A DNA stretch of 64,000 nt from NCBI GenBank assembly GCA_007375645.1, contig VMER01000003.1:81553-145552 (forward strand), read 5' to 3'. The translations under genes were made by a program, and so were the position numbers. This DNA comes from Parcubacteria group bacterium LiPW_15. Lineage in GTDB: Bacteria > Patescibacteriota > Minisyncoccia > UBA6257 > 2-01-FULL-56-20. Below the pieces are notes generated by a model. That model was not told the DNA's origin. It saw nothing but the letters and a program-made list of their open reading frames with translations, and ran no database searches. Numbering within the stretch: the first letter of the stretch is position 1; each line of letters starts with the position of its first letter. Below are positions 1 through 64,000 of this stretch, piece by piece.

Positions 1-913
1 ATTTTTCCGTGGAGACTTTGGCGTCATCATAAAGCTCGGCTGAAACGATATTCGCCCGAAGACCGAAGTCTTCCGCGCGCTTCCGCATTGCGGCAAGAGC
101 CAATTCATTTGAAACTAAAGTAACGTTTTTAACTTTTTCAAAAAATCTGTCATCTTTTGGAGTTTCAATGAATTCGAATTCTTTGTCATCTATTCCGTAT
201 TTTTTTAACACATCCCGCGCGTACTCCGCCGTGCTTTCATCTTTAAAAGTCGGACCGGAAGCCACTGTCTCGTCGTGTCCGCCAGGAACGTCGGAGAATA
301 TCAATCCCACGATAGTCGCTGGATAAAAAAGCTTGGCGAGCCCCCCGCCCTTCAGGAAGGAAAGGTGTTTGCGGACCAGATTTAATTCTTGAATGCTCGC
401 GCCAGTCGGTAGAAACTTTTCGTAAAGCCTTGCGTTCTGCTCGCACTCGCTCTCCGGATAACAAAGCAAAGCGGAGCCTCCGCCGGAGACGACAACAATG
501 ACCATATCTTTTTCCGTTATGCCCGTCGCCAAATCCACGATGTGCTTCGTGGCCTCAACGTTTTGAGGCGTGGGCCTCGGATGGGTGCCCACGAGGTTTT
601 CGATAAATTCGCACTTGCCGACGGAGATATCGATAACCGCACCGCCCGTTATCTTGTTTCCCAAAACTTTTTCGAGCGCCCCGGCGGCAACGCAGGAAGC
701 CTTACCGAAACCGATTACTTTTATGGATTTAAATTTCGAGAGATCAAACTCTTCGTCTTTAATATGTAAAATGTCGCCGTGAATTTTTATGGAATTCAAA
801 ACAACCCGCTCCGTGTCTATGGCTTCAAGCCCCGCGTCCGCAATATTTAGCGCCAGTTCTCTTGCCGGGGTTGTGGCAAGCTCCGGTGCATTCTTTATCC
901 ACTTGAAGTTCAT
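1..913 (-). CDS. glycerate kinase (MOFRL / glycerate 2-kinase family), N-terminal ~304 aa; C-terminus runs off the window start
   Basis: Own translation of the minus strand starting at the ATG at 913..911: MNFKWIKNAPELATTPARELALNIADAGLEA..VIGFGKASCVAAG..VVSGGGSALL.. Motifs and layout are typical of MOFRL glycerate kinases. It is not in the ORF track because no stop lies inside the window. Confidence 0.7.
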   Translation of the reverse strand, partial: MNFKWIKNAPELATTPARELALNIADAGLEAIDTERVVLNSIKIHGDILHIKDEEFDLSKFKSIKVIGFGKASCVAAGALEKVLGNKITGGAVIDISVGKCEFIENLVGTHPRPTPQNVEATKHIVDLATGITEKDMVIVVVSGGGSALLCYPESECEQNARLYEKFLPTGASIQELNLVRKHLSFLKGGGLAKLFYPATIVGLIFSDVPGGHDETVASGPTFKDESTAEYARDVLKKYGIDDKEFEFIETPKDDRFFEKVKNVTLVSNELALAAMRKRAEDFGLRANIVSAELYDDAKVSTEK

Positions 914-922
914 CGGGTAAAA

Positions 923-1945
923 TTATTTGAGCAAATTTATCGGATTTCCGGCCGCAAACGCCTTAATAGTTTCGGCGGTGGTCGCCAAAATCTCCCCCAC
1001 ACCCTCCCTGGTATCAAAAGCGATGTGCGGCGTCAGTATCACATTCGGCATGTCCATCAGCACATGGTTTTCGTAAAGAGTTTTGTAGTCCGTCATTTCC
1101 ACCCCTCCCCGCAAAAGTTTGTCCTCGTCTTTAAGCTGGCGCTCACTTTCCAAAACATCCAGTCCGGCTCCGGCAATATCGCCCCTCTCCAGGGCGCGGA
1201 TAAGCGCGTCGGTTTCCACCAATTCCCCGCGCGCGGTATTTATGAGATACGAGTCCTTTTTCATCCAATCGATATTCTTGTTGTTGATAAGATGATGGCT
1301 TTTTTCGTTGTAAGGCGCGTGAAGAGTCAAAATATCCGCCGCGCGCATTACCGCCTCAAGTTCTGCGTATTCGAAATTCTGTTCTTTCGCAAAATTAAGA
1401 TCCGGGAACACATCGTAGGCCAGAACCTTCATTCCGAATCCGTTCGCGATCTTTATAACGTTCTTCCCGATGCGTCCTGTGCCGATAACACCCAAGGTTT
1501 TCCCGAAAAGTTCAAAGCCTTCCATTCCCTCCGTCCCCATCTCTCCCTCCAAAACGTTATGTCGGGCGGCAAAAACTTTGCGGGAAAGGTTGAGCATTAA
1601 GGCAAAAGCGAACTCAGCCACAGTGTGCGCTCCATAACCGGGAACGTTGGCCGCCAACTTTCCGCCGTCTTTTATGGCCGGAATGTCCAAATGATCGAAA
1701 CCCGTAGACCTGGTTTGTATCATTTTTGCGCTTGGCAAAAGGTCTAAGATTTCTTTTCTGACCGGGGAGTTGATAAAAACCGAGACGACCTCGCTCTCCC
1801 CGGCGAGCTTAGCGGTTTCCGGAGTTAATTTTTCAGAATAAAATCCAAGCTCATGATCCGCAAGAAGCGCGGTGAGAATATTTTTTTCCGATTCCGTAGT
1901 CTCAAAAAAAGTTATCTTCATCTCTTTAATTATAGCACCGCTCAA
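923..1945 (-). CDS. D-isomer-specific 2-hydroxyacid dehydrogenase (hydroxypyruvate reductase / glycerate dehydrogenase-like)
   Basis: 340-aa ORF with the NAD-binding motif GVIGTGRIGKNV and a catalytic-domain layout. It is adjacent to and co-directional with glycerate kinase. Confidence 0.8.
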   Translation of the reverse strand: MSGAIIKEMKITFFETTESEKNILTALLADHELGFYSEKLTPETAKLAGESEVVSVFINSPVRKEILDLLPSAKMIQTRSTGFDHLDIPAIKDGGKLAANVPGYGAHTVAEFAFALMLNLSRKVFAARHNVLEGEMGTEGMEGFELFGKTLGVIGTGRIGKNVIKIANGFGMKVLAYDVFPDLNFAKEQNFEYAELEAVMRAADILTLHAPYNEKSHHLINNKNIDWMKKDSYLINTARGELVETDALIRALERGDIAGAGLDVLESERQLKDEDKLLRGGVEMTDYKTLYENHVLMDMPNVILTPHIAFDTREGVGEILATTAETIKAFAAGNPINLLK

Positions 1946-1971
1946 ACCCTTTTGCTTCTAGATTCTATTTT

Positions 1972-3045
1972 TCACTCCAGTTTTTCTATCTTCACTCCAA
2001 TCAACCGAATAGCTTTGTGCTTCGGATTCTCGCGCTTGTCCAAAAAGGGCAAAAATAACTTCAGTGCCTCAAAGTTCAGCGTGCCAGAATCGGAGGCCGG
2101 TTCGGCAAGCGTGCGTGCGCGGGTCTTAGTGTCGAAATCCGAGAATCGCACGGTTATACCGATGGTCCGGTAGGTTTTAAACTCGCTGCGGTTAAGCCTC
2201 CCGATGACGTCTTCGGCCAGCTCTTTTATCCGCTCCACTATAAAATTAGCGTCTCGCCTGTCTTCATGAAATGTCTCTTGCTCGCCGATGGACTTGACCT
2301 CGTAATCATTACTAACCGGCGAGTCCGATTCCCCGCGCGCCTTGCGATAAAGATCTTCACCCCACTTTCCCATCAACTCTTTTGTTTTCGCGAGGGGCAA
2401 GGTTTTCAAATCTTTTATCGTTCGAATCCCGAGTTTGTTTAGCATGATTTCCGTCTTCGGCCCGATACCCGGGATCTTGCGGATATTCAAAGGCTCCATA
2501 AAACTTTCCGCTTCTTCCGGAAGAACAATAGTTAGTCCGTCCGGTTTTTGCATGTCGGAAGCAATCTTTGCGATAAGCTTGTTTGGCCCCAGGCCTATTG
2601 AGCAAGTTAGCCTTTCTCTGTCTTTCACCGCTTTTTTTATTTTCCTACAAAGCTCTTCCGCTTTTTTAAATGTCTTAGAAAAAGAAAGGTCGATGTATGC
2701 CTCATCAACACTTGCTTCTTCGACGAGCGGAGCGAATTCGCGGACTATCGCCATTATTTCTTCCGAGACGGCGCTGTATTTTCCCATGTGTCCGCCGGTA
2801 AAAACTGCTCCCGGCAGGCCTTTCTTTTTAGCCTCCTCCGAAAGACGCCAGGCGGCGGAGATGGGCAGGGCGGAGTGGATGCCGTATTTTCTTGCGGCGT
2901 AGTTGGCGGTAGAAACCACTCCCCGCCCCTTTCCGCCCTCCGGATCGGAACCGACCACAATAGGCCTGCCCTTAAAGCGCGGATTGTCCCGCTCCTCGAT
3001 GGCAGCGAAGAAAGCGTCCATGTCTAAGTGAGCGACAATTCTCAT
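1972..3045 (-). CDS. dinB: DNA polymerase IV (Y-family)
   Basis: MRIVAHLDMDAFFAAIEERDNP..; Y-family palm, fingers and little-finger layout; 357 aa. Confidence 0.85.
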   Translation of the reverse strand: MRIVAHLDMDAFFAAIEERDNPRFKGRPIVVGSDPEGGKGRGVVSTANYAARKYGIHSALPISAAWRLSEEAKKKGLPGAVFTGGHMGKYSAVSEEIMAIVREFAPLVEEASVDEAYIDLSFSKTFKKAEELCRKIKKAVKDRERLTCSIGLGPNKLIAKIASDMQKPDGLTIVLPEEAESFMEPLNIRKIPGIGPKTEIMLNKLGIRTIKDLKTLPLAKTKELMGKWGEDLYRKARGESDSPVSNDYEVKSIGEQETFHEDRRDANFIVERIKELAEDVIGRLNRSEFKTYRTIGITVRFSDFDTKTRARTLAEPASDSGTLNFEALKLFLPFLDKRENPKHKAIRLIGVKIEKLE

Positions 3046-3100
3046 AGCCCAATTCTACTACAAAAAGAAAACGGCCCCGGAGGGCCGCATCTTTACTCGT

Positions 3101-3673
3101 CTAGCGAGCAAATTCCAGAGTCGAAAGCACGGACCTAACAGTTGCAGCATCATCTCCAAAAAGCGGGCGAGGGTCGAACGAAGAATTTACGTCGCCAACC
3201 TTAAGATTGGCAATCAATAGATAGAACTTAAATCCTTTTCTCCAGGTGCTGTTGCCATAGAATTCATATTTTGCGGAACACGTACTTTGTTCGCACCCGA
3301 TGCCGGCCCATTCCAGCCCGCTCTCATTTCCGATAGAAATGTTCTTCAATACCTCTGCGGCTTTTGGAGCATTAAGGTTGCTCGCCACGGTGCGATCATA
3401 CTCACCGCGCATCTCATCAATCGTATAATCTTTCGCCACTGGGTTTATATCTTCCACTCCGAAAACAGCGGCATAACCGTTCTCGGTGACGAATCGAAGA
3501 ACGTCGCCATTAATATCCCAGGTGGGCGGATATTTGAGCTCGAATCCGTATTTTGAGTTTACATACGTACGTTCGTCTGCGCCCATTTCGTTAAGAGCCA
3601 GATACACTGCTACGCCGATAACCGCGACCACGCCAATAATTAAGAATATATTGACGGAACCTTTGTTTTTCAT
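3101..3673 (-). CDS. hypothetical membrane-anchored / secreted protein
   Basis: N-terminal TM segment (VNIFLIIGVVAVIGVAVYL), then a soluble domain (YGFELKYPPTWD..). A hairpin plus T-run terminator lies at 3055-3095. Confidence 0.5.
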   Translation of the reverse strand: MKNKGSVNIFLIIGVVAVIGVAVYLALNEMGADERTYVNSKYGFELKYPPTWDINGDVLRFVTENGYAAVFGVEDINPVAKDYTIDEMRGEYDRTVASNLNAPKAAEVLKNISIGNESGLEWAGIGCEQSTCSAKYEFYGNSTWRKGFKFYLLIANLKVGDVNSSFDPRPLFGDDAATVRSVLSTLEFAR

Positions 3674-3757
3674 AAGTTAAGTATGGAACCTTATCTTCAA
3701 AAAGCAATTCGCTCTATGTGCCCGGGGTGGAAGTCGACCCCGTACTTGCGCTAACTC

Positions 3758-4312
3758 TCAACTCGCCGGTTCCAATTCATCAAGATATTTTTCCGTGTCG
3801 GGGGTCTTCCCAGCAGCCAAAGAATCCTCTATATACTTTTTTATTTCGTCTAATTTTTTCTTGTCTACAAAATAAACTAGCACTCCGTTTTCGGTCATAG
3901 CGTCCAGGGCAGAATCAAAGCGTTCCGTCTCTATGGGGCGGACATCGCTTGTCGCATGCCATTCGCTGCGCCTCATCCCCCTGGACTCATCGCATTCAAA
4001 TTTGTCTCCCGGAAGGGTGTATATAATACCGCCCTTATCGCTGTCCCTGAATCTCTTTTCATCAGAGATAAGGATGTAGTATCTACCGCCCACTCTGCCC
4101 CTAATACTCCATGAATCATCAGGTCTGGGCCCGAGAAATGTAGCTGCAAATCCTTTATCTGGGGTTGCGAACAAAAGCTTTCCTTCTTGAAACCCGCGAG
4201 TCCGTTTATCATCCGGACTCAAAATTTCCAGATCTTCGGCCTGAGTGCCGTGATATAGAAATTCAGGTTTTTCCTTTTTAGGCTCTTTTTCTTGGCTCGT
4301 TTCTTTTATCAT
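3758..4312 (-). CDS. hypothetical protein (ORF trimmed to an internal ATG so it does not overlap tRNA-Leu)
   Basis: The ORF-track frame 3758..4435 overlaps tRNA-Leu(TAA) at its 5' end. The first ATG downstream of the tRNA is at 4312 (MIKETSQEKEPKK..LYHGTQAEDLEIL..). No family was recognised. Confidence 0.4.
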   Translation of the reverse strand: MIKETSQEKEPKKEKPEFLYHGTQAEDLEILSPDDKRTRGFQEGKLLFATPDKGFAATFLGPRPDDSWSIRGRVGGRYYILISDEKRFRDSDKGGIIYTLPGDKFECDESRGMRRSEWHATSDVRPIETERFDSALDAMTENGVLVYFVDKKKLDEIKKYIEDSLAAGKTPDTEKYLDELEPAS

Positions 4313-4316
4313 TCTG

Positions 4317-4398
4317 TGCCCGGGGCCGGACTCGAACCGGCACGCCTTTCGGCGCATCATCTTAAGTGATGTGCGGCTGCCAATTACGCCACCCGGGC
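4317..4398 (-). tRNA. tRNA-Leu(TAA)
   Basis: Reverse complement: GCCCGGGTGGCGTAATTGGCAGCCGCA-CATCA-CTTAAGA-TGATG-CGCCGAAAGGCG-TGCCGGTTCGAGTCCGGC-CCCGGGC-A. 7-bp acceptor stem, canonical anticodon loop CU-UAA-GA, long variable arm (class II), TTCGAGT T-loop. Confidence 0.8.
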
Positions 4399-4469
4399 AT
4401 ACGGGAAGTTTGACTGAATTCGTATCTGTTTTCAAGGATTGGCCGCCGGGTATATGCTAAAATCTTATT

Positions 4470-5327
4470 GTGAATTCCTTCTTCCCTTTTATTGCGGCGG
4501 TGTTGCAATCGGCGTCATACACGCTCGACAAAACAATACTCTCCGTCAAAAAGGTTTCTTTTAAAACCTACCTGGGAGTCAGCTTCCCACTTCTTTTTAT
4601 CGCGGACCTTATTATCTTCACCCTTTTCGGATTGAAAATAACTCCCGAGCTTTTCGCCGGAAACTTGGGCTGGCTCATGGGCGCGTCCATAATCCTCGCC
4701 ATCGGCTCAAATTTTATTTTCTACTTCGCCCTGGAGGAGGACACTCTCGGCGAAATTGAAACCTTCTCTCTTCTCGCCCCGATACCAACGATTATTTTTT
4801 CTAGTCTGGTTTTCCCGGACGAAAGAAATACGACTATCATCGTCCTCGCGCTCATCGCTTCCTTTGCGGTCGCGCTCACCCACGTGGAAAACTACCGGCT
4901 AAATATTAAAAAGAGGACGCTCATCATGCTCGGATGGTTTTTCTTGGCCATCCCGTTTAGCGCGGGAATCTCCAAAGTCCTTTTGGAAGTTTGGAACCCT
5001 ATCACCTTGGAACTCGTGAAGGACGGAATTATGGCCGCAGTCTTGGGCGGAATATTTTTTAAAGAGGCAAAAAAGGTCAGTAAGGAGAGCTTCCCGCTTT
5101 TTTTGGCGACCAACGGCATAAGCGCGATAGCCTGGATACTTTATTTCACGAGTTTCCAAAAGTTCGGAATCGTTTATACCGCGCTTCTTTTTTCCATCCA
5201 GCCCTCCCTAACCTATTTGTCCTCAGTGATATTCCTCAAAGAAAAATTGCGCTTAAAAAGAGTTGCCGCTTTCGCAGTGGTTCTTGCCGCCGCAGTTGCG
5301 GCGCAGATCTTAAAACCTTTGTATTAA
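4470..5327 (+). CDS. multi-pass membrane protein, possibly a DMT-superfamily (EamA-like) permease
   Basis: 285 aa with about 10 predicted hydrophobic helices, consistent with two EamA-like halves. Composition-based call only. Confidence 0.4.
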   Translation: MNSFFPFIAAVLQSASYTLDKTILSVKKVSFKTYLGVSFPLLFIADLIIFTLFGLKITPELFAGNLGWLMGASIILAIGSNFIFYFALEEDTLGEIETFSLLAPIPTIIFSSLVFPDERNTTIIVLALIASFAVALTHVENYRLNIKKRTLIMLGWFFLAIPFSAGISKVLLEVWNPITLELVKDGIMAAVLGGIFFKEAKKVSKESFPLFLATNGISAIAWILYFTSFQKFGIVYTALLFSIQPSLTYLSSVIFLKEKLRLKRVAAFAVVLAAAVAAQILKPLY

Positions 5328-5372
5328 ATTTTTTCGCTAAAAAGGCCCCTCCGCAGAGAGGCCTGGCAAGAT

Positions 5373-5714
5373 TCATTTCTCGATTGGCAGGAGTTTATGG
5401 CAGGCCTGTCCGCCATCAGCCGGCAGGTACTCTTTGCCGCAGGGGCACTTCCTGGGCAGGATGCCCATATCGTCGGCTACGTGATCCCGCCATTCCTTTT
5501 CGGCGTAGTCCGCGCCATCCCAATATCCCCGACTCTTCCAACCACAGGAACATTCCATCTGATCGTTCATGCCATCGGAAGTCATTGTCGGGACGTGCTC
5601 CGGCGCAGCGGCAGCGTTAATTGCATTCCATGCCTGGCGGTACTTTTCTCCGTTGGAGTAAGGGATATTCTTGAGAAACTGCTCCAGCGCCTCTCGAAAT
5701 TCCTTGACGTTCAT
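5373..5714 (-). CDS. hypothetical small Cys-rich (probable Zn-binding) protein
   Basis: 113 aa containing CSCGW...CPCGK...C. GGAGGTG ribosome-binding site 7 nt upstream of the ATG. A convergent terminator hairpin lies at 5336-5365. Confidence 0.5.
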   Translation of the reverse strand: MNVKEFREALEQFLKNIPYSNGEKYRQAWNAINAAAAPEHVPTMTSDGMNDQMECSCGWKSRGYWDGADYAEKEWRDHVADDMGILPRKCPCGKEYLPADGGQACHKLLPIEK

Positions 5715-6229
5715 TTCAGCGCACCTCCAGATTGCTTCTGAGCTAAGCTAGTGATAACACGCTCGAATAATCAAGTAAAGCCTACTCGAAGAAAGTGCCC
5801 CAGGAGAAATCCGGGTATGGACCCTCCAAATTGCCGAGTTTAAAAAATCTGCTATATTAAAAGCGGCGTGGTGCTGAAGTGCAACAGCGTGGGCCCGCAA
5901 ACCCACGATCCGCGTGGGGTTAAATGCCCCCGTCCACGCCTCCAATTTAAAAAACAAAACACCCTCGTTCGGGTGTTTTTCGTTTGAGGCCCGGGGAGGA
6001 GGCAGGGGCGAAGCCCCTGCACTTCCTCTATGTTTTGCTTCGCAAAAACAGATTATTGAAGGTCGGGATCTCACGCGCTCTCCGCCAGTTGGCGGATTGC
6101 TTTTCCGAACCCACGGTTCTGAATAATCTCCTCCTCGGGGAACCGAGCGCGGTTCCCCGACCCCCCTCCGCTGTTCGATTCCACGCAGCAAAAAGAAAAA
6201 CTCCCGACAAATGGGAGCTTTTCTTTTTG

Positions 6230-6301
6230 AGGCCCGGGTGGGAATCGAACCCGCGTATAATTCTTTTGCAGAGAATCGCCTTACCACTTGGCTACCGGGC
6301 C
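6230..6301 (-). tRNA. tRNA-Cys(GCA)
   Basis: Reverse complement: GGCCCGG-TA-GCCAAGTGGTAAGGC-G-ATTCT-CTGCAAA-AGAAT-TATAC-GCGGGTTCGATTCCCAC-CCGGGCC-T. Canonical loop CU-GCA-AA; discriminator U73 as expected for Cys. Confidence 0.8.
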
Positions 6302-6645
6302 AGCCTCAACTTTCTTAGATAGTTTAAGCCATTTGGCTTGTTTTTCAAACAAAAGAAAAGCGGCTCAGGGTTGAGCCGCCACGCCTCAGTCGTCAGTCGA
6401 AATGGAGTGCCCTGAATTCGTTGAGCTGGGCATCCAGGTCCAAGGACATGGAGTACACCTCCCATCACCCGCTGCATGTTCTTGCCGTCATATTCCGCAT
6501 ATACCTTGCGGACATCCTTCCCCGGCAGGACCGACACGGGATAGTCTTCATGATCGAAGGTGTCGCAGACCACAATCAGATGAGTCGCGCCATCCTTCTT
6601 CGCCTGATTAAGCCATCTCGCGATTGTCGTCTTGGTGGTCGCCAT
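6292..6645 (-). CDS. hypothetical protein; the 3' end of the ORF is doubtful
   Basis: Perfect SD AAGGAGGTG 5 nt upstream of the ATG at 6645. The ORF reads through two terminator-like hairpins (6333-6346, 6357-6376) and overlaps tRNA-Cys, so the true stop may lie upstream or there is a frameshift. Confidence 0.45.
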   Translation of the reverse strand: MATTKTTIARWLNQAKKDGATHLIVVCDTFDHEDYPVSVLPGKDVRKVYAEYDGKNMQRVMGGVLHVLGPGCPAQRIQGTPFRLTTEAWRLNPEPLFFCLKNKPNGLNYLRKLRLAR

Positions 6646-6730
6646 GGCCCACCTCCTTTTTGCCTTGCTACCCGCACCATAACGAATAACTTTCTATCTG
6701 TCAAATTCTTTCACAACCCTGCCGTAGCTT

Positions 6731-7036
6731 CTAATTTTCTAACTGGGGATCGTCCCCGCGAACCAGACCAAATTCCAGGCGAGGCATAGGTTTAATGTTG
6801 ATGGCGCGCAAAAGTTTGAACTGCAGGCGCCGGCGCTCTTCCTGGAGCATATCAAAAACTTCTTTGGCTTTTACTTCCGGGATAACGCTCACTTTAACTT
6901 TTGCCGTTTCAAGTTTTTCGGAGACCTCCACGGAAACAATGGTCACGAACGCGCCGAACTCCATATCGCGCATAAATATCTTCCCGAGCTCTTCGCGGAT
7001 AAGTTCACCAACTCTTAATTTTCTGAAAGTCTTCAT
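6731..7036 (-). CDS. rbfA: ribosome-binding factor A
   Basis: 101 aa with the RbfA KH-like fold signature (..RLEFGLVRGDDP..). Sits immediately downstream of infB, the conserved infB-rbfA order. Confidence 0.8.
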   Translation of the reverse strand: MKTFRKLRVGELIREELGKIFMRDMEFGAFVTIVSVEVSEKLETAKVKVSVIPEVKAKEVFDMLQEERRRLQFKLLRAINIKPMPRLEFGLVRGDDPQLEN

Positions 7037-7163
7037 CCCTCACCCTTGAAAGACTTTTTTATTCGACGATATAGATTTGAACATGTTGCTCGATATTAGA
7101 TTATGATTATGAAATGATTATAGAAAATAATTCTTATACAAGTCGGTCTTTCAGGGGTGAGGG
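7037..7163. promoter_or_regulatory. 18-bp inverted repeat (CCCTCACCCTTGAAAGAC / GTCTTTCAGGGGTGAGGG, one mismatch) enclosing a 91-nt AT-rich loop; it fills the entire infB-rbfA intergenic space
   Basis: Direct inspection. The arm adjacent to the rbfA ATG contains its SD-like GGTGAGGG. Confidence 0.55.
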
Positions 7164-7164
7164 A

Positions 7165-8615
7165 TTAGACTTCCTTCTTTTCTCTTATCAAAAGATGGTC
7201 GCCGACAAGCACTGCTATTGCGGAACTCATCAGCACTCCTCCTTCCTGGCCTTCGGGGATAGAGACCGCGTCTTGTTTCTTGGTCTGTAAATTGTTCACG
7301 CGTCCTTCGCCGACTTTCTTGCCTTCGCGCTGGATCTCCAGCTGCGTTTTATTTTTAAAAATTCCGGAAATAACTTTTCCGCCCACCAGTTGCTTTTCTA
7401 ATTTTATTTGATTGAAAACGGCTAGGACTTCCAAGTCTCCAATTATCTTTCCGGCCGCGGTTTCTTTCGATAGATCCTCCACCGCTTTTACGAGCTCATA
7501 GATAATTTCCGAAGAAAGGATCCTGGTCTCGCGCGCCTCCGCCAGATTCTTTGCGGCTCTGTCTAATTTTGTTTTATAAGCGACAATCGCCGCGTGAGAA
7601 GAGATCGCCATCTTCAAGTCTCCCTCGCCCACTTCGCCGACTCCCTGGTCTACAATTTTTACCGGCTTGTGAAGCGGCAAAGCTTTTAAAATTTCCGCGA
7701 TAGCTTCAAGAGAACCGGCATCCGACGCCTTCAGAAGCAACGGGAGCGAACCATCCTCGGGTTCAACCGCATTTATGGCTTTTTGGGCCGGACCAGTTTT
7801 TTTATAGTTCGAGGCGGCCTCCTCTCCGGAGAATAGATCTTCGCCGATCATCGGACTCTCTTCAAAACCGATTATCACCACGGGCGCGCCGGGCATTACT
7901 TCGTTCACCGTTTTTCCGGCGAAGTCTTCCATTATCTTTGCTTTTCCTTTGGCGGAAGCGGTCGCAATCTCATCCCCGTGGCGCAAAACTCCATCGCGAA
8001 TTATCGCGGTTACTTCTATCCCTCGATTTTTATTCAATTTACTTTCTAAAATAAATCCTCTGGCTGGAGCGGAATAATCGGCTTTGATCTCCGCGACTTC
8101 GGCGGCAAGCAAGATCAAATCCAAAAGTTTGTCCACATTTTCTCCGGTCTTCGCGGAAATCGGCTCAAAGCTGACATCGCCGCCGTAGCCCTCGAGGTAA
8201 ACGCCCGCGGCCATCAGATCGTTTTTGGTTTTCTCGATATCCGCGCCCGGCTTATCGATTTTGTTTATTGCCACCACAAAAGGAGTCTTGGTGTCGGCCA
8301 AAGTTTTAATAACTTCTTTGGTTTGCGGTTTCACGCCCTCTTCGGCGGCAACCACAAGAATGGCAAGGTCGGCGGCGTTGGCTCCGCGCTCGCGCATCTT
8401 TGAAAATGCTTCGTGTCCGGGAGTGTCTATAAACGTTATAAGTTTTCCGTTATGAGTTACCTCGTATGCTCCCACAGCCTGAGTGATTCCCCCGGCTTCG
8501 CGGGACGCGACAACAGTCTTTCGGATGCAGTCCAAAAGAGTGGTCTTTCCGTGATCCACGTGCCCCATTACTGCCACTATCGGCTGCCTAGGTTTTATAT
8601 CGTTGTTTTCAGCCA
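7165..8615 (-). CDS. infB: translation initiation factor IF-2 (short form lacking the long N-terminal domains)
   Basis: G-domain [27 protein letters not shown], then C-terminal beta-barrels. Start set at the ATG at 8615 ([12 protein letters not shown]..), which has a GGGAG SD; the ORF track extends to 8667. Confidence 0.9.
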
Positions 8616-8693
8616 TTTGCTCCCGAAGAATACCAAAAAGCATTGAAAATAACAACTTTTCGTGCAAAAAAAGCGGCCCTGAGGCCGCCTGCT

Positions 8694-9176
8694 CTATTTA
8701 GATAACTTCTTCTCGATAGCGTTCAGACGACGCACCGCGGACGCTTCGAATTCTGCCGCCAGCTTCTTGATCTCTTTACGAATCGCGCTCTTCATCTTTC
8801 TGTTACGAAAGTTGGAGGCAAGCTTTCCAAATGTGAACTGGCCCCAGAACCTGGCATCCAGATAGTCTTCCAAAGTGTGAATCCACTTCCGGTTAGTAAT
8901 CCAAAAGTCGCACGCATTCGGTCCATGTTTCTCGTCGCTGAACTCGAACTTGGAGTGGCCGCTGGCTTGCACCCTCACGACGCCCTTCTCATTCGTAATA
9001 ACGACTCGCTCCAGCCCCAAGGCAGAACCGGTAGCTATGATGAGACATTTGTCGGCGGGGAGCTCGAATTCAGCTTCGGTTACGAGCTTAGTCTTCAACT
9101 TCTTCAAGGTGCACCTCCCAGATCTCTGCGCTCGCTCAACTGGCGTCAATATAGCAAAGCCGAAATGGACCGACAA
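8694..9176 (-). CDS. hypothetical protein
   Basis: 160-aa ORF with no recognised family. Terminator hairpin at 8668-8690 (GCGGCCCTGAGGCCGC followed by a T-run on the minus strand). Confidence 0.4.
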   Translation of the reverse strand: MSVHFGFAILTPVERAQRSGRCTLKKLKTKLVTEAEFELPADKCLIIATGSALGLERVVITNEKGVVRVQASGHSKFEFSDEKHGPNACDFWITNRKWIHTLEDYLDARFWGQFTFGKLASNFRNRKMKSAIRKEIKKLAAEFEASAVRRLNAIEKKLSK

Positions 9177-9300
9177 GTATTGTCCAAACTATTTTTTTAA
9201 ACGCATTCCGAAGTCGCACATTTGGCACCAACTTTTTAGATAAAAAACCGCCGCTCCCTTTTGGGATGACGGCGGTTTTCTTTCGGCGAAAACGGCGGGT

Positions 9301-10191
9301 TTATAGATCTATATCTACATTAACCCCTCCGCGGATCTCTCCGTTCCTCCCGCGATCCTCACTTTTCGTGGAGGTCGCATCGTCATCATCGTCATCTCCA
9401 GAAAGATCATCATTGCCTATCTTAAGGTCAATTCTGATCTCACTTGAAAACCTCGCCTCCTGAGCGGCGCGCAACGCATCCTGGGCTAGATCAAAAGCGG
9501 CGCTGTAATCGGCGGCGGAGAATTTTACCTGCGCATCCGCAAGCAATTTTTCCGCGACCGAGATCTTCGCCTGCGCTTCGGCTTTGGTCGTAGTGCTTAC
9601 ACCTTGTTTGTCCAAAAATGCCTTGACCGAAGCGATAACATTAGAGGCCGCGTTAATTTTCCCTTCGGCGGAATTTTTTCCGCCTTCTGAATCTGCCTCT
9701 TCGCTTTTCTCATCGTCTTCGGCATCCACCCTTAATCTGGCGGCGTCCCGCACTTCCGAGTCAACATCGATCTTTTTACCTCCGTCTTTAATGCGGGCAA
9801 GGACTTCGCTTCGAACCCTCAATTTCGCTTCCAATTCTCCCGCTAAAGCAGCTGCCACTTTCGCATTGCCGCCATCTTTTATTTTCTCTATTCTGGCTTC
9901 TGCGGAATCGGCATGGACTTTAAAAGCTGTTCCAAGCTTGGTTTCCCAGTCCGTGCCCAGCCTGCTTTCCAACGCCAGCTTCGCAGCTTCATCCAGGCGA
10001 ACCCCGGCGAGATTCGAATCCCACGCGGCCCTGGCTTCGTCCGAAAATTTGAACGCCCCCGCGACTTTTTCGTTTATCCCGACTTTGACCGGATAGAGCG
10101 CGTCTCCCGGCAGAGAACCCTGTGCGGCGATGGAAGCTCCTCCACCTCCGCCCAAGATGACTATCAACGCTATTAATGCGCCTATTGGCAT
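9301..10191 (-). CDS. secreted coiled-coil protein, DUF5667-like, with an acidic C-terminus
   Basis: N-terminal signal/TM segment, LPGDALYPVK motif near the N-terminus, Ala/Lys-rich repeats, poly-Asp tract (DDDDDD). DUF5667 is a family common in CPR genomes. Confidence 0.5.
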   Translation of the reverse strand: MPIGALIALIVILGGGGGASIAAQGSLPGDALYPVKVGINEKVAGAFKFSDEARAAWDSNLAGVRLDEAAKLALESRLGTDWETKLGTAFKVHADSAEARIEKIKDGGNAKVAAALAGELEAKLRVRSEVLARIKDGGKKIDVDSEVRDAARLRVDAEDDEKSEEADSEGGKNSAEGKINAASNVIASVKAFLDKQGVSTTTKAEAQAKISVAEKLLADAQVKFSAADYSAAFDLAQDALRAAQEARFSSEIRIDLKIGNDDLSGDDDDDDATSTKSEDRGRNGEIRGGVNVDIDL

Positions 10192-10328
10192 GTTTTTTAT
10201 TATTTTTGGTTTATATGGGGACCCTTTACATAAGTATAGACGAATGGGTTTGAAATCTATTACAAATTCTGTTCGGACGTTTACACGATAAAATATCGAG
10301 ACGCGCGGCCATTTGGTATAATAGAGAC

Positions 10329-11333
10329 ATGGTAGAGTCGGATAAGGAAAAGAGGATAAGATTTCCGAGCGGAACTCAGGCGATATTCATCGACAAATGT
10401 CTTGAGGTATTAAATATCACAACGGCACGATTCGCCGAAATGACAGGCGTAAACCCTCGAACCGCAGCGGACTGGCGAAGAGGTAAATTTTTAATGTCAG
10501 CATATGCTGCAAAACTGATTAGCCTGAAAAGTGCAATTTCTATTCCGCCTGGCGCAAAGTCGGAATTGCGCTACTGGTATGTAAATAAGGGCGCAAAGAT
10601 GGGCGGGAAGGCAACATATAAAAAATACAGTCAGGTTGGCGGTAGCGCAGAAAACCGCAAAAAGCTTTGGCGGGAGTGGTGGGAAAAAGAAGGTAGGCTC
10701 AAAAGCAATCCTTTGTTTGCGCCCAAGCCGATTTACGAACCGAAAGCTAGCTCAACCCTTGCCGAATTTGTGGGCATTATGATGGGTGATGGATCCATAA
10801 CCAAATCACAAATAACGATAACCCTGCACCACACAGACGATCTGGCATATAGTAAATTCGTAACAAAACTGATTCAAAGACTGTTTCATGTGCAGCCTAG
10901 TGTCTATCACTCAGAAAAGAGTTCGGTCAACGACATAGTGGTTTCGCGAGTAGTATTGGTAAAATATTTAAATTCTCTTGGACTGCCGATTGGTAATAAA
11001 GTAAAGCAGCGATTCGATATTCCAAACTGGATTAAGACCAATAAAAAATTTTCTGTGGCATGCGTACGAGGACTCATCGACACCGATGGCTCCGTTTTTA
11101 ATCATCGATATTGGGTTCGAGGAAAAAGGTATTCCTATAAAAAATTGGACTTTGCCAGCGCATCACACCCACTGCTACACTCCGTATTCTTAATTATGAG
11201 AGATAACGGCCTAAACCCACGAATAACAAAAGATGGAAGAAAAATACGGTTGGAGAGAGTTGAGGACGTAGAAAAGTATTTCAAAACGTTCAAGCCAAGC
11301 AACGAAAAACATTTGAAAAGATACCAAAATTGA
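10329..11333 (+). mobile_element. free-standing double-motif LAGLIDADG homing endonuclease
   Basis: Two LAGLIDADG motifs (GIMMGDGSI and GLIDTDGSV) spaced about 100 aa apart, plus an about 130-aa basic N-terminal extension. No host gene or intron context was detected; it lies directly upstream of tRNA-Ser. Confidence 0.75.
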
Positions 11334-11353
11334 GTTAAGGTTTATCTGCAAAA

Positions 11354-11442
11354 GGAGGGGTCGGATAATGGTTATTCCAACGGTTTGCTAAACCGTGCTG
11401 CGTAACAGCGGCCTGTGGGTTCGAGTCCCACCCCCTCCGCCA
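11354..11442 (+). tRNA. tRNA-Ser(GCT)
   Basis: GGAGGGG-TC-GGATAATGGTTATTCC-A-ACGGT-TTGCTAA-ACCGT-GCTGCGTAACAGCGGCC-TGTGGGTTCGAGTCCCAC-CCCCTCC-G-CCA. Class II long variable arm; CCA is encoded. Confidence 0.8.
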
Positions 11443-11496
11443 GATTACCAAGTTTGAACTCAAGTAAAATAAGGCTTATTTTGCTAAAATAGAAAT

Positions 11497-12453
11497 ATGA
11501 AATTTGAAGAAAGCCCACAACCTAATACTGTAGAAAATTCAGAACCACGAAAAAATTTGCAACGCGCATTACATTTTGATGCTGTCGAGCTTACCCCCGA
11601 ACAAGATTTTCCAGTTAATATTCGTGTTCGGAAAGAACCGATTGAGGTTCTTGATGGCGACAATCTCGGTTCTAACTCTGTGGAAGTTAAATTTGAGAAT
11701 GAAGCTTTAGCTCTCATGGAGGAAGCGGAAAAATTAGCCGAACTCCCTGAAGAGGAACGCCTTGGGGCTCTGACAGAATTAGTCCGAAGTAAATTGAAAT
11801 ATCCATACCCTGATGTTATGGAAGCAGCTCAAGCAGAAAATCCTGAACTCAAAGAATGGTTTGAAAAACGCTTTGGTAAAAATCCAAGTATTGGAAACCT
11901 TTCACTCAACGACTTTTTAAGAAATGGTTATGGCGATTGTAAAATTATGGCGGCCGCATATCTTATTGCGGCTCAATCGGCAAAAATGAAAGGTATTTAC
12001 GCAAATAGTGGAACTAGTCTGAAAAATGTGGTGCGGCCGGATACTGGTCAGCCAGTTTTCAAGTCGGTAGAACTTGATAGAGATACAAATTCGGCTCATG
12101 CTTGGGTTGAAATTCAACTGTCTGATGGAAGATGGATTCCTGTTGATCCAACGACCAACATGACAGGTCTTGGAGAAATGATAGAAGTTTTTAGACAAGC
12201 TGGATATAATGTTCCTGTCGGCTTTAAGTCGCAAACTCCTCAAGAATTAGAACTTGAACGTGATGGTTCTTATTTTGCGCCCGGCGAAGCAGAAAAGGAG
12301 CTACACTTAAAATTAAAGATTGGAAGTGTAATGACATTCGGTAAGGGTTCCCAAACAAAAAGATTAAAAACGGATAAATTTTCTGGAAGCGTAGACTTAA
12401 ATCTTGCTTCAAGTACAGATTCAAAAAGCACAAATCTTGATTTTGTTGAATAA
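11497..12453 (+). CDS. transglutaminase-like (papain-fold) cysteine protease domain protein
   Basis: Cys-His-Asp triad context: GYGDCKIMAAAY .. SAHAWVEIQLSDGRWIPVDPT. About 120 aa of low-complexity N-terminus. Confidence 0.6.
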   Translation: MKFEESPQPNTVENSEPRKNLQRALHFDAVELTPEQDFPVNIRVRKEPIEVLDGDNLGSNSVEVKFENEALALMEEAEKLAELPEEERLGALTELVRSKLKYPYPDVMEAAQAENPELKEWFEKRFGKNPSIGNLSLNDFLRNGYGDCKIMAAAYLIAAQSAKMKGIYANSGTSLKNVVRPDTGQPVFKSVELDRDTNSAHAWVEIQLSDGRWIPVDPTTNMTGLGEMIEVFRQAGYNVPVGFKSQTPQELELERDGSYFAPGEAEKELHLKLKIGSVMTFGKGSQTKRLKTDKFSGSVDLNLASSTDSKSTNLDFVE

Positions 12454-12670
12454 GATATGTTCAGGCGGGCGCGATTTGATTAGAAAACATCACATTCAGA
12501 TTGAGTAATCTACCGCATTTTGTCCCTTGCATGATTTCGGCTTAGACACCTCAAACCATTCTGGGTGAATTTTGTAGATAGCCCTTAGTTTCTGTATACT
12601 TTTATCAAGATTCTCGAATTTGAGCCGTGTTTTCGGTTCAAACTTCGGGACATCGTCCCCGCCCTAAAAC

Positions 12671-12700
12671 AAAAATAGCCCACCAATGGGCTATTTTTGT
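12671..12700. terminator. bidirectional terminator between convergent genes
   Basis: AAAAATAGCCCA-CCAA-TGGGCTATTTTT. Confidence 0.7.
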
Positions 12701-12730
12701 TCGGGCGCGAGCAGTTCGGCTCCCATCCGC

Positions 12731-13408
12731 CTATGCGGACGGCCGCCTCTCCACGCTCTCATATAAATCTCCGCCACAGTTATCACAAGGTTCCCCTATC
12801 TCAAGCTTGATAACCTCGGCATTTCCAATATCTAACCCCGTAGACTTAGCGTGCTCGATCTTCCTGATATTCTTAAGAACCAAGCCTAGTAATGCGCCGT
12901 GAGATACGAGCACCACGTTTTTATGCTCATGATCCTTCCGATGATTGAGCAATGCTTTCATCGCCCTCTCCTCGACTTCTTCAAATGTTTCGCCCCCAAG
13001 CTCTTTATAGGGCCGGTCAAGAAAGCTACCGTATTTTTCATTTACTTCCGGAATATACATACCCTCCAGACTACCGCAATAAAGTTCCCGTAAAGATCTG
13101 TCGAGAATTATCTCAGCGCCGGTAGCTTTGGCGATTATCTCTGCCGTTTTTCTTGCGCGCACCAAATCAGAGCTCACGATCAAATCAATGTGCTTATCCT
13201 TCAAAAGGTTTGCAGTGGCTTCGGCTTGCTTTATGCCGGTTTCATTTAGGGGCATGTCGGTTTGTCCAAGTATGCGCTCCTCTTTGTTCCAATCGGTTTC
13301 GCCGTGCCGAACCAAAAACCAGTTTGATTTTATTTTCAAATCAGAATACTCCTTGCCACAGCCCATGCAAAAATAATTTGGCATGAACATATTGTACCCT
13401 TTATTCAA
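12731..13408 (-). CDS. histidine phosphatase family protein (phosphoglycerate-mutase-like) with flanking CxxC pairs
   Basis: RHG motif LVRHGETDWN and a downstream catalytic His (LVSHGALL). CMGCG at the N-terminus and CDNCGG at the C-terminus suggest a split zinc ribbon. Confidence 0.65.
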   Translation of the reverse strand: MNKGYNMFMPNYFCMGCGKEYSDLKIKSNWFLVRHGETDWNKEERILGQTDMPLNETGIKQAEATANLLKDKHIDLIVSSDLVRARKTAEIIAKATGAEIILDRSLRELYCGSLEGMYIPEVNEKYGSFLDRPYKELGGETFEEVEERAMKALLNHRKDHEHKNVVLVSHGALLGLVLKNIRKIEHAKSTGLDIGNAEVIKLEIGEPCDNCGGDLYESVERRPSA

Positions 13409-13458
13409 ACTTTAGCGATTCGGTAAAGATACGGCGAGCAGTTCTACCCCACCCCACG

Positions 13459-13492
13459 TTTTGCGAATCCCGTTTTGGGTATATATTTGTAG
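13459..13492 (+). promoter_or_regulatory. promoter-like repeat copy 1: TTGCGA-N15-TATATA within TTTTGCGAA..CCGTTTTGGGTATATATTTGTAG
   Basis: A 23-nt core identical to 15233-15256; sigma70-like -35/-10 spacing; 19 nt upstream of the ATG at 13511. Confidence 0.45.
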
Positions 13493-13510
13493 ATAGAAGC
13501 TTTTAGCCAA

Positions 13511-14680
13511 ATGAATTATCAAAAAAATATTTTCCGGCGATACGCCATTCACGCCTTTTTCCAACGCTTTGCCCAGTTTGTATTTTTTGGATTTGGTAGT
13601 TTACTGATATACACCAAAACGCAATCGGTCGTTTGGACAATACTTTTTGGGCTTCTGGGAACAGTCACGAATATCGGAATATTATTATTCCCGCATTGGT
13701 GGTGGAGATGGTTGGCACAAAAGAATTTACAACAAGCGATGATTGTCGGGATGTTGCTTTTTGCTGTCGCTGATTTCGGAATATATTATTTGCCGACAGA
13801 TATTCATAATTTCAGTGTTTTTCTGATGCTTCTTGCGATTCTGCACTCTTTTGGAAACCAAATTTATTGGGCTCCTTCTAATGCTATATTTTTCAATGCC
13901 CTTGGATCGCTTGATTCTCCCGGAAAATACAGCGGGATTATGTCGATCGTCGAGATGATCAGTGCTACATTGGCCGGTGTAGCTGGATTACTCTTGAGTG
14001 ATCCGGCCCGCTTTCTATATCTATGGCCGCTCGGTGGCACCGTGCTCCTTTTAAGTATTTTGCCATTATTGGGGTTACATATTTCTTTTGAGGATCACCT
14101 TTCAACCATTCAAGGATTCAAAAAACTTTCGCTTTCGGCGATTCTCGCGAATATAAATCCCGATCATCGGTTTCAGATCACCGCTATTCCGCTTCTTTTA
14201 GTCTTTCTCTTTAAATCCTTAAATGTCTCTATTTGGATTACCGGCATCACATTTCTTGCGTCCGTGTTGATATCGTATATTGCGGGAAGATATAAGGACA
14301 GTAGCCGTCCTTTTCCTTATATCATTGCAACTATCAGCTTAGGATTGATGTGGATTTTATACGCTTTTGCGAAAACCCCACTCATTTTTATCCTTCTGGG
14401 CGTTGGAGTTCAACTCGCATCGCTTATGCTTGATGTGGGACGCGAAGCTCGCCTGGGACGAGAGGTGGTAAATTCCGGCAATCCGTTAAACACTGCTTTT
14501 GCGATTGAGTGCTCCAGGGCAATTGGAGGAACAATCAGTTTTTCTGTTTTGCTTGTGGTATATCTTATTTATGGTCCAACTGCGCAATTATTTCTGGCAC
14601 TTGGAGTTATTTTTATATTACCAAGGGCACGGTATGCAATCGGGAATATAGACGGCGCGCTCCACTCGCCGCGGGCATAG
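13511..14680 (+). CDS. multi-pass membrane transporter (MFS-like)
   Basis: 389 aa with about 12 hydrophobic helices in a two-halves architecture. Composition-based call. Confidence 0.45.
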   Translation: MNYQKNIFRRYAIHAFFQRFAQFVFFGFGSLLIYTKTQSVVWTILFGLLGTVTNIGILLFPHWWWRWLAQKNLQQAMIVGMLLFAVADFGIYYLPTDIHNFSVFLMLLAILHSFGNQIYWAPSNAIFFNALGSLDSPGKYSGIMSIVEMISATLAGVAGLLLSDPARFLYLWPLGGTVLLLSILPLLGLHISFEDHLSTIQGFKKLSLSAILANINPDHRFQITAIPLLLVFLFKSLNVSIWITGITFLASVLISYIAGRYKDSSRPFPYIIATISLGLMWILYAFAKTPLIFILLGVGVQLASLMLDVGREARLGREVVNSGNPLNTAFAIECSRAIGGTISFSVLLVVYLIYGPTAQLFLALGVIFILPRARYAIGNIDGALHSPRA

Positions 14681-14691
14681 ACATAAGAAAT

Positions 14692-14726
14692 ATGGCAAGC
14701 GAAATTTTCTATACGATTCAATAAAG
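14692..14726 (+). repeat. 35-nt direct repeat copy 1 (ATGGCAAGCGAAATTTTCTATACGATTCAATAAAG)
   Basis: Perfect copy of 15621-15655. Here it lies just after the stop of the MFS-like gene and out of frame with it. Confidence 0.7.
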
Positions 14727-14945
14727 AAGTGGCGGACTACGGCGAGCACGGCCCGCCAGGTCGGCGACTTTCTGCCGTGAATCTGCCGTCAAAGAAAAAT
14801 GGGTTATAGTTCAAACATTGGAATTTACACTCCGTCTTGCTCTTGAGACACAAAGGAGTCCCAATTAATAAAAACCAAGAGCCCCAAATTATCCAGCAAT
14901 AAAAGGTCGATTGGATAATATAACTCAATTTTTATCACACTCCTT

Positions 14946-15134
14946 ATGGACAAAAATGAAGACGACAAGCTCACCCTAACCGCGGATGAGAGGTATTGGT
15001 TGGAGCGAAGCCCGCGAAGAAGGAAATGGGATGAGTGGGGCTCCCCGGTCGGATTAAGTCTTGGTTGGGCTATATTCATAGTCTCAATCGGATTCTTTCT
15101 CTACCTTCTGCACCTGGCGGGACTCCTAGGCTAG
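14946..15134 (+). CDS. small hypothetical membrane protein (62 aa)
   Basis: C-terminal TM helix, followed by a strong bidirectional terminator at 15143-15175. No clear SD. Confidence 0.3.
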   Translation: MDKNEDDKLTLTADERYWLERSPRRRKWDEWGSPVGLSLGWAIFIVSIGFFLYLLHLAGLLG

Positions 15135-15142
15135 CGGATCCT

Positions 15143-15175
15143 AAAAACCGGCTTTTATAAAAGCCGGTTTTTAGT
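15143..15175. terminator. bidirectional terminator
   Basis: AAAAACCGGCTTTT-ATA-AAAGCCGGTTTTT. Confidence 0.7.
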
Positions 15176-15222
15176 TATAAGGTTTGGGAAGCGAACTCAC
15201 CAACAAAAGCGGAATGCTCGGT

Positions 15223-15256
15223 TTTTGCGAACGCCGTTTTGGGTATATATTTGTAG
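15223..15256 (+). promoter_or_regulatory. promoter-like repeat copy 2 (TTGCGA-N15-TATATA)
   Basis: Same 23-nt core as 13470-13492; 5 nt upstream of the ATG at 15261. Confidence 0.45.
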
Positions 15257-15260
15257 GTAT

Positions 15261-15653
15261 ATGAATCGAAAAAACTGGATTGCACTTTTGGCGGCCTTAA
15301 TCGTAATCTCAGCCGGAGCAGTGGTTTATTTTGCTATCGGCAACAAAACGACACCGCCCCAAACCGTGACCGCATCAATGTGGCCGGATGTTAAGAGTTT
15401 TGATGTGGCCGATAAAACTTTCGAGGCTAAGGATTTGAACACGGGCGAAAAAATTAAGGTCTTAACTGACGCCTCTACGAAGTATTACAAAATAGTCTAC
15501 GAAGCACCCTCCCCGAGTGATTATTTTGATTTTCAGAGCCTATATTCCTTGCTTAAAAATTGGGAAGGGCCGACCTGGCGCTTCACCCTCAATGGAACCG
15601 TCCAGAATGACGGTTCCATAATGGCAAGCGAAATTTTCTATACGATTCAATAA
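15261..15653 (+). CDS. hypothetical membrane-anchored protein; its last 11 codons are the 35-nt repeat (…MASEIFYTIQ*)
   Basis: ATG at 15261 (MNRKNWIALLAALIVISAGAVVYF..). The ORF-track start at 15225 is a TTG inside the promoter repeat. Confidence 0.45.
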   Translation: MNRKNWIALLAALIVISAGAVVYFAIGNKTTPPQTVTASMWPDVKSFDVADKTFEAKDLNTGEKIKVLTDASTKYYKIVYEAPSPSDYFDFQSLYSLLKNWEGPTWRFTLNGTVQNDGSIMASEIFYTIQ

Positions 15654-15655
15654 AG
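15621..15655 (+). repeat. 35-nt direct repeat copy 2
   Basis: Identical to 14692-14726. Here it is in frame and supplies the C-terminal 10 aa and the stop codon. Confidence 0.7.
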
Positions 15656-15701
15656 GCATAGAGAGAGGTAATACCCACCCCAACTTCGCCATCCTGAATC
15701 C

Positions 15702-16186
15702 ATGCCCGACGACCCCGAAAAACACTTTCAAGTTGCCCTGGAAGCCAAACTCAAAAAGTTCGGCGTGTGGTTTAACTTTATCGAGAAACCGGAGTCCACA
15801 ATACATACCGCGGACGCGGCAGGTATAACCGGAATCGAGCTTCACCGGATCTCAAAGAATCTAATGGCCCAAACGAATGATGGGCGCTACGCGGCGCTAA
15901 TCGTGCCCGGAGATATGCGCGTGGACTACAAAGCGGCGGCCAAGCTCCTCGACGCAAAAAATATCAGCCTAGTCCCGTTCGCTGAGGCGCACAAAATAAG
16001 CGGTATCCCCCAGGCGGAACGCCATCTATCGGCTACGAGAAAAAAGTGGAAGTTATTTTGGACGAAGAGCTCACCAAATACGAAACGTTTTATTGCGGAG
16101 GAGGTTCGACCAGAATGCTCTTAGAACTAAAACGAGACGACGTCATCAAGGTGAATAACGCGAAAGTCGGAAAGATATCGCAATAA
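15702..16186 (+). pseudogene. YbaK/ProX-type aminoacyl-tRNA deacylase, frameshifted at a C5 run (16007-16011)
   Basis: The first frame gives ..IHTADAAGITGIELHRISKNLM..ALIVPGDMRVDYKAAAKLL. The conserved C-terminus (..GIPPGGTPSIGYEKKVEVILDEEL..FYCGGGSTRMLLEL..) continues in the +1 frame to the TAA at 16184-16186. Adding one C restores a full-length protein. Confidence 0.65.
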
Positions 16187-16209
16187 CAATAATTAACCGT
16201 TAAATCCAC

Positions 16210-16461
16210 GTGAACAAAAAAGAAATTGTCGGCGGTGTCGTGCACAAATTGCCGCCAGATTTGCGAGACGCTCTTATTTCAACGCCCGCGGCGCTCAAGT
16301 TGTGGAACGATATCACACCATTGGCACGCAATGAGTGGATATGCTGGGTTACATCCGGTAAAAAAATAGAAACGAGAGGTATCCGTATCGAAAAGGCACT
16401 CTCAAAGCTTAAGGGCGGAATGCGCAGGCCCTGTTGTTGGGCGGGCTGTATTCATCGCTAA
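16210..16461 (+). CDS. YdeI/OmpD-associated family protein (bacteriocin-protection-like)
   Basis: KLPPDLRDALISTPAALKLWNDITPLARNEWICWVTSGKKIETRGIRIEKAL matches the family pattern. Confidence 0.6.
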   Translation: MNKKEIVGGVVHKLPPDLRDALISTPAALKLWNDITPLARNEWICWVTSGKKIETRGIRIEKALSKLKGGMRRPCCWAGCIHR

Positions 16462-16523
16462 AATTAAAAAGGGCGCCACCATTGGTGACGCCAGGGAACC
16501 CGTCGAAGGTGCTTGTTTGCCGC

Positions 16524-16919
16524 TTAAGAGTTCGGAGCCTGCTCCGCGAAGAAGTCGCAGAGCTCCTTTATCTTGGCGTTGGGGACAGCCACGTCGGCGG
16601 CTTCGAGAAGGGCTGGAAGGGCTTTGTAGACGTCGGGAACACTCCGATAGTGGAAATTGAGTTCCGAGTCGAAGTCGACAAAGTCCCTATCACCAAACCT
16701 CACGAAAACGTCATCCTTCCCGAAGGATCGATGCTTGCCGGCGACGAACGAAAGCGGGATGCTCTCGCCGACGGGCACGCTGAAAATCACTGCCCCCACC
16801 CTCCAGCGCTGTCCCGATCTCTGCACCAGCGACAGCAAGGCGGGGAGCATGCGCTTGACGAACCTGCTCTTCCGATCGTTCTCCTCGATCCCCGCATCGA
16901 TCTTTTCGATGTCGTACAT
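16524..16919 (-). CDS. hypothetical protein in a GC-rich patch
   Basis: AAGGAG ribosome-binding site 5 nt upstream of the ATG at 16919. The overlapping ORFs in other frames are judged spurious. Confidence 0.4.
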   Translation of the reverse strand: MYDIEKIDAGIEENDRKSRFVKRMLPALLSLVQRSGQRWRVGAVIFSVPVGESIPLSFVAGKHRSFGKDDVFVRFGDRDFVDFDSELNFHYRSVPDVYKALPALLEAADVAVPNAKIKELCDFFAEQAPNS

Positions 16920-17079
16920 ACCATTCTCCTTCCATGTCTGAATGGCCTGTCGGCCTCCGGAATTGCACCGGCGAACTATGACAAACGTCCGCGAACATTG
17001 TATAAATATGGCAACGATTCGTCAACATAAACGCTTCGACTCTTTTGTTGGATTTCTAAAAATGAATTAATCTAAAGCA

Positions 17080-17607
17080 ATGAACAATCCCTCAAGCAAC
17101 AAAGGCTCCGTAAATATAATCCTGGTCATAATAATCGTTCTCTTATTAGGCACGGTCGGCTACCTTGCGACGAGAACTCCCTCCCCTCTCCCCGCGCCGG
17201 CAAATGAGGCTCCTGACTACAACGCGAATGAGAATAAAATAATAAGCGACCTCCTTTCATCCTGGGTTGCGACCCAAGCTAAGTTCGCGATAAAAGCGAG
17301 CGAGAGCGGAACCTACAATCAACCGAACAAAGTTCAATTCATCGCCTCCACGACCTTGCTCGTCCACTATGACGACGGCCTAGTTGATCACATTTCTGTA
17401 TTGCGATACCAAAACGGCACGCTTACCGAACTCAAGAATGTCGGAGTTATGAGCACAATGCCCCAAGACGCATGGCAAGCACTCGTCGATGTTTACGGCG
17501 ACAGTAAATATCCGGTCGGTAGCTACACGACCAACGTTTTTAGAAACGGCAAGGGAATAGAATATCCCGAGCTTACAAAGGTGCCGGAAAATATTTTTGT
17601 GAGATAA
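17080..17607 (+). CDS. hypothetical secreted / membrane-anchored protein
   Basis: N-terminal TM segment (VNIILVIIIVLLLGTVGYL). Its stop overlaps the next start (ATAATGG). Confidence 0.5.
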   Translation: MNNPSSNKGSVNIILVIIIVLLLGTVGYLATRTPSPLPAPANEAPDYNANENKIISDLLSSWVATQAKFAIKASESGTYNQPNKVQFIASTTLLVHYDDGLVDHISVLRYQNGTLTELKNVGVMSTMPQDAWQALVDVYGDSKYPVGSYTTNVFRNGKGIEYPELTKVPENIFVR

Positions 17608-17924
17608 TGGAAAACTCTTCTTCTGATGCTCCGAAAAAATTAGGCTACCAACGGCTTTTGGACATGTCTGCTTTCCCGGAAGAACAACGCAAAGAAGCTA
17701 TCGGGGCGATAATCGCCGAACTTCAGAATCGCAAAGAAAATCCAAACGAGTTTTACGCAAAGTTCGGATCGGACCAAACCGCCTCAAAAATCATCCTTGA
17801 GTTGGCTCACGAAAATAGCTTTAAGGCGGAAAATATCAACAAAGTGGGAAATCCTAGCGGCAAAGACCGCAAAGCCATATACGATCTTGTGAATAAAAAA
17901 GTAGATTTTTTGTTGTGGAGATAA
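17607..17924 (+). CDS. hypothetical protein (105 aa), translationally coupled to the upstream gene
   Basis: TAA/ATG overlap at 17604-17609. Confidence 0.45.
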   Translation: MENSSSDAPKKLGYQRLLDMSAFPEEQRKEAIGAIIAELQNRKENPNEFYAKFGSDQTASKIILELAHENSFKAENINKVGNPSGKDRKAIYDLVNKKVDFLLWR

Positions 17925-18041
17925 TAAATCCGTAAGCGACCGGCAAATACTTTTGTTGAGTTCCAGAGAACGAAATAAACTTGACTGTTCGGTAAGTTTG
18001 TATTATTCTTCTCGAGGTTCAAAACAACTGAAGGAGAGTGT

Positions 18042-18377
18042 ATGAAGGACGTACCGCGAGTCGACCAAGACGCCCCGTTCGGCTGCATCACCGAGGGCTG
18101 TAAGGGTGTCGTCGTTTTCCAAAGCACGCGCCTCACAGACGAGGCCGGCAAGGTCACGAGAACCAGGCCCAGGATCGTGAGCGGCGGGTGGCTCATCGAA
18201 CCGTACCCCGAGCCGAACTGGATTGGCAGATACAGCAACCCGATGCTTCAGGCGGAACGTAACGAATACAACGCCGTCCCGAAAAGCGCGATCTGTCCGC
18301 ACTGCCGAAAGGCGGACAAGTTCGCCGAGGACATCCGAGCGGGAGTCATCCTCGTCACCGAAACGCTCTCCTGCTGA
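18042..18377 (+). CDS. hypothetical zinc-ribbon protein (CxxxxC...CxxC) in a GC-rich patch
   Basis: GAAGGAGAG SD 6 nt upstream. Strong terminator at 18401-18424 (CCCCGACC..GGTCGGGG followed by TTTTT). Confidence 0.5.
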   Translation: MKDVPRVDQDAPFGCITEGCKGVVVFQSTRLTDEAGKVTRTRPRIVSGGWLIEPYPEPNWIGRYSNPMLQAERNEYNAVPKSAICPHCRKADKFAEDIRAGVILVTETLSC

Positions 18378-18477
18378 CAAAAGCACCCTCCCCTTTCCCG
18401 CCCCGACCCAGGTCGGGGTTTTTAGTTCTAAAATCTCAGGCAAAGCCCGTGGATTCGACAAGCTCACCACACAAAGA

Positions 18478-20013
18478 TCACGCAAAGCCAGGGAAAAAGT
18501 CTACCCTGATCCTCCGGCCGGGCACGCCAGTCTTTTTTAAATTGTCTTCGAAACTTGTCGTCATAGAGCGCGGGCCGGAAACATAAAAAGTTCTGTCCTT
18601 GAAGTCCGGCACTTCTTTGACGATGAGCGCCATGTCCACTATTCCTACGGGTCCCGCCCAACCCTCCGGAACATTAGGGGAATCGGAAATACAATAAATT
18701 GTTTTTATGCCAAGTTTTTCTTTTGCTTCTTCAAAAATATCCATATAGGCAAACTCTTTTGGACTCTTCGCAGAATAGATAATAGTGATGTCCCGTTTTT
18801 CATTCCGATCCAAAAGATATTTGATCATACTCCTGAAAGGCGTGACACCGATGCCTCCGGCGATAAAAACCAGCTTTTTGTTCTTGTTCCCGGGCAGAAT
18901 AAAATCTCCCGCCAGATTGGAGGCGGCGATAGTGTCTCCGGGCTTCAGAGCCGAAAGATATTTTTTGAAACTGCTGGGCTTGGGATAGAACTTCACACCC
19001 ATTCTTATCTCGTTTTCCGTAGGTGAAGAAGCGAGAGTGAAATATCTGCGATTCCCCCGGGAATCCGGTTTCTCCCCTTTTAACGTCCACTCCAAATATT
19101 GTCCCGGACGAAAATTAATTTTCTTATCGGTCGTGAAAACAAAGTCATAAATATCCGCGCCGATCTCCTTAACTTCTTTAAGCCGCAAAACCTCTTTCCA
19201 TTTTGGGCTCACAAAATATGAAAAAACATTCCCAACCAGAAGCGCCACCTCCGGCGTGAAATAAACGCCCAGAATATTTATGTTTGAAGCGAAAAGCGCA
19301 CCGACCAAGACACCATAGATAAGTCGGGGAACGCGAGTGGGCGGAGTGGTTAAGGGCTCGGTGAGCATCACAAAGGCAAAGAAAAATGTCGGGGTATAGA
19401 GCGCGGCTTTCCCGAGCGAAACAAGCGGATCGCCTATCCCTGACGTTGTAAGAACGATGGAGGTCGCGGCGGCAATAAAAAACGCGGCTATCATCCCCTC
19501 CCGCTGAATCTTCCTAACTATCAAAAGTCCTCCAAAAAATATGAGAGGTGAAAGCGAAAGGCTCCTGCCGACCCACCAGGTTGCTGACTGGTTTACCACG
19601 AGGGCTGTCAACGCCACCGCCAAGGCGGCAGGATTAAATAAATGTTTTTTGCCTATCGCAAAAATGAACTTGGAAGCCATTGCAAAAATCGGTGCCCAAA
19701 TAAGAATCGGCAAAACAGACGTGTCCAGCGGAAACAGTGTCGCTGGCGGAACAATGATAAGCGCAAGGATAAGAGCAGTGATATAAACGGATTCCGTGTT
19801 GTCGTGCGCTTCAAAAACGCGAACGAATATAAAATTAACAGCATAAGAAATAATCAGCATAAGCGCGGCTGAGGTGAGAAGCGAGAGAGGATTGTGCGGC
19901 AATATCCCCGCCGCACTGAAAATTACCGCAAAACCCAAGAGGCCAGAAAGATAGTAAAGCACGAGGCGATACATGGTTATGCGATTCAGAAAGTTATCGA
20001 TATGGTTAAACAT
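18478..20013 (-). CDS. polytopic membrane protein with a C-terminal ferredoxin-NADP reductase-like FAD/NAD(P)-binding domain
   Basis: About 10 N-terminal TM helices. C-terminal RRYFTLASSP (FAD-binding RxYS/T motif) and LVFIAGGIGVTPFRSM (NAD-binding) motifs. Confidence 0.55.
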   Translation of the reverse strand: MFNHIDNFLNRITMYRLVLYYLSGLLGFAVIFSAAGILPHNPLSLLTSAALMLIISYAVNFIFVRVFEAHDNTESVYITALILALIIVPPATLFPLDTSVLPILIWAPIFAMASKFIFAIGKKHLFNPAALAVALTALVVNQSATWWVGRSLSLSPLIFFGGLLIVRKIQREGMIAAFFIAAATSIVLTTSGIGDPLVSLGKAALYTPTFFFAFVMLTEPLTTPPTRVPRLIYGVLVGALFASNINILGVYFTPEVALLVGNVFSYFVSPKWKEVLRLKEVKEIGADIYDFVFTTDKKINFRPGQYLEWTLKGEKPDSRGNRRYFTLASSPTENEIRMGVKFYPKPSSFKKYLSALKPGDTIAASNLAGDFILPGNKNKKLVFIAGGIGVTPFRSMIKYLLDRNEKRDITIIYSAKSPKEFAYMDIFEEAKEKLGIKTIYCISDSPNVPEGWAGPVGIVDMALIVKEVPDFKDRTFYVSGPRSMTTSFEDNLKKTGVPGRRIRVDFFPGFA

Positions 20014-20191
20014 TTTATTTAGGATAGCATTTAAAGTCGATGGTCATAGCCGCCATCGATAGAATAGTCTTCAAAAATCCCGCAAGGCACCGATAAAACA
20101 TGCTTAATTATACGTTTAAAATTTATTTTTTGGCCATCTCCCCCAACAGACCCCTTTCCATTCCCCGCCCGCTCGCTATACTCTTACATAA

Positions 20192-20665
20192 ATGAAGAAA
20201 TTCGTCGTTTTGCTTCACAATATCCGCTCCCTGCACAACGTGGGCTCGATTTTCCGAACCGCGGACGCGGCCGGAATAGATAAACTCTACCTTTGTGGAA
20301 TAACCCCAACGCCTTTAAATGTTTTTGGCCGGCCGGAAGAAAAACTTGCCAAGGTCGCCTTGGGTGCGGAAAAATATATCCCTTGGGAGAAAGCTCGCTC
20401 GACCGCAAAAATCATCGATGCGCTCAAAAAAGATGGCTTCACCATTCTGGCTCTCGAACAATCCAAAAACTCTACTCCCTACGGAAAATATAAATCTAAA
20501 AAAACCGAATGTGTTGCGTTGGTCTTGGGAAACGAAGTTAAGGGGTTGCCCGCAGGAATTTTAAAAAAGTGCGACAAAATCTTGGAAATACCGATGCGAG
20601 GCCGAAAAGAATCTTTGAATGTTTCCGTGGCGTTCGGAATAGTCACGTTTGAGTTAATAAAATAA
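20192..20665 (+). CDS. SpoU/TrmH-family RNA 2'-O-methyltransferase (minimal, TrmL-like size)
   Basis: 157 aa with motifs NVGSIFRTADAAG, LVLGNEVKGLP and IPMRGRKESLNVSVAFGIV. Terminator at 20663-20690. Confidence 0.75.
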   Translation: MKKFVVLLHNIRSLHNVGSIFRTADAAGIDKLYLCGITPTPLNVFGRPEEKLAKVALGAEKYIPWEKARSTAKIIDALKKDGFTILALEQSKNSTPYGKYKSKKTECVALVLGNEVKGLPAGILKKCDKILEIPMRGRKESLNVSVAFGIVTFELIK

Positions 20666-20707
20666 AAGGCGGCCCCTGGGGGCCGCCGAGTCGAAGAGCT
20701 GACGAAG

Positions 20708-21087
20708 CTACTGCTCGAGGAACTTGAGAGCGAGCTCTCCGGCCCGCGGATTGTCGCGACTTACGACCGCCGCCACCTCACGCCTGATGGAACTCCGGAG
20801 AAAGACCAGTGGATATTCGGTTTCTCCAGAACTCCTCCGGACCCAGACCAGGACTGAGGTTCTCCGGTTTTCGGCGCGAAGGATCAGGGACACCCGTCCA
20901 TCTGCGGTTTCGAGGAAATCTCCTCTCTTCGCCGCAAGAACCTCGCCCATGAGAAGCTCTACTTTCGCCTTTTCGGCCACGGGCAAGGCCTCATAAGCCT
21001 TCTGCTGTTCCTCTCCCACGGCGTTCATTTTGAGAATCGTCCAAACGAAGAATACTGCCGCACCCATCAGGACCGCCGCCAGGACTT
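20708..21087 (-). CDS. hypothetical membrane-anchored protein
   Basis: GGAGG SD 9 nt upstream of the ATG at 21087 (MKAKVLAAVLMGAAVFFVW..); the ORF track extends to 21163. GC-rich. Confidence 0.4.
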
Positions 21088-21218
21088 TCGCTTTCATCTC
21101 TCTATTCCTCCAGTTTTCATTCCGCATTTCGCGGAGATTTATGCTGGCAATATTATATCGCAAAACTCAAAAAAGTCAATCGCTGCGGGAAAGATCCTTT
21201 CCCGAGGTATAATGATAA

Positions 21219-21695
21219 TTGTTAATGAATAAAAAAGTGCTATATCTTTCGGTTTTTATAATATCTTTTTTGGTCATCTTCGCGGGGTTGTATTGGTTTT
21301 TTATAAAATCCAAATCCGGTCCGCTTAAAACGGCGGAAATTACAGTCGGCTCGCAAACATTTTCCGTGGAAATCGCGGACACTTTAAAAAGCCGCACCCA
21401 AGGTTTATCTGGCCATGCGCCGCTTGGCGATACGACGGGAATGTATTTTTCTTTCCCCATCAAAGCCAAATATTCTTTTTGGATGAAAGATATGGCCTAT
21501 CCCTTGGATATAATTTGGATAGCGGACGGAAAAGTCCTTGGCACGAGCGAAAACACACCCGTTCCCCAAAGCAACAACATTCTAAACCTACCCACTTATT
21601 CCCCGCCTCAGGCGATAGACTCGGCGCTGGAGTTGAACGCCGGTTCGGTTAAGAAATTCGGGATTCAAGTTGGCGATCCGGTTACCTTAAAGTGA
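21219..21695 (+). CDS. DUF192 domain protein
   Basis: FSVEIADTLKSRTQGLSG..GMYFSF..MKDMAYPLDIIWIADGKVLG..ALELNAGS matches the DUF192 pattern; N-terminal TM segment. Confidence 0.65.
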   Translation: MLMNKKVLYLSVFIISFLVIFAGLYWFFIKSKSGPLKTAEITVGSQTFSVEIADTLKSRTQGLSGHAPLGDTTGMYFSFPIKAKYSFWMKDMAYPLDIIWIADGKVLGTSENTPVPQSNNILNLPTYSPPQAIDSALELNAGSVKKFGIQVGDPVTLK

Positions 21696-22385
21696 CCACT
21701 TGGCCGCAGAGAAAATAAGCGTTGCGAGAATAAACAGAAAAGAAACGTAAAGCAGTATCTTGTTCGTTTTTAGCTTGTCTTCAATATACGAAAGGAACCA
21801 TTCGAACAGAATAAAGGCAATCATGATGACCAGCGCGGACTGTGAGAGATAATCGAGCGGCAAAAATCCGGCGATTGTCGCGACCTCCCAAAGGATGAAA
21901 GACATCACGCCCAAGGCCAGCGGATGCTTGGCGTGTGATTCTTCCAAAATGAGCAAGAATCTTTTCGCGAGAAAATAGAAAAGCCCGGCAAAGACTAAAG
22001 TTTTAATCGGCATCCAAGGCGACCAGGCATCCAACCCTCCGTAAAGCAAAAGTCCGGCCATAATAAGAATGCCGAAGATCATAAGCGTCGAGGCGGAGCG
22101 GCGGTCGATGAACACAAGTTCTTTTAAGCCCAAGATGAGAAAAAATATTAATCCCAGCCCCGCACCCACGAGCGTGGTCTGTCCCAAAAAATGGGCGAGA
22201 ATAAATGCGGAAGCCAGCGGCAATCCCATCCAACGCGCCCTGAAGAGTGACGAAAAATAAAACACGCCGCCCAAGACCCAGGCGATCCACTCCGGGAGTA
22301 AGACCCATGCGGCCACAACAACCAGGGCTTTAAATACTAAAGACCAATGTATTCCCTTTGAAATTAACTTTAACTTTTCCACCAT
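21687..22385 (-). CDS. hypothetical polytopic membrane protein
   Basis: 232 aa with about 7 hydrophobic helices; its N-terminus overlaps the C-terminus of clpB. Confidence 0.4.
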   Translation of the reverse strand: MVEKLKLISKGIHWSLVFKALVVVAAWVLLPEWIAWVLGGVFYFSSLFRARWMGLPLASAFILAHFLGQTTLVGAGLGLIFFLILGLKELVFIDRRSASTLMIFGILIMAGLLLYGGLDAWSPWMPIKTLVFAGLFYFLAKRFLLILEESHAKHPLALGVMSFILWEVATIAGFLPLDYLSQSALVIMIAFILFEWFLSYIEDKLKTNKILLYVSFLFILATLIFSAAKWSL

Positions 22386-24972
22386 CTTTTAGTTCTCCGC
22401 GGATTATTTTATCGGCCAACGCGTCAAGAATCGTTTTCTGGATGAGGCGTTTTAGGGGGCGAGCTCCGAAGTCCGGGCTCCAGCCTTCTTCCGCCAAGTG
22501 CCTCTTCGCGGCTGCGTCTATTACTATTCTAATATTTTTTTCGGCTAAACGCTCCTCCACCTCTTTAAACTGCAGATCAACGATGGATTCGATGTCTTTG
22601 AGCCTTAATGGATTGAAGATGACTATTTCATCTATGCGGTTCAGAAACTCCGGACGAAAATCTTCGCGAAGCGCTTCGTTTATTTTGTCTTTATAGTCTT
22701 CCTCTTCGCGCTTTAGCCTCTTTTCGTCGGTCGTAGCGAAACCGATCTTCGACATAGCCGCCACAAATTCGCTGCCGACATTCGAAGTCATGATAATAAT
22801 GGAGTTTTTGAAGTTCACGGTCTTGCCCTTGCTGTCGGTAAGCCTACCGTTGTCAAGCACCTGCAAGAGGATATTAAAAACCTCCGGATGCGCCTTTTCT
22901 ATCTCGTCAAAAAGAATGACGCTGTAGGGCCTGTGGCGGATAGTTTCGGTGAGCTGACCGCCCTCTTCGTGACCGACATAGCCCGGAGGCGAACCGATAA
23001 GGCGCGAAACCGCGTGTCGCTCCATATATTCGGACATATCCACGCGAATCAAGGCCTTCTCGTCGTTGAACATGAATTCCGCCAAGGCTTTCGCAAGCTC
23101 GGTCTTACCCACGCCGGTGGGACCCAGGAACATAAAGGAGCCCAAAGGACGGTTGGCGTCGGAGAGTCCGGCCCTGGCACGTCGAAGGGCCCTCGCAATG
23201 GCCGAAACGGCTTCCGCTTGCCCGACCACCCGGGTGTGCAGAACTTCTTCGATTTTCATTAATTTCTCGCTTTCTGTTTCGAGCATGCGATTTAAGGGAA
23301 CTCCGGTCCATTTGGAGACCACCGCGGCCACGTCTTCTTTATCTACCGCATCTTTAAGAAATTTCCACGCGTCGTCTTTTCCTTTTTTTGGTTTGTTCGC
23401 CCCAAAATATTTCTTCTCGAAAATTTCGAAGTCTTTCTGTGCCTGAGGGAGTTCGCCGTAAATTATCTGCGCCACACGCTCCAAATTACCATCGCGATCG
23501 GCCACTTCCGATTCACGCTTTAGGTTTTCTATTTTTCTCCTGAGTTCGTGAAGATTTTCGAATTTTATTTTTTCGCTGTGCCATTGGGCGGAAAGCTCGT
23601 CGTTTCGCTCTTTCAAGCTCTTCAGTTCTTTTTCTATCGCCTTCACGCGCACGGCGTGTTTTTCTCCCTTCTCTTTGGAGAGAGCCTGTTTTTCGACTTC
23701 CAATCTACCGACCTCTCGACGGATCTTATCTATTTCTTTCGGCAAACTTTCGGTTTCCAATCTCCTCGCTGCCGCGGCTTCGTCTATCAAGTCCACTGCC
23801 TTATCCGGCAGAAACCTGTCGCTGATGTAACGCGCGGAAAGATTAACGGCCTCCACTATCGCCTCGTCGGAGATTCTGAGTCCGTGATGTATCTCGTATT
23901 TTTCTTTAAGACCCCTCAAGATCGCGATCGAATCTTCGATTGAAGGTTCTTCCACCATGATCGGCTGGAATCTTCGCTCCAGGGCCGCATCTTTTTCTAT
24001 GTGCTTTTGATATTCACGGATGGTTGTCGCGCCGATGGTATGCAATTCGCCGCGAGCAAGCGCGGGCTTCAATAAATTAGAAGCGTCTATTGCTCCTTCG
24101 GCCGCACCGGCACCGACGATAGTGTGGATCTCGTCGATGAACAGGATCATTTTGCCGGAAGCATTCTTAATTTCTTTCATAAAGGCCTTCATGCGGTCTT
24201 CAAATTCGCCGCGGAATTTCGTTCCGGCGATAAGCGAACCCAGATCAAGCATCACCACTTCTTTGCCTTTGAGGGGCTCGGGCACATCCCCAGCCACAAT
24301 TCTTTGGGCCAACCCTTCGACAATAGCGGTCTTGCCGACGCCCGGCTCTCCGATGAGACAAGGATTGTTTTTGGTGCGCCGCGAAAGCACCTGCATCACC
24401 CGGCGTAATTCTTCTTCGCGGCCGATAACTGGATCCAATTCTCCGGCGCGCGCCCGCTCGGTCATATTAATGGCGTATTTTTCGAGAACTTGGAATTTAG
24501 ATTCCGGAGTCTCGTCGGTAATGCGAGTAGAGCCTCTCAAATGTGCCAAAATTTTGAAAATGGACTCGCGACGGACGCCGAATTTGGAGAGAAGCGCATT
24601 CGCATCGGATGGAACCTCCAAAAGCGCCAGAAGCATATGTTCGCAGGAAACAAATTCGTCTTTTTGCTGGGCAGCCATCTTCGCGGCCTGATCCAAAATC
24701 TTCATAAGCTCCTGGGAAAGATAAAGCTGGCTCACATTCGCGACCGTGACCATCTTGGGAAGAGTGTCGAGCGCCATATCTATCTCGTCTATCAGCATAT
24801 CGGTGCTAACCCCCGCCTTTTGAAGCGTCGGGACGACAAGCGAGCTTTGGTCTTCCAAAAGCGAAAGCAAAAGGTGCAAGCCTTTTAATTCGCCGTGATT
24901 TCGTTCCGCCGCCACTTCTTGCGCGCGTTGTAACGCCTCTTGAGCCTTGATAGTAAATCTGTGATTTGCCAT
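22330..24972 (-). CDS. clpB: ATP-dependent chaperone ClpB
   Basis: Clp N-domain, two AAA+ modules ([16 protein letters not shown]) and a long coiled-coil middle domain. ATG at 24972 ([14 protein letters not shown]..); the ORF-track start at 25026 is a TTG. Confidence 0.9.
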
Positions 24973-25072
24973 TTGTTTATTATAGCAGGCAAACAAAGAT
25001 TGGCAATCTCGAGACAGGACTGCCAATCGGCGGGAAATAGAAAGCCGCTGCGGATGCAGCGGCTGAGATACC

Positions 25073-25696
25073 CTAGGAGGCGAACCACCTTTGAACCGTT
25101 AACCTAACGCATTCGACTTCCCGTCCTGACACGAGCCCCTGAAGCACGTCAGGCAGAAGCTCCGAGTCTTCCCGAGTAGACAGGATAGCAACCGGCAACA
25201 TTATCCCCTCGTAAGGGATCTCATGCTTCTTGGGGTCGGTGAGAAAATGCCCCGGAATCGTATAAGAAAGGTTTTGCATCCTCTCTCCGCACCGGCGCCA
25301 CCATTCACGGAAGTCCTTGAGTGGAACGGCTTCGCGCCATTCCCTCATTCCGGCGGCCGAAAAAAGGTTTATCTCGATCCCTATGTGGCTAATGGGTACC
25401 ATCTCGCATCTGTCCGAAACCCTTCCTCGCCTTTCGAGTTTAAGCTGAGTCGAATTTGAGGTTTCTCTCAAAATCTTCAAGAGCTCTGTGAGCGTGAGGC
25501 GCGCCAACGCATCGCCCCGCACGCGCAGCAGAATCCCGACATCATCAAGCCTGAACTTGGAAGTAATTCTCTTCCGGCATCCCGCCGGCCTCTCCCTGTG
25601 AGAATCAAAACCCGGCGACCAAAAACCGATGAGAGGGAGGAATTTGAGAACAGCTAGGGACGAAAGAACCTCGACAAGACTTGGGTCGTGGAACAT
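25073..25696 (-). CDS. hypothetical protein
   Basis: 207 aa with no recognised family. Terminator-like hairpins lie downstream (25007-25038; 25051-25075). Confidence 0.4.
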   Translation of the reverse strand: MFHDPSLVEVLSSLAVLKFLPLIGFWSPGFDSHRERPAGCRKRITSKFRLDDVGILLRVRGDALARLTLTELLKILRETSNSTQLKLERRGRVSDRCEMVPISHIGIEINLFSAAGMREWREAVPLKDFREWWRRCGERMQNLSYTIPGHFLTDPKKHEIPYEGIMLPVAILSTREDSELLPDVLQGLVSGREVECVRLTVQRWFAS

Positions 25697-25923
25697 ATGA
25701 TCCTCCTTCTTGGATTCAAAGAACGTATTTCGGAAGACATAAAAAACCTCTTCCGAGGGAGAGGTTTTTTATTTAAGATTCCGGCTTAATCTAAAAACTA
25801 TCTTCCTCGGGAGGGGTTTTGTGACTAAATTGGAAGAAATATCGTTTGGATACTGCCATTTGTATATAAAACGCAGGCTAACAAAAAAGGTTACACGGGG
25901 GGGCGATGGAGCTCGCTCGAACC

Positions 25924-27192
25924 TTACTGCGGCCGTTTTCCAAGCACAACCTTAAACTCCATCTCCTTTCCTCCTCTCGCTATCTTTAAGGTCACCGTGT
26001 CGCCGGGATTATATTCGGAGATGAGCGCGAGCAGAGAATTATTTTCGTCTATCTTTTTTCCGTTCACTTCCAAAATTATATCTTCCGCCAAGATACCGGC
26101 TTTCTCCGCCGGAGAATCTTTGGCAATGGCCGGACCGTCATCGCCTCCGCGGACAAGCGCGCCATGATCCGCAGCCAAATTTTGTTTCTTGGCCAGGTCG
26201 GCGGTGATAGTCATGCTTCGGACTCCGAGGTAAGCGGTCTGGATCTCACCTTTGGTTTTTACCGAACTTATAGCGCGCTTGGCGCGGTTAATCGGAATCG
26301 CAAAACCGATGCTCTGCGCATCGTTGGCCATCGCCGTGTTTATGCCGATAACCTCTCCGCGCAAGTTGAGAAGCGGACCGCCGGAATTGCCCGGGTTAAT
26401 GGCCGCGTCTGTCTGAATCACGCCGGCCAAAGTTTCCGCACCCACAGAGGAACCGGAAGCGGTGATGGTGCGTGAAAGGCCGGAAATAACCCCGACGGAG
26501 ACGGTGTTCCTGAATTCCCCCAAAGCATTGCCGATAGCTATTGCCGTCTGGCCAAGCTCAATGGAATCGGAGTCACCCAGCGTGACGGTCGGAAAACCGT
26601 TTCCGCTGATCTTTAAAACCGCGAGATCTTGAGTCGGGTCTATCGCAACTATGGTCGCTTCGTGCTTTTCACCCTCGCTCGTAAAGACCGTGTAAGAAGC
26701 GGTTTTGTCGGAAGCCACATGCTTATTGGTGATGATAAGCCCTTCGGAAGTGATAATGAAACCGCTCCCGCCACCCACTTCTTGGAGCTGTTTCTTCCCT
26801 TTGTCGCAGGGCACGGAAAACTGCGGCATGTCTCCAAAAAATTGCCGGAACTCGAGCGGAAGATCAGAGAATGGACTTGCGCCCGGACAGGATTCCAACA
26901 CGGGCACATTTTTGGAAATAGTTATGGCCACGACTGCGGGCGAAGCCTTTTTTACCGCGGCGACAACCGCATTTTCATAATCTCCGGCCGGCTTGTAGAG
27001 AGGTACCGGATTCTTATTCCCCTCGGAGTTATTCGTTTCGGCATTCGGCAAAGTTCCGCCTTTAAACGGAGAGGTGATGCTATTCCAAAGATCGCCCCAG
27101 ACGCTAGCCCGGACAACATCGGCTTCCCCGACAATTATTACAACCGCCACAACTACCACTAAAATTCCCAAAATTTTAATTTTTTCTTTCAT
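25924..27192 (-). CDS. htrA: HtrA/DegP-family serine protease with a PDZ domain
   Basis: Trypsin-like catalytic motif GNSGGPLLN, C-terminal PDZ domain, N-terminal TM segment. Confidence 0.85.
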   Translation of the reverse strand: MKEKIKILGILVVVVAVVIIVGEADVVRASVWGDLWNSITSPFKGGTLPNAETNNSEGNKNPVPLYKPAGDYENAVVAAVKKASPAVVAITISKNVPVLESCPGASPFSDLPLEFRQFFGDMPQFSVPCDKGKKQLQEVGGGSGFIITSEGLIITNKHVASDKTASYTVFTSEGEKHEATIVAIDPTQDLAVLKISGNGFPTVTLGDSDSIELGQTAIAIGNALGEFRNTVSVGVISGLSRTITASGSSVGAETLAGVIQTDAAINPGNSGGPLLNLRGEVIGINTAMANDAQSIGFAIPINRAKRAISSVKTKGEIQTAYLGVRSMTITADLAKKQNLAADHGALVRGGDDGPAIAKDSPAEKAGILAEDIILEVNGKKIDENNSLLALISEYNPGDTVTLKIARGGKEMEFKVVLGKRPQ

Positions 27193-28396
27193 ATTTTTTT
27201 ATCTCTTTAATTAATTTTAATATGTCCGGCTTCTTCGTGTCTCTGCCGAAGCTGATCCGCAAACTTCCCCTCGCGCGCTCCTCCGAGTAGCCCAGGGCGA
27301 GAATGACATGCGACGGCTCCGCGCTCCGGCTTCTACAGGCGGAACCCGCGGAAACTGCAAAACCGGCCAAATCCAGGCGGGTTAATAGTTCCTCCGCTCG
27401 GCGGCCCGGAAGATTTATATTGGCAACGTGAGGCAGCGTTTGTTTTTTGTTCGCCGTCCCATTTATAGATACGTTCGGAATCGCCTTTTTGGTTTCGCCG
27501 AGGAAATATGCCTTTAATCCCTCGACTCTTTCGGCTTCTTTGGCCCTCATTCCGGTAGTTATCTTCACCGCCTCCCCGAATCCAACGATGGCCGCAACGT
27601 TTTCCGTGCCCGAACGAAGTCCAAATTCCTGAGCGCCCCCGGAAATGATGGGCTCCAGACCGCTCCTCTCTTTTATATACAGAACGCCTGCGCCCTTAGG
27701 CCCGTATATTTTCTGCGAGGAAAGGGTCATAAGATCGATTCCAAGCCCACTCACATTACAGTCTATATATTGAAAAGCTTGGGCGGCATCGGTGTGAAAC
27801 AAGGGATAGAATGTAGAACCTGAAGTATAGAATTTAGAATTCTTTTTGAATTCGGAGATTATTTCGGCGAATTTAGCGACGGGCTGAATGGTGCCGATTT
27901 CGTTATTGCCGAGCATCACGGAAACCACCGCGGTCCTCTCGTCCAATTTCTCGCGCAAGATCTCTTCACGCACAAATCCGTTTTTATCTACCGGCAAACA
28001 AACGACTTCCGCTCCCTCGCCAAGAAGTGCGCGGGCGGACTCCAAAACAGACTCGTGCTCTATGGCTGAGACAATTATTTTCGGTTTTCCTTTTATTCCG
28101 TTCTTTTTAAAATATTTTTTGGCCCCTAGAAACGCGCCTTTGATCGCCAGGTTGTTCGCCTCTGTCGCGGAACCGGTAAAAATTATCTGGCGAAAATCCG
28201 CACCAAGTTCCCGCGCGATAATATCCCTCGCCTTATCTACTGCGGTTATCGCTTCCTGGCCGAAGGAATGAAGGCTCCCGGCATTGCCGAATTTTTCGGA
28301 AAAATACGGCAACATCGCCCCCAGAACTTTTTTGTCCACCGGAGCGGAGGCCGCGTAATCGAAATAATAACGTTTCATATCTACTTTATATGCCAT
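27176..28396 (-). CDS. cysteine desulfurase (class-V aminotransferase, IscS/NifS-like)
   Basis: PLP-fold motifs, a SSHK-like region, and a C-terminal active-site Cys region (SAGSACRS). 406 aa. Confidence 0.8.
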   Translation of the reverse strand: MAYKVDMKRYYFDYAASAPVDKKVLGAMLPYFSEKFGNAGSLHSFGQEAITAVDKARDIIARELGADFRQIIFTGSATEANNLAIKGAFLGAKKYFKKNGIKGKPKIIVSAIEHESVLESARALLGEGAEVVCLPVDKNGFVREEILREKLDERTAVVSVMLGNNEIGTIQPVAKFAEIISEFKKNSKFYTSGSTFYPLFHTDAAQAFQYIDCNVSGLGIDLMTLSSQKIYGPKGAGVLYIKERSGLEPIISGGAQEFGLRSGTENVAAIVGFGEAVKITTGMRAKEAERVEGLKAYFLGETKKAIPNVSINGTANKKQTLPHVANINLPGRRAEELLTRLDLAGFAVSAGSACRSRSAEPSHVILALGYSEERARGSLRISFGRDTKKPDILKLIKEIKKYERKN

Positions 28397-28502
28397 AAGC
28401 CGACAAAAATCTACACGAGGGCTTCTCTGGGCAAAAAGTCATCCAAAAAAACCACTCACCCACCTGCTTATTTATCCCTGCGCATTTTTCCGCCCTCCAC
28501 AC

Positions 28503-28532
28503 ATTAACTGCTTTGATATATCAAAGCAGTTA
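28503..28532. promoter_or_regulatory. 30-bp perfect palindrome TTAACTGCTTTGATA|TATCAAAGCAGTTAA at the 3' end of the TrpR-like gene
   Basis: Direct inspection; it shares the 22-bp core CTGCTTTGATATATCAAAGCAG with 28956-28995. Confidence 0.6.
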
Positions 28533-28946
28533 ATCAAACATCCAGATCCTGCCATATTTTGTCTTTTTGTAATGCCCGCTCCTCCTTGGCCTATTACCGG
28601 CTCCTGAGACATTTTTCTCCGCGCCGGTAACCTTCCGCTCTTGGTTCCCGAGATAGCTTTCGTAGGTTTTGCCATCCAACACTCTTTTGATACGGCTGAC
28701 TGTTTGGGAGGAAACCCAAAACTTTTTGCCTATATCCCGATAGCTATTCCCGGAAACAACAGACTCCAGCACGGCTACCCGCAACACGAGGTCATGCCGC
28801 TCTTTATCGGTCACAAACAATCGCAGAAGATCGGGGCGAGCAGAAATCATTTTCCAGCAGACAATTTCCCACTCCTTTCGCGAAGAAAAATCTTCCGGAT
28901 TCGGCAAATTGATTTTTCCGGCGCGCTGATTTCTTGTTCCTCCCAT
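28530..28946 (-). CDS. TrpR-like DNA-binding protein (YerC/YecD family)
   Basis: ERHDLVLRVAVLESVVSGNSYRDIGKKFWVSSQTVSRIKRVL matches the TrpR/YerC helix-turn-helix region. Confidence 0.6.
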   Translation of the reverse strand: MGGTRNQRAGKINLPNPEDFSSRKEWEIVCWKMISARPDLLRLFVTDKERHDLVLRVAVLESVVSGNSYRDIGKKFWVSSQTVSRIKRVLDGKTYESYLGNQERKVTGAEKNVSGAGNRPRRSGHYKKTKYGRIWMFD

Positions 28947-28955
28947 GCACTAATC

Positions 28956-28995
28956 ATACCACCACTGCTTTGATATATCAAAGCAGTGGTGGTAT
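28956..28995. promoter_or_regulatory. 40-bp perfect palindrome ATACCACCACTGCTTTGATA|TATCAAAGCAGTGGTGGTAT, 10 bp upstream of the TrpR-like start
   Basis: Direct inspection; the position implies an autoregulatory operator overlapping the promoter and ribosome-binding site. Confidence 0.6.
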
Positions 28996-29115
28996 GCGGA
29001 TTCAAATGTAATGGGCAGAATACAATGTGCGGGGGGGGTACATCGTGCAGAATGCACAGAATACGCGCGGAATGCACGGCAAAAAAACAGCAAAAAACAA
29101 TGATGAGGGCGGGGG

Positions 29116-29694
29116 TTAAAAAAGCGGCGCGGTAACCGTCTTGGGCGCAAAGCGAACCTTGTTAACTTCGCCGGTTTTCTTGTTTGGCACCAAGAGCTCC
29201 TTTTCTTTTAAGTAGAGATCATAAAGCTGTTTGGTCAATTCCACGTCCTTCAAACAATATTTTTTTAGCTCATCGATCTTTCCCTCCTCATACAGTCCGA
29301 TAGCTTCGGAACCGTGGCCGGTCTTTCCGACTCCCAGGTTCGCTTCGGCGAGCCGCGAAAGACTGATCCTCTCACCGGTGGCCATTTCTATCTCGTGCAA
29401 CAGATCCACCCGTTCTTTCTGCCAAAGGTCCAGTCCCTCCTGGTTAAGCTTTTGGAAATAAAGATTTAGGACCGGAGTGTCGTAGCGGTTGGAAGAGAAC
29501 CCGACAATACGCGCGCTTTTTTTGAAAAGTTCGGCGAGTTTGTCCATCTCGGTTTCTTCATAGCAGTAATATTTGTCCTCCAAATAGGAATAAACTCCGA
29601 CCACGGAAATTTTTAAGGCGCCGTAATTATCCCAGCCCACGCCCGGGGAGGTAAAAAAATTCTGGGTTTCTATGTCGAAAACAAGAGTATCCAT
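29116..29694 (-). CDS. RNase H-like / DnaQ-like 3'-5' exonuclease domain protein
   Basis: VFDIETQNF (Exo I-like DxE), YDTPVLN, then a C-terminal acidic/Lys-rich region. Confidence 0.5.
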   Translation of the reverse strand: MDTLVFDIETQNFFTSPGVGWDNYGALKISVVGVYSYLEDKYYCYEETEMDKLAELFKKSARIVGFSSNRYDTPVLNLYFQKLNQEGLDLWQKERVDLLHEIEMATGERISLSRLAEANLGVGKTGHGSEAIGLYEEGKIDELKKYCLKDVELTKQLYDLYLKEKELLVPNKKTGEVNKVRFAPKTVTAPLF

Positions 29695-29744
29695 ATAATC
29701 TTTTCTTGGCTGGTAGTCTATAACTTAAGACCCCAAAAAGCAAT

Positions 29745-30260
29745 TTAGGAGGTGTGCCTGTCGGCGGCGGAAGAAGCGGCGTAGCTCATAGGCTTTGTCT
29801 GGGGAACAAAGTTGTTTCCCAAAATCATTCCCACCACTTCCTGGAACATGGTCTTTGTGTCCCCTTCCTTGCCCACATCCGCGTGAACCTCAAAACTCCA
29901 CTTCGGAACCTCGTCCTCCGGAAGATTCTTTTCTTCCACCTGCAAAGCGGCGAGGATGTCTCGCGCCGCATCAATAGAGATCAAAACTTCGCGGATTATC
30001 CTGTCGCGCAAAGTGTGAAACGGACCGTCATCCATATTCCGCCAAAAATAACGCGCGCCGCGCCCCACGCGATGAACCACCACCGCGGTCACCAGATTGG
30101 CGTGCTTGGTCGCTCCCGAAAGCTCGGAGTCCGTGCCTACGGAAATTTTATAAAAATTATCGGGCACTTCTTTCATGTACGAAAAAATCTCGAGGATAAG
30201 CTCTTTAACTTCCAGCATTTGTCCGTTCGCCGTTTTGAATTTCGCGTCCATGAGTCCCAA
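29745..30260 (-). CDS. YkuK/DUF458-like (RNase H-like fold) protein
   Basis: ISVGTDSE..NLVTAVVVHRVGRGARYFW resembles the YkuK family (FVGSDSQ..). Recalled from memory, not searched. Confidence 0.4.
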   Translation of the reverse strand: MGLMDAKFKTANGQMLEVKELILEIFSYMKEVPDNFYKISVGTDSELSGATKHANLVTAVVVHRVGRGARYFWRNMDDGPFHTLRDRIIREVLISIDAARDILAALQVEEKNLPEDEVPKWSFEVHADVGKEGDTKTMFQEVVGMILGNNFVPQTKPMSYAASSAADRHTS

Positions 30261-30496
30261 TATACGCGCGTTCTAAAGAGAACGTCAACCCTGTAGTAGA
30301 ATTTCGTTCACGCTTGCCGGTTTTAAAAAGTATTTACGAAAAAATCTCTTGGAAGACTAATTGGCGAAGATCTCCGCAAAATTGTTGAACCGCGTGACAA
30401 AATCGAACGAAATTTCACTACGGGGTCAAATATTTGCGAGATAAAACCCTTTTTGCTAATATCAAAGAAGCTCCTGCTGAGCAGAAGGGAGGGTTA

Positions 30497-30517
30497 ATGA
30501 AGAAGACCGCCACGTAG
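30497..30517 (+). other. 6-codon sORF (MKKTAT) with a perfect SD, inside a promoter-to-terminator unit
   Basis: TTGCGA-N17-TAATAT at 30434-30462, GGGAGGG 5 nt upstream of the ATG at 30497, and a rho-independent terminator at 30575-30603. Confidence 0.35.
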
Positions 30518-30593
30518 ACGAAGCGGCCGATTCAGAAGACACGACCCAAGCCCAGAAAGCAACCCATGAACCGGCCTCCCCCTCGCGGGGAGG

Positions 30594-31487
30594 TCATCTT
30601 TTTATTGAATACCTTACCTCGCGCAACAGATCGCCTAATTCCTTTTTTGTTTTTGCCTCCGCATTGAATCTCAAGAGCGATTCGGTATTCGAGGGGCGGA
30701 CGTTGAACCAGAAGTCTTTTGCCTCCACGCTTAATCCATCCAAGGTCGAAACCTTCCCGCGCCTCATATAGATCTTCTTTATTTTGGCGATAATTTTGCC
30801 GGCATCTTTGACTTTGAAATTCAGTTCGCCCGAAGAATAGTGCTTGGGCAGGGAATCCAGCCACCCGGAAAGTTTCTGCCCCCTCTTTTTGAGGGCGGAA
30901 ACACAAGAAGCGAATTCGATCAGGGCCCGAAGCGCGGAATCGTAATGAGCTCTCCGCTTGCCGAAGGAAAACTCGAAATAATAGTGGCCGGATGGTTCCG
31001 CCGCAAACTTTGCGTGAGCCACCCGCATCTTCTGTTTTATAAAATAGTGGCCAACGGGACTCCATCGGATATTTTTCGGACTCAACGCTTTCCGCCAAGT
31101 CCAGCCGGAAGCCGGGGTTACAACAAAGGGCGGTTTGAAGTTCCTTGAGATAAGAAGCGCCGCCGCATCCGGACTTACGCTCCGCCCCAGATCATCCACG
31201 AAAAAGATCCTGTCCCCATCCCCATCAAATACTGCTCCGAAATCCGCACCCAACTTTTTAACGGCGCGGGAAAGTTCTCTTTCCGAATGCGCCCCCATCG
31301 GATCCGGACCATGCGCCGGAAAATTGCCGTCGGGAATGCCATTCAGGATCTTCAGCTTAAGGCGCGTTCCGCCTAAAACTTTTAGGATCGGACCGGCGCT
31401 TCCGTCGGAGGCATCGGCGACCGCGAAAACAGTCTTCGTCGGACGAAAGAATTTTAAAAGGTACGCGGCGTAATCGCGATAGGTCAT
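30594..31487 (-). CDS. phosphoglucomutase/phosphomannomutase family, C-terminal part (domains II-IV)
   Basis: ..VFAVADASDGSAGP..GIPDGNFPAHGPDP..FDGDGDRIFFVDDLG.. Its start overlaps the upstream ORF's stop (ATGA) at an A6 run. Confidence 0.7.
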   Translation of the reverse strand: MTYRDYAAYLLKFFRPTKTVFAVADASDGSAGPILKVLGGTRLKLKILNGIPDGNFPAHGPDPMGAHSERELSRAVKKLGADFGAVFDGDGDRIFFVDDLGRSVSPDAAALLISRNFKPPFVVTPASGWTWRKALSPKNIRWSPVGHYFIKQKMRVAHAKFAAEPSGHYYFEFSFGKRRAHYDSALRALIEFASCVSALKKRGQKLSGWLDSLPKHYSSGELNFKVKDAGKIIAKIKKIYMRRGKVSTLDGLSVEAKDFWFNVRPSNTESLLRFNAEAKTKKELGDLLREVRYSIKR

Positions 31488-31888
31488 TTTTTAGCGGCTC
31501 TTTTCTGAACCATTTTCCAAATATCTTTCCCGCTTATGGGTTCGGCATTCGCGCCGACCGCTTTAATGCCGTTGTATTCCTTGGGGTTGTGCGAGGCGGT
31601 CACCATCACACCGCCTTTGGCGCCCACCCGATTGACCAGAAAATACAGAAGCGGGGTGGTTATAAGGCCAACCTTGATAAGCGTTATCTTGGAATCGTTT
31701 TTATCCAATCCGCGGATGACGGCCCGGTAGAGTTTGGGTGAGCTTTTGCGCGCGTCATGGCCCACAACTATTTCTCCGGAACGGAAATGCGCGGCCAAAA
31801 CTCCGGAAATTATCTCCGCGTTTTTTTCATTTATCTCTTTGGGATATTTCCCCCGAACGTCGTAGGACTTAAAAATAGATTTATCCAC
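31484..31888 (-). CDS. phosphoglucomutase/phosphomannomutase family, N-terminal domain I with the active-site Ser
   Basis: GGVMVTASHNP phosphoserine loop. Adding one A at the A6 run (31487-31492) fuses it in frame with 30594..31487 to give an about 432-aa protein. Confidence 0.7.
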   Translation of the reverse strand: MDKSIFKSYDVRGKYPKEINEKNAEIISGVLAAHFRSGEIVVGHDARKSSPKLYRAVIRGLDKNDSKITLIKVGLITTPLLYFLVNRVGAKGGVMVTASHNPKEYNGIKAVGANAEPISGKDIWKMVQKRAAKK

Positions 31889-31982
31889 GAGTTAATTATA
31901 TAACATCTCCCGGCTATCCAATATTTTGATAAAAAAAGTGGGGAGGCAACGTGCCTCCCCGAATGGGACTGACTGACGACCC

Positions 31983-32546
31983 TTACGCCTCCTCGTCCAC
32001 GATCGACGACGACTCCGCCGGCCCCTCGGGGTCCTCGGGAACCTCGACGGCCTCGGGGACGTCGGGGGTCTCGGGAGGGCCAGAGAAGAGCGCGACGAGT
32101 CCGTGGAGCTCCGCGATCTCGCGCTTGAACTTGCCGATGGACTCGTACTCCGTGGCGACCTTCGCCTTGAGCCACTCGATGCTGGCGCTGGCCTCCTTGA
32201 TCCGCTCCTCGCTCCTCCGGTGATACTCGAAGAGATTAGTGATCCTCCCGTCCACGTCCTCGGCCACCACGTTCTGGAATCCGAGGACACCCACGACGAC
32301 CCCCAAGACGGTGCTCGCGCCGTCCGCGTTCTTCACGAACTTGGCAGCGGCGAACGCCTCCCGGAGGCCGAAGCGCTTCAGGTTGTTCGCGTAGGCGATG
32401 CCCTCCGCGAACTTCACGTCGGCCAGCTTGATCTTCTCGTCCAGCGTCTTCTGGTTGAAGGCTTCCTTCTGGAACTTCAGCAGCAGGCCGGTGGCAAAGA
32501 GCATGACGGCGACGGTGAGAAGGACGGAAATGACGATGGGAAACAT
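31983..32546 (-). CDS. hypothetical membrane-anchored protein (weakly LemA-like) in an about 65 % GC patch
   Basis: N-terminal TM segment and an acidic C-terminal tail. Terminator at 31925-31958 on the minus strand. The many overlapping ORFs in other frames are judged spurious. Confidence 0.4.
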   Translation of the reverse strand: MFPIVISVLLTVAVMLFATGLLLKFQKEAFNQKTLDEKIKLADVKFAEGIAYANNLKRFGLREAFAAAKFVKNADGASTVLGVVVGVLGFQNVVAEDVDGRITNLFEYHRRSEERIKEASASIEWLKAKVATEYESIGKFKREIAELHGLVALFSGPPETPDVPEAVEVPEDPEGPAESSSIVDEEA

Positions 32547-32761
32547 GACTGGGGACCCTCCTTGTGCGGCTGTTGCCGCCTTGTTTTTTTGGATATCCGG
32601 TCTCGGCTTTGTGCCTCCACCGATTATCCAAGACTGGCAGAATTATAACCGATTAAACTTTTTTGTCAATACTTAAGCCCCGGGCCGATTAGCAAACCAG
32701 CCCTTTTTTGATTAGAATGTTATATAGAGAACCAAACACGGGTTCATTTTAGCTGCCACTA

Positions 32762-34861
32762 ATGTCCAAAAAGAAAAACAAAGAGAAAAGGATAGCAAGA
32801 GAAACGGAGGAAAGAGAAGAGTCCGACCGCCTCCATCCGCACACCAAAGAAAGCATCTGGGCCATAGTCTACGCGGGGCTAGGCGTAATTCTCGCCCTCG
32901 CGGGATTCCACACGGCCGGGCCGGCGGGAGAATTCCTGCTTTCTATCCTCACTAAGCTCTTCGGCATCGGCTACTATTTTCTGCCCCTTGCCCTTTTTGC
33001 TCTTGCGGCGATATTTTTGATATCTTCGAAACGCAGACTTATCGGTATAACCTCGCTTGGCGTCGGACTCGCAGTCCTCTCGCTTTTGGGACTCATCGAC
33101 ATATTCTACGTGGGACAGGGCGGATATCTGGGCATGACCCTCGGCGCCTTAAAATATCTTTTCGGATCCGCCGCGGCTGCCGTTATAAATGTCGGGATAT
33201 TCTGCATCTCGATACTCGTGGCAATGAATTCATCCATTAAATTCGACTGGTTCAAGAAAAAAGAAGACGAAGAAGAAATCGAAATACCGGAAGAACCCGA
33301 AGAAGAGCAAGAGGAAATAGAAAAGGAGGAAAAGCATCAAGAAAAAGAAGCGGAAGAAGAGGAAGAAGTAGAAGTGAAGGAAGCGCCGTCCCGATTCAAT
33401 ATTTTACCGAGCAAAAAATTCGTCGCGCCGAAAGTGGAAAATTATAATTTCCCGCCGCTTTCGCTTTTACAATCTAGCGTGGAGAAGCCGACCACCGGAG
33501 ACTTGCGCGCGAACGCCAACATTATTAAGCGCACGCTTGAGAGTTTCGGCATCTCCGTGGAAATGGGCGAAATAAATATCGGCCCCAAAGTTACCCGCTA
33601 CACCTTAAAACCTGCGGAAGGAATGAAGCTCTCCCGTATCACCGCCCTAGGACAAGATCTAGCCTTGGCTTTGGCGGCGCACCCCATACGCATTGAAGCT
33701 CCTATCCCCGGCAAATCTCTGGTCGGCATTGAAGTGCCGAATAAAGCCGCGGCGCTCGTCCGCCTCGGGAGCCTTATGAGCTTTAAAGATTTTTCCGGAG
33801 GCGGAGAATTGTCTTTCGCCCTCGGGCGGGATGTGACCGGAGAACCGATCTTCGCGGATATCGCCAAGATGCCCCACATATTGGTTGCGGGCGCCACCGG
33901 TTCCGGAAAATCCGTGGTCATTCACTCCATTCTTATTTCCATGCTTTATAAGAATAGCCCGGCAACCTTGCGGCTTATCCTTGTCGATCCGAAACGCGTG
34001 GAACTTTCCGCATACGCCGGACTCCCCCACTTGATCAGTCCGGTTATCACCGAGAACAAAAAGGCGATGAGCGTTTTTCGCTGGGCTCTTTCGGAGATGG
34101 ATCGCCGCTATGATGTGCTCCAAAAAGCCGGTAACCGTGACATTAAAAGCTACAACGCTTCGCACAAAGACGAAATATTACCGAGCATTCTTATTGTCAT
34201 CGACGAGCTGGCCGATTTGATGAGCACTTATGGACGCGAAGTTGAGGGCGCCATTGTGCGTCTGGCCCAAATGGCCCGCGCCACGGGAATTCACCTGGTG
34301 CTGTCGACCCAGCGCCCCTCGGTAGAGGTCATTACCGGGCTAATTAAAGCCAACATCCCCGCCCGCGTAGCACTCCAAGTCGCAAGCCAAATAGACTCTC
34401 GCACGATTCTTGACTCTGCCGGAGCGGAAAAACTTTTGGGCGGCGGAGATCTCCTATTCACCTCCGCGGAACTTTCTAAGCCCCGCCGCATCCAGGGTTC
34501 GTACGTTACCGAATCGGAAATAAATAAAGTTGCCGATTTCATCCGCGAGAATAACGAAGCGATGCTCTCAATCGGCGAATTGAACGTTGCTCCGGGAACC
34601 ACCGCACCGGAGAGCCAAGGCGAAGGAACATCAGACCCGTTCGACGCTTACCTTGAAGATGATTCCGATGAGTTGTACGATGAGGCCGTACGGGTGGTTT
34701 CCGAAGCCCAAAAGGCTTCGGCCTCGCTCCTGCAGCGCCGCCTTCAGGTAGGCTATGCCCGGGCCGCAAGACTATTGGACATAATGGAAGAGAAGGGGGT
34801 GATAGGCCCCGGAAACGGCGCAAAGCCCAGAGACGTGTTCGTGGAGAAGCCCGTCGACTAA
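32762..34861 (+). CDS. ftsK: DNA translocase FtsK/SpoIIIE
   Basis: N-terminal TM helices, an acidic linker, Walker A (GATGSGKS), and the C-terminal gamma winged-helix (..LLQRRLQVGYARAARLLD..). Confidence 0.85.
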   Translation: MSKKKNKEKRIARETEEREESDRLHPHTKESIWAIVYAGLGVILALAGFHTAGPAGEFLLSILTKLFGIGYYFLPLALFALAAIFLISSKRRLIGITSLGVGLAVLSLLGLIDIFYVGQGGYLGMTLGALKYLFGSAAAAVINVGIFCISILVAMNSSIKFDWFKKKEDEEEIEIPEEPEEEQEEIEKEEKHQEKEAEEEEEVEVKEAPSRFNILPSKKFVAPKVENYNFPPLSLLQSSVEKPTTGDLRANANIIKRTLESFGISVEMGEINIGPKVTRYTLKPAEGMKLSRITALGQDLALALAAHPIRIEAPIPGKSLVGIEVPNKAAALVRLGSLMSFKDFSGGGELSFALGRDVTGEPIFADIAKMPHILVAGATGSGKSVVIHSILISMLYKNSPATLRLILVDPKRVELSAYAGLPHLISPVITENKKAMSVFRWALSEMDRRYDVLQKAGNRDIKSYNASHKDEILPSILIVIDELADLMSTYGREVEGAIVRLAQMARATGIHLVLSTQRPSVEVITGLIKANIPARVALQVASQIDSRTILDSAGAEKLLGGGDLLFTSAELSKPRRIQGSYVTESEINKVADFIRENNEAMLSIGELNVAPGTTAPESQGEGTSDPFDAYLEDDSDELYDEAVRVVSEAQKASASLLQRRLQVGYARAARLLDIMEEKGVIGPGNGAKPRDVFVEKPVD

Positions 34862-34867
34862 AAGAAA

Positions 34868-35539
34868 ATGGAAAACGAATCCTTCAATATATTCCTCGGG
34901 GAGAAACTCCGGGATAAAAACATATCTATCGAAAAACTTTCGGAGCTTTCCGGAATTTCTATCAAGTATCTGGAAAATATGCTCAAAGGCGACCCGGAGC
35001 AACTTCCGCCGGCGCCATATCTCCGGGGTTATTTCGTTAAGCTTGGAGAAATTCTAAATTTTGACGGAGAAGAGATTTGGAAAACTTGGAATGTCAACGG
35101 GGAAGCCAAAAGGTCCGGCTCCGGCGATCGCCTGCCGGAAAACAGATTCGCGCGAAAGCCGATGGCAAAATACATCTGGCTTTCCATAATTCCGGCGCTT
35201 TTAATAATTTATTTTACAACGCAGTTGCCGCATATTTTTGGTACGCCCCTTCTTTATATCGAATATCCCAAAACCAACCCCACAACCTCTTTGACCGACC
35301 GGGTAACAATAAGCGGCACACTACAGAACGGAAAAGAACTATACATAAACAATGAGATGATTTCGGTGGAAGACAGCGGCGCCTGGGAGAAGGGCGTGCT
35401 TCTGCAGTCCGGACAGAACAACATAGAAATTCGGGCTAAAAAGTTTCTGGGGCGCGAGATAGTGGTGGAAAAACAGATATTCTACGAAGCTCCGGCAAAC
35501 GCCACGACAACCGCCAGCTCTACCCAAAAAACTCCGTAA
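34868..35539 (+). CDS. RodZ-like HTH (HTH_25-type) membrane protein
   Basis: N-terminal HTH with LPPAPYLRGYFVKLGEIL, then a single TM segment (YIWLSIIPALLIIYF), then a C-terminal periplasmic domain. Confidence 0.55.
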   Translation: MENESFNIFLGEKLRDKNISIEKLSELSGISIKYLENMLKGDPEQLPPAPYLRGYFVKLGEILNFDGEEIWKTWNVNGEAKRSGSGDRLPENRFARKPMAKYIWLSIIPALLIIYFTTQLPHIFGTPLLYIEYPKTNPTTSLTDRVTISGTLQNGKELYINNEMISVEDSGAWEKGVLLQSGQNNIEIRAKKFLGREIVVEKQIFYEAPANATTTASSTQKTP

Positions 35540-35593
35540 AACCGGGGTTTTTTGGTGTTTAAGCGCCGCGTTCCGCCGTGCTATAATTGCCTT

Positions 35594-36640
35594 ATGGCGC
35601 AAAAAAAATCTAAAGAAAAGGAAGTGGCAGGAGGCAAAGAGGGCATTGAATCTTTGATGCAATCCCTTCAAGAAAAATTCGGCGAAGGGGCGATAATGAC
35701 GCTCGGCGAGGCGAGACGGACTAATGTGTCCGTCATTCCCACCGGCTCTTTCTCCCTGGATATGGCGCTCGGGACCGGCGGACTCCCCCGCGGGAGGATC
35801 GTAGAAATATTCGGACCGGAATCTTCGGGAAAAACCACGCTGGCTCTTAATGTCGTAGCTCAGGCGCAAAAACAAGGAGGCCGGGCGGCCTTCATCGACG
35901 CGGAACACGCGCTTGATCCGGAATACGCGAAAAAACTCGGCGTTAAGATAAACGATCTTTTGATCTCCCAGCCGGATAACGGCGAAGACGCGTTAAACAT
36001 TTTGGAAAGTTTGGTTCGCTCCGGAATAATCTCGGTCGTGGTCGTGGACTCCGTCGCCGCCCTGACCCCGAAAGCGGAAATCGAAGGCGAGATGGGCGCA
36101 CCGCACATGGCGCTCCAGGCCAGAATGATGGGCCAGGCGCTCAGGAAATTAACCGCTATCGCCGCCAAAGGAAACACACTCATAATTTTCATCAATCAGA
36201 TCCGCATGCAGGTCGGAGTTTTCTTCGGAAACCCGGAAACTACTCCCGGCGGCAGAGCTCTAAAGTTCGGCTCATCGGTTCGCATCGATATCAGGAGAAT
36301 CGCCCAGGTTAAAAAGGGAGACTTGGTCATCGGCAACCGCGTGAAAGCGAAGGTTGTAAAAAATAAAGTTGCCGCACCGTTCAGGGAAGCGGAGTTCGAT
36401 ATTCTTTTCGGCTCCGGTATTTCTTACGAGGGCGATGTATTGACCGCGGCTATCACAAAAGGCGTAGTCACAAAATCCGGCAACACCTATTCATTTGAAG
36501 GCGAGAAACTCGGCGTCGGAATGGAGGCCTCAAAAGAAAAATTGAAAGAGGAAAAGAAGCTCTTGACCGAGATAAAACAGAAGACGATCAAGGTAATGGA
36601 GGGCGCAGATGCAACTCCAAAGGAAGAAGAGGCTGAATAA
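35594..36640 (+). CDS. recA: recombinase RecA
   Basis: [12 protein letters not shown] Walker A and the L1/L2 loop context. ATG at 35594 ([10 protein letters not shown]..). Bidirectional terminator at 36654-36685. Confidence 0.9.
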
Positions 36641-36653
36641 CTGGAACCAAATA

Positions 36654-36685
36654 AAAACACCCCGATCCGGATCGGGGTGTTTTTA
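36654..36685. terminator. bidirectional terminator after recA
   Basis: AAAAACACCCCGATC-CG-GATCGGGGTGTTTTT. Confidence 0.7.
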
Positions 36686-37684
36686 TAATCTCAAGAGCGC
36701 GGTTTTGAATGCGTCTTCGGAAGAGGCGATCACCAGATACCCCCCGCTGTTCAGGCCATATACGAATTCGGCAGGCTTCCCCTCAAAACCAAGTTTGCGC
36801 ACAGGCAATCCAGAGATCTGCGCATCCTCAAAGGCGGCGTCCCTCGCTCCCGGAGAGATCACGAACAAGGAATCAATAAAGTTATTTTCCGTCTCGAATT
36901 TGGCCACATCGCCTCCGACCAAAAGAGCATTGACTCCGGGCTTTAACTTCAAGATTATACCCGGCCAGACTCCCGCAGAATCTTTATAGACAAAAGAGGT
37001 AAAATCCGCCTCAAAATCAGATTGTAAAATATTCTTAGCCGAAAAATTTACTCCAAGCGCAGAGAGAAAGTCCGAAAACGCCAAATATTCGCCGGCCCGA
37101 TTTTTAAACTGCGTTTCGGTTATCGTGCCGGTAGCAAATCTAAAAGCCTCTTTCCACTGTTCCATTGTTGAGAGACCCGTGCTCTCAACCGGCAAAATAG
37201 GAAGGACCATATCGGGTTGAATCATGAAAAAAGTTTTGTGCGTCAACCTGCCGGTTTGCGCAGTAGGCTGAGACTGTCCCGTAGTCGTGGCTACAGCACC
37301 CCCTCCGACTGTGCCGGGCTTCTCCCCATTTTTAGAGACAAGGATAGGCAGAAAATAACCGACCGCAAAAAGCACAAGCGCGCCACCAACGCCCAAGAGA
37401 ACATATTTTAAGGTTTTGCTTTTTGGCGCGGTGCCCGAATCCGCAGAAACATTAGACTCCGGCGCCATCCCCTCTCGCGGAACAGAAAGCGATATTTTCC
37501 CGGAAATACCCAAAAGACCGCCGCCCTTGCCGATAGATTCTATATCGCTCGCCATCGTCCGCATTTTAATTTCCAAACTGGAAGGCGGAAGGTGCGGCAC
37601 GGATGTTGCGCCGAGGGTCGGATCATTCGGATCTCTGGGTTGTACCGGTTCAAATTCCTCCATTGCCTTAATTCTACCATACAA
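36683..37684 (-). CDS. hypothetical membrane-anchored secreted protein
   Basis: About 100 aa of cytoplasmic N-terminus, a TM segment (YVLLGVGGALVLFAVGYFLPILV), and an extracellular domain. Confidence 0.45.
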   Translation of the reverse strand: MYGRIKAMEEFEPVQPRDPNDPTLGATSVPHLPPSSLEIKMRTMASDIESIGKGGGLLGISGKISLSVPREGMAPESNVSADSGTAPKSKTLKYVLLGVGGALVLFAVGYFLPILVSKNGEKPGTVGGGAVATTTGQSQPTAQTGRLTHKTFFMIQPDMVLPILPVESTGLSTMEQWKEAFRFATGTITETQFKNRAGEYLAFSDFLSALGVNFSAKNILQSDFEADFTSFVYKDSAGVWPGIILKLKPGVNALLVGGDVAKFETENNFIDSLFVISPGARDAAFEDAQISGLPVRKLGFEGKPAEFVYGLNSGGYLVIASSEDAFKTALLRL

Positions 37685-37736
37685 AAATCCGCCCGACGCG
37701 AAAGCGTTTGGAGCGGATCTTTGAAAAATTCGCTAT

Positions 37737-39863
37737 TTAGTTTTCGTTAAGCCGCTTCAAGGATAATCCAATTCTCCCTTCTTCCGCGCGGATGACTTTT
37801 GCACGCACGAAATCGCCTAGTTTTACGACTTCGTCCACGGTCTTAACAAAACCGTCTTTAAGCTCGGAAACGTGGATCATTCCGTCCATGCCTCCGCCCA
37901 AGTCCACGATCGCGCCGAATTCCATTATCTTAATAATGTTTCCTTCGACGATATCGCCCACTTTAATGTCGCGGGTTATCATATTTATTTCTTCGAGAGC
38001 GGCGTTAAGCGAAGCCTGATCGGAGCTCCCCACGGAAACCGCGCCATCCTCTTCGATATCGATGCCCGCGAGTTTGTATTTCTCGATGAGACCGTTGATG
38101 ACTTTGCCTCCGGGGCCGATGAGGGCGCCGATCTTTTCCTTGCTGATTCTGATACGCACGACTTTCGGCGCATACTTGGAAATTTCTTTCCTGGGTTCGG
38201 GAATTATTCCCTTAATAACATCAAGTATCTGGAGTCTTGCGGCTTTGGCCTGAGCCAAAGTTTTCTCCGCCATCTCGAGGGTCAGTCCTTCGAGCTTCAC
38301 GTCCAATTGGATGGCATTGATGCCGTCCTTGGTTCCGGCAACTTTAAAATCCATGTCGCCGTAGTGGTCTTCCGGACCCTGGAGGTCGGTCAAAACTTTA
38401 TAGTCTCCTTTGTCGTTGGACATAAGTCCCATCGCTATTCCGGCAACCGGTTTTTTTATCGGCACACCCGCATCCATCAAAGATAAGGTGGTCGCACAAA
38501 CGGTAGCCATCGAAGAAGAGCCGTTCGAAGAAAGAATTTCGGAAACCACGCGAATGGTATATGGGAATTCATCTGCAGTCGGAAGAACGGGAAGAACGGC
38601 TTTGAGGGCCAATGCTCCGTGGCCGATCTCGCGCCTTCCCGGAGTGCCCAAGCGGCCGGTCTCTCCGACGGAATACGGCGGAAAGTTATAGTGCAGCATG
38701 AACCTGCGTTTGCCGTTCGTCTCCATGGTCTCGATAACCTGTTCTTGTCCCGGAGGAGCAATGGTGGTTATGGCCAAAGCCTGAGTATTGCCGCGCACGA
38801 AGAGTCCGGAGCCGTGAGTGCGCTCGAAAAGTCCGACTTCGCCGTCCAACGGACGAATCTCATCCATCTTGCGGCTATCGGGACGGAGTTCTTTTTCTAG
38901 AATATTTTTATGAACCAAATTATCGATAACGGTCTCGAAAAGATGCTCCACCGTCATCTTATTCAGATCCTCAAACTTGGATTCAAGCTCGGCGGTGAGT
39001 CCGGCCTTCAAACTGGCAAGCCGGCGTTCGCGCTCAACTTTGTCGAGCGGATGCGAACCATCGCGCGGAGTAAGATGCGGGTAAACCGCTTCGTAAGCCT
39101 TCCCTTCCATATACGATTCCACAGCGGAGACAAGCGCCGGATCGGGTTCTGCCAACTTAACATCGGCTTTCGGCTGGCCCAATTCCGCTACCAATTTTTT
39201 CTGGAAAGCCACGAGAGTGTCCACCGCGTTCATTCCGAGTTTCAAGGCTTCCAAGGCATCCGCCTCCTGGGTATCGGAACCGCTCATCTCGATCATGTTG
39301 AGCTTCCCGGCCGGTCCGGCGACAAACGCTTCCATTTCTACATTCTGGGAGTTTAATTCTATCTGCGAAGGATTCACAACAAATTTACCGCCGATCTTCC
39401 CGATGCGGACTCCGGCTGCCGGTCCGTTCCAAGGAATGTCGGAGATGGCCAAGGCGGCGGAAATCGCCAAGAGCCCCAGCTGTTCCGGTTCGTTTTCTTC
39501 ATCGAGCGCAAGCACGGTCACGATAACCTGTATATCGCGGCGAAGGCGCTGATCGAAAAGCGGACGGATGGTGCGGTCGATTATGCGGCCGGCAAGCACA
39601 GCTTCTTCGGAAGCCTTGCCTTCGCGGCGCACGTAGCGGCTGCCCAATATCTTTCCTGCGGCATAAAATCTTTCTTCATAATCAACCTTGAGGGGCATGT
39701 AGTCTCCCTCGGTGTCTTCTCCGGACATTACCACAGTCGCCAAAACCACGGTTTCTCCGCACTTGGCCATGACCGCGGCGTTAGCCTGTTCGGCAATGGA
39801 CGAAACTTCTAGGGTTATCTTTTTACCTCCGAGTTCAACCTCGTATGTTTTTCTTTTTATCAT
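37737..39863 (-). CDS. pnp: polyribonucleotide nucleotidyltransferase (PNPase)
   Basis: Two RNase PH domains and C-terminal KH and S1 domains; 708 aa. Confidence 0.9.
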   Translation of the reverse strand: MIKRKTYEVELGGKKITLEVSSIAEQANAAVMAKCGETVVLATVVMSGEDTEGDYMPLKVDYEERFYAAGKILGSRYVRREGKASEEAVLAGRIIDRTIRPLFDQRLRRDIQVIVTVLALDEENEPEQLGLLAISAALAISDIPWNGPAAGVRIGKIGGKFVVNPSQIELNSQNVEMEAFVAGPAGKLNMIEMSGSDTQEADALEALKLGMNAVDTLVAFQKKLVAELGQPKADVKLAEPDPALVSAVESYMEGKAYEAVYPHLTPRDGSHPLDKVERERRLASLKAGLTAELESKFEDLNKMTVEHLFETVIDNLVHKNILEKELRPDSRKMDEIRPLDGEVGLFERTHGSGLFVRGNTQALAITTIAPPGQEQVIETMETNGKRRFMLHYNFPPYSVGETGRLGTPGRREIGHGALALKAVLPVLPTADEFPYTIRVVSEILSSNGSSSMATVCATTLSLMDAGVPIKKPVAGIAMGLMSNDKGDYKVLTDLQGPEDHYGDMDFKVAGTKDGINAIQLDVKLEGLTLEMAEKTLAQAKAARLQILDVIKGIIPEPRKEISKYAPKVVRIRISKEKIGALIGPGGKVINGLIEKYKLAGIDIEEDGAVSVGSSDQASLNAALEEINMITRDIKVGDIVEGNIIKIMEFGAIVDLGGGMDGMIHVSELKDGFVKTVDEVVKLGDFVRAKVIRAEEGRIGLSLKRLNEN

Positions 39864-39996
39864 TTTATTTTTATTTTGCTTCCGGCCGAGAGATTAACGA
39901 ATTCTGAGCAGAGAACCTGATTCTCTATTCACAATTCATTAATCCGACCCATGCGAAGCGCTTTGTTTTATCTTTTAGCTGCGCCTGACCAAAGAA

Positions 39997-40545
39997 CTAC
40001 TTTCGGATAATGCTTTTTGGGATCGTCTCAATGTTGGTGAATTTGTCCGCGGACTCATGCAATTTGGACGAAGCGCTCTTTCCGAAAGCCGCCACCTCCA
40101 CATAAACTCCTTTTCCCCATTTTAAAAATTCGACCAGGGGGATAAAGTCGCCGTCACCGGTCACAAGAACCACGACGTCCAATGAATCGGCCATGCGAAT
40201 GGCATCTACCGCCATTCCCACATCCCAATCCGCCTTCTTGGTTCCGTCGGCCCACATCTGAAGATCTTTCATCCGGAGTTCCAGTCCCGCCTTCTCGAGT
40301 GCTTCAAAAAAAGAAGCCTCCGTGGAAAGGGACCTTGCCCCTTCGGGACGAGCAGCTTCAGCCGGCGTTCCTTCGCTTTTGACCACATAGGCAATAGCGC
40401 GAATAAGCTCGCGTCCATCCACGAGGTTTTTCATCAGTTCCGCGTAGTTAACGCGGCCGCGATACATGTTGCGCGCAGAATGATACAGGTTTTGGACATC
40501 TATAAAGATTCCGACCCGTTGATTCGCGTAGCGCGTGTTTGCCAT
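39997..40545 (-). CDS. NYN/LabA-like (PIN-like) domain protein
   Basis: GIFIDVQNLYHS .. VVLVTGDGDFIPLV acidic-residue pattern of the NYN/LabA family. Confidence 0.65.
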   Translation of the reverse strand: MANTRYANQRVGIFIDVQNLYHSARNMYRGRVNYAELMKNLVDGRELIRAIAYVVKSEGTPAEAARPEGARSLSTEASFFEALEKAGLELRMKDLQMWADGTKKADWDVGMAVDAIRMADSLDVVVLVTGDGDFIPLVEFLKWGKGVYVEVAAFGKSASSKLHESADKFTNIETIPKSIIRK

Positions 40546-40549
40546 TGGT

Positions 40550-40816
40550 TTACTTCTTGAGATCCAGCTTCTTCAAAAGCTTCTCGTACTTTTCCGGCTC
40601 TTTCTTTTTCATATAAGCCAGGAGCTTGCGGCGCTGACTCACCATCTTTAAAAGACCGCGGCGGGAATGATTGTCCTTGGCGTGCTTCTTCAAATGAGCG
40701 GTAAGCTCGTCGATCTGCTTCGAAAGTACCGCGATCTGAACACCGGCAGAACCGGTATCCTTATCATGCGCGGCGTGTTCACCTATTACTTTTGTCTTAG
40801 TTCGCTTGGAAAGCAT
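40550..40816 (-). CDS. rpsO: 30S ribosomal protein S15
   Basis: 89 aa from the ATG at 40816 (MLSKRTKTKVIGEHAAHDKDTGS..HLKKHAKDNHSRRGLL..). The ORF-track N-terminal extension is rejected. Confidence 0.85.
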   Translation of the reverse strand: MLSKRTKTKVIGEHAAHDKDTGSAGVQIAVLSKQIDELTAHLKKHAKDNHSRRGLLKMVSQRRKLLAYMKKKEPEKYEKLLKKLDLKK

Positions 40817-41102
40817 AGGCCTATAATACAGCGCTTTTGCTTTTTTTGCAAGTATTTTTAAAAGATCCGCCCCCAAATACGAAAATGGAGCCCCCGTGGG
40901 GCTCCGTGTGTTGGCTCGCTGAAGGCGAGCAGAATTTGATCAGCCGTAAGGCCGATTTTGGCTAGCTATTTTGGAATCATTGGGCTGACTTAATACTAGC
41001 ATCTAACCTGTCCGGCGCAATCGGGGGGGGTGTGGACAACTTTTTTGCCTAGCTCTCTCGGGAACGCGGTTCGCTTATCCTGCGAAAGCGCCCACTGCGC
41101 TC

Positions 41103-41122
41103 CCTGCCTGCCGGCAGGCAGG
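41103..41122. repeat. palindromic repeat copy A: CCTGCCTGCC|GGCAGGCAGG, followed 3 nt later by GGCGAAGCG
   Basis: Direct inspection; the same 20-bp palindrome occurs at 45298-45317 and a degenerate copy at 57682-57711. Confidence 0.6.
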
Positions 41123-41268
41123 TCGGCGAAGCGACCTTGGCGACACCTAGCCTAGCGGGGCTCCGAGGGCCCCTGCCGAAAACAAAACTCGTTGGGGGGG
41201 TTGGGGCAGAAAGCAAACTCGCGCGAAACGATCCTCCTGTCGCAAAATATTAGTGCTAGAATATATAC

Positions 41269-42153
41269 ATGGCTTCGCTTGATAGGCTTTTTACCGATTA
41301 TCTTAATTACCTGGAGATAGAGAAAAACCGCTCGGTTAAAACCCGGGAAAATTATGAACAGTACCTCAAGCGATTTTTCGCCTTCGCCAAACCGAAATCC
41401 CCCGAAGACATCACTGAGGAATCGGTTCGTTCTTTCCGGGTGGCGCTCTCGAGAGAAAACATCAAAAAAATAACCCAGGGCTACTACGCGATAGCGATAA
41501 GGAATTTTTTGAAATATCTCGCGAAACGCGACGTCCTCTCTTTAGCTCCGGATAAGATCGAACTCCCGAAAATGAACCGGCGCGACATTGAGGTTGTGGA
41601 ATACAAAGATATGGAACGCCTGCTCACGCCTCCCAAAGACCCGAATCTCCGGGACTTAAGAGATTGGGCGATACTCGAAACTCTTTTTTCCACGGGACTG
41701 CGCGTTTCCGAGATCTGCTCTTTGGACCGGTACCTGGACCTGGAACGCGGAGAGTTCTCGGTGCGCGGCAAGGGCGAAAAGATACGAGTCGTGTTCCTTT
41801 CCGACGGCGCACGGCGCGCGATTAAAATGTATTTGGACAAAAGAACGGATGCGGATCCGGCGATGTTTGTGAGCCTTACCAAGAATGGCGCTGTCTTGGG
41901 ACGCATAATCCCCCGCGCGGTGCAAAGACTCATCGATACCCGCGCCAAACGCGCCGGTATCGGCAAACACGTTCATCCCCACGAGCTCCGGCACAGCTTC
42001 GCGACAGACTTACTTATAAACGGAGCGGATATCCGGGCGGTGCAGGAGATGCTCGGGCATTCCAATATTGCGACCACGCAAATCTACACCCACCTGACCA
42101 ATAAGGAGCTCAAAGACGTCCACAAATCTTTTCACGGCAGACGGAGAAAATGA
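41269..42153 (+). CDS. tyrosine recombinase, XerC/XerD family
   Basis: N-terminal SAM-like domain; C-terminal R..HxxR..Y catalytic residues (HPHELRHSFATDLL .. TQIYTHL). Confidence 0.8.
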   Translation: MASLDRLFTDYLNYLEIEKNRSVKTRENYEQYLKRFFAFAKPKSPEDITEESVRSFRVALSRENIKKITQGYYAIAIRNFLKYLAKRDVLSLAPDKIELPKMNRRDIEVVEYKDMERLLTPPKDPNLRDLRDWAILETLFSTGLRVSEICSLDRYLDLERGEFSVRGKGEKIRVVFLSDGARRAIKMYLDKRTDADPAMFVSLTKNGAVLGRIIPRAVQRLIDTRAKRAGIGKHVHPHELRHSFATDLLINGADIRAVQEMLGHSNIATTQIYTHLTNKELKDVHKSFHGRRRK

Positions 42154-43568
42154 AGATTATTCCCGGCCTCAGAACCTTGCGCTCTGATTTTATTAGAACC
42201 GCGGCTTGGATCTTGTGCGCAGTCGCCATATTTGTTTTTTTGGTAGCCTCAGCAGAAGTTCTCCGCACGAATGCCATCTTTGATTATGGCGAGGGGGTTG
42301 TTTTGAATCTGGCCAAGAACTTAATGGACAAGGGCACATATTTTTTCGACATAAACCACCCGCCCTTTATTCACGGAGTTTATCCCCCAATTTTCCCCCT
42401 GCTCATTTCGCTCGCCTGGCACAGCGCTCCTCCGCTTTTGTTCGGACGCCTGCTTTCGTTTGTCGCGGCTTTGGCCTCGGCATTCGTCCTGTATAAATTG
42501 CTTCGGGGAAAAATTGCAGCCGAACCGTCGGCTCAGCTGGCAATCATATTTTTGACTTCTTGGTTCATGATCTCCTTCGCTCCAATTTTAAGAATAGATA
42601 CCTTGGCGGTATTCCTTAGCCTCGTGGGAATCTATTGTTTTTTAAATCTCGGCTCCCGCTTTTGGATATCGGGCCCGATATTCATTCTGGCTTTCTACAC
42701 CAAGCAAACCGCCATCATTGCTCCGATCGCCGTTCTTCTCTGCCTGGCGGCCGGTCAAAATTGGAAGAAACTCGGAGTTTTCTCGGCATCTTATCTTCTG
42801 CCGCTCGCCGTATCATTTTTCACAATAAACGCGGCGACTGCGGGCCAGTTTGCGTTGCACCTTTTTACCTATAACAACATCGCCCTCAACTGGACGCACA
42901 TCTGGGGTGGATATGCCGCTTTTTCCCTGAGCTGTCTCCCTCTTTTCGCACTGCTGGTTTTGAACTCCGGGAAAAAAGAACTTTCTTTCTTCCACATATA
43001 CTTTTTCCTGTCCTTTCTGTCGCTTTTTTCTTTCGCAAAACCGGGCGCAAGTTCAAATTACTTCATCGAACCCCTTGCCGCGCTGATCCTATTGATCGGT
43101 TACCTCTTATCTGCCGACCAAAGAAGCAGTGTCCTCGGAAAAAGTTATTTGCGGACGGAGATATTTTTTTCCGCGCAGCTTATCCTCTCCATGCTGGTAT
43201 TCTTTAATTTTCTCGCAAGCCCCTTAAGTCCGCCGAAACCCACCCAGGAAATGGTGATTCGGGAGATAAACAACGCGCCGCCGGGAGAAATATTGAGCGA
43301 GGAAATAGGATATTTGGTTCTGGCGGGTAAAGACGTGCATCTTGAACCCTTCCAATTCTCACGGCTCGCAAAAGAGGGGCGCTGGGATGACTCCCCGCTT
43401 ATAAAGGATTGTGAAGCCAGTAAATTCTCACTGGTCTGGGCGGGGCCGAGGATCTTGAGCTTGCCGAACTTGGCCGGATGCCTCAATCGATTCTACGCGC
43501 GCCAAACCCTGCCCGGAGGATATTTTCTATATACGAAGAAATCGGCTCCGCCCTCCGCTTCCTTATAG
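42150..43568 (+). CDS. large polytopic membrane protein, putative GT-C-fold glycosyltransferase (ArnT/PMT-like)
   Basis: 472 aa with at least 11 TM helices. Its start overlaps the xerC stop. Architecture-based call. Confidence 0.4.
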   Translation: MKIIPGLRTLRSDFIRTAAWILCAVAIFVFLVASAEVLRTNAIFDYGEGVVLNLAKNLMDKGTYFFDINHPPFIHGVYPPIFPLLISLAWHSAPPLLFGRLLSFVAALASAFVLYKLLRGKIAAEPSAQLAIIFLTSWFMISFAPILRIDTLAVFLSLVGIYCFLNLGSRFWISGPIFILAFYTKQTAIIAPIAVLLCLAAGQNWKKLGVFSASYLLPLAVSFFTINAATAGQFALHLFTYNNIALNWTHIWGGYAAFSLSCLPLFALLVLNSGKKELSFFHIYFFLSFLSLFSFAKPGASSNYFIEPLAALILLIGYLLSADQRSSVLGKSYLRTEIFFSAQLILSMLVFFNFLASPLSPPKPTQEMVIREINNAPPGEILSEEIGYLVLAGKDVHLEPFQFSRLAKEGRWDDSPLIKDCEASKFSLVWAGPRILSLPNLAGCLNRFYARQTLPGGYFLYTKKSAPPSASL

Positions 43569-44954
43569 GACCGGACAACTGAACCCGTAAGTGCATCCCG
43601 CTTCAAGCGCGAAACTCAAAATTACGAGCAGTAAGACTGCCGCCAATTGCCATGGCTTCTTTATTTTTTTCTCCAAGAGCCAGCAAAGGAGTCCCACGGA
43701 AAAAATAAGTCCCGGAAAATAATGATAGAGGAACGTGCTCCTGTTGACTGCGGAAAAATACGGCGCGAGCGAAGCAAAATATCCGGCGAAAAGCAGGAAT
43801 GGAATTTTGATATTTTCCCCATCCAGGATATCCCCTTTTTGTTTATACCGTTTGTAAAAACCCGCGAGCAACCAAAGAAATGCGTATAGGGCGGCCGCGG
43901 AACCCAGGAACCACACTGCGTAGTTTCCGACCAAGACCAGGTTGCCAGTTTTCTCTTTGGAGTCGAAATAGAGCATGGATTTTTTGGCGATAGGCCACTC
44001 GTACCAGCTGCTCTGCAGCGGATGATCTTTGGCTCCGTAAAGATAGCCGCTAAGGCCGGCATCTATGTCCTGCAGAAACGCCGCCCCGCCGTATAAAGTT
44101 TTTTTGAGCGCAGAAAAATTTTCGATGGAGATCCTGTCTTTTGCGCCCAAAAGTTTTCTCGCCAGATTTATATTGTCGGCAAGCGGAAACACCGCGAAGT
44201 TTAAAAGATATATAACGCAAAGCGTGGCAATGGCGGAGAAGAAAAACTTTATGGCTCGCGAAACCCTCTCCTTGTTCATTCTTGCCAAGATGAGATCGGC
44301 CACGATAACGCCCAAAAATGAAACGGTCATGAGTTTTACCGAAAAGGCCAGTCCCAGAAATACTCCGGCCAGGGCAACGTGTTTTTTCCCTTCAAGATAA
44401 AGCGCGAGCGCAATGAATCCGAGCGTCAAATACATGCCGTTCATAAGGATGAGCTTGGTCTCAAGGAGCAAGGCGTTGTCGAACACCAAGAACGCCGCGC
44501 CAAGAAGCGCGGTTATGTCGCTGAGTTTTAGAGTTTTCAAAAACACGAAAAAGGCCAGCGGGAGAAGAAGCCCGAAAAGCGAAGAAATTATACGAAGCAA
44601 AATGTAAGGAAATTTCCCGTATGTATCCGGCCGATAGGCCATGTCCACTTTAAATTCATTCCCGGGAGTGCTGGTAACGGTAAAAGAAACGAACTCCACG
44701 GAACCGGCGAACGGATTTCCCGAAGCCACGAGCGCAGCTCCATAGATCATCTTGCCGAGCGGAGGATGAATATCGAAGTACGCGACGTTCTTTGCGTAGT
44801 CGGCCGCGTAAGTGGAAAAGTGCGCCTCATCGAAAACCGGCTCTGCCGGATAAGAAGCGCGATAGAGATGAAGCCCTAAATTGATCAGGGTTAAAACCCC
44901 AAGAATTATTGCTATCGTCTTTCTGCTGAGTTCTTTGTGAATCCAAGAATTCAT
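43563..44954 (-). CDS. GT39 / PMT-family (dolichyl-phosphate-mannose protein mannosyltransferase-like) membrane glycosyltransferase
   Basis: N-terminal loop motif DEAHFSTYAADY..FDIHPPLGKMIYGA (the DE...HPPL signature). ATG at 44954, with a GGAG SD, chosen to avoid the tRNA overlap of ORF-track 43563..45152. Confidence 0.6.
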   Translation of the reverse strand: MNSWIHKELSRKTIAIILGVLTLINLGLHLYRASYPAEPVFDEAHFSTYAADYAKNVAYFDIHPPLGKMIYGAALVASGNPFAGSVEFVSFTVTSTPGNEFKVDMAYRPDTYGKFPYILLRIISSLFGLLLPLAFFVFLKTLKLSDITALLGAAFLVFDNALLLETKLILMNGMYLTLGFIALALYLEGKKHVALAGVFLGLAFSVKLMTVSFLGVIVADLILARMNKERVSRAIKFFFSAIATLCVIYLLNFAVFPLADNINLARKLLGAKDRISIENFSALKKTLYGGAAFLQDIDAGLSGYLYGAKDHPLQSSWYEWPIAKKSMLYFDSKEKTGNLVLVGNYAVWFLGSAAALYAFLWLLAGFYKRYKQKGDILDGENIKIPFLLFAGYFASLAPYFSAVNRSTFLYHYFPGLIFSVGLLCWLLEKKIKKPWQLAAVLLLVILSFALEAGCTYGFSCPVL

Positions 44955-44994
44955 AGTGTATTTTCTCCGCCTAAGTGCGTCCCGTACAAAGTGC

Positions 44995-45060
44995 TGGGGG
45001 CGGGAGTTGAACCCGCACGCCTTGCGGCGCTGGCTCCTAAAGCTAGTGCGCCCTCCCACC
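44995..45060 (-). pseudogene. tRNA-Leu(TAG)-derived remnant (anticodon arm to 3' end retained, D-arm and 5' acceptor lost)
   Basis: The reverse complement ..GTGGGAGGGCGCA-CTAGC-TTTAGGA-GCCAG..GCGGGTTCAACTCCCGC.. aligns to the 3' two-thirds of the adjacent tRNA-Leu but cannot form an acceptor stem or D-arm. Confidence 0.35.
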
Positions 45061-45065
45061 TCTTG

Positions 45066-45150
45066 TGCCCGGGGGGAGATTTGAACTCCCATGATCTTGC
45101 GATCGCTAGCTCCTAAAGCTAGTGCGTATAGCCAGTTTCGCCACCCGGGC
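45066..45150 (-). tRNA. tRNA-Leu(TAG)
   Basis: Reverse complement: GCCCGGG-TG-GCGAAACTGGCTATACGC-A-CTAGC-TTTAGGA-GCTAG-CGATCGCAAGATCATG-GGAGTTCAAATCTCC-CCCGGGC-A. Class II long variable arm. Confidence 0.8.
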
Positions 45151-45297
45151 AATATCCCACCTTGTTGTTCAATTTATAATTTACCACAGAAATGCCCGAA
45201 GGGTGGGAGGGTAAATCTGCCAACTTGCCCCGTCAAAGCGAAGCTTATTCGGGGTTTCGCCACCCCAGCACTTTGAACGGGATAAATTTGCCATTTC

Positions 45298-45317
45298 CCT
45301 GCCTGCCGGCAGGCAGG
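45298..45317. repeat. palindromic repeat copy B: CCTGCCTGCC|GGCAGGCAGG, followed 35 nt later by GGCGAAGCG
   Basis: Direct inspection; in the same orientation as copy A. Confidence 0.6.
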
Positions 45318-45533
45318 GCCACCTGCTCGCCTCGCTATGGCTTCGGCGAAGCGGGCTCACTTTGACCATTCTATCCCAAAAAAAGCGATAACAAAATCTG
45401 CCGACACGGAAAATTGACTTCTGCCGTAAATTCGATATATTACAGACAGCAACCTGCGCGAAAGGAGGCGCGCGTCAAAACCGACCCAAGCCCCGCCGAA
45501 CAACGCTCAAAAACCCGAATGGGAGAAACGACC

Positions 45534-45761
45534 ATGGGATTCTTCTCGAAAAGCGAGTCCGAACGGTCCGCCGAACTCACAGGATACCGCTCCGACGGGA
45601 TCAAGGATGGGGTTTCCGGCAGGACCGACCCCCCCCACACGATCGGCGTTCTCGACCACCTGCTTCTCCGGGACAACTTCATCGAAGAGCTCCAGAAAGA
45701 CAACCAGGCCTACGCTGACGGCAACGCCATCGGCACAGCCGTAAGGAGCTCCCGGGAATAA
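45534..45761 (+). CDS. small hypothetical protein (75 aa), first gene of the GC-rich island
   Basis: GGGAG SD 8 nt upstream of the ATG at 45534 (MGFFSKSESERS..). The ORF track extends to 45414. Confidence 0.35.
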   Translation: MGFFSKSESERSAELTGYRSDGIKDGVSGRTDPPHTIGVLDHLLLRDNFIEELQKDNQAYADGNAIGTAVRSSRE

Positions 45762-45959
45762 CCCAAAATAGTTAGATATTTACTTGCGCATTTGCCCTTT
45801 GAGGCCCCCAAATCGGGGGTTTTGTTTTACTTGACTTTTTAAACATTTGGTGATATAATTTGGGCACTTGAGCGTAAAGCTCGAGCTCGCCATTTAACAA
45901 CGCGGCGGGGACGAAATCCCGCGCCGCTTCACGAGAACGAAAGAGAGAAGGAGTTTGTC

Positions 45960-47105
45960 ATGAAGAAAGACGACAAGGACAAGAAGGGCGAAGAAAAGAA
46001 GGAGGCGAAGAAGACCGGCGGATGGATCGGAAAGATCATCCGAAGCCTGATCCTCTTCCTCATCTGCACCCTACCGCTCTTGGGCGCAATCGCCTGGTGG
46101 GCGGGAATCGCGGCGGCCGTTGACGCGGCTGTCATCATCCTGGACCTCTTCATCCTGTTCCTGATCGGCAGGTTCGCGTATCGGGCCACCAAGGAGACCT
46201 TCTTCGGCGTCCCGCCGAACCAGGCCGCCATCATCGCGCGCCAGTGGTTTTCCGACGCAACTCCGGTACGAACCGGACGCGTCGTGACCCAACGGGACTT
46301 CCTGCCAGTGATCAAGATGGCAGCAAAGATCCCTTGGGCCGATCAAGCCCAGTTCGTGGAGCTCAAGGAGAAAACTCTGGACTTCACGGCCAAGGTCATC
46401 GCCATGGACGGGATGTCTATCAACATCTCGGGGACCTTGGCCTATGTTCCGGACTTCTGTATCCTGGACGCCGGCGGCGTTCCCGTCTTCGGGACCACCA
46501 CCGAAGCGGATATCGTCACGAAGGCGAGAGCGATTGCCAAGAACAAGATCGGAGCGGTCGGCAATGTGACCGACTCGGACACCATTCTCCAGAGTCTCCC
46601 AACCATCGACCAGATGCTCAAAGGAGTTATGCAGACTTCGCAGCTCCCCCACCTTCACATTCCGGGCGGGGACACTGTCCCCGCCAAAGACCTGGTCAGC
46701 TTCTACGCTGCGAACTGGAAGGCCATCGACGAGCAGATCAAGCTGCACAACGCCGCGGCGGCCGAACACTCCGACCTGGAACTCACCAACGGCATCGACA
46801 TCCGTTGGGTGAAGACCGAGTCGCCAGCCCTCTCGGCCGAAAGCCAGAAGGCCAAGGACGAGAAGGCCCGGGTGGCCGCCATCCAGAAGGGGCATGCCAA
46901 TGCCACGGCCATGGTCAAGCAGTTCATGACGGATGTTCCCAAGGCGAGTTCGGCGGCTGCGATCAATTTCGTTGCGCAGGAACTCTATCGGGACAACACG
47001 ACCCGAGTGATCAACTCGGTGGAAACATCCGAGGGAGCTGGCGCCGAAGGGCTCCTCGCTCTCGCGGCCGCGAATCTCGGCAAAGCTGCCGGAAAGGGGA
47101 AGTAA
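45960..47105 (+). CDS. SPFH / band-7 (stomatin-flotillin-like) domain membrane protein
   Basis: AAGGAG SD. N-terminal Lys/Glu-rich tail and two TM helices, then a ..PVRTGRVVTQRDFLPVI..DQAQFVELKEKTLDFTAKVIAMDGMSINISGTLAYV..GIDIRWVKTESPAL..AQELYRD pattern that fits an SPFH core followed by a coiled-coil; Ala-rich C-terminus. Confidence 0.5.
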   Translation: MKKDDKDKKGEEKKEAKKTGGWIGKIIRSLILFLICTLPLLGAIAWWAGIAAAVDAAVIILDLFILFLIGRFAYRATKETFFGVPPNQAAIIARQWFSDATPVRTGRVVTQRDFLPVIKMAAKIPWADQAQFVELKEKTLDFTAKVIAMDGMSINISGTLAYVPDFCILDAGGVPVFGTTTEADIVTKARAIAKNKIGAVGNVTDSDTILQSLPTIDQMLKGVMQTSQLPHLHIPGGDTVPAKDLVSFYAANWKAIDEQIKLHNAAAAEHSDLELTNGIDIRWVKTESPALSAESQKAKDEKARVAAIQKGHANATAMVKQFMTDVPKASSAAAINFVAQELYRDNTTRVINSVETSEGAGAEGLLALAAANLGKAAGKGK

Positions 47106-47106
47106 G

Positions 47107-47649
47107 GTGAGAGGAAACGCTTCCGCCAACACCCCAAGGGGCAGGAAAGGTGGGAGTGTCATCTACCTCATCGCCTTCCTCTTGCTTGCCGCAGCGATCG
47201 CCTTCGCGGCAGTGAAAGTCTTTTCCGTCATCAACTCGATGGCCAGGTCGGCCGTCACCACGGTCGACGACCGCCTGGGAGTCGAGAAGGCCCTGGCGAA
47301 CATTCCGGGGTCCCACTCCGCGACCAAGGTCAAGCGCCCGGCGCCCTGCTCGGGGATGAATAAGGTCGATCTCGGCTGGTACGACAAGGCGTACCACGAG
47401 AGCGCGGCCGTGTCCCTGCCGCGCGGATGCGCGGTGATGGTCGAGGTTCACCCCGACCCGGCCGCGAGGATCTCTTTCCGGTTCGACAACGGACCGAAGA
47501 ACGATCTCGGCGTCGCGACCAAGAGCAAGTCGTGGCTCATCAAAGCGGGGGACGTTCCCCCATCCATCGACACAGCGAAAGACTACGTGTTTTGGTTCTG
47601 GGACCCCAAAGGCCAGAGCCACCTCGTTCTCCGCGCTGACCGTCTCTAG
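47107..47649 (+). CDS. hypothetical membrane-anchored protein (possible partner of the SPFH protein; NfeD/YqiJ-like by position only)
   Basis: GTG start 1 nt after the upstream stop; a single N-terminal TM segment. Strong terminator at 47682-47708. Confidence 0.4.
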   Translation: MRGNASANTPRGRKGGSVIYLIAFLLLAAAIAFAAVKVFSVINSMARSAVTTVDDRLGVEKALANIPGSHSATKVKRPAPCSGMNKVDLGWYDKAYHESAAVSLPRGCAVMVEVHPDPAARISFRFDNGPKNDLGVATKSKSWLIKAGDVPPSIDTAKDYVFWFWDPKGQSHLVLRADRL

Positions 47650-47681
47650 TTCGTTCAGCTCTTCGCCCCGTATCGGGGCAG

Positions 47682-47708
47682 CCCGGCCTCACGGCCGGGC
47701 TTTTTTAA
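47682..47708 (+). terminator. rho-independent terminator ending the GC-rich island
   Basis: CCCGGCC-TCAC-GGCCGGG followed by TTTTTT. Confidence 0.75.
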
Positions 47709-47775
47709 TACAATAAAAACAAAACCCGCCCGAGCATTTAGCTTGGACGGGTTTTTAAATTCTTGTTAACGGATC

Positions 47776-48192
47776 TTAGTAGCCAACAATGCTCCTTACG
47801 AAGCCGGGCAAGATCGTAGCCAAGAGAGCGACGGCCATAGCCACTACCGCGTAAAGCAACATGTGGCTAGCCTTGCTCACCTTTTCCGGATCACCTCCGG
47901 CAGTAAGATACACGAAGGCGGCATAGATGACCATTATGATGGCAAGCACCCAAAAAGCCCATTTGATGAGCCCGAGCACAGTGCCCTCGATGAAACTCGT
48001 GACGCCCGTGAGGCTTCCGAATGTTCCGCTACCCTGGCCGATCGGCTCGGTTACTATCGCACCGGCAAACAACGGGGCGAGAAGCAATCCGGCGCTGACC
48101 GCGAGTATGAGTGAACCTTTGATTGATTTCTTCATAGTGTAATTCGAGAAGACTCGACCTTTCAATGATTCCAGTTTAGCACAAATATCCAA
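47776..48192 (-). CDS. VirB2/TrbC-like (T4SS pilin-like) small membrane protein
   Basis: Signal peptide, then two hydrophobic helices joined by the turn YLTAGGDPEKVSKAS. Confidence 0.5.
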   Translation of the reverse strand: MDICAKLESLKGRVFSNYTMKKSIKGSLILAVSAGLLLAPLFAGAIVTEPIGQGSGTFGSLTGVTSFIEGTVLGLIKWAFWVLAIIMVIYAAFVYLTAGGDPEKVSKASHMLLYAVVAMAVALLATILPGFVRSIVGY

Positions 48193-48208
48193 GTAAATAA
48201 ATCAAAAC

Positions 48209-48595
48209 CTACTGATTTATGATGTCCGTGATGAGAGACACAACGGATCGGGAGATAAGCACCACCGCAAAACCTATCGCGGAATAGAGAACTGTCTTTC
48301 CTCCGGTCTTTACTTTTTCTGGATCACCCCCGGCGGTCAATATTTGAAATCCTCCCCAAAGAACCATTATGGAAGTAAGGGGAATCGCTATATAGAAAAT
48401 CAGATCCATTATTTTTACGAGTATGCAATCCAGCTGTCCGCAAGTGCCGAAGGGACTGAGATCTTTGAGATCGATAACCTGTTCCCCGCTCGGCGGGAGA
48501 GTCATATCGCCGCTAGCGGCCATCACATATCCTCCGACAGCCAGAAGCGACAAGGTTATACCGACAAAAACAATCGTGCTTATTTTTTTACCCAT
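48209..48595 (-). CDS. VirB2/TrbC-like (T4SS pilin-like) small membrane protein
   Basis: ILTAGGDPEKVKTGGK turn between two helices. The likely start is the ATG at 48595 (MGKKISTIVFVGITLSLLAVGG..); the ORF track extends to 48700 across a large hairpin. Confidence 0.5.
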   Translation of the reverse strand: MGKKISTIVFVGITLSLLAVGGYVMAASGDMTLPPSGEQVIDLKDLSPFGTCGQLDCILVKIMDLIFYIAIPLTSIMVLWGGFQILTAGGDPEKVKTGGKTVLYSAIGFAVVLISRSVVSLITDIINQ

Positions 48596-48608
48596 TTGTT
48601 TAAGTTTA

Positions 48609-48673
48609 CCCCCACACCTAACGAAGAACAAGAAGCCGTTTGCGGATAAATTTTTCGTTAGGTGTGGGGGTTT
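48609..48673. promoter_or_regulatory. 18-bp perfect-stem hairpin (ACCCCCACACCTAACGAA / TTCGTTAGGTGTGGGGGT) with a 29-nt loop, immediately upstream of the pilin-like start at 48595
   Basis: Direct inspection; the arm next to the ATG contains the G-rich SD-like sequence. Confidence 0.5.
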
Positions 48674-48704
48674 ACCCCAACTGCGTCCCGCTAAGAACAA
48701 GATT

Positions 48705-49211
48705 CTATTGTGCGCGGAAAACGCTTTGGCAAAAGCTTAACGGCACGTACTCCCTGTCACCGTCGGACGCCAAAGACGATATAGATATCTTAAGCTTGCA
48801 GAGTTCCTGCTTGCCGGCCCCCAAAATTGCGAAAAGAGAGTTTTCTGCCGCACTCCTTCCAGCCGAAGAGGCCGAAAGATCCATTGCGATCTCAAAGCCG
48901 CTATCCGCTCGATAATAAAGAATGTCGTATCCCGCGGCCCGAGAAACAAGCACTGCTCCGCTCTCCGGTATCGCCGCCTTAGCAGTTTTATAAAAGTTGT
49001 TCACCCAAACTCCCCCGCCGGGACCCTGAAGCAAAATCCTTTCGGAACTCGGCGCGAGAGGAAACGCTTCCGCGATAGACGCTTGCCCCATTGGGCCGCC
49101 TTGCCTATCCGCCGGGCGAAAAACCAAAAGAGCCACGACGAATAAACTCCCGGCAGCGACAACAGCCAATAATTTTAAAAAGATTAGTTTCATTTGAAAA
49201 AAATTCCACAA
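48705..49211 (-). CDS. hypothetical secreted protein, paralog A (…VWVNNFYKTAKAA…)
   Basis: N-terminal signal/TM segment. Shares the NFYKTA motif block and overall architecture with 49190..49738. Confidence 0.45.
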   Translation of the reverse strand: MWNFFQMKLIFLKLLAVVAAGSLFVVALLVFRPADRQGGPMGQASIAEAFPLAPSSERILLQGPGGGVWVNNFYKTAKAAIPESGAVLVSRAAGYDILYYRADSGFEIAMDLSASSAGRSAAENSLFAILGAGKQELCKLKISISSLASDGDREYVPLSFCQSVFRAQ

Positions 49212-49738
49212 AAACTAAGCTTGGCTGGATCGGCTTTCGGCATCGACACGCTAACGGTAAGCCGACAAGCGTCCGCGCGGGAGATCCCCAAGCGGTCAAT
49301 AAGGTCTTTTTCCGCCTCAAGCCTTGTCTTCTGATCTTCAACTCTAACCACAATATCGAAACTCCCGTCGTAAATGGAATAATCCAGCTCGTATTTTTCG
49401 GAAAAAAAGATCACTACTTGGTTTTCCTCGACAACGGCAACCGCGGTTTTATAAAAATTTTTCACCTTAATACCGCCGGTTGGAGTTGAGATCGTGAATG
49501 TATCTCCGGCGGGCGAACCCGCGGGCAAAGAAACCTGCCCGCCCGCGCCTCCCAAGAAATCCATATTCTGCTCTTTGTCTCCGCCCAAAACCGGAACCTC
49601 CGACTCGGTAACCGCCGGAGATTCGGGACGGTTTTTGAACCAAATGATGCCGGCGTAAACCAGACCCACAGCCACCAGCACGGAAAGAACGATTAAGATC
49701 TTCTTCATTTTATTAGTTCCTGTCGCAACCCGCCGCAC
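49190..49738 (-). CDS. hypothetical secreted protein, paralog B (…IKVKNFYKTAVAV…)
   Basis: N-terminal signal/TM segment; paralogous to 48705..49211; overlaps its neighbours by a few codons. Confidence 0.45.
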   Translation of the reverse strand: MRRVATGTNKMKKILIVLSVLVAVGLVYAGIIWFKNRPESPAVTESEVPVLGGDKEQNMDFLGGAGGQVSLPAGSPAGDTFTISTPTGGIKVKNFYKTAVAVVEENQVVIFFSEKYELDYSIYDGSFDIVVRVEDQKTRLEAEKDLIDRLGISRADACRLTVSVSMPKADPAKLSFCGIFFK

Positions 49739-50540
49739 TTACGTGAACGTGTGTAGCGTCGGCGCAGCCAACTTTTTGACCGGCCGCGTTTTCACAACGC
49801 GCGCCGCCGGATTTTGCACCGCACTGATTAGCCGCAGAAACGATAGCTTCGAAATATTTTGCCTTATCGCTGCCGCTCTTCCCGGCTCCGCCATAGTCCA
49901 CCGCCAAAGCGCCGTCGCTGCCGGATGAACCGCCGTAATGGCAGGAGTTTTTCGTGTGGCTGCACCTACCGCTCGGCTCGCATCCCGGAGTTCCTCTCGT
50001 ATAGTTGCACGATGAATGATCTATATCGTACGTGAATTTGCTGCCGGGTATGGAGCCGACTTTCCCCTGGATACAGCCCATTACATTCTGCAGCTCCGAA
50101 GAATTTCTTGCCGGATAAGCAGTATTGTTTTTCTGCGCCAAAGTTTGAGGATCACATTTTGCTCCGCAAGTTATTGTCGGCTCGCAGGTTGCCCTGGGAT
50201 CTAGGCTTGAACATACGCCATCGCAATCCTCAGTTTTAAAACAACTGTCTCCCACCGCCGCTCCGTCCACCTTACAGGCATATTGCGGCACCTCTCCCGC
50301 CGTCGTACTCGTGGGCGAGACGATTTGGCTCAACTTCGGTATCTGAAGGATGGTAAGCTCTGGATTAATGGTGTTTAGAATGACAAAGGCACCTCCCAGA
50401 AGTACCAGTCCCCAAAGAGCCTGGGTTATCTGGTCTTTGGCATCGCTTATGACTCCAGGATTACCCTGAGAAGCAGTCCACTTTATACCTGCATAGAGGA
50501 GGCTCAGAAAAATGAGCGTTAAAAAAACTTTTTTCTTCAT
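49713..50540 (-). CDS. secreted protein with a pilin-like N-terminal helix/turn and a Cys-rich (more than 20 Cys) C-terminal domain
   Basis: ATG at 50540 (MKKKVFLTLIFLSLLYAG..), 2 nt after the upstream stop. ..WTASQGNPGVISDAKDQI.. turn and second helix, then a CxxC/CDG-rich domain of about 200 aa. Confidence 0.45.
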   Translation of the reverse strand: MKKKVFLTLIFLSLLYAGIKWTASQGNPGVISDAKDQITQALWGLVLLGGAFVILNTINPELTILQIPKLSQIVSPTSTTAGEVPQYACKVDGAAVGDSCFKTEDCDGVCSSLDPRATCEPTITCGAKCDPQTLAQKNNTAYPARNSSELQNVMGCIQGKVGSIPGSKFTYDIDHSSCNYTRGTPGCEPSGRCSHTKNSCHYGGSSGSDGALAVDYGGAGKSGSDKAKYFEAIVSAANQCGAKSGGARCENAAGQKVGCADATHVHVSAAGCDRN

Positions 50541-50541
50541 T

Positions 50542-50997
50542 TTATTTACAACGTATCTCCGACCAGCTGGACTGCTGCATATTCGCAACCGTCGGGAACG
50601 TCCAACCGATAAGAGAAAAGAAAGTATTAACAATAATAAACGCACCGACCGTGATGGCGATTCCTATAACCGTCGAAAGAAGCATCTTCCTGGCGTCGCT
50701 CACTTCAGTCGCGTTTCCCCTGGCAAGCATTATCCGCACACCGCCCCAGATGAGAAAAAGTGGCGCGATGATATAGATGGCAATGGTCATCGCCATTTTT
50801 ACGATGTTCTGCCCGGTTACCAACAGATCGCAAAAACTCGTGCATTGGGGCAAAGCCGAACCCGGCTGCGGCGAACCGCTGCAAGAAACTATCGGCCCCC
50901 AATACGGAGAAAAAGCTCCGGCGGAAGCAAGTGCAGGCACAAGCAAGGAGGCGAAAATCAAAGCAAGAGCCGGTATCGCGAAATATATTTTCCTCAT
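50542..50997 (-). CDS. VirB2/TrbC-like (T4SS pilin-like) small membrane protein
   Basis: Signal peptide, a short Cys-containing segment, then two helices joined by IMLARGNATEVSDARKM. Confidence 0.5.
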   Translation of the reverse strand: MRKIYFAIPALALIFASLLVPALASAGAFSPYWGPIVSCSGSPQPGSALPQCTSFCDLLVTGQNIVKMAMTIAIYIIAPLFLIWGGVRIMLARGNATEVSDARKMLLSTVIGIAITVGAFIIVNTFFSLIGWTFPTVANMQQSSWSEIRCK

Positions 50998-51035
50998 TGG
51001 TATTTGTTAAATTTTTACTCCCTGATGGCTAGTTT

Positions 51036-52322
51036 CTATCTGAGCGCAGTCACGCCGTCCTCCGCTTCCTTGAGCGCCTGAGCGGAATCTTTTTGTCCAG
51101 AGACAACAGCCGAGATGGCACTCGTAAATATTTCTTTTATCTTATCATAATCTGGCGTATACCAAGACCGGGCGATAAGCGATTGTTTAACAAAAACTCC
51201 AAGGTCGGGGTCGTTCAGGTTGCTCGCGATTATCGAACGGAGCGCCGGAGGACGGCCGGTAACGCCAAGATAAGAATACGAACCGGAATCTTGCGCGGCT
51301 ACAAAATTTATAAAATCCCAAGCGCCTGCGGAATATTGGCTCTGCTTGGACACCGCGAGCCCCCAGTAATTCGGATATGCGGCGGTCGTGCTTGCGGATA
51401 TCTGCGGAACCGGAGCGATAGAAAATCTGAGATACGGGCTGACTCTTTTTATATCCGCGACATCGTTCGAATAGGCGAAAGCCATTGCGGCCTTCCCCCC
51501 GGCAAAAGCGTTCAGGGAATCCTGCTGTGCTTCATTCCAGGTGTAATTTGAATCTCCGGGGTTAGAAAAAGAAAGATAAAAATTGAAGGCTTGGGAACCC
51601 GAAGAATTCTTGCCGCCCGCGAACGAAGCCCCCGACAGATCCTGGTTCCACATCTTGGTCCCGTTTTGGATCATTATCATGTTTAAAATATCGGTCGCGT
51701 AATCTACGCTCTTTTCGGAACCGCCGATAGCCGCGCCGGCGATTTGGATCTGGGTTTTTTCGTTCAACACCCTAAGCTTGTTCGAATCATCCGCAAATTC
51801 CTGCCAGGTAGACGGCGGAGAGACAATCAGCGTCCGGTCAAACATGTCCAGATTGTAGACTAGCGCCAAAGTATCTATATATAGTGGAAGCGCATAGACC
51901 GTTCCGTTTATGGAAAAATCTTCGGCCACAACGGAGGGATATAGTTGATTCAAATTATTAACGTTCATGACTTCTTGGCCTACGGGAACGATCAGATTAG
52001 CAAGTTTGGCCAAAGAGCGATTGGATACATAAAAAATGTCCGGTCCCCGTTGCGCCGCCAAGGCTTTTATAAGTTCGCTTTCGTAATTCGCCGGATCGAT
52101 CTTAACGTAGCTGATGGAGGAAGCGTTGTTGTGAAGCTTGTTATAGGCCTCGATAGCGCCGCCAAAACTATTTGCTCCGTCCACGCCCCAGATCGTAAGT
52201 TTCGGCGCGGCGGTTCCGCCGACCGGTCCTTTGGAACCTAAGGTCAGTATTAAAATCACGCCGATAACCACCAAGGCTATCACGCCGATAACTATCATTT
52301 TCCCTTTTGACATCGGTTGCAT
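51036..52322 (-). CDS. extracellular solute-binding protein, ABC-transporter family 1 (sugar-binding-like); no permease or ATPase nearby
   Basis: N-terminal TM/signal segment; 428 aa with a two-lobe SBP_bac_1-like layout. Its start abuts the gyrA stop. Confidence 0.65.
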   Translation of the reverse strand: MQPMSKGKMIVIGVIALVVIGVILILTLGSKGPVGGTAAPKLTIWGVDGANSFGGAIEAYNKLHNNASSISYVKIDPANYESELIKALAAQRGPDIFYVSNRSLAKLANLIVPVGQEVMNVNNLNQLYPSVVAEDFSINGTVYALPLYIDTLALVYNLDMFDRTLIVSPPSTWQEFADDSNKLRVLNEKTQIQIAGAAIGGSEKSVDYATDILNMIMIQNGTKMWNQDLSGASFAGGKNSSGSQAFNFYLSFSNPGDSNYTWNEAQQDSLNAFAGGKAAMAFAYSNDVADIKRVSPYLRFSIAPVPQISASTTAAYPNYWGLAVSKQSQYSAGAWDFINFVAAQDSGSYSYLGVTGRPPALRSIIASNLNDPDLGVFVKQSLIARSWYTPDYDKIKEIFTSAISAVVSGQKDSAQALKEAEDGVTALR

Positions 52323-54752
52323 TTAGAGGATCGCTATAGCGGCAAGCTTGTCGCCGGACTTCAGATCCATCACTCTCACTCCCTGCGCGGACCGTCCGGT
52401 CTTTCTCACCCCGCTAAGCTCGGTTCTGATGACCTGGCCTTTTTGAGAGAGAGCGAAAAGGTCTTCTTCTTCGTAGACTATGCGGCTGGCGATAAGCTTT
52501 CCGGTCTTCGCAGTGATATTCGCGGTTTTTATTCCGCTGCCTCCGCGATTCTGAACTTTGTATTCGGATAACGTCGTTTGCTTTCCGAAACCGTTTGCCA
52601 TTAACACCAGCACATTCGTCTTCTTCGCATCTACTCCTTTATTGATTATATCAAAGCCGGCGACAGAATCGTCTTTCTTGAGCTTAATGGCGCGCACACC
52701 GGCCGCGGTCCTGCCCATCGGCCTGGCCTGTGATTCCTTAAAGCGGATGGACTGTCCGCCTTCGGTGGCCATGAGTATCTCATCCGATCCGCTTGTTAAT
52801 CTGGCCCACTTTAGGAAGTCGCCCTTCTTAAGCGAAATGGCGATAATTCCGGTGCGGCGGATGTTCGCGAAATCCTGAAGCGGAGTTTTCTTTATAAGTC
52901 CGTCCTTGGTAGCCAACACCAGGAATTTGGCATCTTCTTTTTTGGCGGAATAAGTAACGATAGCCGCGATCTTCTCCTCCGAAGGCATCTCTAGGAAATT
53001 GTGGACCGCCCTGCCTTTTGAGGTTCGGCTCGCCGCGGGGATCTCGTGAACTTTGGTTTGGAAAACCCGGCCGTGATCGGTAAAGAAAAGAACTTGGTCG
53101 TGGGTGTGGGCGCTCACAAACTGCGTCAGGAAGTCTTCTTCCTGAACGTCGGAACCGATAAGCCCTTTGCCTCCGCGCCGCTGGCTCGAGAAGGTGTCCG
53201 GTGGAAGCCTCTTAATATATCCTCCCGCGGAGAGGGTTATCATCGCTTCTTCCTGCGGGATAAGATCTTCGTCGGTCATGGTGGTCAGCCCCACGGGAAC
53301 CACCTCGGTGCGGCGCTTATCGCCAAACTTTTCCTTAAGATCTTTAATCTCCTGCTTGATTATCGCAAGCATTTTAGTCGTGCTTTTCAAAATTAGCTCA
53401 AGCTCTTTAATGAGTGCGAGCTTCTCTTTGAGCTCATCTTCTATTTTTTGTCTTTCGAGAGCAGCCAAAGTCTGTAAGCGCATTTCCAAAATCGCGTTCG
53501 CCTGAATCTCGGTGAGCTTAAAGCCCTTTATTAAATTCGCCCTGGCGTCATCGCGATCCTTGGACTTCTTGATGGTCTGAATAACTTTATCAATGGAACC
53601 GAGCGCCTTGTGCAAGCCTTCCAATATGTGGGCCCGCTCCTTGGCTTTTTTGAGATCGAATTCCGTTCTTCGGCGAACCACTATCTTTCTGTAGGCAAGA
53701 TATTCGACGAGAATATCGCGAAGCGACAAAGTTCGCGGAACCAATCCGTTTTCCACCAGCGCCACCATGTTCAAATGAAAATCTTTTTGGAGATTGGTGT
53801 GTTTATAAAGTTGGTTCAGAACTTTTTGCGGGGCGGCATCATTCTTGAGTTCGATAACCACGCGCAAGCCCTCGCGGTCGGATTCGTCGCGCAGGTCCCT
53901 GATACCTTCGATCTTTTTATCCACTACAAGTTCGGCTATCTGCTTCACCATCTCCGACTTGTTGACCATGTAGGGGATCTCGGTAATCACAATATCATAT
54001 TGATCTTTCTTTCTTTCCTCTATGGTCGCCTTGGCGCGGGTAACGACCGCACCGCGGCCGGTGCGATAAGCTTCTTTAATGGCTTTTTCGTCAAAAATTA
54101 CTCCGCCGGTCGGGAAATCCGGTCCTTTCACGAATTTCAAAAGATCGTCTACCGTGGCATCGTCATTGTCCGCCAAATAAAGTATCGCGTCCGCGATCTC
54201 GCCCAAGTTGTGCGGAGGAATACTGGTGGCCATACCGACCGCGATACCGAGAGTCCCATTTAAAAGCAAATTCGGAAGTTTGGCGGGTAAAACGCTGGGC
54301 TCAACCTTCGTCGCATCATAGTTCGGCACCCAATCCACGGTTTCTTTTTCAATATCCGTAAGCATCTCCCCGGAAATTTTTGCGAGCTTGGCCTCGGTAT
54401 AGCGGTGAGCGGCAGCTGCGTCGCCATCGATGGAACCGAAGTTTCCTTGGCCGAATACCAGCGGATAGCGCAAAGAAAAATCCTGGGCCAGGCGCACCAT
54501 GGTGTCGTATATCGCGGAATCTCCGTGCGGATGGTATTTGGCCATCACGTCTCCGACTACGGTCGCGCTCTTTCTGAACCTGGAGCTGTAATCCAGCCCG
54601 CTTTCCCACATAGACCAAAGAATGCGGCGCTGCACAGGCTTCAAGCCGTCGCGGACATCCGGCAAGGCGCGCGAAATTATCACGGACATCGCGTAGTCCA
54701 GATATGAATCCTGAAGCTCTTTGGTTATTTCTCTTTTTTGTATCTCGGACAT
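52323..54752 (-). CDS. gyrA: DNA gyrase subunit A
   Basis: N-terminal ..[14 protein letters not shown].. with active-site Tyr context, then C-terminal beta-pinwheel repeats; 809 aa. Confidence 0.9.
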
Positions 54753-54798
54753 AGCTTGGTAGGTAGTGGTTAGTAAATAGTTATTAGAAGCTTATTCT

Positions 54799-55005
54799 TT
54801 ATTTCTTGGCCGATTTTATTATTTCGTTAAAGCCCCGTCCGATATCCTTGAAAACTGAATCTGTCGGCGCATTCGCGTTGCCCGGAAAGAAAAAGATTAT
54901 CCAGAAAATTGCGACTACTACCGTTACGATTATCGCCGCCCAAACGGTTATTTTCCTTTTTTCCTCCGGAGACTTCTCGCGGAGTTTTACAATGAATCCG
55001 CTCAC
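54799..55005 (-). CDS. small hypothetical membrane protein (68 aa)
   Basis: One TM helix (VWAAIIVTVVVAIFWIIFFF). Confidence 0.3.
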   Translation of the reverse strand: MSGFIVKLREKSPEEKRKITVWAAIIVTVVVAIFWIIFFFPGNANAPTDSVFKDIGRGFNEIIKSAKK

Positions 55006-55009
55006 GTTG

Positions 55010-55576
55010 TTATTTTTCTTGAAGGACCACCAGCTCTATCTTTCCTCGCTCCAGATCTTTCTTCTTGCACACGAACTTTTCCTGTAATTCCACCTTTTTT
55101 TCGAAAGCTTTCCCGAGTTCGTTCACGTTGCCGTAGCGGGAAGGGATTACCACCGCCGGCTCAAGCTGTTTCGCGAGCTTATCGGCATCCTCGGGGGAGA
55201 GATACTTTCCTTTCTCCGCGGGCAATATCAATATGTCCGGCTCTTCCAGGCGCTCCAATACCTCTACTGGAGGAATTTTTTTGGCGTCACCCAAGATCGC
55301 AATCTTAATTCCTTCCATCGTGACGAGATACGCGGTGCGAACTTTATTCCCGCTCGATTCCTCTGGAATTTGCGCGCCGACTATTTCTATGCCGTGCGCT
55401 TCGTATTCGCCGGGAAAATTAATAGTGTCCTGCGAAAAAACTTCTCCTTCTTTTAATTCCGAAGAAGTAAAAAGATAAACGTCCGCCTTAAGCCGATTTC
55501 CTTCCGGGTCGATAAGAAGAGAGATCTCCCCGCTCTGTAGTCGGAGGGTTCCATTGCCGAAGTAGTTGATTACCAT
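55010..55576 (-). CDS. MBL-fold-like hydrolase (degenerate metal-binding motif)
   Basis: ..SLLIDPEG..DVYLFTSSE.. in the position of HxHxDH. Size and secondary-structure pattern fit Lactamase_B_3-like proteins. Confidence 0.35.
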   Translation of the reverse strand: MVINYFGNGTLRLQSGEISLLIDPEGNRLKADVYLFTSSELKEGEVFSQDTINFPGEYEAHGIEIVGAQIPEESSGNKVRTAYLVTMEGIKIAILGDAKKIPPVEVLERLEEPDILILPAEKGKYLSPEDADKLAKQLEPAVVIPSRYGNVNELGKAFEKKVELQEKFVCKKKDLERGKIELVVLQEK

Positions 55577-55878
55577 GAAAAATTAATTAGTAGCCCCGAC
55601 GCTTTGGTCGGGGTCCCGACCTCCGTCGTACGGAGCGTCGGGATTGATGACCACAAGAAATAGTTAGTCGTTAGTAGTGGGCAGAAATGTAACCCTAAAG
55701 CTCATTAATTGTAGCAAAAAAATAGGTCGTTTACCAGCCCCCTACTTGCCAAAAACCCATGCAATTGTTAGTATTTTTGCACCCTCCAAGCTTCATAAGA
55801 AGTCTGGCGGGCAAGCTTGCTAACCCCGCCTCGTCAGCGCCGGAAGCAAGTAAGATAAATCCAAATAAAAACGACCAA

Positions 55879-56982
55879 ATGTTCAAAGAAATCATCGAAA
55901 AGGCCACTAACCCGGCCCTTTCTCAGCTTTTGAAGAATGAGCTCTCCTGGATCAGCAGATTCCGGGAAGGCGACGTCTTGGAAGCTACTTTAATAAAAAA
56001 GACCCGCAGGTACGGCTTCTTCGACCTTGGAAAGTTCGGAACCGGCATCGTGTTCGGAGCCGAGCTCTCTAACGCCAAGGCCGCGCTTAAGTCCATGGAG
56101 CCCGGAGATAAGATTCCGGCCCGCGTGGAAGCTATCGAAGGCTACCTCGGCTACGTCGAACTCTCGCTCTCCGAAGCCGGCAAACAGAAGCTTTGGCAGC
56201 AAGCCAAAGATCTCGAAGAGTCCGGTGAACTCGTAAAAGTAAAAGTCACCGCCGTTAACCAGGGCGGGATTGTCGCCGATATGTTTGGCCTTAAGGCTTT
56301 CTTGCCCGTTTCTCAGCTCGCCCCGAATCATGTTCCGGAAAATTCTGAAGGCGATAAGCAAAAACTTATCGAAGATCTGAAGAAGATGATCGGCGAGGAA
56401 CTCTCCGTCAAAGTCATAAACGTTAACCCGAGGAATAACAAGCTTATTATCTCCGAACGGGAAAGCTCTGCCCCGTCCGCGAACATTAAAGAATTATTGT
56501 CCAAGTATGAAGTTGGTCAGACCGTAGACGGCGTTGTCTCCGGCATTGCGGACTTCGGCATCTTTATCCGCTTTGCGGACAACCCGGAAATCGAAGGTTT
56601 GGTCCACATCTCCGAGATCGACCATCGGCTTATTGATAACCCGAAAGAAGTTATCAAACTCGGCGAGAGCGTGAAAGTAAAGATTTTGGATATCAAAGAA
56701 GGCCGCGTATTCCTCTCGCTCAAGGCCCTCAAAGCCGATCCGTGGACCAGTGTTTCCGAAAAATACCATTCCGGCGACGTGGTGACCGGAACCGTTTACA
56801 AGTTCAACCCGTTCGGCGCCATCGTTGAATTCGAAGACGGCATCCAGGGCATGATCCACATTTCCGAATTCGGAGGCTTGGAAGAAATGAAAAAAGAGTT
56901 GGAACTTAAGAAATCCTACAAATTCGAAGTTTCGTCCCTGAAGCCGGAAGAGAGAAGGATGATTCTGAAAATGAAGAAGTAA
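55879..56982 (+). CDS. rpsA: 30S ribosomal protein S1 (short, four S1 domains)
   Basis: Repeated S1 OB-fold units (GDVLEATL.., GELVKVKVTAV.., GQTVDGVVSGIADFGIFIRF.., GDVVTGTVYKFNPFGAIVEF..). ATG at 55879 (MFKEIIEKATNPAL..); the ORF track extends to 55759. Confidence 0.8.
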   Translation: MFKEIIEKATNPALSQLLKNELSWISRFREGDVLEATLIKKTRRYGFFDLGKFGTGIVFGAELSNAKAALKSMEPGDKIPARVEAIEGYLGYVELSLSEAGKQKLWQQAKDLEESGELVKVKVTAVNQGGIVADMFGLKAFLPVSQLAPNHVPENSEGDKQKLIEDLKKMIGEELSVKVINVNPRNNKLIISERESSAPSANIKELLSKYEVGQTVDGVVSGIADFGIFIRFADNPEIEGLVHISEIDHRLIDNPKEVIKLGESVKVKILDIKEGRVFLSLKALKADPWTSVSEKYHSGDVVTGTVYKFNPFGAIVEFEDGIQGMIHISEFGGLEEMKKELELKKSYKFEVSSLKPEERRMILKMKK

Positions 56983-57051
56983 AAAACTTCCGACTCTATC
57001 AAAAAACCGCCCGACACTAATGCGTTTAGGGCGGTTTTTTTATTAAATTAT

Positions 57052-57357
57052 TTATTTCGCCTCCTCTCCGAGAATTATTTTTTTCTTTTGCTCGGGAGTC
57101 ATGGCCTCAATGAAGGAATCGATCCCGCTCTTGGGGATGGCGCCAACATATCCCATTTTCGCGTAAGCATCGGCAAGCATATCTATGGCATATGCCTCCA
57201 GTTTTTTTCTCGCCTCCTCCTCGGCCGAGCTATTAATCTCTTCAAGCTTTTTGTTCCTTTCCACATCTGCAGCCTCTGCCGCTAGACGAGCTTCTCGCGC
57301 CCACTCCGCCTCCGGCTCTTCTTGCTGTTCTAAATCAGGACGTTCTGGATTATTCAT
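57052..57357 (-). CDS. hypothetical acidic coiled-coil protein
   Basis: 101-aa ORF that is Glu/Ala-rich. Confidence 0.4.
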   Translation of the reverse strand: MNNPERPDLEQQEEPEAEWAREARLAAEAADVERNKKLEEINSSAEEEARKKLEAYAIDMLADAYAKMGYVGAIPKSGIDSFIEAMTPEQKKKIILGEEAK

Positions 57358-57487
57358 TTGTTTTTGATTTTACCTTTTTTTAATAATGACCCTCGTGAGC
57401 ACTTGAAGTCAAGGAAAATAGATCTGCTGTTTTTGGTTTTAGGGTGCCCCGTAAAATCGCGTGGCGATCACGGGGCTGTCACGTGAT

Positions 57488-57512
57488 AAAAAACCCGCCG
57501 GAGCGGGTTTTT
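57488..57512. terminator. bidirectional terminator
   Basis: AAAAACCCGC-CGGA-GCGGGTTTTTT. Confidence 0.7.
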
Positions 57513-57521
57513 TATTTTACG

Positions 57522-57575
57522 TGGTGCCGGGCCCCAGAGTCGAACTGGGCACGCCTGCCTCTTCCAAAGGCAAAT
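57522..57575 (-). pseudogene. tRNA 3'-half fragment (anticodon-arm-like region, T-arm, acceptor 3' strand and CCA) with no matching 5' half
   Basis: The reverse complement ..TGCCT-TTGGAAG-AGGCA-GGCGTG-CCCAG-TTCGACT-CTGGG-GCCCGGC-A-CCA has a perfect T-arm plus acceptor plus CCA, but no complementary GCCGGGC 5' strand or D-arm is found within 100 nt. Confidence 0.35.
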
Positions 57576-57681
57576 TGGACTATATCACCTCCCTTGTCAG
57601 CGCTCATGCGGACAGTCGGGAGTCGGGCGCTTCGCCTAAATCATTTCTGATCGGCTACTCCTTTAAAGGATAGTCTCTACA

Positions 57682-57711
57682 CCTGCCTACGCTTTCGCTC
57701 CGGCAGGCAGG
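57682..57711. repeat. degenerate copy C of the CCTGCC..GGCAGGCAGG palindromic repeat (left arm interrupted), with an inverted GGCGAAGCGCC 60 nt away
   Basis: Direct inspection. Confidence 0.45.
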
Positions 57712-57948
57712 CCTTCCACCTATACAAATGGTTAGCTTGCTTGCAATCCGTAGCTTTAGCGAAGGATTGGCTCGGGATTGTTTGCCTTGCGGCAAGTTTT
57801 CCCCGAATTCACCCGATTTTTCAATCCGCATTTCTGCGGAAAGCCCCAAAGATTATTTAGGGCAGCGCTCTACCGATGAGCTAGCCCGGCAGCTAATTGC
57901 TCCCACACAGGATAACAAAGCTGCTTTTACATTTCAACAACAAATAAC

Positions 57949-58476
57949 CTATGCCCCGAAAGAACTGCTTTCGTACAAAAAAACCTGGTCCTCCTTTTTA
58001 ATGGGCTCTACCCCTTGAAAGCCGTAGGCATTGGCAACCACTCTCGCGCCGAGCCTAAGTTCCTTTTTTATTTTTGGCACCAATGCGCGCATTATGTGCG
58101 GCAGCGTGAAAACCGTAACCACATCGAATTCGCCGAGGTCGGCCTTCCAAAAACTTTCTCCATGGATGAAGGCTCTTTCTTGAAGCCCAAGCTTTTTAAT
58201 TTTTCTCCGCGAAAACCAAACCAGCAACGGATTTATCTCGTAGCCGTGGGATTCCATTCCATCCTTGGCAAATGCTATCACTATTTTCCCATTTCCCGAG
58301 CCCAGGTCCACAATTCTTTCTCCGGGCTTGGCTTCGGCTAACTTTTTTATTATTTCCACATTATTATCCCCGGTCGGCGCGTATATCGCCCCGCTAATCA
58401 TTGGCCGGACTAGAAGATAAAAAACTATCGCAAAGAAAATGAATGCGAACGATAGGATCAATATACCCAAGATCAT
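57949..58476 (-). CDS. class I SAM-dependent methyltransferase with an N-terminal TM anchor
   Basis: Motif I VDLGSGNGKIVIAFAKDG; 175 aa. Confidence 0.65.
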   Translation of the reverse strand: MILGILILSFAFIFFAIVFYLLVRPMISGAIYAPTGDNNVEIIKKLAEAKPGERIVDLGSGNGKIVIAFAKDGMESHGYEINPLLVWFSRRKIKKLGLQERAFIHGESFWKADLGEFDVVTVFTLPHIMRALVPKIKKELRLGARVVANAYGFQGVEPIKKEDQVFLYESSSFGA

Positions 58477-58550
58477 GGTGCCCCCGGAGGGAATCGAACC
58501 CCCATCAAAGCCTTAGAAGAGCCTTGCTTTATCCATTAAGCTACGAGGGC
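58476..58550 (-). tRNA. tRNA-Arg(TCT)
   Basis: Reverse complement: GCCCTCG-TA-GCTTAATGGATAAAGC-A-AGGCT-CTTCTAA-GGCTT-TGATG-GGGGGTTCGATTCCCTC-CGGGGGC-A-CCA. Canonical loop CU-UCU-AA; the anticodon stem and acceptor contain G-U pairs. Confidence 0.7.
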
Positions 58551-58603
58551 GCTTTGGACGGTTTGATAATAAAACAAAAGTGCGATAATTTAAAGGTCTA
58601 ACA

Positions 58604-58674
58604 CGGGCCGTAGTATACCGGTAGTACGTCTGCTTTGGGAGCAGATAGACCGAGTTCGATTCTCGGCGGCCCGA
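58604..58674 (+). tRNA. tRNA-Pro(TGG)
   Basis: CGGGCCG-TA-GTATACCGGTAGTAC-G-TCTGC-TTTGGGA-GCAGA-TAGAC-CGAGTTCGATTCTCG-GCGGCCCG-A. G37 after the anticodon, as expected for Pro. Confidence 0.75.
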
Positions 58675-58687
58675 CAAAACTGAATAC

Positions 58688-58759
58688 GCGCGCTTAGCTC
58701 AGTGGTAGAGCGACTGTTTTACACACAGTAGGTCGAGGGTTCGATCCCCCCAGCGCGCA
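58688..58759 (+). tRNA. tRNA-Val(TAC)
   Basis: GCGCGCT-TA-GCTCAGTGGTAGAGC-G-ACTGT-TTTACAC-ACAGT-AGGTC-GAGGGTTCGATCCCCC-AGCGCGC-A. Confidence 0.8.
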
Positions 58760-58806
58760 CAAATAGATATCCAAAGAAATCTAAAAATAGAGACGAGAGA
58801 AATAAT

Positions 58807-59508
58807 ATGGTTCCTCAAAAACTTAAAGAAGCATATTTTAAACACCGCCTATGGATACTATTATTGTTAATAGCCTTTGTTCTTTTTCTCGTTGTTTTGG
58901 TGCCTATATTAATTTGGGTTCCGATTTCAAAAATATTCACCGACCCGGAAAGTATCAAAGTCTTCGTTTTATCGTTTGAAAAATGGGCCATTCTTGTCTA
59001 TGTTCTGCTGAGCATCATTGTCGTTGTTGCTCCTCCGCTGCCCAATGAGATCGTTCCGATCGCCGGAGGTATTATTTTTGGATTTTGGGAAGCGTTGATT
59101 TTTGGGCTTCTTGCCAGAATTATCGGCTCATCTATCAATTACTGGCTTGGCACAAAAATCAGAAAAGGAATTTACATTAAATTGATCAGCGAGGAAGAGC
59201 AGGAGAGGCTGAAAAAGCACACGGAAAAGATTGGGTGGCAAACCGTTTTTATTTCTCGTTTTCTGCCAAGCACCGATACTGACTTGATAGCATATATTTC
59301 GGGCATAGCAAAAATGAATTATCTGCCCTTCATTGTTGCATCCTTTTTTGGAATGCTGGTTCCTGTTTCGGCTACCATTTTTATTGGGGCATCTTTGCTT
59401 ATAAATAAATATTTATTTTTCTCGCTCGTGGCTTTTTACATAATCGGAATGTTGTTCGCGCCAAAGATTATTAAGAAGGCATTCCGGCCTAAAATCCGAA
59501 TCTCTTAA
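58807..59508 (+). CDS. DedA / TVP38-TMEM64 family membrane protein
   Basis: ..NEIVPIAGGIIFGFWEALIFGLLARIIGSSINYWLG.. matches the DedA core. AT-rich (about 38 % GC). Confidence 0.65.
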   Translation: MVPQKLKEAYFKHRLWILLLLIAFVLFLVVLVPILIWVPISKIFTDPESIKVFVLSFEKWAILVYVLLSIIVVVAPPLPNEIVPIAGGIIFGFWEALIFGLLARIIGSSINYWLGTKIRKGIYIKLISEEEQERLKKHTEKIGWQTVFISRFLPSTDTDLIAYISGIAKMNYLPFIVASFFGMLVPVSATIFIGASLLINKYLFFSLVAFYIIGMLFAPKIIKKAFRPKIRIS

Positions 59509-59635
59509 GTGCATTTGCCGCCGAAGAAAACTCGAAATTATGAGCGGCGTGATTTCGCTTGCCGCTCGGAGGGGCACAGCTGCGAAAATCGGCTATACTA
59601 TATTTAGCAGATATAAAATCTAAGGGAGGTGCGAG

Positions 59636-60229
59636 ATGCTTTTTGCACAAGTCTTAATGCTCTCTGGCGGATTGCTTCTCGCTAGTCCGCCAAACATAAC
59701 TCTGGAGAACAATCCTCTAAAGGGCAGTGTCGAAGCTATGCGTTATCAAAACGCGACGCTCGACAAACTTGGATTCCCGCGCATAAAAACGGAGGCCGAC
59801 ATCAGGAATCTATACCTGGCTGGAAAACTGGTTCGGGTCCCTAGCACCGGAAAGGGCTATTACCTGGGTCCGAAGGTGCGCGCGGAAACAAGATTCCTCT
59901 ATCCGCATGCGTTCAGCTATCTGAAATGCCGAGCCGAGGAATACCGCGGACGTTTCCACAAGAGCCTCAAGATCACCACGCTCGCAAGAACGGGAGCGAT
60001 GCAAGCCCGCCTCAAGCGATTGCGGATAAGCTCCGCCGACGCGAACGCGAGCGAGATGCAATCCGGCCACCTGGCCGGCGTCGCTTTCGACATCTCTCTT
60101 AAGGGGATGACGCAAAAAGAGATCGCCTTCCTTACCGAACGCTTCGTCCATGATAGCGCGGATGGCAAGACGCTCGTGTTCCTTGAGCTCTGGTCCAGGA
60201 ACTTTCACGTCACGGTGTTCAAGGAATGA
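59636..60229 (+). CDS. secreted M15/VanY-like (LAS-superfamily) peptidase-like protein
   Basis: GGGAGG SD and a signal peptide. SGHLAGVAFD resembles the SxHxxGxAxD zinc-binding motif of D-Ala-D-Ala carboxypeptidases. Terminator at 60232-60258. Confidence 0.4.
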   Translation: MLFAQVLMLSGGLLLASPPNITLENNPLKGSVEAMRYQNATLDKLGFPRIKTEADIRNLYLAGKLVRVPSTGKGYYLGPKVRAETRFLYPHAFSYLKCRAEEYRGRFHKSLKITTLARTGAMQARLKRLRISSADANASEMQSGHLAGVAFDISLKGMTQKEIAFLTERFVHDSADGKTLVFLELWSRNFHVTVFKE

Positions 60230-60256
60230 TGCCCCGGCCGGTGGTCGGGGTCTTTT

Positions 60257-60745
60257 TTATGGTCTTTCTAATTCCAAAAACCTATGCGCCGGATCATTCC
60301 CCTCCCCGCTCCTCGAAAAAACTATTTTGGAAAATTCGCTATAGTCCGGGAAAAATGTGTCCGCCGGTTTTTCTCCCTCAATTTCAGTCAGATACAATTT
60401 ATCGGTCAGAGGTAACGCCTGCCGATATACTTCTCCGCCGCCAATGACAAAAATTTCTTCTGCGCCGGTGTTCCTCGCCGCCTCAAGCGCCTCTTCAAGA
60501 GAACTGCATACGAAGCAACCGTCTTTTTGGTAATCCGGCTGTCGACTCAAAATTATATTCACGCGATTCGGCAGGGGTCGGCCAATGGACTCGAAGGTCT
60601 TTTGGCCCATTATTATCGGATGCCACGTGGTCAATTCTTTGAATCTCTTCAGATCCTCGGAAATGCGCCAAAGGAGCTGGCCTTTTAATCCCAACCCTCG
60701 ATCCTTTTTCTGGATTGCGGCGATTATGCTTATTTTTGCACCCAT
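60257..60745 (-). CDS. folA: dihydrofolate reductase
   Basis: ..ISIIAAI..LGLKGQLLWRISEDLKRFKELT..IMGQKTFESIG..FVIGGGEVY.. ATG at 60745 (MGAKISII..). Confidence 0.85.
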   Translation of the reverse strand: MGAKISIIAAIQKKDRGLGLKGQLLWRISEDLKRFKELTTWHPIIMGQKTFESIGRPLPNRVNIILSRQPDYQKDGCFVCSSLEEALEAARNTGAEEIFVIGGGEVYRQALPLTDKLYLTEIEGEKPADTFFPDYSEFSKIVFSRSGEGNDPAHRFLELERP

Positions 60746-60789
60746 ATTTGTTGTTTGACCCTCCAGGTTCACTTAATTATACTCAACCT

Positions 60790-61431
60790 ATGCGAAAGCG
60801 CCCAACCAAAACCAAGTCACCGTCCAAAAAGAAAAGGTCCGGAGTTGATCTTTCGCCGATCCTGAACTCAAAGACGAATATAGAGTTTCGTTTTATTCCG
60901 GATGAAAAAACTTTGGCGCAAACCGTTGCCCAATGTAAACTCCGCGGTCTAACGGTAGTCCTAACCCAAGGAGTATATGATCTCATCCACGAAGGCCACG
61001 CCAAATATCTGGAAGCTGCAAAATCTTATGGCGACATTCTGATTGTGGGCGTAGATTCCGACGAACTGACCAGAAAACGCAAAGGGCCAAACCGCCCCAT
61101 TGTGCCGCAGGAGGAGAGGATAAAAATGCTATCTCATTTGCGCCATGTTGATATTGTGACCATCCGCGAGGCACATCAAGACATCGGCGATTTGATCCGC
61201 CTTATTCGACCCGACGTACTCGTTACGTCTTCCAGCACCGAAGATTTTAAAAAAGATCTCCAGGCCAATAAATATGCCGAATATTGCGAGCGGATAGTCA
61301 CTCTGCCGCCGCAGGCCACAACGACTACCAGCGCAAGGATCCGAAATCTAACAATTGAAGGGGCTGAAAAGCTTGCCAATGAAGTTCGCCGGCTTACCCA
61401 AAATTTCCTAAGAGAGATCAGAGAGTCATGA
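60790..61431 (+). CDS. cytidylyltransferase-like nucleotidyltransferase (HldE domain II / TagD-like)
   Basis: GVYDLIHEGHAKYLEAAKSYGDILIVGVDSDE ((H/T)xGH motif) and a basic N-terminal tail. Confidence 0.6.
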   Translation: MRKRPTKTKSPSKKKRSGVDLSPILNSKTNIEFRFIPDEKTLAQTVAQCKLRGLTVVLTQGVYDLIHEGHAKYLEAAKSYGDILIVGVDSDELTRKRKGPNRPIVPQEERIKMLSHLRHVDIVTIREAHQDIGDLIRLIRPDVLVTSSSTEDFKKDLQANKYAEYCERIVTLPPQATTTTSARIRNLTIEGAEKLANEVRRLTQNFLREIRES

Positions 61432-62261
61432 GTGAATATTCTGTCGTCTCTTATATACCCGCCATTCATCGAGGGTATTTGGATTTTTTTAAAAAATATC
61501 CCGGAACGCTTTACGTCCTGGGGCCCGATTTTGTTTTGGAGACTCCTCGCATGGAGCGGGATATTCGCGCGCTTACGCCGCTTGAAATAAAAGATGCCGT
61601 TGGCGGGTTAAATATATTTTCCAAAATAATCATACTGGACCGCGCCACCCTACCCGGCTTGCTGGCCGACCCCAACCCGATCATAGCCCCCGACGAGGAT
61701 GTTAATCGACAGTTTTTTGAGACCTATTTGCCCGACAAAAAAATAACCTTAGTCCCTGTTTTTCTGCGCTGGGACAAACAGATCTCCACCAAGGAATTCG
61801 AGGTTCCGCCGGACAGGATCATTTCCGAGAGCGACTTTGACACGGAGATGATTGGGAGTGCTTTTAAAGAAGCTACCAAAAGTCCCGACTGGTGGCGTCA
61901 AATCGGCGGCGTGATAGTCAAAGACGGCAAACCGATCCTCTTCGGACATAACCGGCCATTGCCCTCGGAATATACCCTTAACGCTTTTGGCGACCCGCGC
62001 AGCAACTTTGATGCCGGAATAAATATAGAGCTTTCCAAGTTTATCCACGCCGAAGCCGGACTTATTGCCGAAGCCGCCAAAAAGGGTATTGCCCTAGAAG
62101 GGTCTTCCATCTATACCTCCACATTTCCGTGTCCTGCCTGCGCAAAATCCATTGCCGCCGCCGGCATAAAAAAAGTTTATTACTCGAAAGGATACTCTCT
62201 CTTGGATGCCGAAGATATTTTGAAATCCGTCGGAGCTGAAATTATTTTAGTAAAATTCTAG
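61428..62261 (+). CDS. dCMP / cytidine deaminase-family protein with an about 150-aa N-terminal extension
   Basis: C-terminal HAEAGLIAEAAKKG .. PCPACAKSI zinc-binding deaminase motifs. Its start overlaps the upstream stop. Confidence 0.65.
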   Translation: MSEYSVVSYIPAIHRGYLDFFKKYPGTLYVLGPDFVLETPRMERDIRALTPLEIKDAVGGLNIFSKIIILDRATLPGLLADPNPIIAPDEDVNRQFFETYLPDKKITLVPVFLRWDKQISTKEFEVPPDRIISESDFDTEMIGSAFKEATKSPDWWRQIGGVIVKDGKPILFGHNRPLPSEYTLNAFGDPRSNFDAGINIELSKFIHAEAGLIAEAAKKGIALEGSSIYTSTFPCPACAKSIAAAGIKKVYYSKGYSLLDAEDILKSVGAEIILVKF

Positions 62262-62707
62262 CCAATCCTCGTCATTATCGGTTCACGATCTTTTTCCCTG
62301 CTGCCCGCAGAAACCAAATTGGCGTGTAGGTGAGTAACGCTTGCACCGGTTAGCGCCGTATCGCCGAACCGGAAAAGGAAAGCCCCGCCCTCAATGTTCC
62401 GATTCTTAATTATAAATCGGATCAGGTCTTGCAGTTCGGACCAGGCTTCATTCGTTATTTCCTCAAATCTTTGAATGTGTTTCTTGTGGACAAAAAGAAC
62501 GTGATGCTTGGCCCCTTTGTATGGATACATGTTGTCGGTAAGCAGCCAAAAATCCCCTTCCTTCAGGATCGGGTTTTTATGATATTTGGTTAAGTTCTCG
62601 GGACAAAATGGGCAAACCCCGTCCTTCTTTATGTCGTCGATGACTTTTCCGTAAACACCATCGGGCCGATAACTTGTGTTGTTCGGATCAACAAATAATT
62701 CTGTCAT
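62258..62707 (-). CDS. HIT-family (histidine triad) protein
   Basis: VTHLHANLV His-triad motif and an upstream CPFC zinc-binding motif. Confidence 0.7.
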   Translation of the reverse strand: MTELFVDPNNTSYRPDGVYGKVIDDIKKDGVCPFCPENLTKYHKNPILKEGDFWLLTDNMYPYKGAKHHVLFVHKKHIQRFEEITNEAWSELQDLIRFIIKNRNIEGGAFLFRFGDTALTGASVTHLHANLVSAGSREKDREPIMTRIG

Positions 62708-62708
62708 T

Positions 62709-63605
62709 TTAGATCGGTGTTGGAATCAACATCTTCGGATGCGGTTCGTAGTCGCTAAGCGCAAAGTGCTCCGGCCGAAATTCAAAAATATCGTTGATGG
62801 CTGGATCAAGGGCAACGGTCGGTAAACGCCTCGGTTCGCGCGCGAGCAATTCCTTCACTTTTTCGTATTGGCTCTCGTAAATGTGAACGTCGGAGAATGT
62901 ATAGACCACCTCCTTCAGCGAATAGCCGATAACCTGCGCGAGCATCATTCCGAACGCGGCATACTGAATGATGTTAAAGGGAACGCCCACCGGCAGATCG
63001 CTGCTCCGTTGAAAATGGTGGATAATGATTTCTTTGGCCTCCGGAAACGCCAGAACATGTATCCAGCCATGGCAGGGCGCTACCACGACTTTGCGGGTGA
63101 GCCCGGAATGCTGAAGCGTATATTGCGGTATCCATGGAGAGATAAAATGGGTTCGCAAATACGGTCTTTCTTTTACCTGCTGAACCAAATGTTTTATTTG
63201 ATTAAACGGCTCTCCTTCTTTGGTCGGAAATGACGCCCAAGCGGCGCCATAGGAGCCATCCCCCAAGTCTCCCTCCGGCAGGCCAAAAATGTCGCACTTT
63301 TCTTTAGTGACCCACCTCTTCCACCAACCGCAGCCGAATTTCTCCAATTCCGTCTGCGTGCGGGCACCATGTAAAAAAGCAATGTGTTCGGCGAGCGCTC
63401 CCTTAAACATTGAGCCGGACAGGTCTCTCTCGGTTATAACGGGAAAACCATTGTCCATCGAATAACGAAGTTGTTGACCCACCAACATTTTGGCTTTTTC
63501 GCCGTGGATCGGCAGGACTTCCCGCCCCTCTTCCATTATCTTGCGAAGCAGATCCTGATATTGTGAGTCCGGGGTTCTTTCCCCATATGGCTTGATGGTT
63601 GGCAT
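62709..63605 (-). CDS. thyA: thymidylate synthase (ThyA type)
   Basis: Active-site ..VVAPCHGWIHV.. and ..GVPFNIIQYAAFGMMLAQV.. motifs. Confidence 0.9.
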   Translation of the reverse strand: MPTIKPYGERTPDSQYQDLLRKIMEEGREVLPIHGEKAKMLVGQQLRYSMDNGFPVITERDLSGSMFKGALAEHIAFLHGARTQTELEKFGCGWWKRWVTKEKCDIFGLPEGDLGDGSYGAAWASFPTKEGEPFNQIKHLVQQVKERPYLRTHFISPWIPQYTLQHSGLTRKVVVAPCHGWIHVLAFPEAKEIIIHHFQRSSDLPVGVPFNIIQYAAFGMMLAQVIGYSLKEVVYTFSDVHIYESQYEKVKELLAREPRRLPTVALDPAINDIFEFRPEHFALSDYEPHPKMLIPTPI

Positions 63606-63687
63606 GAATCAATTGTAATCGTTTTTTGGTGCGAGCCAAAATATTCGATTTTTCTCCGAAAAATAGACTGCGGGCGGTCACGCAACA

Positions 63688-64000
63688 CTACCGTTGGTTC
63701 AATTTATAAAAATTCTCGAAAAGCTTAGCCGCCAGTATCGGCCCGGTGCCGCCCGGAGTCGGGGTGTAAAACGCGAGCCGCGCATCGTCCGAAATAGCGC
63801 CCAAGACATCCAAGTCCCCGGATGTTTTTCCTTCGTTATTTTTGGAATAGCCAAAGTCGATGACCCCAGCGCCGTCTTTCAGTATTTCCGGTCGCACAAG
63901 TCCGGGCTTTCCTGTTCCCAAAATTACCAGGTCTGCTTTTTTTAGGTCCGCAAGATCGTTTCCCTCTTTGAGAATAATAAGTTCTTTACACCGGCCGGAG
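63688..64000 (-). CDS. folD: methylenetetrahydrofolate dehydrogenase/cyclohydrolase, C-terminal part; the 5' part lies beyond the window end
   Basis: ..KPGLVRPEILKDGAGVIDFG..TPTPGGTGPILAAKLFENFYKL matches the FolD C-terminus. The frame is open to the window edge. Confidence 0.75.
   Translation of the reverse strand, partial: SGRCKELIILKEGNDLADLKKADLVILGTGKPGLVRPEILKDGAGVIDFGYSKNNEGKTSGDLDVLGAISDDARLAFYTPTPGGTGPILAAKLFENFYKLNQR

Follow-up and report, generated by a model that had tools for sequence, protein, structure and literature searches.

SPFH scaffolds with small partner proteins are common in bacteria, and the gene family to which the genes described below belong is therefore not in itself new. 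As a rule, SPFH proteins with housekeeping functions are well conserved. HflK/C acts as a paralogue pair, and in stomatin, owing to a hydrophobic hairpin, the N-terminus lies on the same side as the SPFH domain. The described systems most similar to the locus analyzed here are (i) the QmcA-YbbJ system of Escherichia coli, an SPFH-NfeD operon (cryo-EM structure 8z5g), (ii) the HflK/HflC-FtsH complex (7vhp, 7wi3, 9cz2), and (iii) stomatin (human 9oh9/9z7u; Pyrococcus PH1511, 3bk6), together with the NfeD/STOPP partner PH1510. The neighborhood of the locus recalls another group, the VirB2-like pilin arrays of Patescibacteria/CPR, of which 441 have been described; they contain 2–11 genes each and are widespread, and one was reported to be essential in a Saccharibacterium (bioRxiv 10.1101/2025.01.22.634366). 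The words SPFH, stomatin and band 7 have 0 occurrences in the text of that paper, and in the literature searched we found no description of an SPFH-partner pair as a fixed neighbor of pilin arrays.

The pair was found in a 64-kb stretch of DNA of Parcubacteria group bacterium LiPW_15, referred to below as the window. It consists of g2 (45960..47105, + strand; 381 aa) and g3 (47107..47649, +; 180 aa), which form a predicted two-gene operon: the GTG start of g3 lies 1 nt past the stop codon of g2, and the two genes are provided with a single promoter-like site, P2, and a single terminator. P2 (TTGACT-17-TATAAT; 45831..45859, +) agrees with the consensus in 11/12 positions and has a TG-extended −10 hexamer. 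The strong intrinsic terminator with a T-run (47680..47708, +; hairpin 47680-47701) coincides with the boundary of the atypical base composition and with the edge of high identity to a near-conspecific contig, L005. In 10 of 11 loci the partner gene starts at −4 to +3 nt relative to the SPFH stop codon. As in QmcA-YbbJ, an N-anchored SPFH protein is followed by a small membrane partner within one operon. All features listed in a preliminary description of this DNA (ORFs, tRNA, tRNA remnant, palindrome and terminator) are present, with coordinates that were exact or a few bases off. The annotation of g2 reads merely "hypothetical protein".

The assignment of g2 to the SPFH/Band-7 proteins proved correct by way of homologous intermediates and the predicted fold, and not by a direct Pfam match: g2 did not match Band_7 (PF01145) even at E <= 1, no direct relevant match was obtained in NCBIfam, PHROG or PADLOC, and a word-indexed protein search returned only g2 itself and one relative. 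Searched with a profile, a set of 1.84 billion proteins yielded 65 matches, and PF01145 was matched by 64 of the 66 aligned relatives of g2 (best E = 3e-23). The family profile matched HflC, HflK, prohibitin, stomatin, QmcA and erlin chains in the PDB, with HflC and HflK at the top (E = 4e-13) and the QmcA sequence at E = 7.8e-7. The profile of the five-sequence subclade to which g2 belongs found no SPFH chain in the PDB when used alone; aligned by hhalign with Band_7-positive Parcubacterial proteins, it gave 100% probability (E = 9e-42, 281 columns).

The AlphaFold model of g2 obtained with the 66-sequence alignment (pLDDT 89.7) contains strands at residues 88-164, helices at 182-225 and a long helix at 293-325, and thus has the antiparallel sheet with helices and the subsequent long coiled-coil helix of the SPFH fold, a core also present in HflK/HflC. 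The 66 sequences were needed, since a two-sequence alignment produced a useless model (pLDDT 42). In a Foldseek comparison with the PDB, the top 34 matches were all SPFH proteins (probability 1.00, E from 7.5e-10 to ~3e-5); stomatins stood first (E = 7.5e-10), despite a sequence identity to g2 of only ~15%, and QmcA (8z5g_A) was matched at E = 5.6e-8. The N-terminal membrane anchor is represented by hydrophobic segments at ~22-48 and ~50-76, located by a hydropathy scan and helical in the model. These two helices, which are comparable to the hydrophobic hairpin of stomatin, and a family-specific insert distinguish g2 from QmcA. Because direct matches are lacking and the subclade profile finds no SPFH chain in the PDB, the membership of g2 rests on intermediates and predicted structure, and these decisively place it among the SPFH proteins, as a very divergent one of the stomatin/HflK type.

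The product of g3 has a basic N-terminus, one TM helix and a domain of ~105 aa with two Cys; the other partners likewise have a basic N-terminus followed by one predicted TM helix. That g3 encodes a single-pass membrane protein positioned like the partners of SPFH operons was therefore rightly recognized in the preliminary description, but by sequence g3 is no member of NfeD/YqiJ: neither g3 nor nine partners encoded at the same position matched PF01957, even at E <= 1. The partners thus differ from YbbJ in the absence of an NfeD domain and in having one TM helix with a variable, probably extracytoplasmic domain; the partner from L015 carries PG_binding_1, a peptidoglycan-binding domain. Nor is g3, in contrast to PH1510, an NfeD protease. 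A sequence search of the PDB with g3 gave no match at E <= 5, and family scans (Pfam, PHROGs, NCBIfam, PADLOC) gave nothing meaningful. The C-terminal domain of the partner has been exchanged from lineage to lineage and even among near-identical strains, and the domain of g3 that starts at nt 47325 is shared with protein P0070 of L005 (63% aa identity). In view of its two N-terminal helices, the SPFH domain of g2 may face the cytoplasm and the partner domain may face outward, in which case contact between the two would be limited to the membrane.

The genes on the other side of the terminator encode VirB2-like T4SS pilins and lie on the opposite strand, so that they are convergent with g3 and not co-transcribed with it. 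The first pilin gene (47776..48135, −) scored 26.9 bits against PF18895 over 47776-48192 (cut-off 26.6), and the second (48209..48595, −) scored 41.7 bits over 48209-48700, above the gathering score. The remaining part of the module (48705..50645, −) encodes two membrane proteins (162 and 172 aa) and a protein of 310 aa whose end is pilin-like; homologues of these genes occupy the same place in L002 and L012. As in the described CPR arrays, the pilins are divergent paralogues. The order SPFH(+), partner(+), convergent PF18895 pilin array(−) was found in all 10 loci with downstream sequence (the window, L002, L003, L004 and L010 to L015). The upstream context of these loci varies; a tRNA-Leu(TAG) gene (−) lies upstream in 7 of the 8 loci with upstream sequence (the window, L001, L002, L004, L012, L013 and, two genes off, L014). 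Across the syntenic lineages the identity of the SPFH protein to g2 falls from 58% to ~25%. Between the window and L004, amino acid identity amounts to 80.5% for PNPase, 77.5% for NYN, 84.6% for S15 and 86.4% for a recombinase, compared with 45.8% for PMT and 32.7% for the SPFH protein; the partner is undetectable. Taken together, gene order and divergence indicate that the SPFH-partner pair is a conserved, fast-evolving Parcubacteria module beside a VirB2-like pilin array.

The base composition of the pair is atypical, as had been claimed. The GC content of 45960-47649 is 61.1%, compared with 49.4% for the whole window; it is the GC-richest 1.7-kb stretch in the 64 kb, and only 0.24% of sliding windows reach this value. 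The surplus resides mostly at third codon positions: GC3 is 0.77 in g1 (an ORF upstream of g2), 0.80 in g2 and 0.83 in g3, against 0.55 +/- 0.08 in 60 other ORFs (z = 3.1 for g2 and 3.5 for g3), whereas GC1 and GC2 of g2 have z <1. The tetranucleotide distance of the GC-rich genes to the window average (z = 5.3) likewise shows that their signature is not uniform with the flanks. The shift does not occur abruptly behind the tRNA-Leu(TAG) gene, as was supposed; the segment 45150-45960 is intermediate (52-56% GC), and 60% is exceeded only from ~46000. A surplus of GC3 in the pair over its flanks was also present in L001 to L004 and absent in L010 to L012. The GC-rich signature, located mainly at third positions, characterizes the entire subclade of SPFH alleles with two TM helices. 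High expression was considered as a cause of the high GC3 and dropped: the long ORFs of the window, which include those for PNPase, S1, GyrA and RecA, do not exceed 0.65, with the exception of one orphan, and the surplus is therefore not linked to expression.

An atypical segment beside a tRNA gene with a partial duplicate is also what tRNA-targeted integrative elements leave, and the structure of the tRNA region is therefore given in full. An intact tRNA-Leu(TAG) gene was identified by ARAGORN at 45065..45150 (−; Rfam tRNA, 53 bits); at a permissive threshold, Rfam found nothing else between 43 and 49 kb. The remnant beside it (44991..45050, −), which had been taken for a degenerate tandem copy, is the 3′ two-thirds of the ancestral tRNA-Leu(TAG) gene in our reconstruction. 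Its 5′ third lies at 45216..45272 (−), where it is broken by a 31-bp insert (45224-45254), and between the two parts is a 165-bp insertion (45051..45215) bearing the intact tRNA, which is thus a replacement copy. The remnant joined with 45216-45223 and 45255-45272 gives an 83-nt tRNA-Leu(TAG) that is accepted by ARAGORN and is 84% identical to the tRNA of L001 and 98% identical to the partial tRNA of L002, while the intact gene is only 76% identical to this ancestral copy. A 10-bp inverted repeat, CCCTCCCACC (45051-45060) and GGTGGGAGGG (45202-45211), has no other occurrence within the window, and the adjoining sequence, 45273-45293, agrees with that flanking the tRNA of L002. The perfect palindrome TCCCTGCCTGCCGGCAGGCAGGG (45296..45318) has a second exact copy at 41101-41122; its 20-mer recurs exactly in L004 and twice, with one mismatch each, in L010. 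It is a dispersed repeated element conserved in other Parcubacteria and not a feature of an integration site. Both the remnant and the palindrome thus exist, but neither is of the nature assigned to it. We also considered, and dropped, a mobile element delimited by the two copies of the palindrome and comprising recombinase, PMT gene and tRNA, since this block is syntenic in L004 and the L010 copies lie at unrelated intergenic sites.

The preliminary description had explained these features by the recent arrival of a three-gene island through site-specific integration at tRNA-Leu, with the remnant and the palindrome as attachment-site scars. Besides the composition and the adjoining tRNA gene with its partial second copy, a tyrosine recombinase gene 3 kb away (41269-42153) and the absence of homology between the window and near-conspecific L005 upstream of 47325 would fit such an event. 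However, the same order, tRNA-Leu(TAG)(−)/SPFH(+)/partner(+)/pilins(−), recurs beside intact tRNAs in related lineages at the SPFH identities given above, and orthologous pairs are in place in L001 to L004 and L010 to L015. Conservation at this position in related lineages had itself been named as the mark of vertical inheritance, and the integration reading fails on it because the gene order recurs. Moreover, no direct repeat of the tRNA-Leu 3′ end exists near 47.7 kb, all tRNA-derived repeats being confined to 44991-45272; flanking att repeats, another feature of tRNA-targeted elements, are absent. The genes are situated 5′ of the tRNA, which for such an element is the wrong side, and the remnant is found opposite, past the 3′ end; and with the remnant and the 5′ fragment accounted for as one ancestral tRNA with a 165-bp insert, no space is left for an element. 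No integrase or recombinase is encoded within 45273-47710. The only recombinase gene nearby is separated from the pair by the tRNA, and its position is conserved in L004 (86% identity) and L012 (66%). No relative was detected in IMG/VR by an alignment-based search, or among phages and plasmids by tblastn; the same alignment gave none among GTDB representatives. The GC-rich signature does not come from island integration at tRNA-Leu, and we consider the island reading as a whole highly improbable. Some horizontal or recombinational replacement did, however, take place at the locus, as follows from the restriction of the GC3 surplus to one subclade and from the comparison with L005. Most of the pilin-side flank is 97-100% identical to that contig, dS being 0.07 in each pilin gene; dS rises to 0.59 in the C-terminal domain of g3 (omega 0.20), and homology is then lost inside g3 (the contig itself extends only to 494 nt upstream of P0070). 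The exact junction 31-mer was found in metagenomes only in the known L005 contig, and in GTDB genomes not at all. The signature would most likely stem from an old swap of the resident pair for the copy of a GC-richer relative, or from ongoing recombination at the locus; g1 and the tRNA rearrangement would be separate small lineage-specific insertions into the same intergenic region. A surplus of local origin, produced by GC-biased gene conversion or another local bias at a vertically inherited hypervariable surface locus, would suit the concentration of the surplus at third positions, the direct demonstration of recombination at the locus and the 61-64% GC of the differing cassette of L005. 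SPFH divergence also scales with that of PMT (58% vs 74% identity in L001, 33% vs 46% in L004), as expected for fast vertical descent. Against such an origin, which we regard as unlikely, the adjoining pilin genes are equally variable but not GC-rich, the surplus is missing from more distant lineages that have the module, and alanine is raised in the subclade (11-15% vs 7-11%), so that the shift is not purely synonymous; to our knowledge, no demonstration of GC-biased gene conversion exists for CPR bacteria.

As a whole, the locus is probably best explained by a g2-g3 operon that is an ancestral, syntenically fixed and very fast-evolving envelope module of Parcubacteria. By analogy with its solved relatives, membrane-anchored g2 would most likely assemble into a ring or cage enclosing a microdomain of the cytoplasmic membrane. 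The cognate single-pass partner g3 probably keeps its N-terminus inside and exposes its exchangeable C-terminal domain outside; it may fill the role played by NfeD or FtsH in other SPFH cages without being NfeD. Judging from the gene neighborhood only, that is, from the constant tail-to-tail position of the pair and the pilin array, the microdomain could plausibly serve the handling or assembly of these pilins for a T4SS-like host-contact apparatus, a proposal we make tentatively. It would be more speculative still to see here a dedicated system that organizes or quality-controls the VirB2-like pilin pool, with ectodomain swaps and allele replacement tuning surface or host specificity. The pair might instead be a general housekeeping SPFH system (an HflK/C-like FtsH modulator or a stomatin-like membrane-quality factor) that owes its place beside the pilins to gene order only, which seems to us possible but rather doubtful. 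The HflC/HflK models of NCBIfam are weakly matched by 20-28 of the 66 family members, the best PDB sequence matches point the same way, and in L013 FtsH is encoded 1.3 kb upstream of the pair; given the convergent orientation, and since the window, L010 and L013 share a larger block (pilins, SBP, GyrA), the adjacency could be frozen gene order without a functional link. In Agrobacterium, the association of the T4SS with detergent-resistant membranes was reported to be independent of SPFH proteins (PMC8656257). Set against this, the SPFH-partner-pilin trio is intact although both outer flanks change in L011, L012 and L014, and g2 evolves like the surrounding surface proteins and not like a conserved housekeeping SPFH protein. 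A single SPFH gene is accompanied by a non-SPFH partner in place of a K/C paralogue pair, the NCBIfam matches of the family are far under the curated cut-offs (g2 itself has none), and in the window no FtsH gene adjoins. Replacement at the strain level, the swapped partner domain and very rapid evolution might also befit a conflict/defence or surface-specificity cassette in a strain-variable hotspot. This is improbable, as PADLOC matched none of g1-g3, three orthologues, three partners and two L005 proteins, the module occurs throughout the group and not patchily, and the shared g3 domain is under purifying selection.

What is new in the preferred reading, an ancestral envelope module, is a Parcubacteria-wide SPFH subfamily, so diverged in one clade as to escape detection by Pfam, whose single-pass partner is not NfeD and has its apparent outer domain swapped even between near-identical strains. 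The pair is fixed beside a VirB2-like pilin array in every examined locus with downstream sequence. If this link is functional, the two proteins would join the known components of the host-contact apparatus, itself poorly understood; the system would be the first SPFH system tied to a pilin array by fixed synteny, and it would provide a way of approaching the assembly of the contact apparatus in ultrasmall episymbionts. The locus also carries a caution: a sharp GC3 anomaly beside a tRNA gene with a partial duplicate mimics a textbook island, where comparison reveals synteny with allele-level replacement.

The region upstream of g2 contains an organism-specific orphan ORF, g1 (45534..45761, +), which encodes 75 aa, or 80 aa if translation starts at 45519. 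It has no homologue among 5.8 billion proteins other than itself, gave nothing meaningful in family scans (Pfam, PHROGs, NCBIfam, PADLOC) and is absent from the same position in L001, L002 and L004. It is preceded by a promoter-like site, P1 (TTGACT-16-TATATT; 45414..45441, +), which resembles the sole promoter upstream of the SPFH gene of L001, and followed by a terminator-like hairpin with a T-run (45800..45824, +). The 5′ leader of g2-g3 (45897..45927, +) contains an ACAAC box and a GC hairpin. RNAalifold found no consensus for the five subclade leaders, because their hairpins vary in length and sequence; all five nevertheless contain the motif (G/A)ACAA(C/A), and behind it each forms a hairpin of its own in single-sequence folds, that of the window having a folding energy of −19.2 kcal/mol (z = −3.8).

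The far flank on the tRNA side of the locus encodes RecA, PNPase, NYN and S15. After S15 come the genes of a tyrosine recombinase (41269-42153), a 472-aa GT-like membrane protein (42150-43568, plus strand) and a PMT glycosyltransferase (43563-44954, minus strand), the last of which adjoins tRNA-Leu(TAG) (45065-45150, minus strand). Three plus-strand genes, the small orphan ORF g1 (45534-45761), g2 (45960-47105, 381 aa) and g3 (47107-47649, 180 aa), occupy the interval between this tRNA and a pilin array oriented entirely on the minus strand, which comprises two PF18895 T4SS pilins, two membrane proteins of ~170 aa and a 310-aa pilin-like protein. A solute-binding protein and then GyrA are encoded beyond the array. 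The g2 and g3 proteins are 100% identical to LiPW15_743 (annotated as a hypothetical protein) and LiPW15_744, respectively, of Parcubacteria group bacterium LiPW_15, which places the window in the CPR/Patescibacteria. The ORFs, terminators and promoter-like sites were found where the preliminary description had placed them, and they delimit two transcription units: (i) promoter-like site P1 (45414-45441), g1 and a terminator, and (ii) promoter-like site P2 (45831-45859), a leader, g2, g3 and a terminator.

Direct scans of g2 against Pfam, NCBIfam, PHROGs and PADLOC gave no match, and a word-indexed protein search retrieved a single relative (58% identity). A full HMMER search of 1.84 billion representatives with a two-sequence g2 profile yielded 65 matches, and 64 of the 66 aligned g2-family sequences matched Pfam Band_7 (best E = 3e-23). 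The family profile also matched PDB chains of HflC, HflK, prohibitin, stomatin, QmcA and erlin. When the subclade formed by the window protein and its close relatives P0002-P0005 was compared, profile against profile, with 13 Band_7-positive Parcubacterial proteins, the match had 100% probability (E = 9e-42, 281 columns). The AlphaFold model of g2, built from the 66-sequence alignment (pLDDT 89.7, pTM 0.74), contains two N-terminal helices followed by a β-sheet (residues 88-164), helices (182-225), an insert particular to the family, a β-strand where the conserved S..E..GID motif lies and, at 293-325, a long helix. In a Foldseek comparison of this model with the PDB, the best 34 matches were all SPFH proteins (stomatin, prohibitin, HflK/C, flotillin, QmcA and erlin; E from 7.5e-10 to ~3e-5), and vault proteins, whose shoulder domain has the same fold, ranked below them. 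Because the Band_7 matches of its relatives, the profile-profile match and the predicted fold all point the same way, g2 is, as judged from sequence and model, an SPFH protein that has drifted out of the reach of the Pfam model. Its earlier assignment to the SPFH proteins was thus confirmed, by remote homology together with the predicted fold. Among its relatives, the named ones belong to Candidatus Liptonbacteria and Candidatus Lloydbacteria.

The insert of the Parcubacterial SPFH family (g2 residues ~226-270; alignments A2 and A5) carries a conserved PPH..H....C....C motif, which is possibly metal-binding. Only the His residues are retained in g2 (LPHLH), both Cys being lost; the CxxxxC pair is kept in P0004 and P0005. 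The 5′ leaders of the subclade SPFH genes have in common a (G/A)ACAA(C/A) box followed immediately by a hairpin (window 45897-45927; L001 ~813-835; L002 ~210-230; L003 ~65-90; L004 ~9930-9965). The hairpin sequence differs in each lineage, and in four of the five single-sequence folds z lay between -3.2 and -4.8; the five leaders gave no RNAalifold consensus and no Rfam match. This leader may be stabilising or regulatory.

The g3 gene starts 1 nt past the g2 stop codon. Its product begins with a basic stretch, followed by a single hydrophobic helix and then by a C-terminal domain of ~105 aa (residues 75-180) that contains two cysteines. A partner gene of the same architecture, starting -4 to +3 nt from the SPFH stop codon, was present in 10 of the 11 loci. 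The C-terminal domains of these partners are not alike across loci: one type, the 'ADWP' domain, is common to the partners of the related Parcubacterial loci L001, L002 and L012, and the g3 domain is unrelated to it (BLAST E = 2.7 against L001) and shares 63% identity with the C-terminus of P0070, a 289-aa multi-pass protein encoded by the near-conspecific contig L005. The L015 partner contains a peptidoglycan-binding domain, which argues that the variable domain of these proteins would lie outside the membrane. Assignment of g3 to NfeD was not supported: none of the 10 partners tested matched NfeD at E ≤ 1, and g3 has no relative in the PDB detectable by sequence. It is therefore a positional analogue of NfeD and not a demonstrable member of that family.

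The order SPFH (plus strand), partner (plus strand) and convergent PF18895 pilin array (minus strand) was found in every locus with downstream sequence (window, L002, L003, L004, L010, L011, L012, L013, L014 and L015), and it is kept despite changes in the outer flanks, the upstream side being occupied by a ribosomal-protein operon in L011, FtsH and HAD in L013, and TyrRS in L014. In the window, L001, L002 (where the contig end cuts the tRNA), L004, L012 and L013, the SPFH gene is immediately preceded by a minus-strand tRNA-Leu(TAG); in L014 this tRNA is two genes away. Since this arrangement recurs across loci, the proximity of the tRNA to the SPFH gene represents old synteny. The preliminary description had interpreted g1-g3 as an island put in at tRNA-Leu by site-specific integration, a reading that conservation of the three genes in related lineages would speak against; the order of SPFH, partner and pilin genes is indeed conserved there, and the comparison refutes the island. 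A direct repeat of the tRNA 3′ end near 47.7 kb was looked for and none was present, nor was any other tRNA-derived repeat at the far end of g1-g3; these genes are situated 5′ of tRNA-Leu(TAG), the recombinase is kept in place in L004 (86% identity) and L012 (66%), and the phage, plasmid and IMG/VR collections contained no relatives. The SPFH-partner module is clade-specific and hyper-divergent; its partner domain can be exchanged, and its place next to the CPR pilin array is constant. We regard the pair as a moderately interesting variation on the SPFH-partner theme.

The solved assemblies of other SPFH proteins (HflK/C, QmcA-YbbJ, stomatin, prohibitin and flotillin) lead us to expect that g2 assembles into a ring or cage attached to the membrane and that g3 would be its single-pass partner, enclosed in it or docked to it. 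The invariant tail-to-tail neighbour of the pair is the VirB2-like pilin array. Such arrays have been described as widespread in CPR bacteria, and one is reported to be essential in a Saccharibacterium (bioRxiv 10.1101/2025.01.22.634366); SPFH proteins are unmentioned in that preprint. According to a study on Agrobacterium (PMC8656257), components of the T4SS co-fractionate with membrane domains marked by SPFH proteins, but do so without depending on these proteins. From the gene neighbourhood it is plausible that the pair might organise or check the pilin pool, a role that we consider somewhat less likely than not.

The tRNA-Leu-like remnant, previously taken for a degenerate tandem copy, proved to be the ancestral tRNA-Leu gene, split by inserts. 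With 45051-45215 (165 bp) and 45224-45254 (31 bp) cut out, the segments 44991-45050, 45216-45223 and 45255-45272 together form an 83-nt tRNA-Leu(TAG) that is accepted by ARAGORN, is 84% identical to the L001 tRNA and 98% identical to the partial L002 tRNA, and has a 5′ flank also matching that of L002. The 165-bp insert, bracketed by a 10-bp inverted repeat (CCCTCCCACC/GGTGGGAGGG) unique in the window, carries the intact tRNA-Leu(TAG) in the same orientation as the ancestral gene; the two copies are only 76% identical and differ in the acceptor stem and T-arm. Because excision restores a tRNA and the insert carries an intact one, the ancestral gene was apparently destroyed by a small insertion carrying a substitute for it, leaving one tRNA gene nested in its predecessor. 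This curious by-product is separate from the SPFH genes, since these adjoin intact tRNAs in L001 and L004. The flanks of the ancestral gene (44980-44999 and 45263-45282) pair beyond the acceptor stem to give a 20-nt stem with 95% complementarity, and a similar leader-trailer complementarity is visible for the L001 tRNA.

The perfect intergenic palindrome CCTGCCTGCCGGCAGGCAGG (20-22 nt; 45296-45317), earlier counted among the features suggesting site-specific integration, has a second exact copy in the window at about 41101-41122. It recurs exactly in L004 (3653-3672), after S15 as in the window, and with one mismatch in L010 (42-61 and 5107-5126), thus among Parcubacteria whose GyrA proteins are only 57% identical. 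It is best described from these occurrences as a conserved dispersed intergenic element, not an att site, and looks like a hairpin or protein-binding element.

No homologue of g1 was found anywhere by protein search, and in L001, L002 and L004 the interval from the tRNA to the SPFH gene does not contain it. It sits between the similar sites P1 and P2; P1 is similar to the L001 promoter in its -35 region and spacer, and the stretch past P2 is similar to the leader of L001. The gene has the look of a lineage-specific insertion of ~0.4 kb. A GC3 of 0.77, far above the GC2 of 0.44, a GGGAG Shine-Dalgarno sequence and a terminator of its own suggest that g1 may be coding.

The GC anomaly reported for the locus is real (61.1% for 45960-47649 versus 49.4% for the window; no other stretch of equal length in the 64 kb is as GC-rich), but the abrupt shift described at the tRNA is not, 45150-45960 being intermediate in GC. 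The tetranucleotide signature is likewise not uniform with the window (distance to the window average, z = 5.3). Most of the GC excess falls on third codon positions: GC3 reaches 0.80 in g2 (z = 3.1), 0.83 in g3 (z = 3.5) and, as stated, a similar value in g1, versus 0.55 ± 0.08 in 60 other long ORFs; GC1 and GC2 of g2 exceed the mean by less than one standard deviation. The SPFH-partner pair exceeds its flanks in GC3 in all five subclade members: 0.80/0.83 versus 0.49-0.62 in the window, 0.79/0.78 versus 0.67 in L001, 0.72/0.69 versus 0.45-0.55 in L002, 0.73/0.68 versus 0.57-0.62 in L003, and 0.65/0.60 versus about 0.5 in L004. There is no such excess in the more distant L010-L012, and the subclade showing it is the one with two N-terminal helices and a raised alanine content.

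The window and L004 share 78-86% identity in PNPase, NYN, S15 and the recombinase, 46% in PMT and 33% in SPFH, and the partner is unrecognisable; these values indicate that the module evolves very fast. The whole envelope-related stretch, including PMT and the GT-like protein, which is extra in the window and absent from L004, evolves fast. L005 matches the window at 97-100% identity over most of 47769-49310, with dS of 0.07 and 0.08 for the two pilin genes that this covers. In the g3 C-terminal domain identity falls to 79-85% (dS 0.59, omega 0.20), and upstream of 47325 homology is gone, different GC-rich genes being present. High identity ends where the g3 terminator and the composition boundary lie. 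Such a pattern shows that the SPFH locus also recombines. We take the GC richness to be a feature of the allele at a conserved locus; its origin would be either an old replacement, with a GC-richer relative as donor of the copy, or recombination that still continues.

The different genes of L005 (1-1364; also in L006 and L007; 61-64% GC) encode P0070 and a protein of at least 158 aa that combines a TM segment with an Ala/Lys/Glu-rich coiled coil; the contig stops short of the left boundary. In L004 (Liptonbacteria), ~2.7 kb between S15 and the recombinase (3803-6542), absent from the window, encode a NUDIX protein, a 281-aa protein and a 299-aa protein (63% GC, GC3 0.77) and may represent a genuine small island. 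The window has a second gene with strongly raised GC3 at 31983-32546 (minus strand); its value of 0.915 is the highest there, and its product is a 187-aa orphan without a Pfam match that starts with a TM helix and has an acidic tail rich in Pro and Glu.

Follow-up and report, generated by a model that had tools for sequence, protein, structure and literature searches.

Closest described systems

VirB2-like pilin clusters of the ultrasmall CPR/Patescibacteria were described between 2023 and 2025, and the array of Parcubacteria group bacterium LiPW_15 (GCA_007375645.1) considered here joins them. A total of 441 VirB2-like arrays were reported in Patescibacteria, with the pilin genes in tandem or with a non-pilin gene between them, and pilins were found near virB4 in 1135 of 1948 surveyed assemblies (Quinonero-Coronel et al., 2025, PMC12102498). 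The LiPW_15 genome already belonged to that dataset, where it is listed as VirB4-positive (Table S1). The array in the analyzed 64-kb stretch of DNA (hereinafter, the window) has in common with the published ones the PF18895 family, divergent tandem paralogs broken by non-pilin genes, a monoderm CPR host, a VirB4-type T4SS, and a lack of relaxase-type context; the identity within arrays is also similar (25% on average in the published arrays, 25–33% in the window). The pilin series of Southlakia epibionticum is essential (PMC10633639, PMC12857230) and is located within the T4SS cluster SEML1_0006-0019 (Wang et al., 2023, PMC10633639), whereas the window array is found at a gyrA-SBP locus and is separated from all T4SS core genes by at least tens of kb.

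The small proteins of the array have the same layout as VirB2 of Agrobacterium and TrbC of RP4, i.e., a signal peptide and two hydrophobic helices separated by a short loop. Unlike VirB2/TrbC, they belong to a monoderm host and show no sign of head-to-tail cyclisation, and the pilins at position 1 of the array keep cysteines near both ends, which could tie the termini by disulfide bonds. The T4SSs of Bartonella and Anaplasma likewise have divergent virB2 copies side by side, which were read as serving surface variation or the adaptation of host range (cited in PMC12102498); however, these are diderm animal pathogens with complete VirB/D4 loci, in which neither pilin-headed enzyme fusions nor a gene of the C/D family described below are present. 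Membrane-anchored peptidoglycan hydrolases dedicated to T4SS are also known, namely PrgK (pCF10), TraG (pIP501), and the VirB1 function. Peptidase domains and domains resembling lysozyme or lytic transglycosylases are shared by PrgK/TraG and the proteins at position 2 of the arrays considered here, in the latter as predicted SLT_3 and VanY/LAS-like tails. Compared with PrgK/TraG, a VirB2-like pilin hairpin takes the place of the plain transmembrane segment as anchor, the pilin-headed gene lies inside the pilin array, and the putative catalytic tail is swapped among close relatives.

Organization of the locus

The array consists of six co-directional minus-strand genes downstream of gyrA and of a gene for a solute-binding protein (SBP), as an earlier note made from the sequence had described. 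The features of the locus are as follows, in the order of transcription:

52323..54752, minus strand: gyrA, open reading frame; DNA_topoisoIV and DNA_gyraseA_C domains found in the identical locus L001
51036..52322, minus strand: solute-binding protein SBP_bac_1, 428 aa, membrane-anchored (PF01547, PF13416)
50542..50997, minus strand: pilin F, 151 aa, position-1 pilin (PF18895 and topology)
49713..50540, minus strand: protein E, LiPW15_749, 275 aa, position-2 pilin-headed protein, with a truncated VirB2-like head and a Cys-rich tail
49190..49708, minus strand: protein D, LiPW15_748, 172 aa, C/D-family accessory protein, ATG start at 49708
48705..49193, minus strand: protein C, 162 aa, second C/D-family paralog, start at 49193
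48608..48671, no strand assigned: intercistronic hairpin with an 18-bp perfect stem (21 bp with one mismatch)
48209..48595, minus strand: pilin B, 128 aa, small canonical VirB2-like, top profile match (PF18895 and topology)
47776..48135, minus strand: pilin A, 119 aa, small VirB2-like, final gene of the array (PF18895 and topology)
47680..47760, no strand assigned: GC-rich hairpins resembling terminators, with T-runs, separating the array from convergent plus-strand genes

The array was kept as originally delineated except for the starts of A, C, and D, which were moved from upstream TTG/GTG codons to the likely ATG starts at 48135, 49193, and 49708, respectively. Pilins F and E are adjacent, as are B and A, with the two C/D genes between these groups, an arrangement that falls within the published definition of an array (PMC12102498). 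The gyrA stop directly abuts the start of the SBP gene (0-nt spacer), and the start of C overlaps the stop of D (ATGA). The proposed spacing of 0–20 nt did not hold throughout, since 38 nt separate SBP from F, 109 nt C from B, and 73 nt B from A. The hairpins with T-runs downstream of pilin A mark the end of the transcription unit.

The SBP was identified by profile search (PF01547, 100.3 bits; PF13416, 98.5 bits) and has a hydrophobic anchor at its N-terminus in a Kyte-Doolittle scan. No ABC permease or ATPase partner for it was found within the window, nor were such genes found beside its ortholog in those related loci whose neighbours were scanned. Its orthologs (40–45% identity) occupy the same position directly upstream of the array in eight related loci. 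The succession of gyrA and SBP precedes the array in L003, L007, L010, L013, L018, L021, and L022 and heads each related locus whose sequence extends far enough upstream. The gyrA genes of these loci are 71–84% identical and represent one clade, so the synteny may reflect ancestry rather than function.

The perfect 18-bp hairpin reported upstream of a pilin start was confirmed in the spacer between C and B. It occurs only once in the window, and 12 nt separate the end of its 3' arm from the pilin B start codon. We considered whether it could be a regulatory element setting pilin dosage, either as a stabiliser of the 5' end of the B-A transcript or as a partial terminator or processing site, so that the expression of the small pilins would be raised relative to the upstream genes. 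This reading is consistent with the position of the stem, with the strong fold of the 131 nt around it (-48.7 kcal/mol, z=-5.2), and with the presence at the same site in L011 of a hairpin retaining the same 9-bp stem base and having a different yet complementary upper stem. Nonetheless, the hairpin is precisely missing from L019, a 92–96% identical relative, the spacer at this site is 14–26 nt in other cassettes, neither a T-run 3' of the stem nor an Rfam match was found, and covariation in two carrier sequences is anecdotal. We thus regard a role in dosage control as doubtful.

Small pilins and the conserved cassette

The earlier note proposed a CPR-specific T4SS pilin family for the small proteins. 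In agreement with this, pilins B (41.8 bits, E=1.1e-10) and A (27.5 bits) score above the gathering score of PF18895 T4SS_pilin (26.6 bits), and pilin F is slightly under it (24.6 bits). Pilin A also matched NCBIfam NF045849, a Mycoplasma ICE pilin-like protein, with E=1.7e-5, which is below the family cutoff. No window pilin reached the gathering score of the canonical TrbC/VirB2 family PF04956 (27.9 bits), the best being F (10.4 bits, E=0.78); as judged from these profiles, the relationship to canonical TrbC/VirB2 is at the superfamily level. A Kyte-Doolittle scan placed three hydrophobic segments at the expected positions in each of A, B, and F, namely a signal-like one at the N-terminus and two helices flanking a short polar turn; the turn reads LTAGGDPEKV in A and B and LARGNATEV in F. 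The profile and topology checks named in advance thus left the VirB2-like reading standing: A, B, and F are VirB2-like proteins with a signal peptide and a helical hairpin. The same topology had been assigned to a fourth protein, E, which has a single hydrophobic segment before the turn. Four cysteines of pilin F are kept in 11 position-1 pilins: C39, C52, and C56 in the N-terminal part of the mature protein and C150 at its C-terminal end.

One gene order is common to 13 related loci of Paceibacteria: a four-cysteine pilin (position 1), a long protein combining a pilin head with a swappable tail (position 2), one or two C/D-family proteins, and two to five small pilins. All small pilins of these cassettes (39/39) match PF18895 (E<=0.01), and 12 of the 39 match canonical TrbC/VirB2 (PF04956; best E=5.9e-8). 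We found no description of this fixed order, i.e., a four-cysteine pilin, a pilin-headed hydrolase, C/D, and small pilins, in the publications consulted on Patescibacteria arrays. What is probably new here is the order itself, including a pilin-anchored probable cell-wall hydrolase and the unnamed accessory family C/D.

The pilin-headed protein E and its relatives

Protein E comprises a head (residues 1–60), a linker, a seven-cysteine module (residues 88–129), and a 147-aa tail (residues 129–275). Its cysteines number 16, rather than the more than 20 originally counted. The head scores 14.6 bits with PF18895 (cutoff 26.6), whereas the full-length heads of its relatives score 30–38 bits, and E as assembled has only two hydrophobic segments in all. 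Relative to L001 and L002, two independent assemblies of the same strain that are 100% identical upstream, 162 nt are deleted in frame, which truncates the head; the 54 extra codons of L001 and L002 encode the signal-peptide cleavage region and helix 1. The copy without helix 1 is a variant of the assembly or of the population, or else the gene is defective. By positive-inside reasoning, the head as assembled would place the Cys-rich tail in the cytoplasm and E would therefore be non-functional, which counts against the T4SS-pilin explanation preferred below.

Six residues of the E tail (H195, H201, D215, E250, H264, and H266) do not vary among 10 homologs. Their order, H-H-D-E-HxH, is that of LAS zinc peptidases, with zinc ligands H...D...H-x-H plus a catalytic E/H. 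The invariant residues are collinear with H135, H141, D148, E177, H181, and H183 of Shh, and hhalign paired SHTKNSCHYGG of the tail with HSEESLHYEG of Shh. LAS peptidases comprise the hedgehog N-domain, the Streptomyces DD-peptidase, VanX/VanY, and phage L-Ala-D-Glu endolysins (MEROPS M15 and relatives). The E tail differs from them by insertions of 7–10 residues between the motif elements and by nine cysteines in the domain, and its comparison with hydrolase and LAS families gave no significant score at the level of sequence, profile, or fold. On the basis of the motif, we put the tail forward as a candidate zinc peptidoglycan peptidase of the LAS type.

Other tails are found at position 2 in the relatives: lysozyme-like SLT_3 in L006, L007, and L010 (27.6, 27.9, and 31.3 bits; cutoff 27), a weak match to VanY in L013 and P0020, and a hedgehog zinc-site match in P0032. 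The position-2 tail is swappable, and in several relatives it contains a predicted peptidoglycan-hydrolase domain.

The C/D family

Proteins C and D are paralogs sharing the NFYKTA block, as the earlier note had recognized (31% identity over 132 aa, E=2e-14), and C is 59% identical to the second C/D copy in L011. Protein D has an N-terminal transmembrane anchor, a disordered linker, and an α/β domain of approximately 105 aa carrying an NFYK motif and two invariant cysteines. The conserved cysteine pairs of C/D and F point to an extracytoplasmic location. The family is unnamed and large, with 1877 clusters at 50% identity and a uniform size. The C/D structure model is confident, but no match to a solved structure was found for it. 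VirB8/PrgL and VirB5-type accessory proteins were rejected as assignments, with no NTF2-like or helical fold and no profile match.

A probable T4SS pilin cassette apart from its core genes

No match to the VirB4, VirD4, or VirB6 families was found in any large open reading frame of the window, in line with the earlier note, which had seen no such components nearby, and in none of the related loci does a T4SS ATPase or channel gene come closer to the cassette than 10 kb. The proposal that the array is the structural half of a T4SS-like system with its motor encoded elsewhere gained support from the VirB4-positive status of the genome and from the close relative L025, in which the TrbL_3/PrgI/VirB4 cluster beside dnaA also encodes a protein whose E-type head is almost identical. 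Together with the PF18895 matches and the two-helix topology, these observations make it the best reading. The Patescibacteria-type (monoderm, MPF-FATA-like) T4SS of LiPW_15 probably has its pilin cassette at this locus, set apart from its VirB4/VirB6/PrgI core. Points that weigh against this reading are the absence of an ATPase or channel gene near the cassette and the PF18895 scores of F and the E head, which are under the cutoff.

An improbable alternative is that the cassette is a stand-alone envelope module independent of VirB4, its hairpins being membrane anchors or small membrane proteins that tether wall-remodelling enzymes and work with the SBP in wall turnover or nutrient capture. 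In the loci examined, the cassette always lies by gyrA and SBP and never by T4SS core genes, no transporter partner of the SBP is encoded in the window, and the name T4SS_pilin is based on similarity rather than experiment. Against this stand the matches of the cassette pilins to TrbC/VirB2, the near-identical head inside the VirB4/TrbL/PrgI cluster of L025, the essential T4SS cluster to which the Saccharibacteria pilin series belongs (PMC10633639), and the frequency of pilins near virB4 in the surveyed assemblies (PMC12102498).

Slightly less credible still is a polymorphic effector-immunity system, in which the pilin head would deliver or traffic toxic tails (peptidoglycan hydrolases and small disulfide-rich domains) against the host wall, with C/D directly downstream as immunity or chaperone partner. 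At least six unrelated tail types occur on one conserved head, also between close relatives: the F pilins of the window and L011 share 80% identity and yet the tails differ, and a second gene of the LiPW_15 genome combines a head segment 100% identical to that of E with another tail. A conserved small gene lies directly 3' of the variable tail, and assemblies break at the repeated head. However, a single C/D family accompanies all tail types, whereas cognate immunity proteins are expected to differ; similarity to D barely tracks the tail (42% for the same tail vs 34–42% for other tails), and the 1877 uniform-size clusters fit a structural accessory protein better.

The competence system also considered in the earlier note, or a type IV pilus, is unsupported, because A, B, E, and F lack a prepilin-type (class III) G/FxxxE leader and instead combine a helical hairpin with N-termini of the ordinary Sec type.

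Proposed function and implications

As part of a T4SS, the small pilins would be inserted by Sec, processed, and held as membrane helical hairpins with both ends outside. The T4SS encoded elsewhere would then extract and polymerise them into a surface filament for host-cell contact, the divergent paralogs serving as major and minor subunits or as surface variants. To our knowledge, pili have yet to be observed in Paceibacteria, and an actual filament built by the cassette genes is an inference. The hairpin of the position-2 protein would seat it at the machine or in the filament, with its enzyme or adhesin tail displayed outside. In LiPW_15, this tail, by its motif probably a Zn-dependent LAS-type peptidoglycan peptidase, may supply the wall-opening (VirB1-like) activity apparently missing in most Patescibacteria, acting on the own or the host wall. 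The disulfide-bonded and membrane-anchored C/D proteins would be assembly or accessory factors.

We tentatively suggest, as a possibility short of an even chance, that T4SS pili of the Paceibacteria type are built from a fixed cassette in which polymorphic VirB2-headed proteins with swappable tails are combined with C/D as an assembly accessory. If so, the tails (SLT_3, LAS/VanY-like, and small disulfide-rich) shown on or at the pilus would provide the missing VirB1-type wall breaching or, alternatively, would be tip enzymes attacking the host wall. The C/D family, whose fold lacks a relative among solved structures, would be needed in pilus assembly, and the pilin head would double as a recombination handle by which close relatives exchange tails to match their hosts.

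Gene content and identity of the pilin array

All genes of the array, which extends from gyrA to the small pilin gene A, lie on the minus strand. By the identities of its proteins, the window belongs to Parcubacteria group bacterium LiPW_15.

Features of the array and its flanks
54752-52323, minus: gyrA, followed by a 0-nt spacer to the solute-binding protein gene
52322-51036, minus: membrane-anchored solute-binding protein (SBP; PF01547, 100 bits)
50997-50542, minus: pilin F, 151 aa
50540-49713, minus: pilin-headed protein E (LiPW15_749), 275 aa
49708-49190, minus: accessory protein D (LiPW15_748), 172 aa
49193-48705, minus: accessory protein C, 162 aa, its start overlapping the D stop
48608-48671: hairpin inside the 109-nt spacer
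48595-48209, minus: pilin B, 128 aa
48135-47776, minus: pilin A, 119 aa
47680-47760: terminator-like hairpins, with two convergent genes opposite

The locus belongs to a published kind, the VirB2-like pilin arrays of Patescibacteria. The earlier note had proposed a pilin array with its motor encoded elsewhere as one possibility; this finding is real and its interpretation essentially correct, although the kind is already in print. In each of A, B, and F, two hydrophobic helices and a short polar turn accompany a signal-like segment, and the three proteins match PF18895 (T4SS_pilin) with scores of 27.5 bits for A, 41.8 bits for B, and 24.6 bits for F, the last being below the cutoff of 26.6. 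The paralogy of C and D was confirmed (31% identity, E=2e-14), the perfect 18-bp hairpin stem is real and folds strongly (z=-5.2), and no T4SS ATPase or channel family was matched among the large ORFs of the 64 kb, which include ClpB, FtsK, PNPase, IF-2, HtrA, RecA, PMT, and others. Several details required correction: E contains 16 rather than more than 20 cysteines and does not carry the complete pilin layout ascribed to it, three ORF starts had been placed too far upstream, and the spacers are not short throughout (109 nt between C and B, 73 nt between B and A).

The NCBIfam model NF045849 ("Mbov_0395 family pilin-like conjugal transfer protein", from Mycoplasma ICEs) also matches A (E=1.7e-5) and, more weakly, F and B, all three under its cutoff. 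These sub-cutoff matches hint that a VirB2-like protein occurs in some MPF-FATA systems of other monoderms as well; a monoderm T4SS possibly building a VirB2 pilus is regarded as unusual (PMC12857230). A PDB sequence search with a profile of 39 pilins matched designed helical proteins only.

Between the end of the array and a tRNA-Leu gene (45065-45150, minus strand), the segment 45200-47700 has a GC content of 0.55-0.635, vs. approximately 0.49 window-wide, and its ORFs 45960-47105 (381 aa) and 47107-47649 (180 aa), both on the plus strand, encode membrane proteins outside Pfam and NCBIfam families. Since the match of the related locus L019 (92-96% identical) extends only down to 47325, this segment may be a variable or acquired island. 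Elsewhere in the window, perfect palindromes at 28503-28534 and 28955-28996, with the common core CTGCTTTGATA/TATCAAAGCAG, flank a 138-aa ORF (28530-28946, minus) upstream of a class-V aminotransferase/cysteine desulfurase-like gene (27176-28396), and look like putative paired operator sites for some regulator. The region 10000-14000 is low in GC (0.43) and contains a LAGLIDADG-like ORF (10329-11333), with tRNA-Ser (11354-11442) directly after it, as well as a transglutaminase-like ORF (11497-12453).

Conserved cassette in related genomes

A C/D profile built from a four-sequence alignment yielded 8 loci in species-representative genomes and 11 in metagenomes, all of whose ORFs were scanned with HMMs for the pilins, C/D, and the E tail. 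Gene order on either side of C/D is the same in 13 loci (L003, L006-L013, L018, L020-L022), three of which (L006, L009, L020) start too near a contig end for an intact first pilin; in L003 the contig ends within the first small pilin. The cassette comprises a 146-177-aa pilin at position 1, a 280-355-aa pilin-headed protein at position 2, one C/D gene, and two to five small pilins (106-188 aa); among cassette loci, two C/D genes were found only in L011 and the window. The succession of gyrA and SBP opens all seven loci that reach far enough upstream (L003, L007, L010, L013, L018, L021, L022), and the SBP is seen in L008 as well. Because the cassette loci come from one clade (identities of 71-84% for gyrA, 40-45% for SBP, and 32-53% for pilins, with 80% in the closest relative, L011), the SBP linkage may reflect ancestry.

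No T4SS core genes were found within 10 kb of the cassette in any of these loci, the large neighbors scanned being FtsH, H+-PPase, PNPase, and two large ORFs without a Pfam match. The cassette was not seen in two retrieved loci, L014 and L023. The L014 protein P0041 (3-3257; 1084 aa) has two C/D-family domains and no Pfam-recognized domain, so the C/D domain is not confined to small anchored proteins.

All 39 small pilins of the related cassettes match PF18895, and 12 of them also match the canonical TrbC/VirB2 family (best E=5.9e-8). The position-1 pilins form a subclass of their own with four conserved cysteines, three ahead of helix 1 and one C-terminal, and their ends could be linked by predicted disulfide bonds.

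Tails of the position-2 protein

The full head is highly conserved among the homologs of E (...YAGIKWTxSQGNPGxISDAKDQIxQALWGLVLLGGAFVILNTINPELT...; PF18895, 30-38 bits), and behind it at least six unrelated tail types were found across 37 proteins. In the closest relative, L011, where F and B are 80 and 73% identical to those of the window, the head is kept and the tail type is different. The SLT_3 "lysozyme like domain" was recognized in the tails of L006 (27.6 bits), L007 (27.9 bits), and L010 (31.3 bits) at a Pfam cutoff of 27, with weak matches in L012 and L009; VanY was weakly matched in L013 and, outside cassettes, in the tail of P0020. The tail of P0032, also outside cassettes, resembles a hedgehog-type zinc site (SLHYHGRAADF vs. 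SLHYEGRAVDI of Shh, E=0.055). The P0004-type tail gave no match in the PDB sequence search.

The tail family of the window protein (10 sequences) has invariant H195, H201, D215, E250, H264, and H266 together with nine cysteines. In order and local motifs, with insertions between them, these residues mirror the zinc and catalytic residues of hedgehog and DD-peptidases. The scores lend this weak support: the AF2 pLDDT is 61, hhalign paired the right motif but only at E=0.16, and a Foldseek search found nothing. The likeliest reading of the tail is a putative zinc peptidoglycan peptidase. A 7-Cys module at E residues 88-129 (window 50156-50279) stands ahead of different catalytic tails in different proteins, its pattern in P0006 and P0021 being YxCxxxxxGDxCxxxxxCxGxCxSGxxCxxDxxC; it appears to be a separately shuffled linker or putative adhesion module.

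Most genomes with VirB2 homologs are without VirB1, and other glycosidases have been considered as possible substitutes (PMC12102498). The predicted pilin-headed hydrolases borne by the arrays are an obvious candidate for this substitute, and no description of such proteins within arrays was found in the literature searched.

Truncated head of protein E

Upstream of a junction in E, the window is matched at 100% identity by two other assemblies of the strain, made independently: L001 (ENA ERZ27284382) and L002 (Logan SRR8863432). After MKKKVFLTLIFLSLL they carry 54 extra codons for the cleavage region of the signal peptide, the N-terminus of the mature protein, and helix 1 (...GPVGFIANFYYFALGLGGLLAFGSIV), followed by YAG; the window passes from MKKKVFLTLIFLSLL directly to YAGIKW. 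E in the window thus has an in-frame 162-nt deletion at 50497 (junction CTGAGCCTCCTC/TATGCAGG). By simple topology reasoning, the tail of the protein as assembled, which lacks helix 1, would be on the wrong membrane face.

The deletion is either a genuine variant, which is possible, or an assembly error. Both L001 and L002 end inside or at the edge of the E gene, within approximately 170 nt of their divergence from the window: L001 exactly at YAG, and L002 65 nt beyond the junction (L002 position 8019). A second partial protein of the same MAG, P0005 (LiPW15_605), starts at YAGIKW at a contig edge and is 100% identical to E over 66 residues before a different Cys-rich tail, so the pilin head is a repeat common to at least two loci; the breaks of L001 and L002 near the junction are attributable to it. 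Simple k-mer collapse in a de Bruijn graph is unlikely, since the junction microhomology is only about 1 nt. Exact-sequence look-ups of E and P0005 matched no record. Pilin-headed genes were seen to be assembly breakpoints, and the practical warning is that the repeated head breaks or distorts metagenome assemblies exactly at the E-type gene.

The C/D family

A word-index homolog search for D returned only two relatives; the full profile search, run against 1.84 billion representatives, gave 1877 C/D clusters at E<=1e-3 and 852 at E<=1e-10. Almost all of the best 150 matches are 155-190 aa long. Members are anchored by a TM segment, from which a variable linker leads to a domain of approximately 105 aa; the domain has the motif G-x-V-x-V-[KN]-N-F-Y, a pair of invariant cysteines, and LSFC at the C-terminus. 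No Pfam family was found for the 48 members scanned and no PDB sequence match for C/D. Confidence in the AF2 model is high (pLDDT 86, about 95 within the domain). A role as immunity protein cognate to the tails is argued against by similarity to D, which does not clearly track tail type. Its constant place after the long protein and before the small pilins leads us to infer an extracytoplasmic accessory or assembly role.

Hairpin upstream of pilin B

A hairpin occurs at the same site in L011, where a 9-bp stem base (CCCCCACAC/GTGTGGGGG) is common with the window and the upper stem differs, yet is still complementary; in L019 (92-96% identical to the window) the hairpin is precisely missing. 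It has no T-run and no Rfam match. A repeated REP- or MITE-like element was rejected, given the single copy in the window, the lack of an Rfam family, and the absence from L019. The hairpin may modulate expression of the B-A pilins, yet close relatives can dispense with it.

Relation to the T4SS core and published systems

The 319-kb contig L025 of a close relative (ENA ERZ13692958 NODE_60) carries a T4SS core at 1-12000, in the order 860-aa unknown, TrbL_3 (709 aa), PrgI, a split VirB4 (223 aa TraC-like/VirB4_N, then 572 aa AAA_10/P-loop_TraG), 305-aa and 226-aa unknowns, pilin-headed P0009, and a 403-aa unknown. In P0009, a head almost the same as that of E is joined to a small Cys-rich tail, and its position immediately downstream of TrbL_3, PrgI, VirB4, and the two unknowns ties the E-type head physically to the machine. 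By analogy, LiPW15_605 may hold the place of P0009 in the LiPW_15 genome. The cluster adjoins rnpA, yidC, dnaA, and dnaN, in agreement with the published origin-proximal location of T4SS.

In Southlakia epibionticum, a series of predicted pilins lies inside an essential T4SS cluster (Wang et al., 2023, PMC10633639). When 3,035 genomes of Patescibacteria were searched with the PF18895 and PF04956 models, VirB2-like pilins were reported in 1,948 VirB4-positive assemblies, 1,135 of which have them near virB4, and Table S1 of that study lists LiPW_15 (GCA_007375645.1, Paceibacteria) as VirB4-positive (Quinonero-Coronel et al., 2025, PMC12102498). The T4SS is essential in the sole Patescibacterium tested genetically, where its role is unexplained (PMC11665869, PMC10633639).

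Four features go beyond the available literature: the fixed order of the cassette, the polymorphic set of pilin-headed proteins bearing predicted peptidoglycan-hydrolase tails, the large unnamed C/D family with a confident model and no solved-structure match, and the constant gyrA-SBP neighborhood, all of them leads rather than demonstrations. The locus does not reveal a new kind of system; it provides instead concrete, testable candidates for three points, namely the predicted pilin-headed hydrolases for wall breaching without VirB1, the C/D family as a non-pilin member of the arrays, and tail swapping behind a conserved head as a source of surface diversity.
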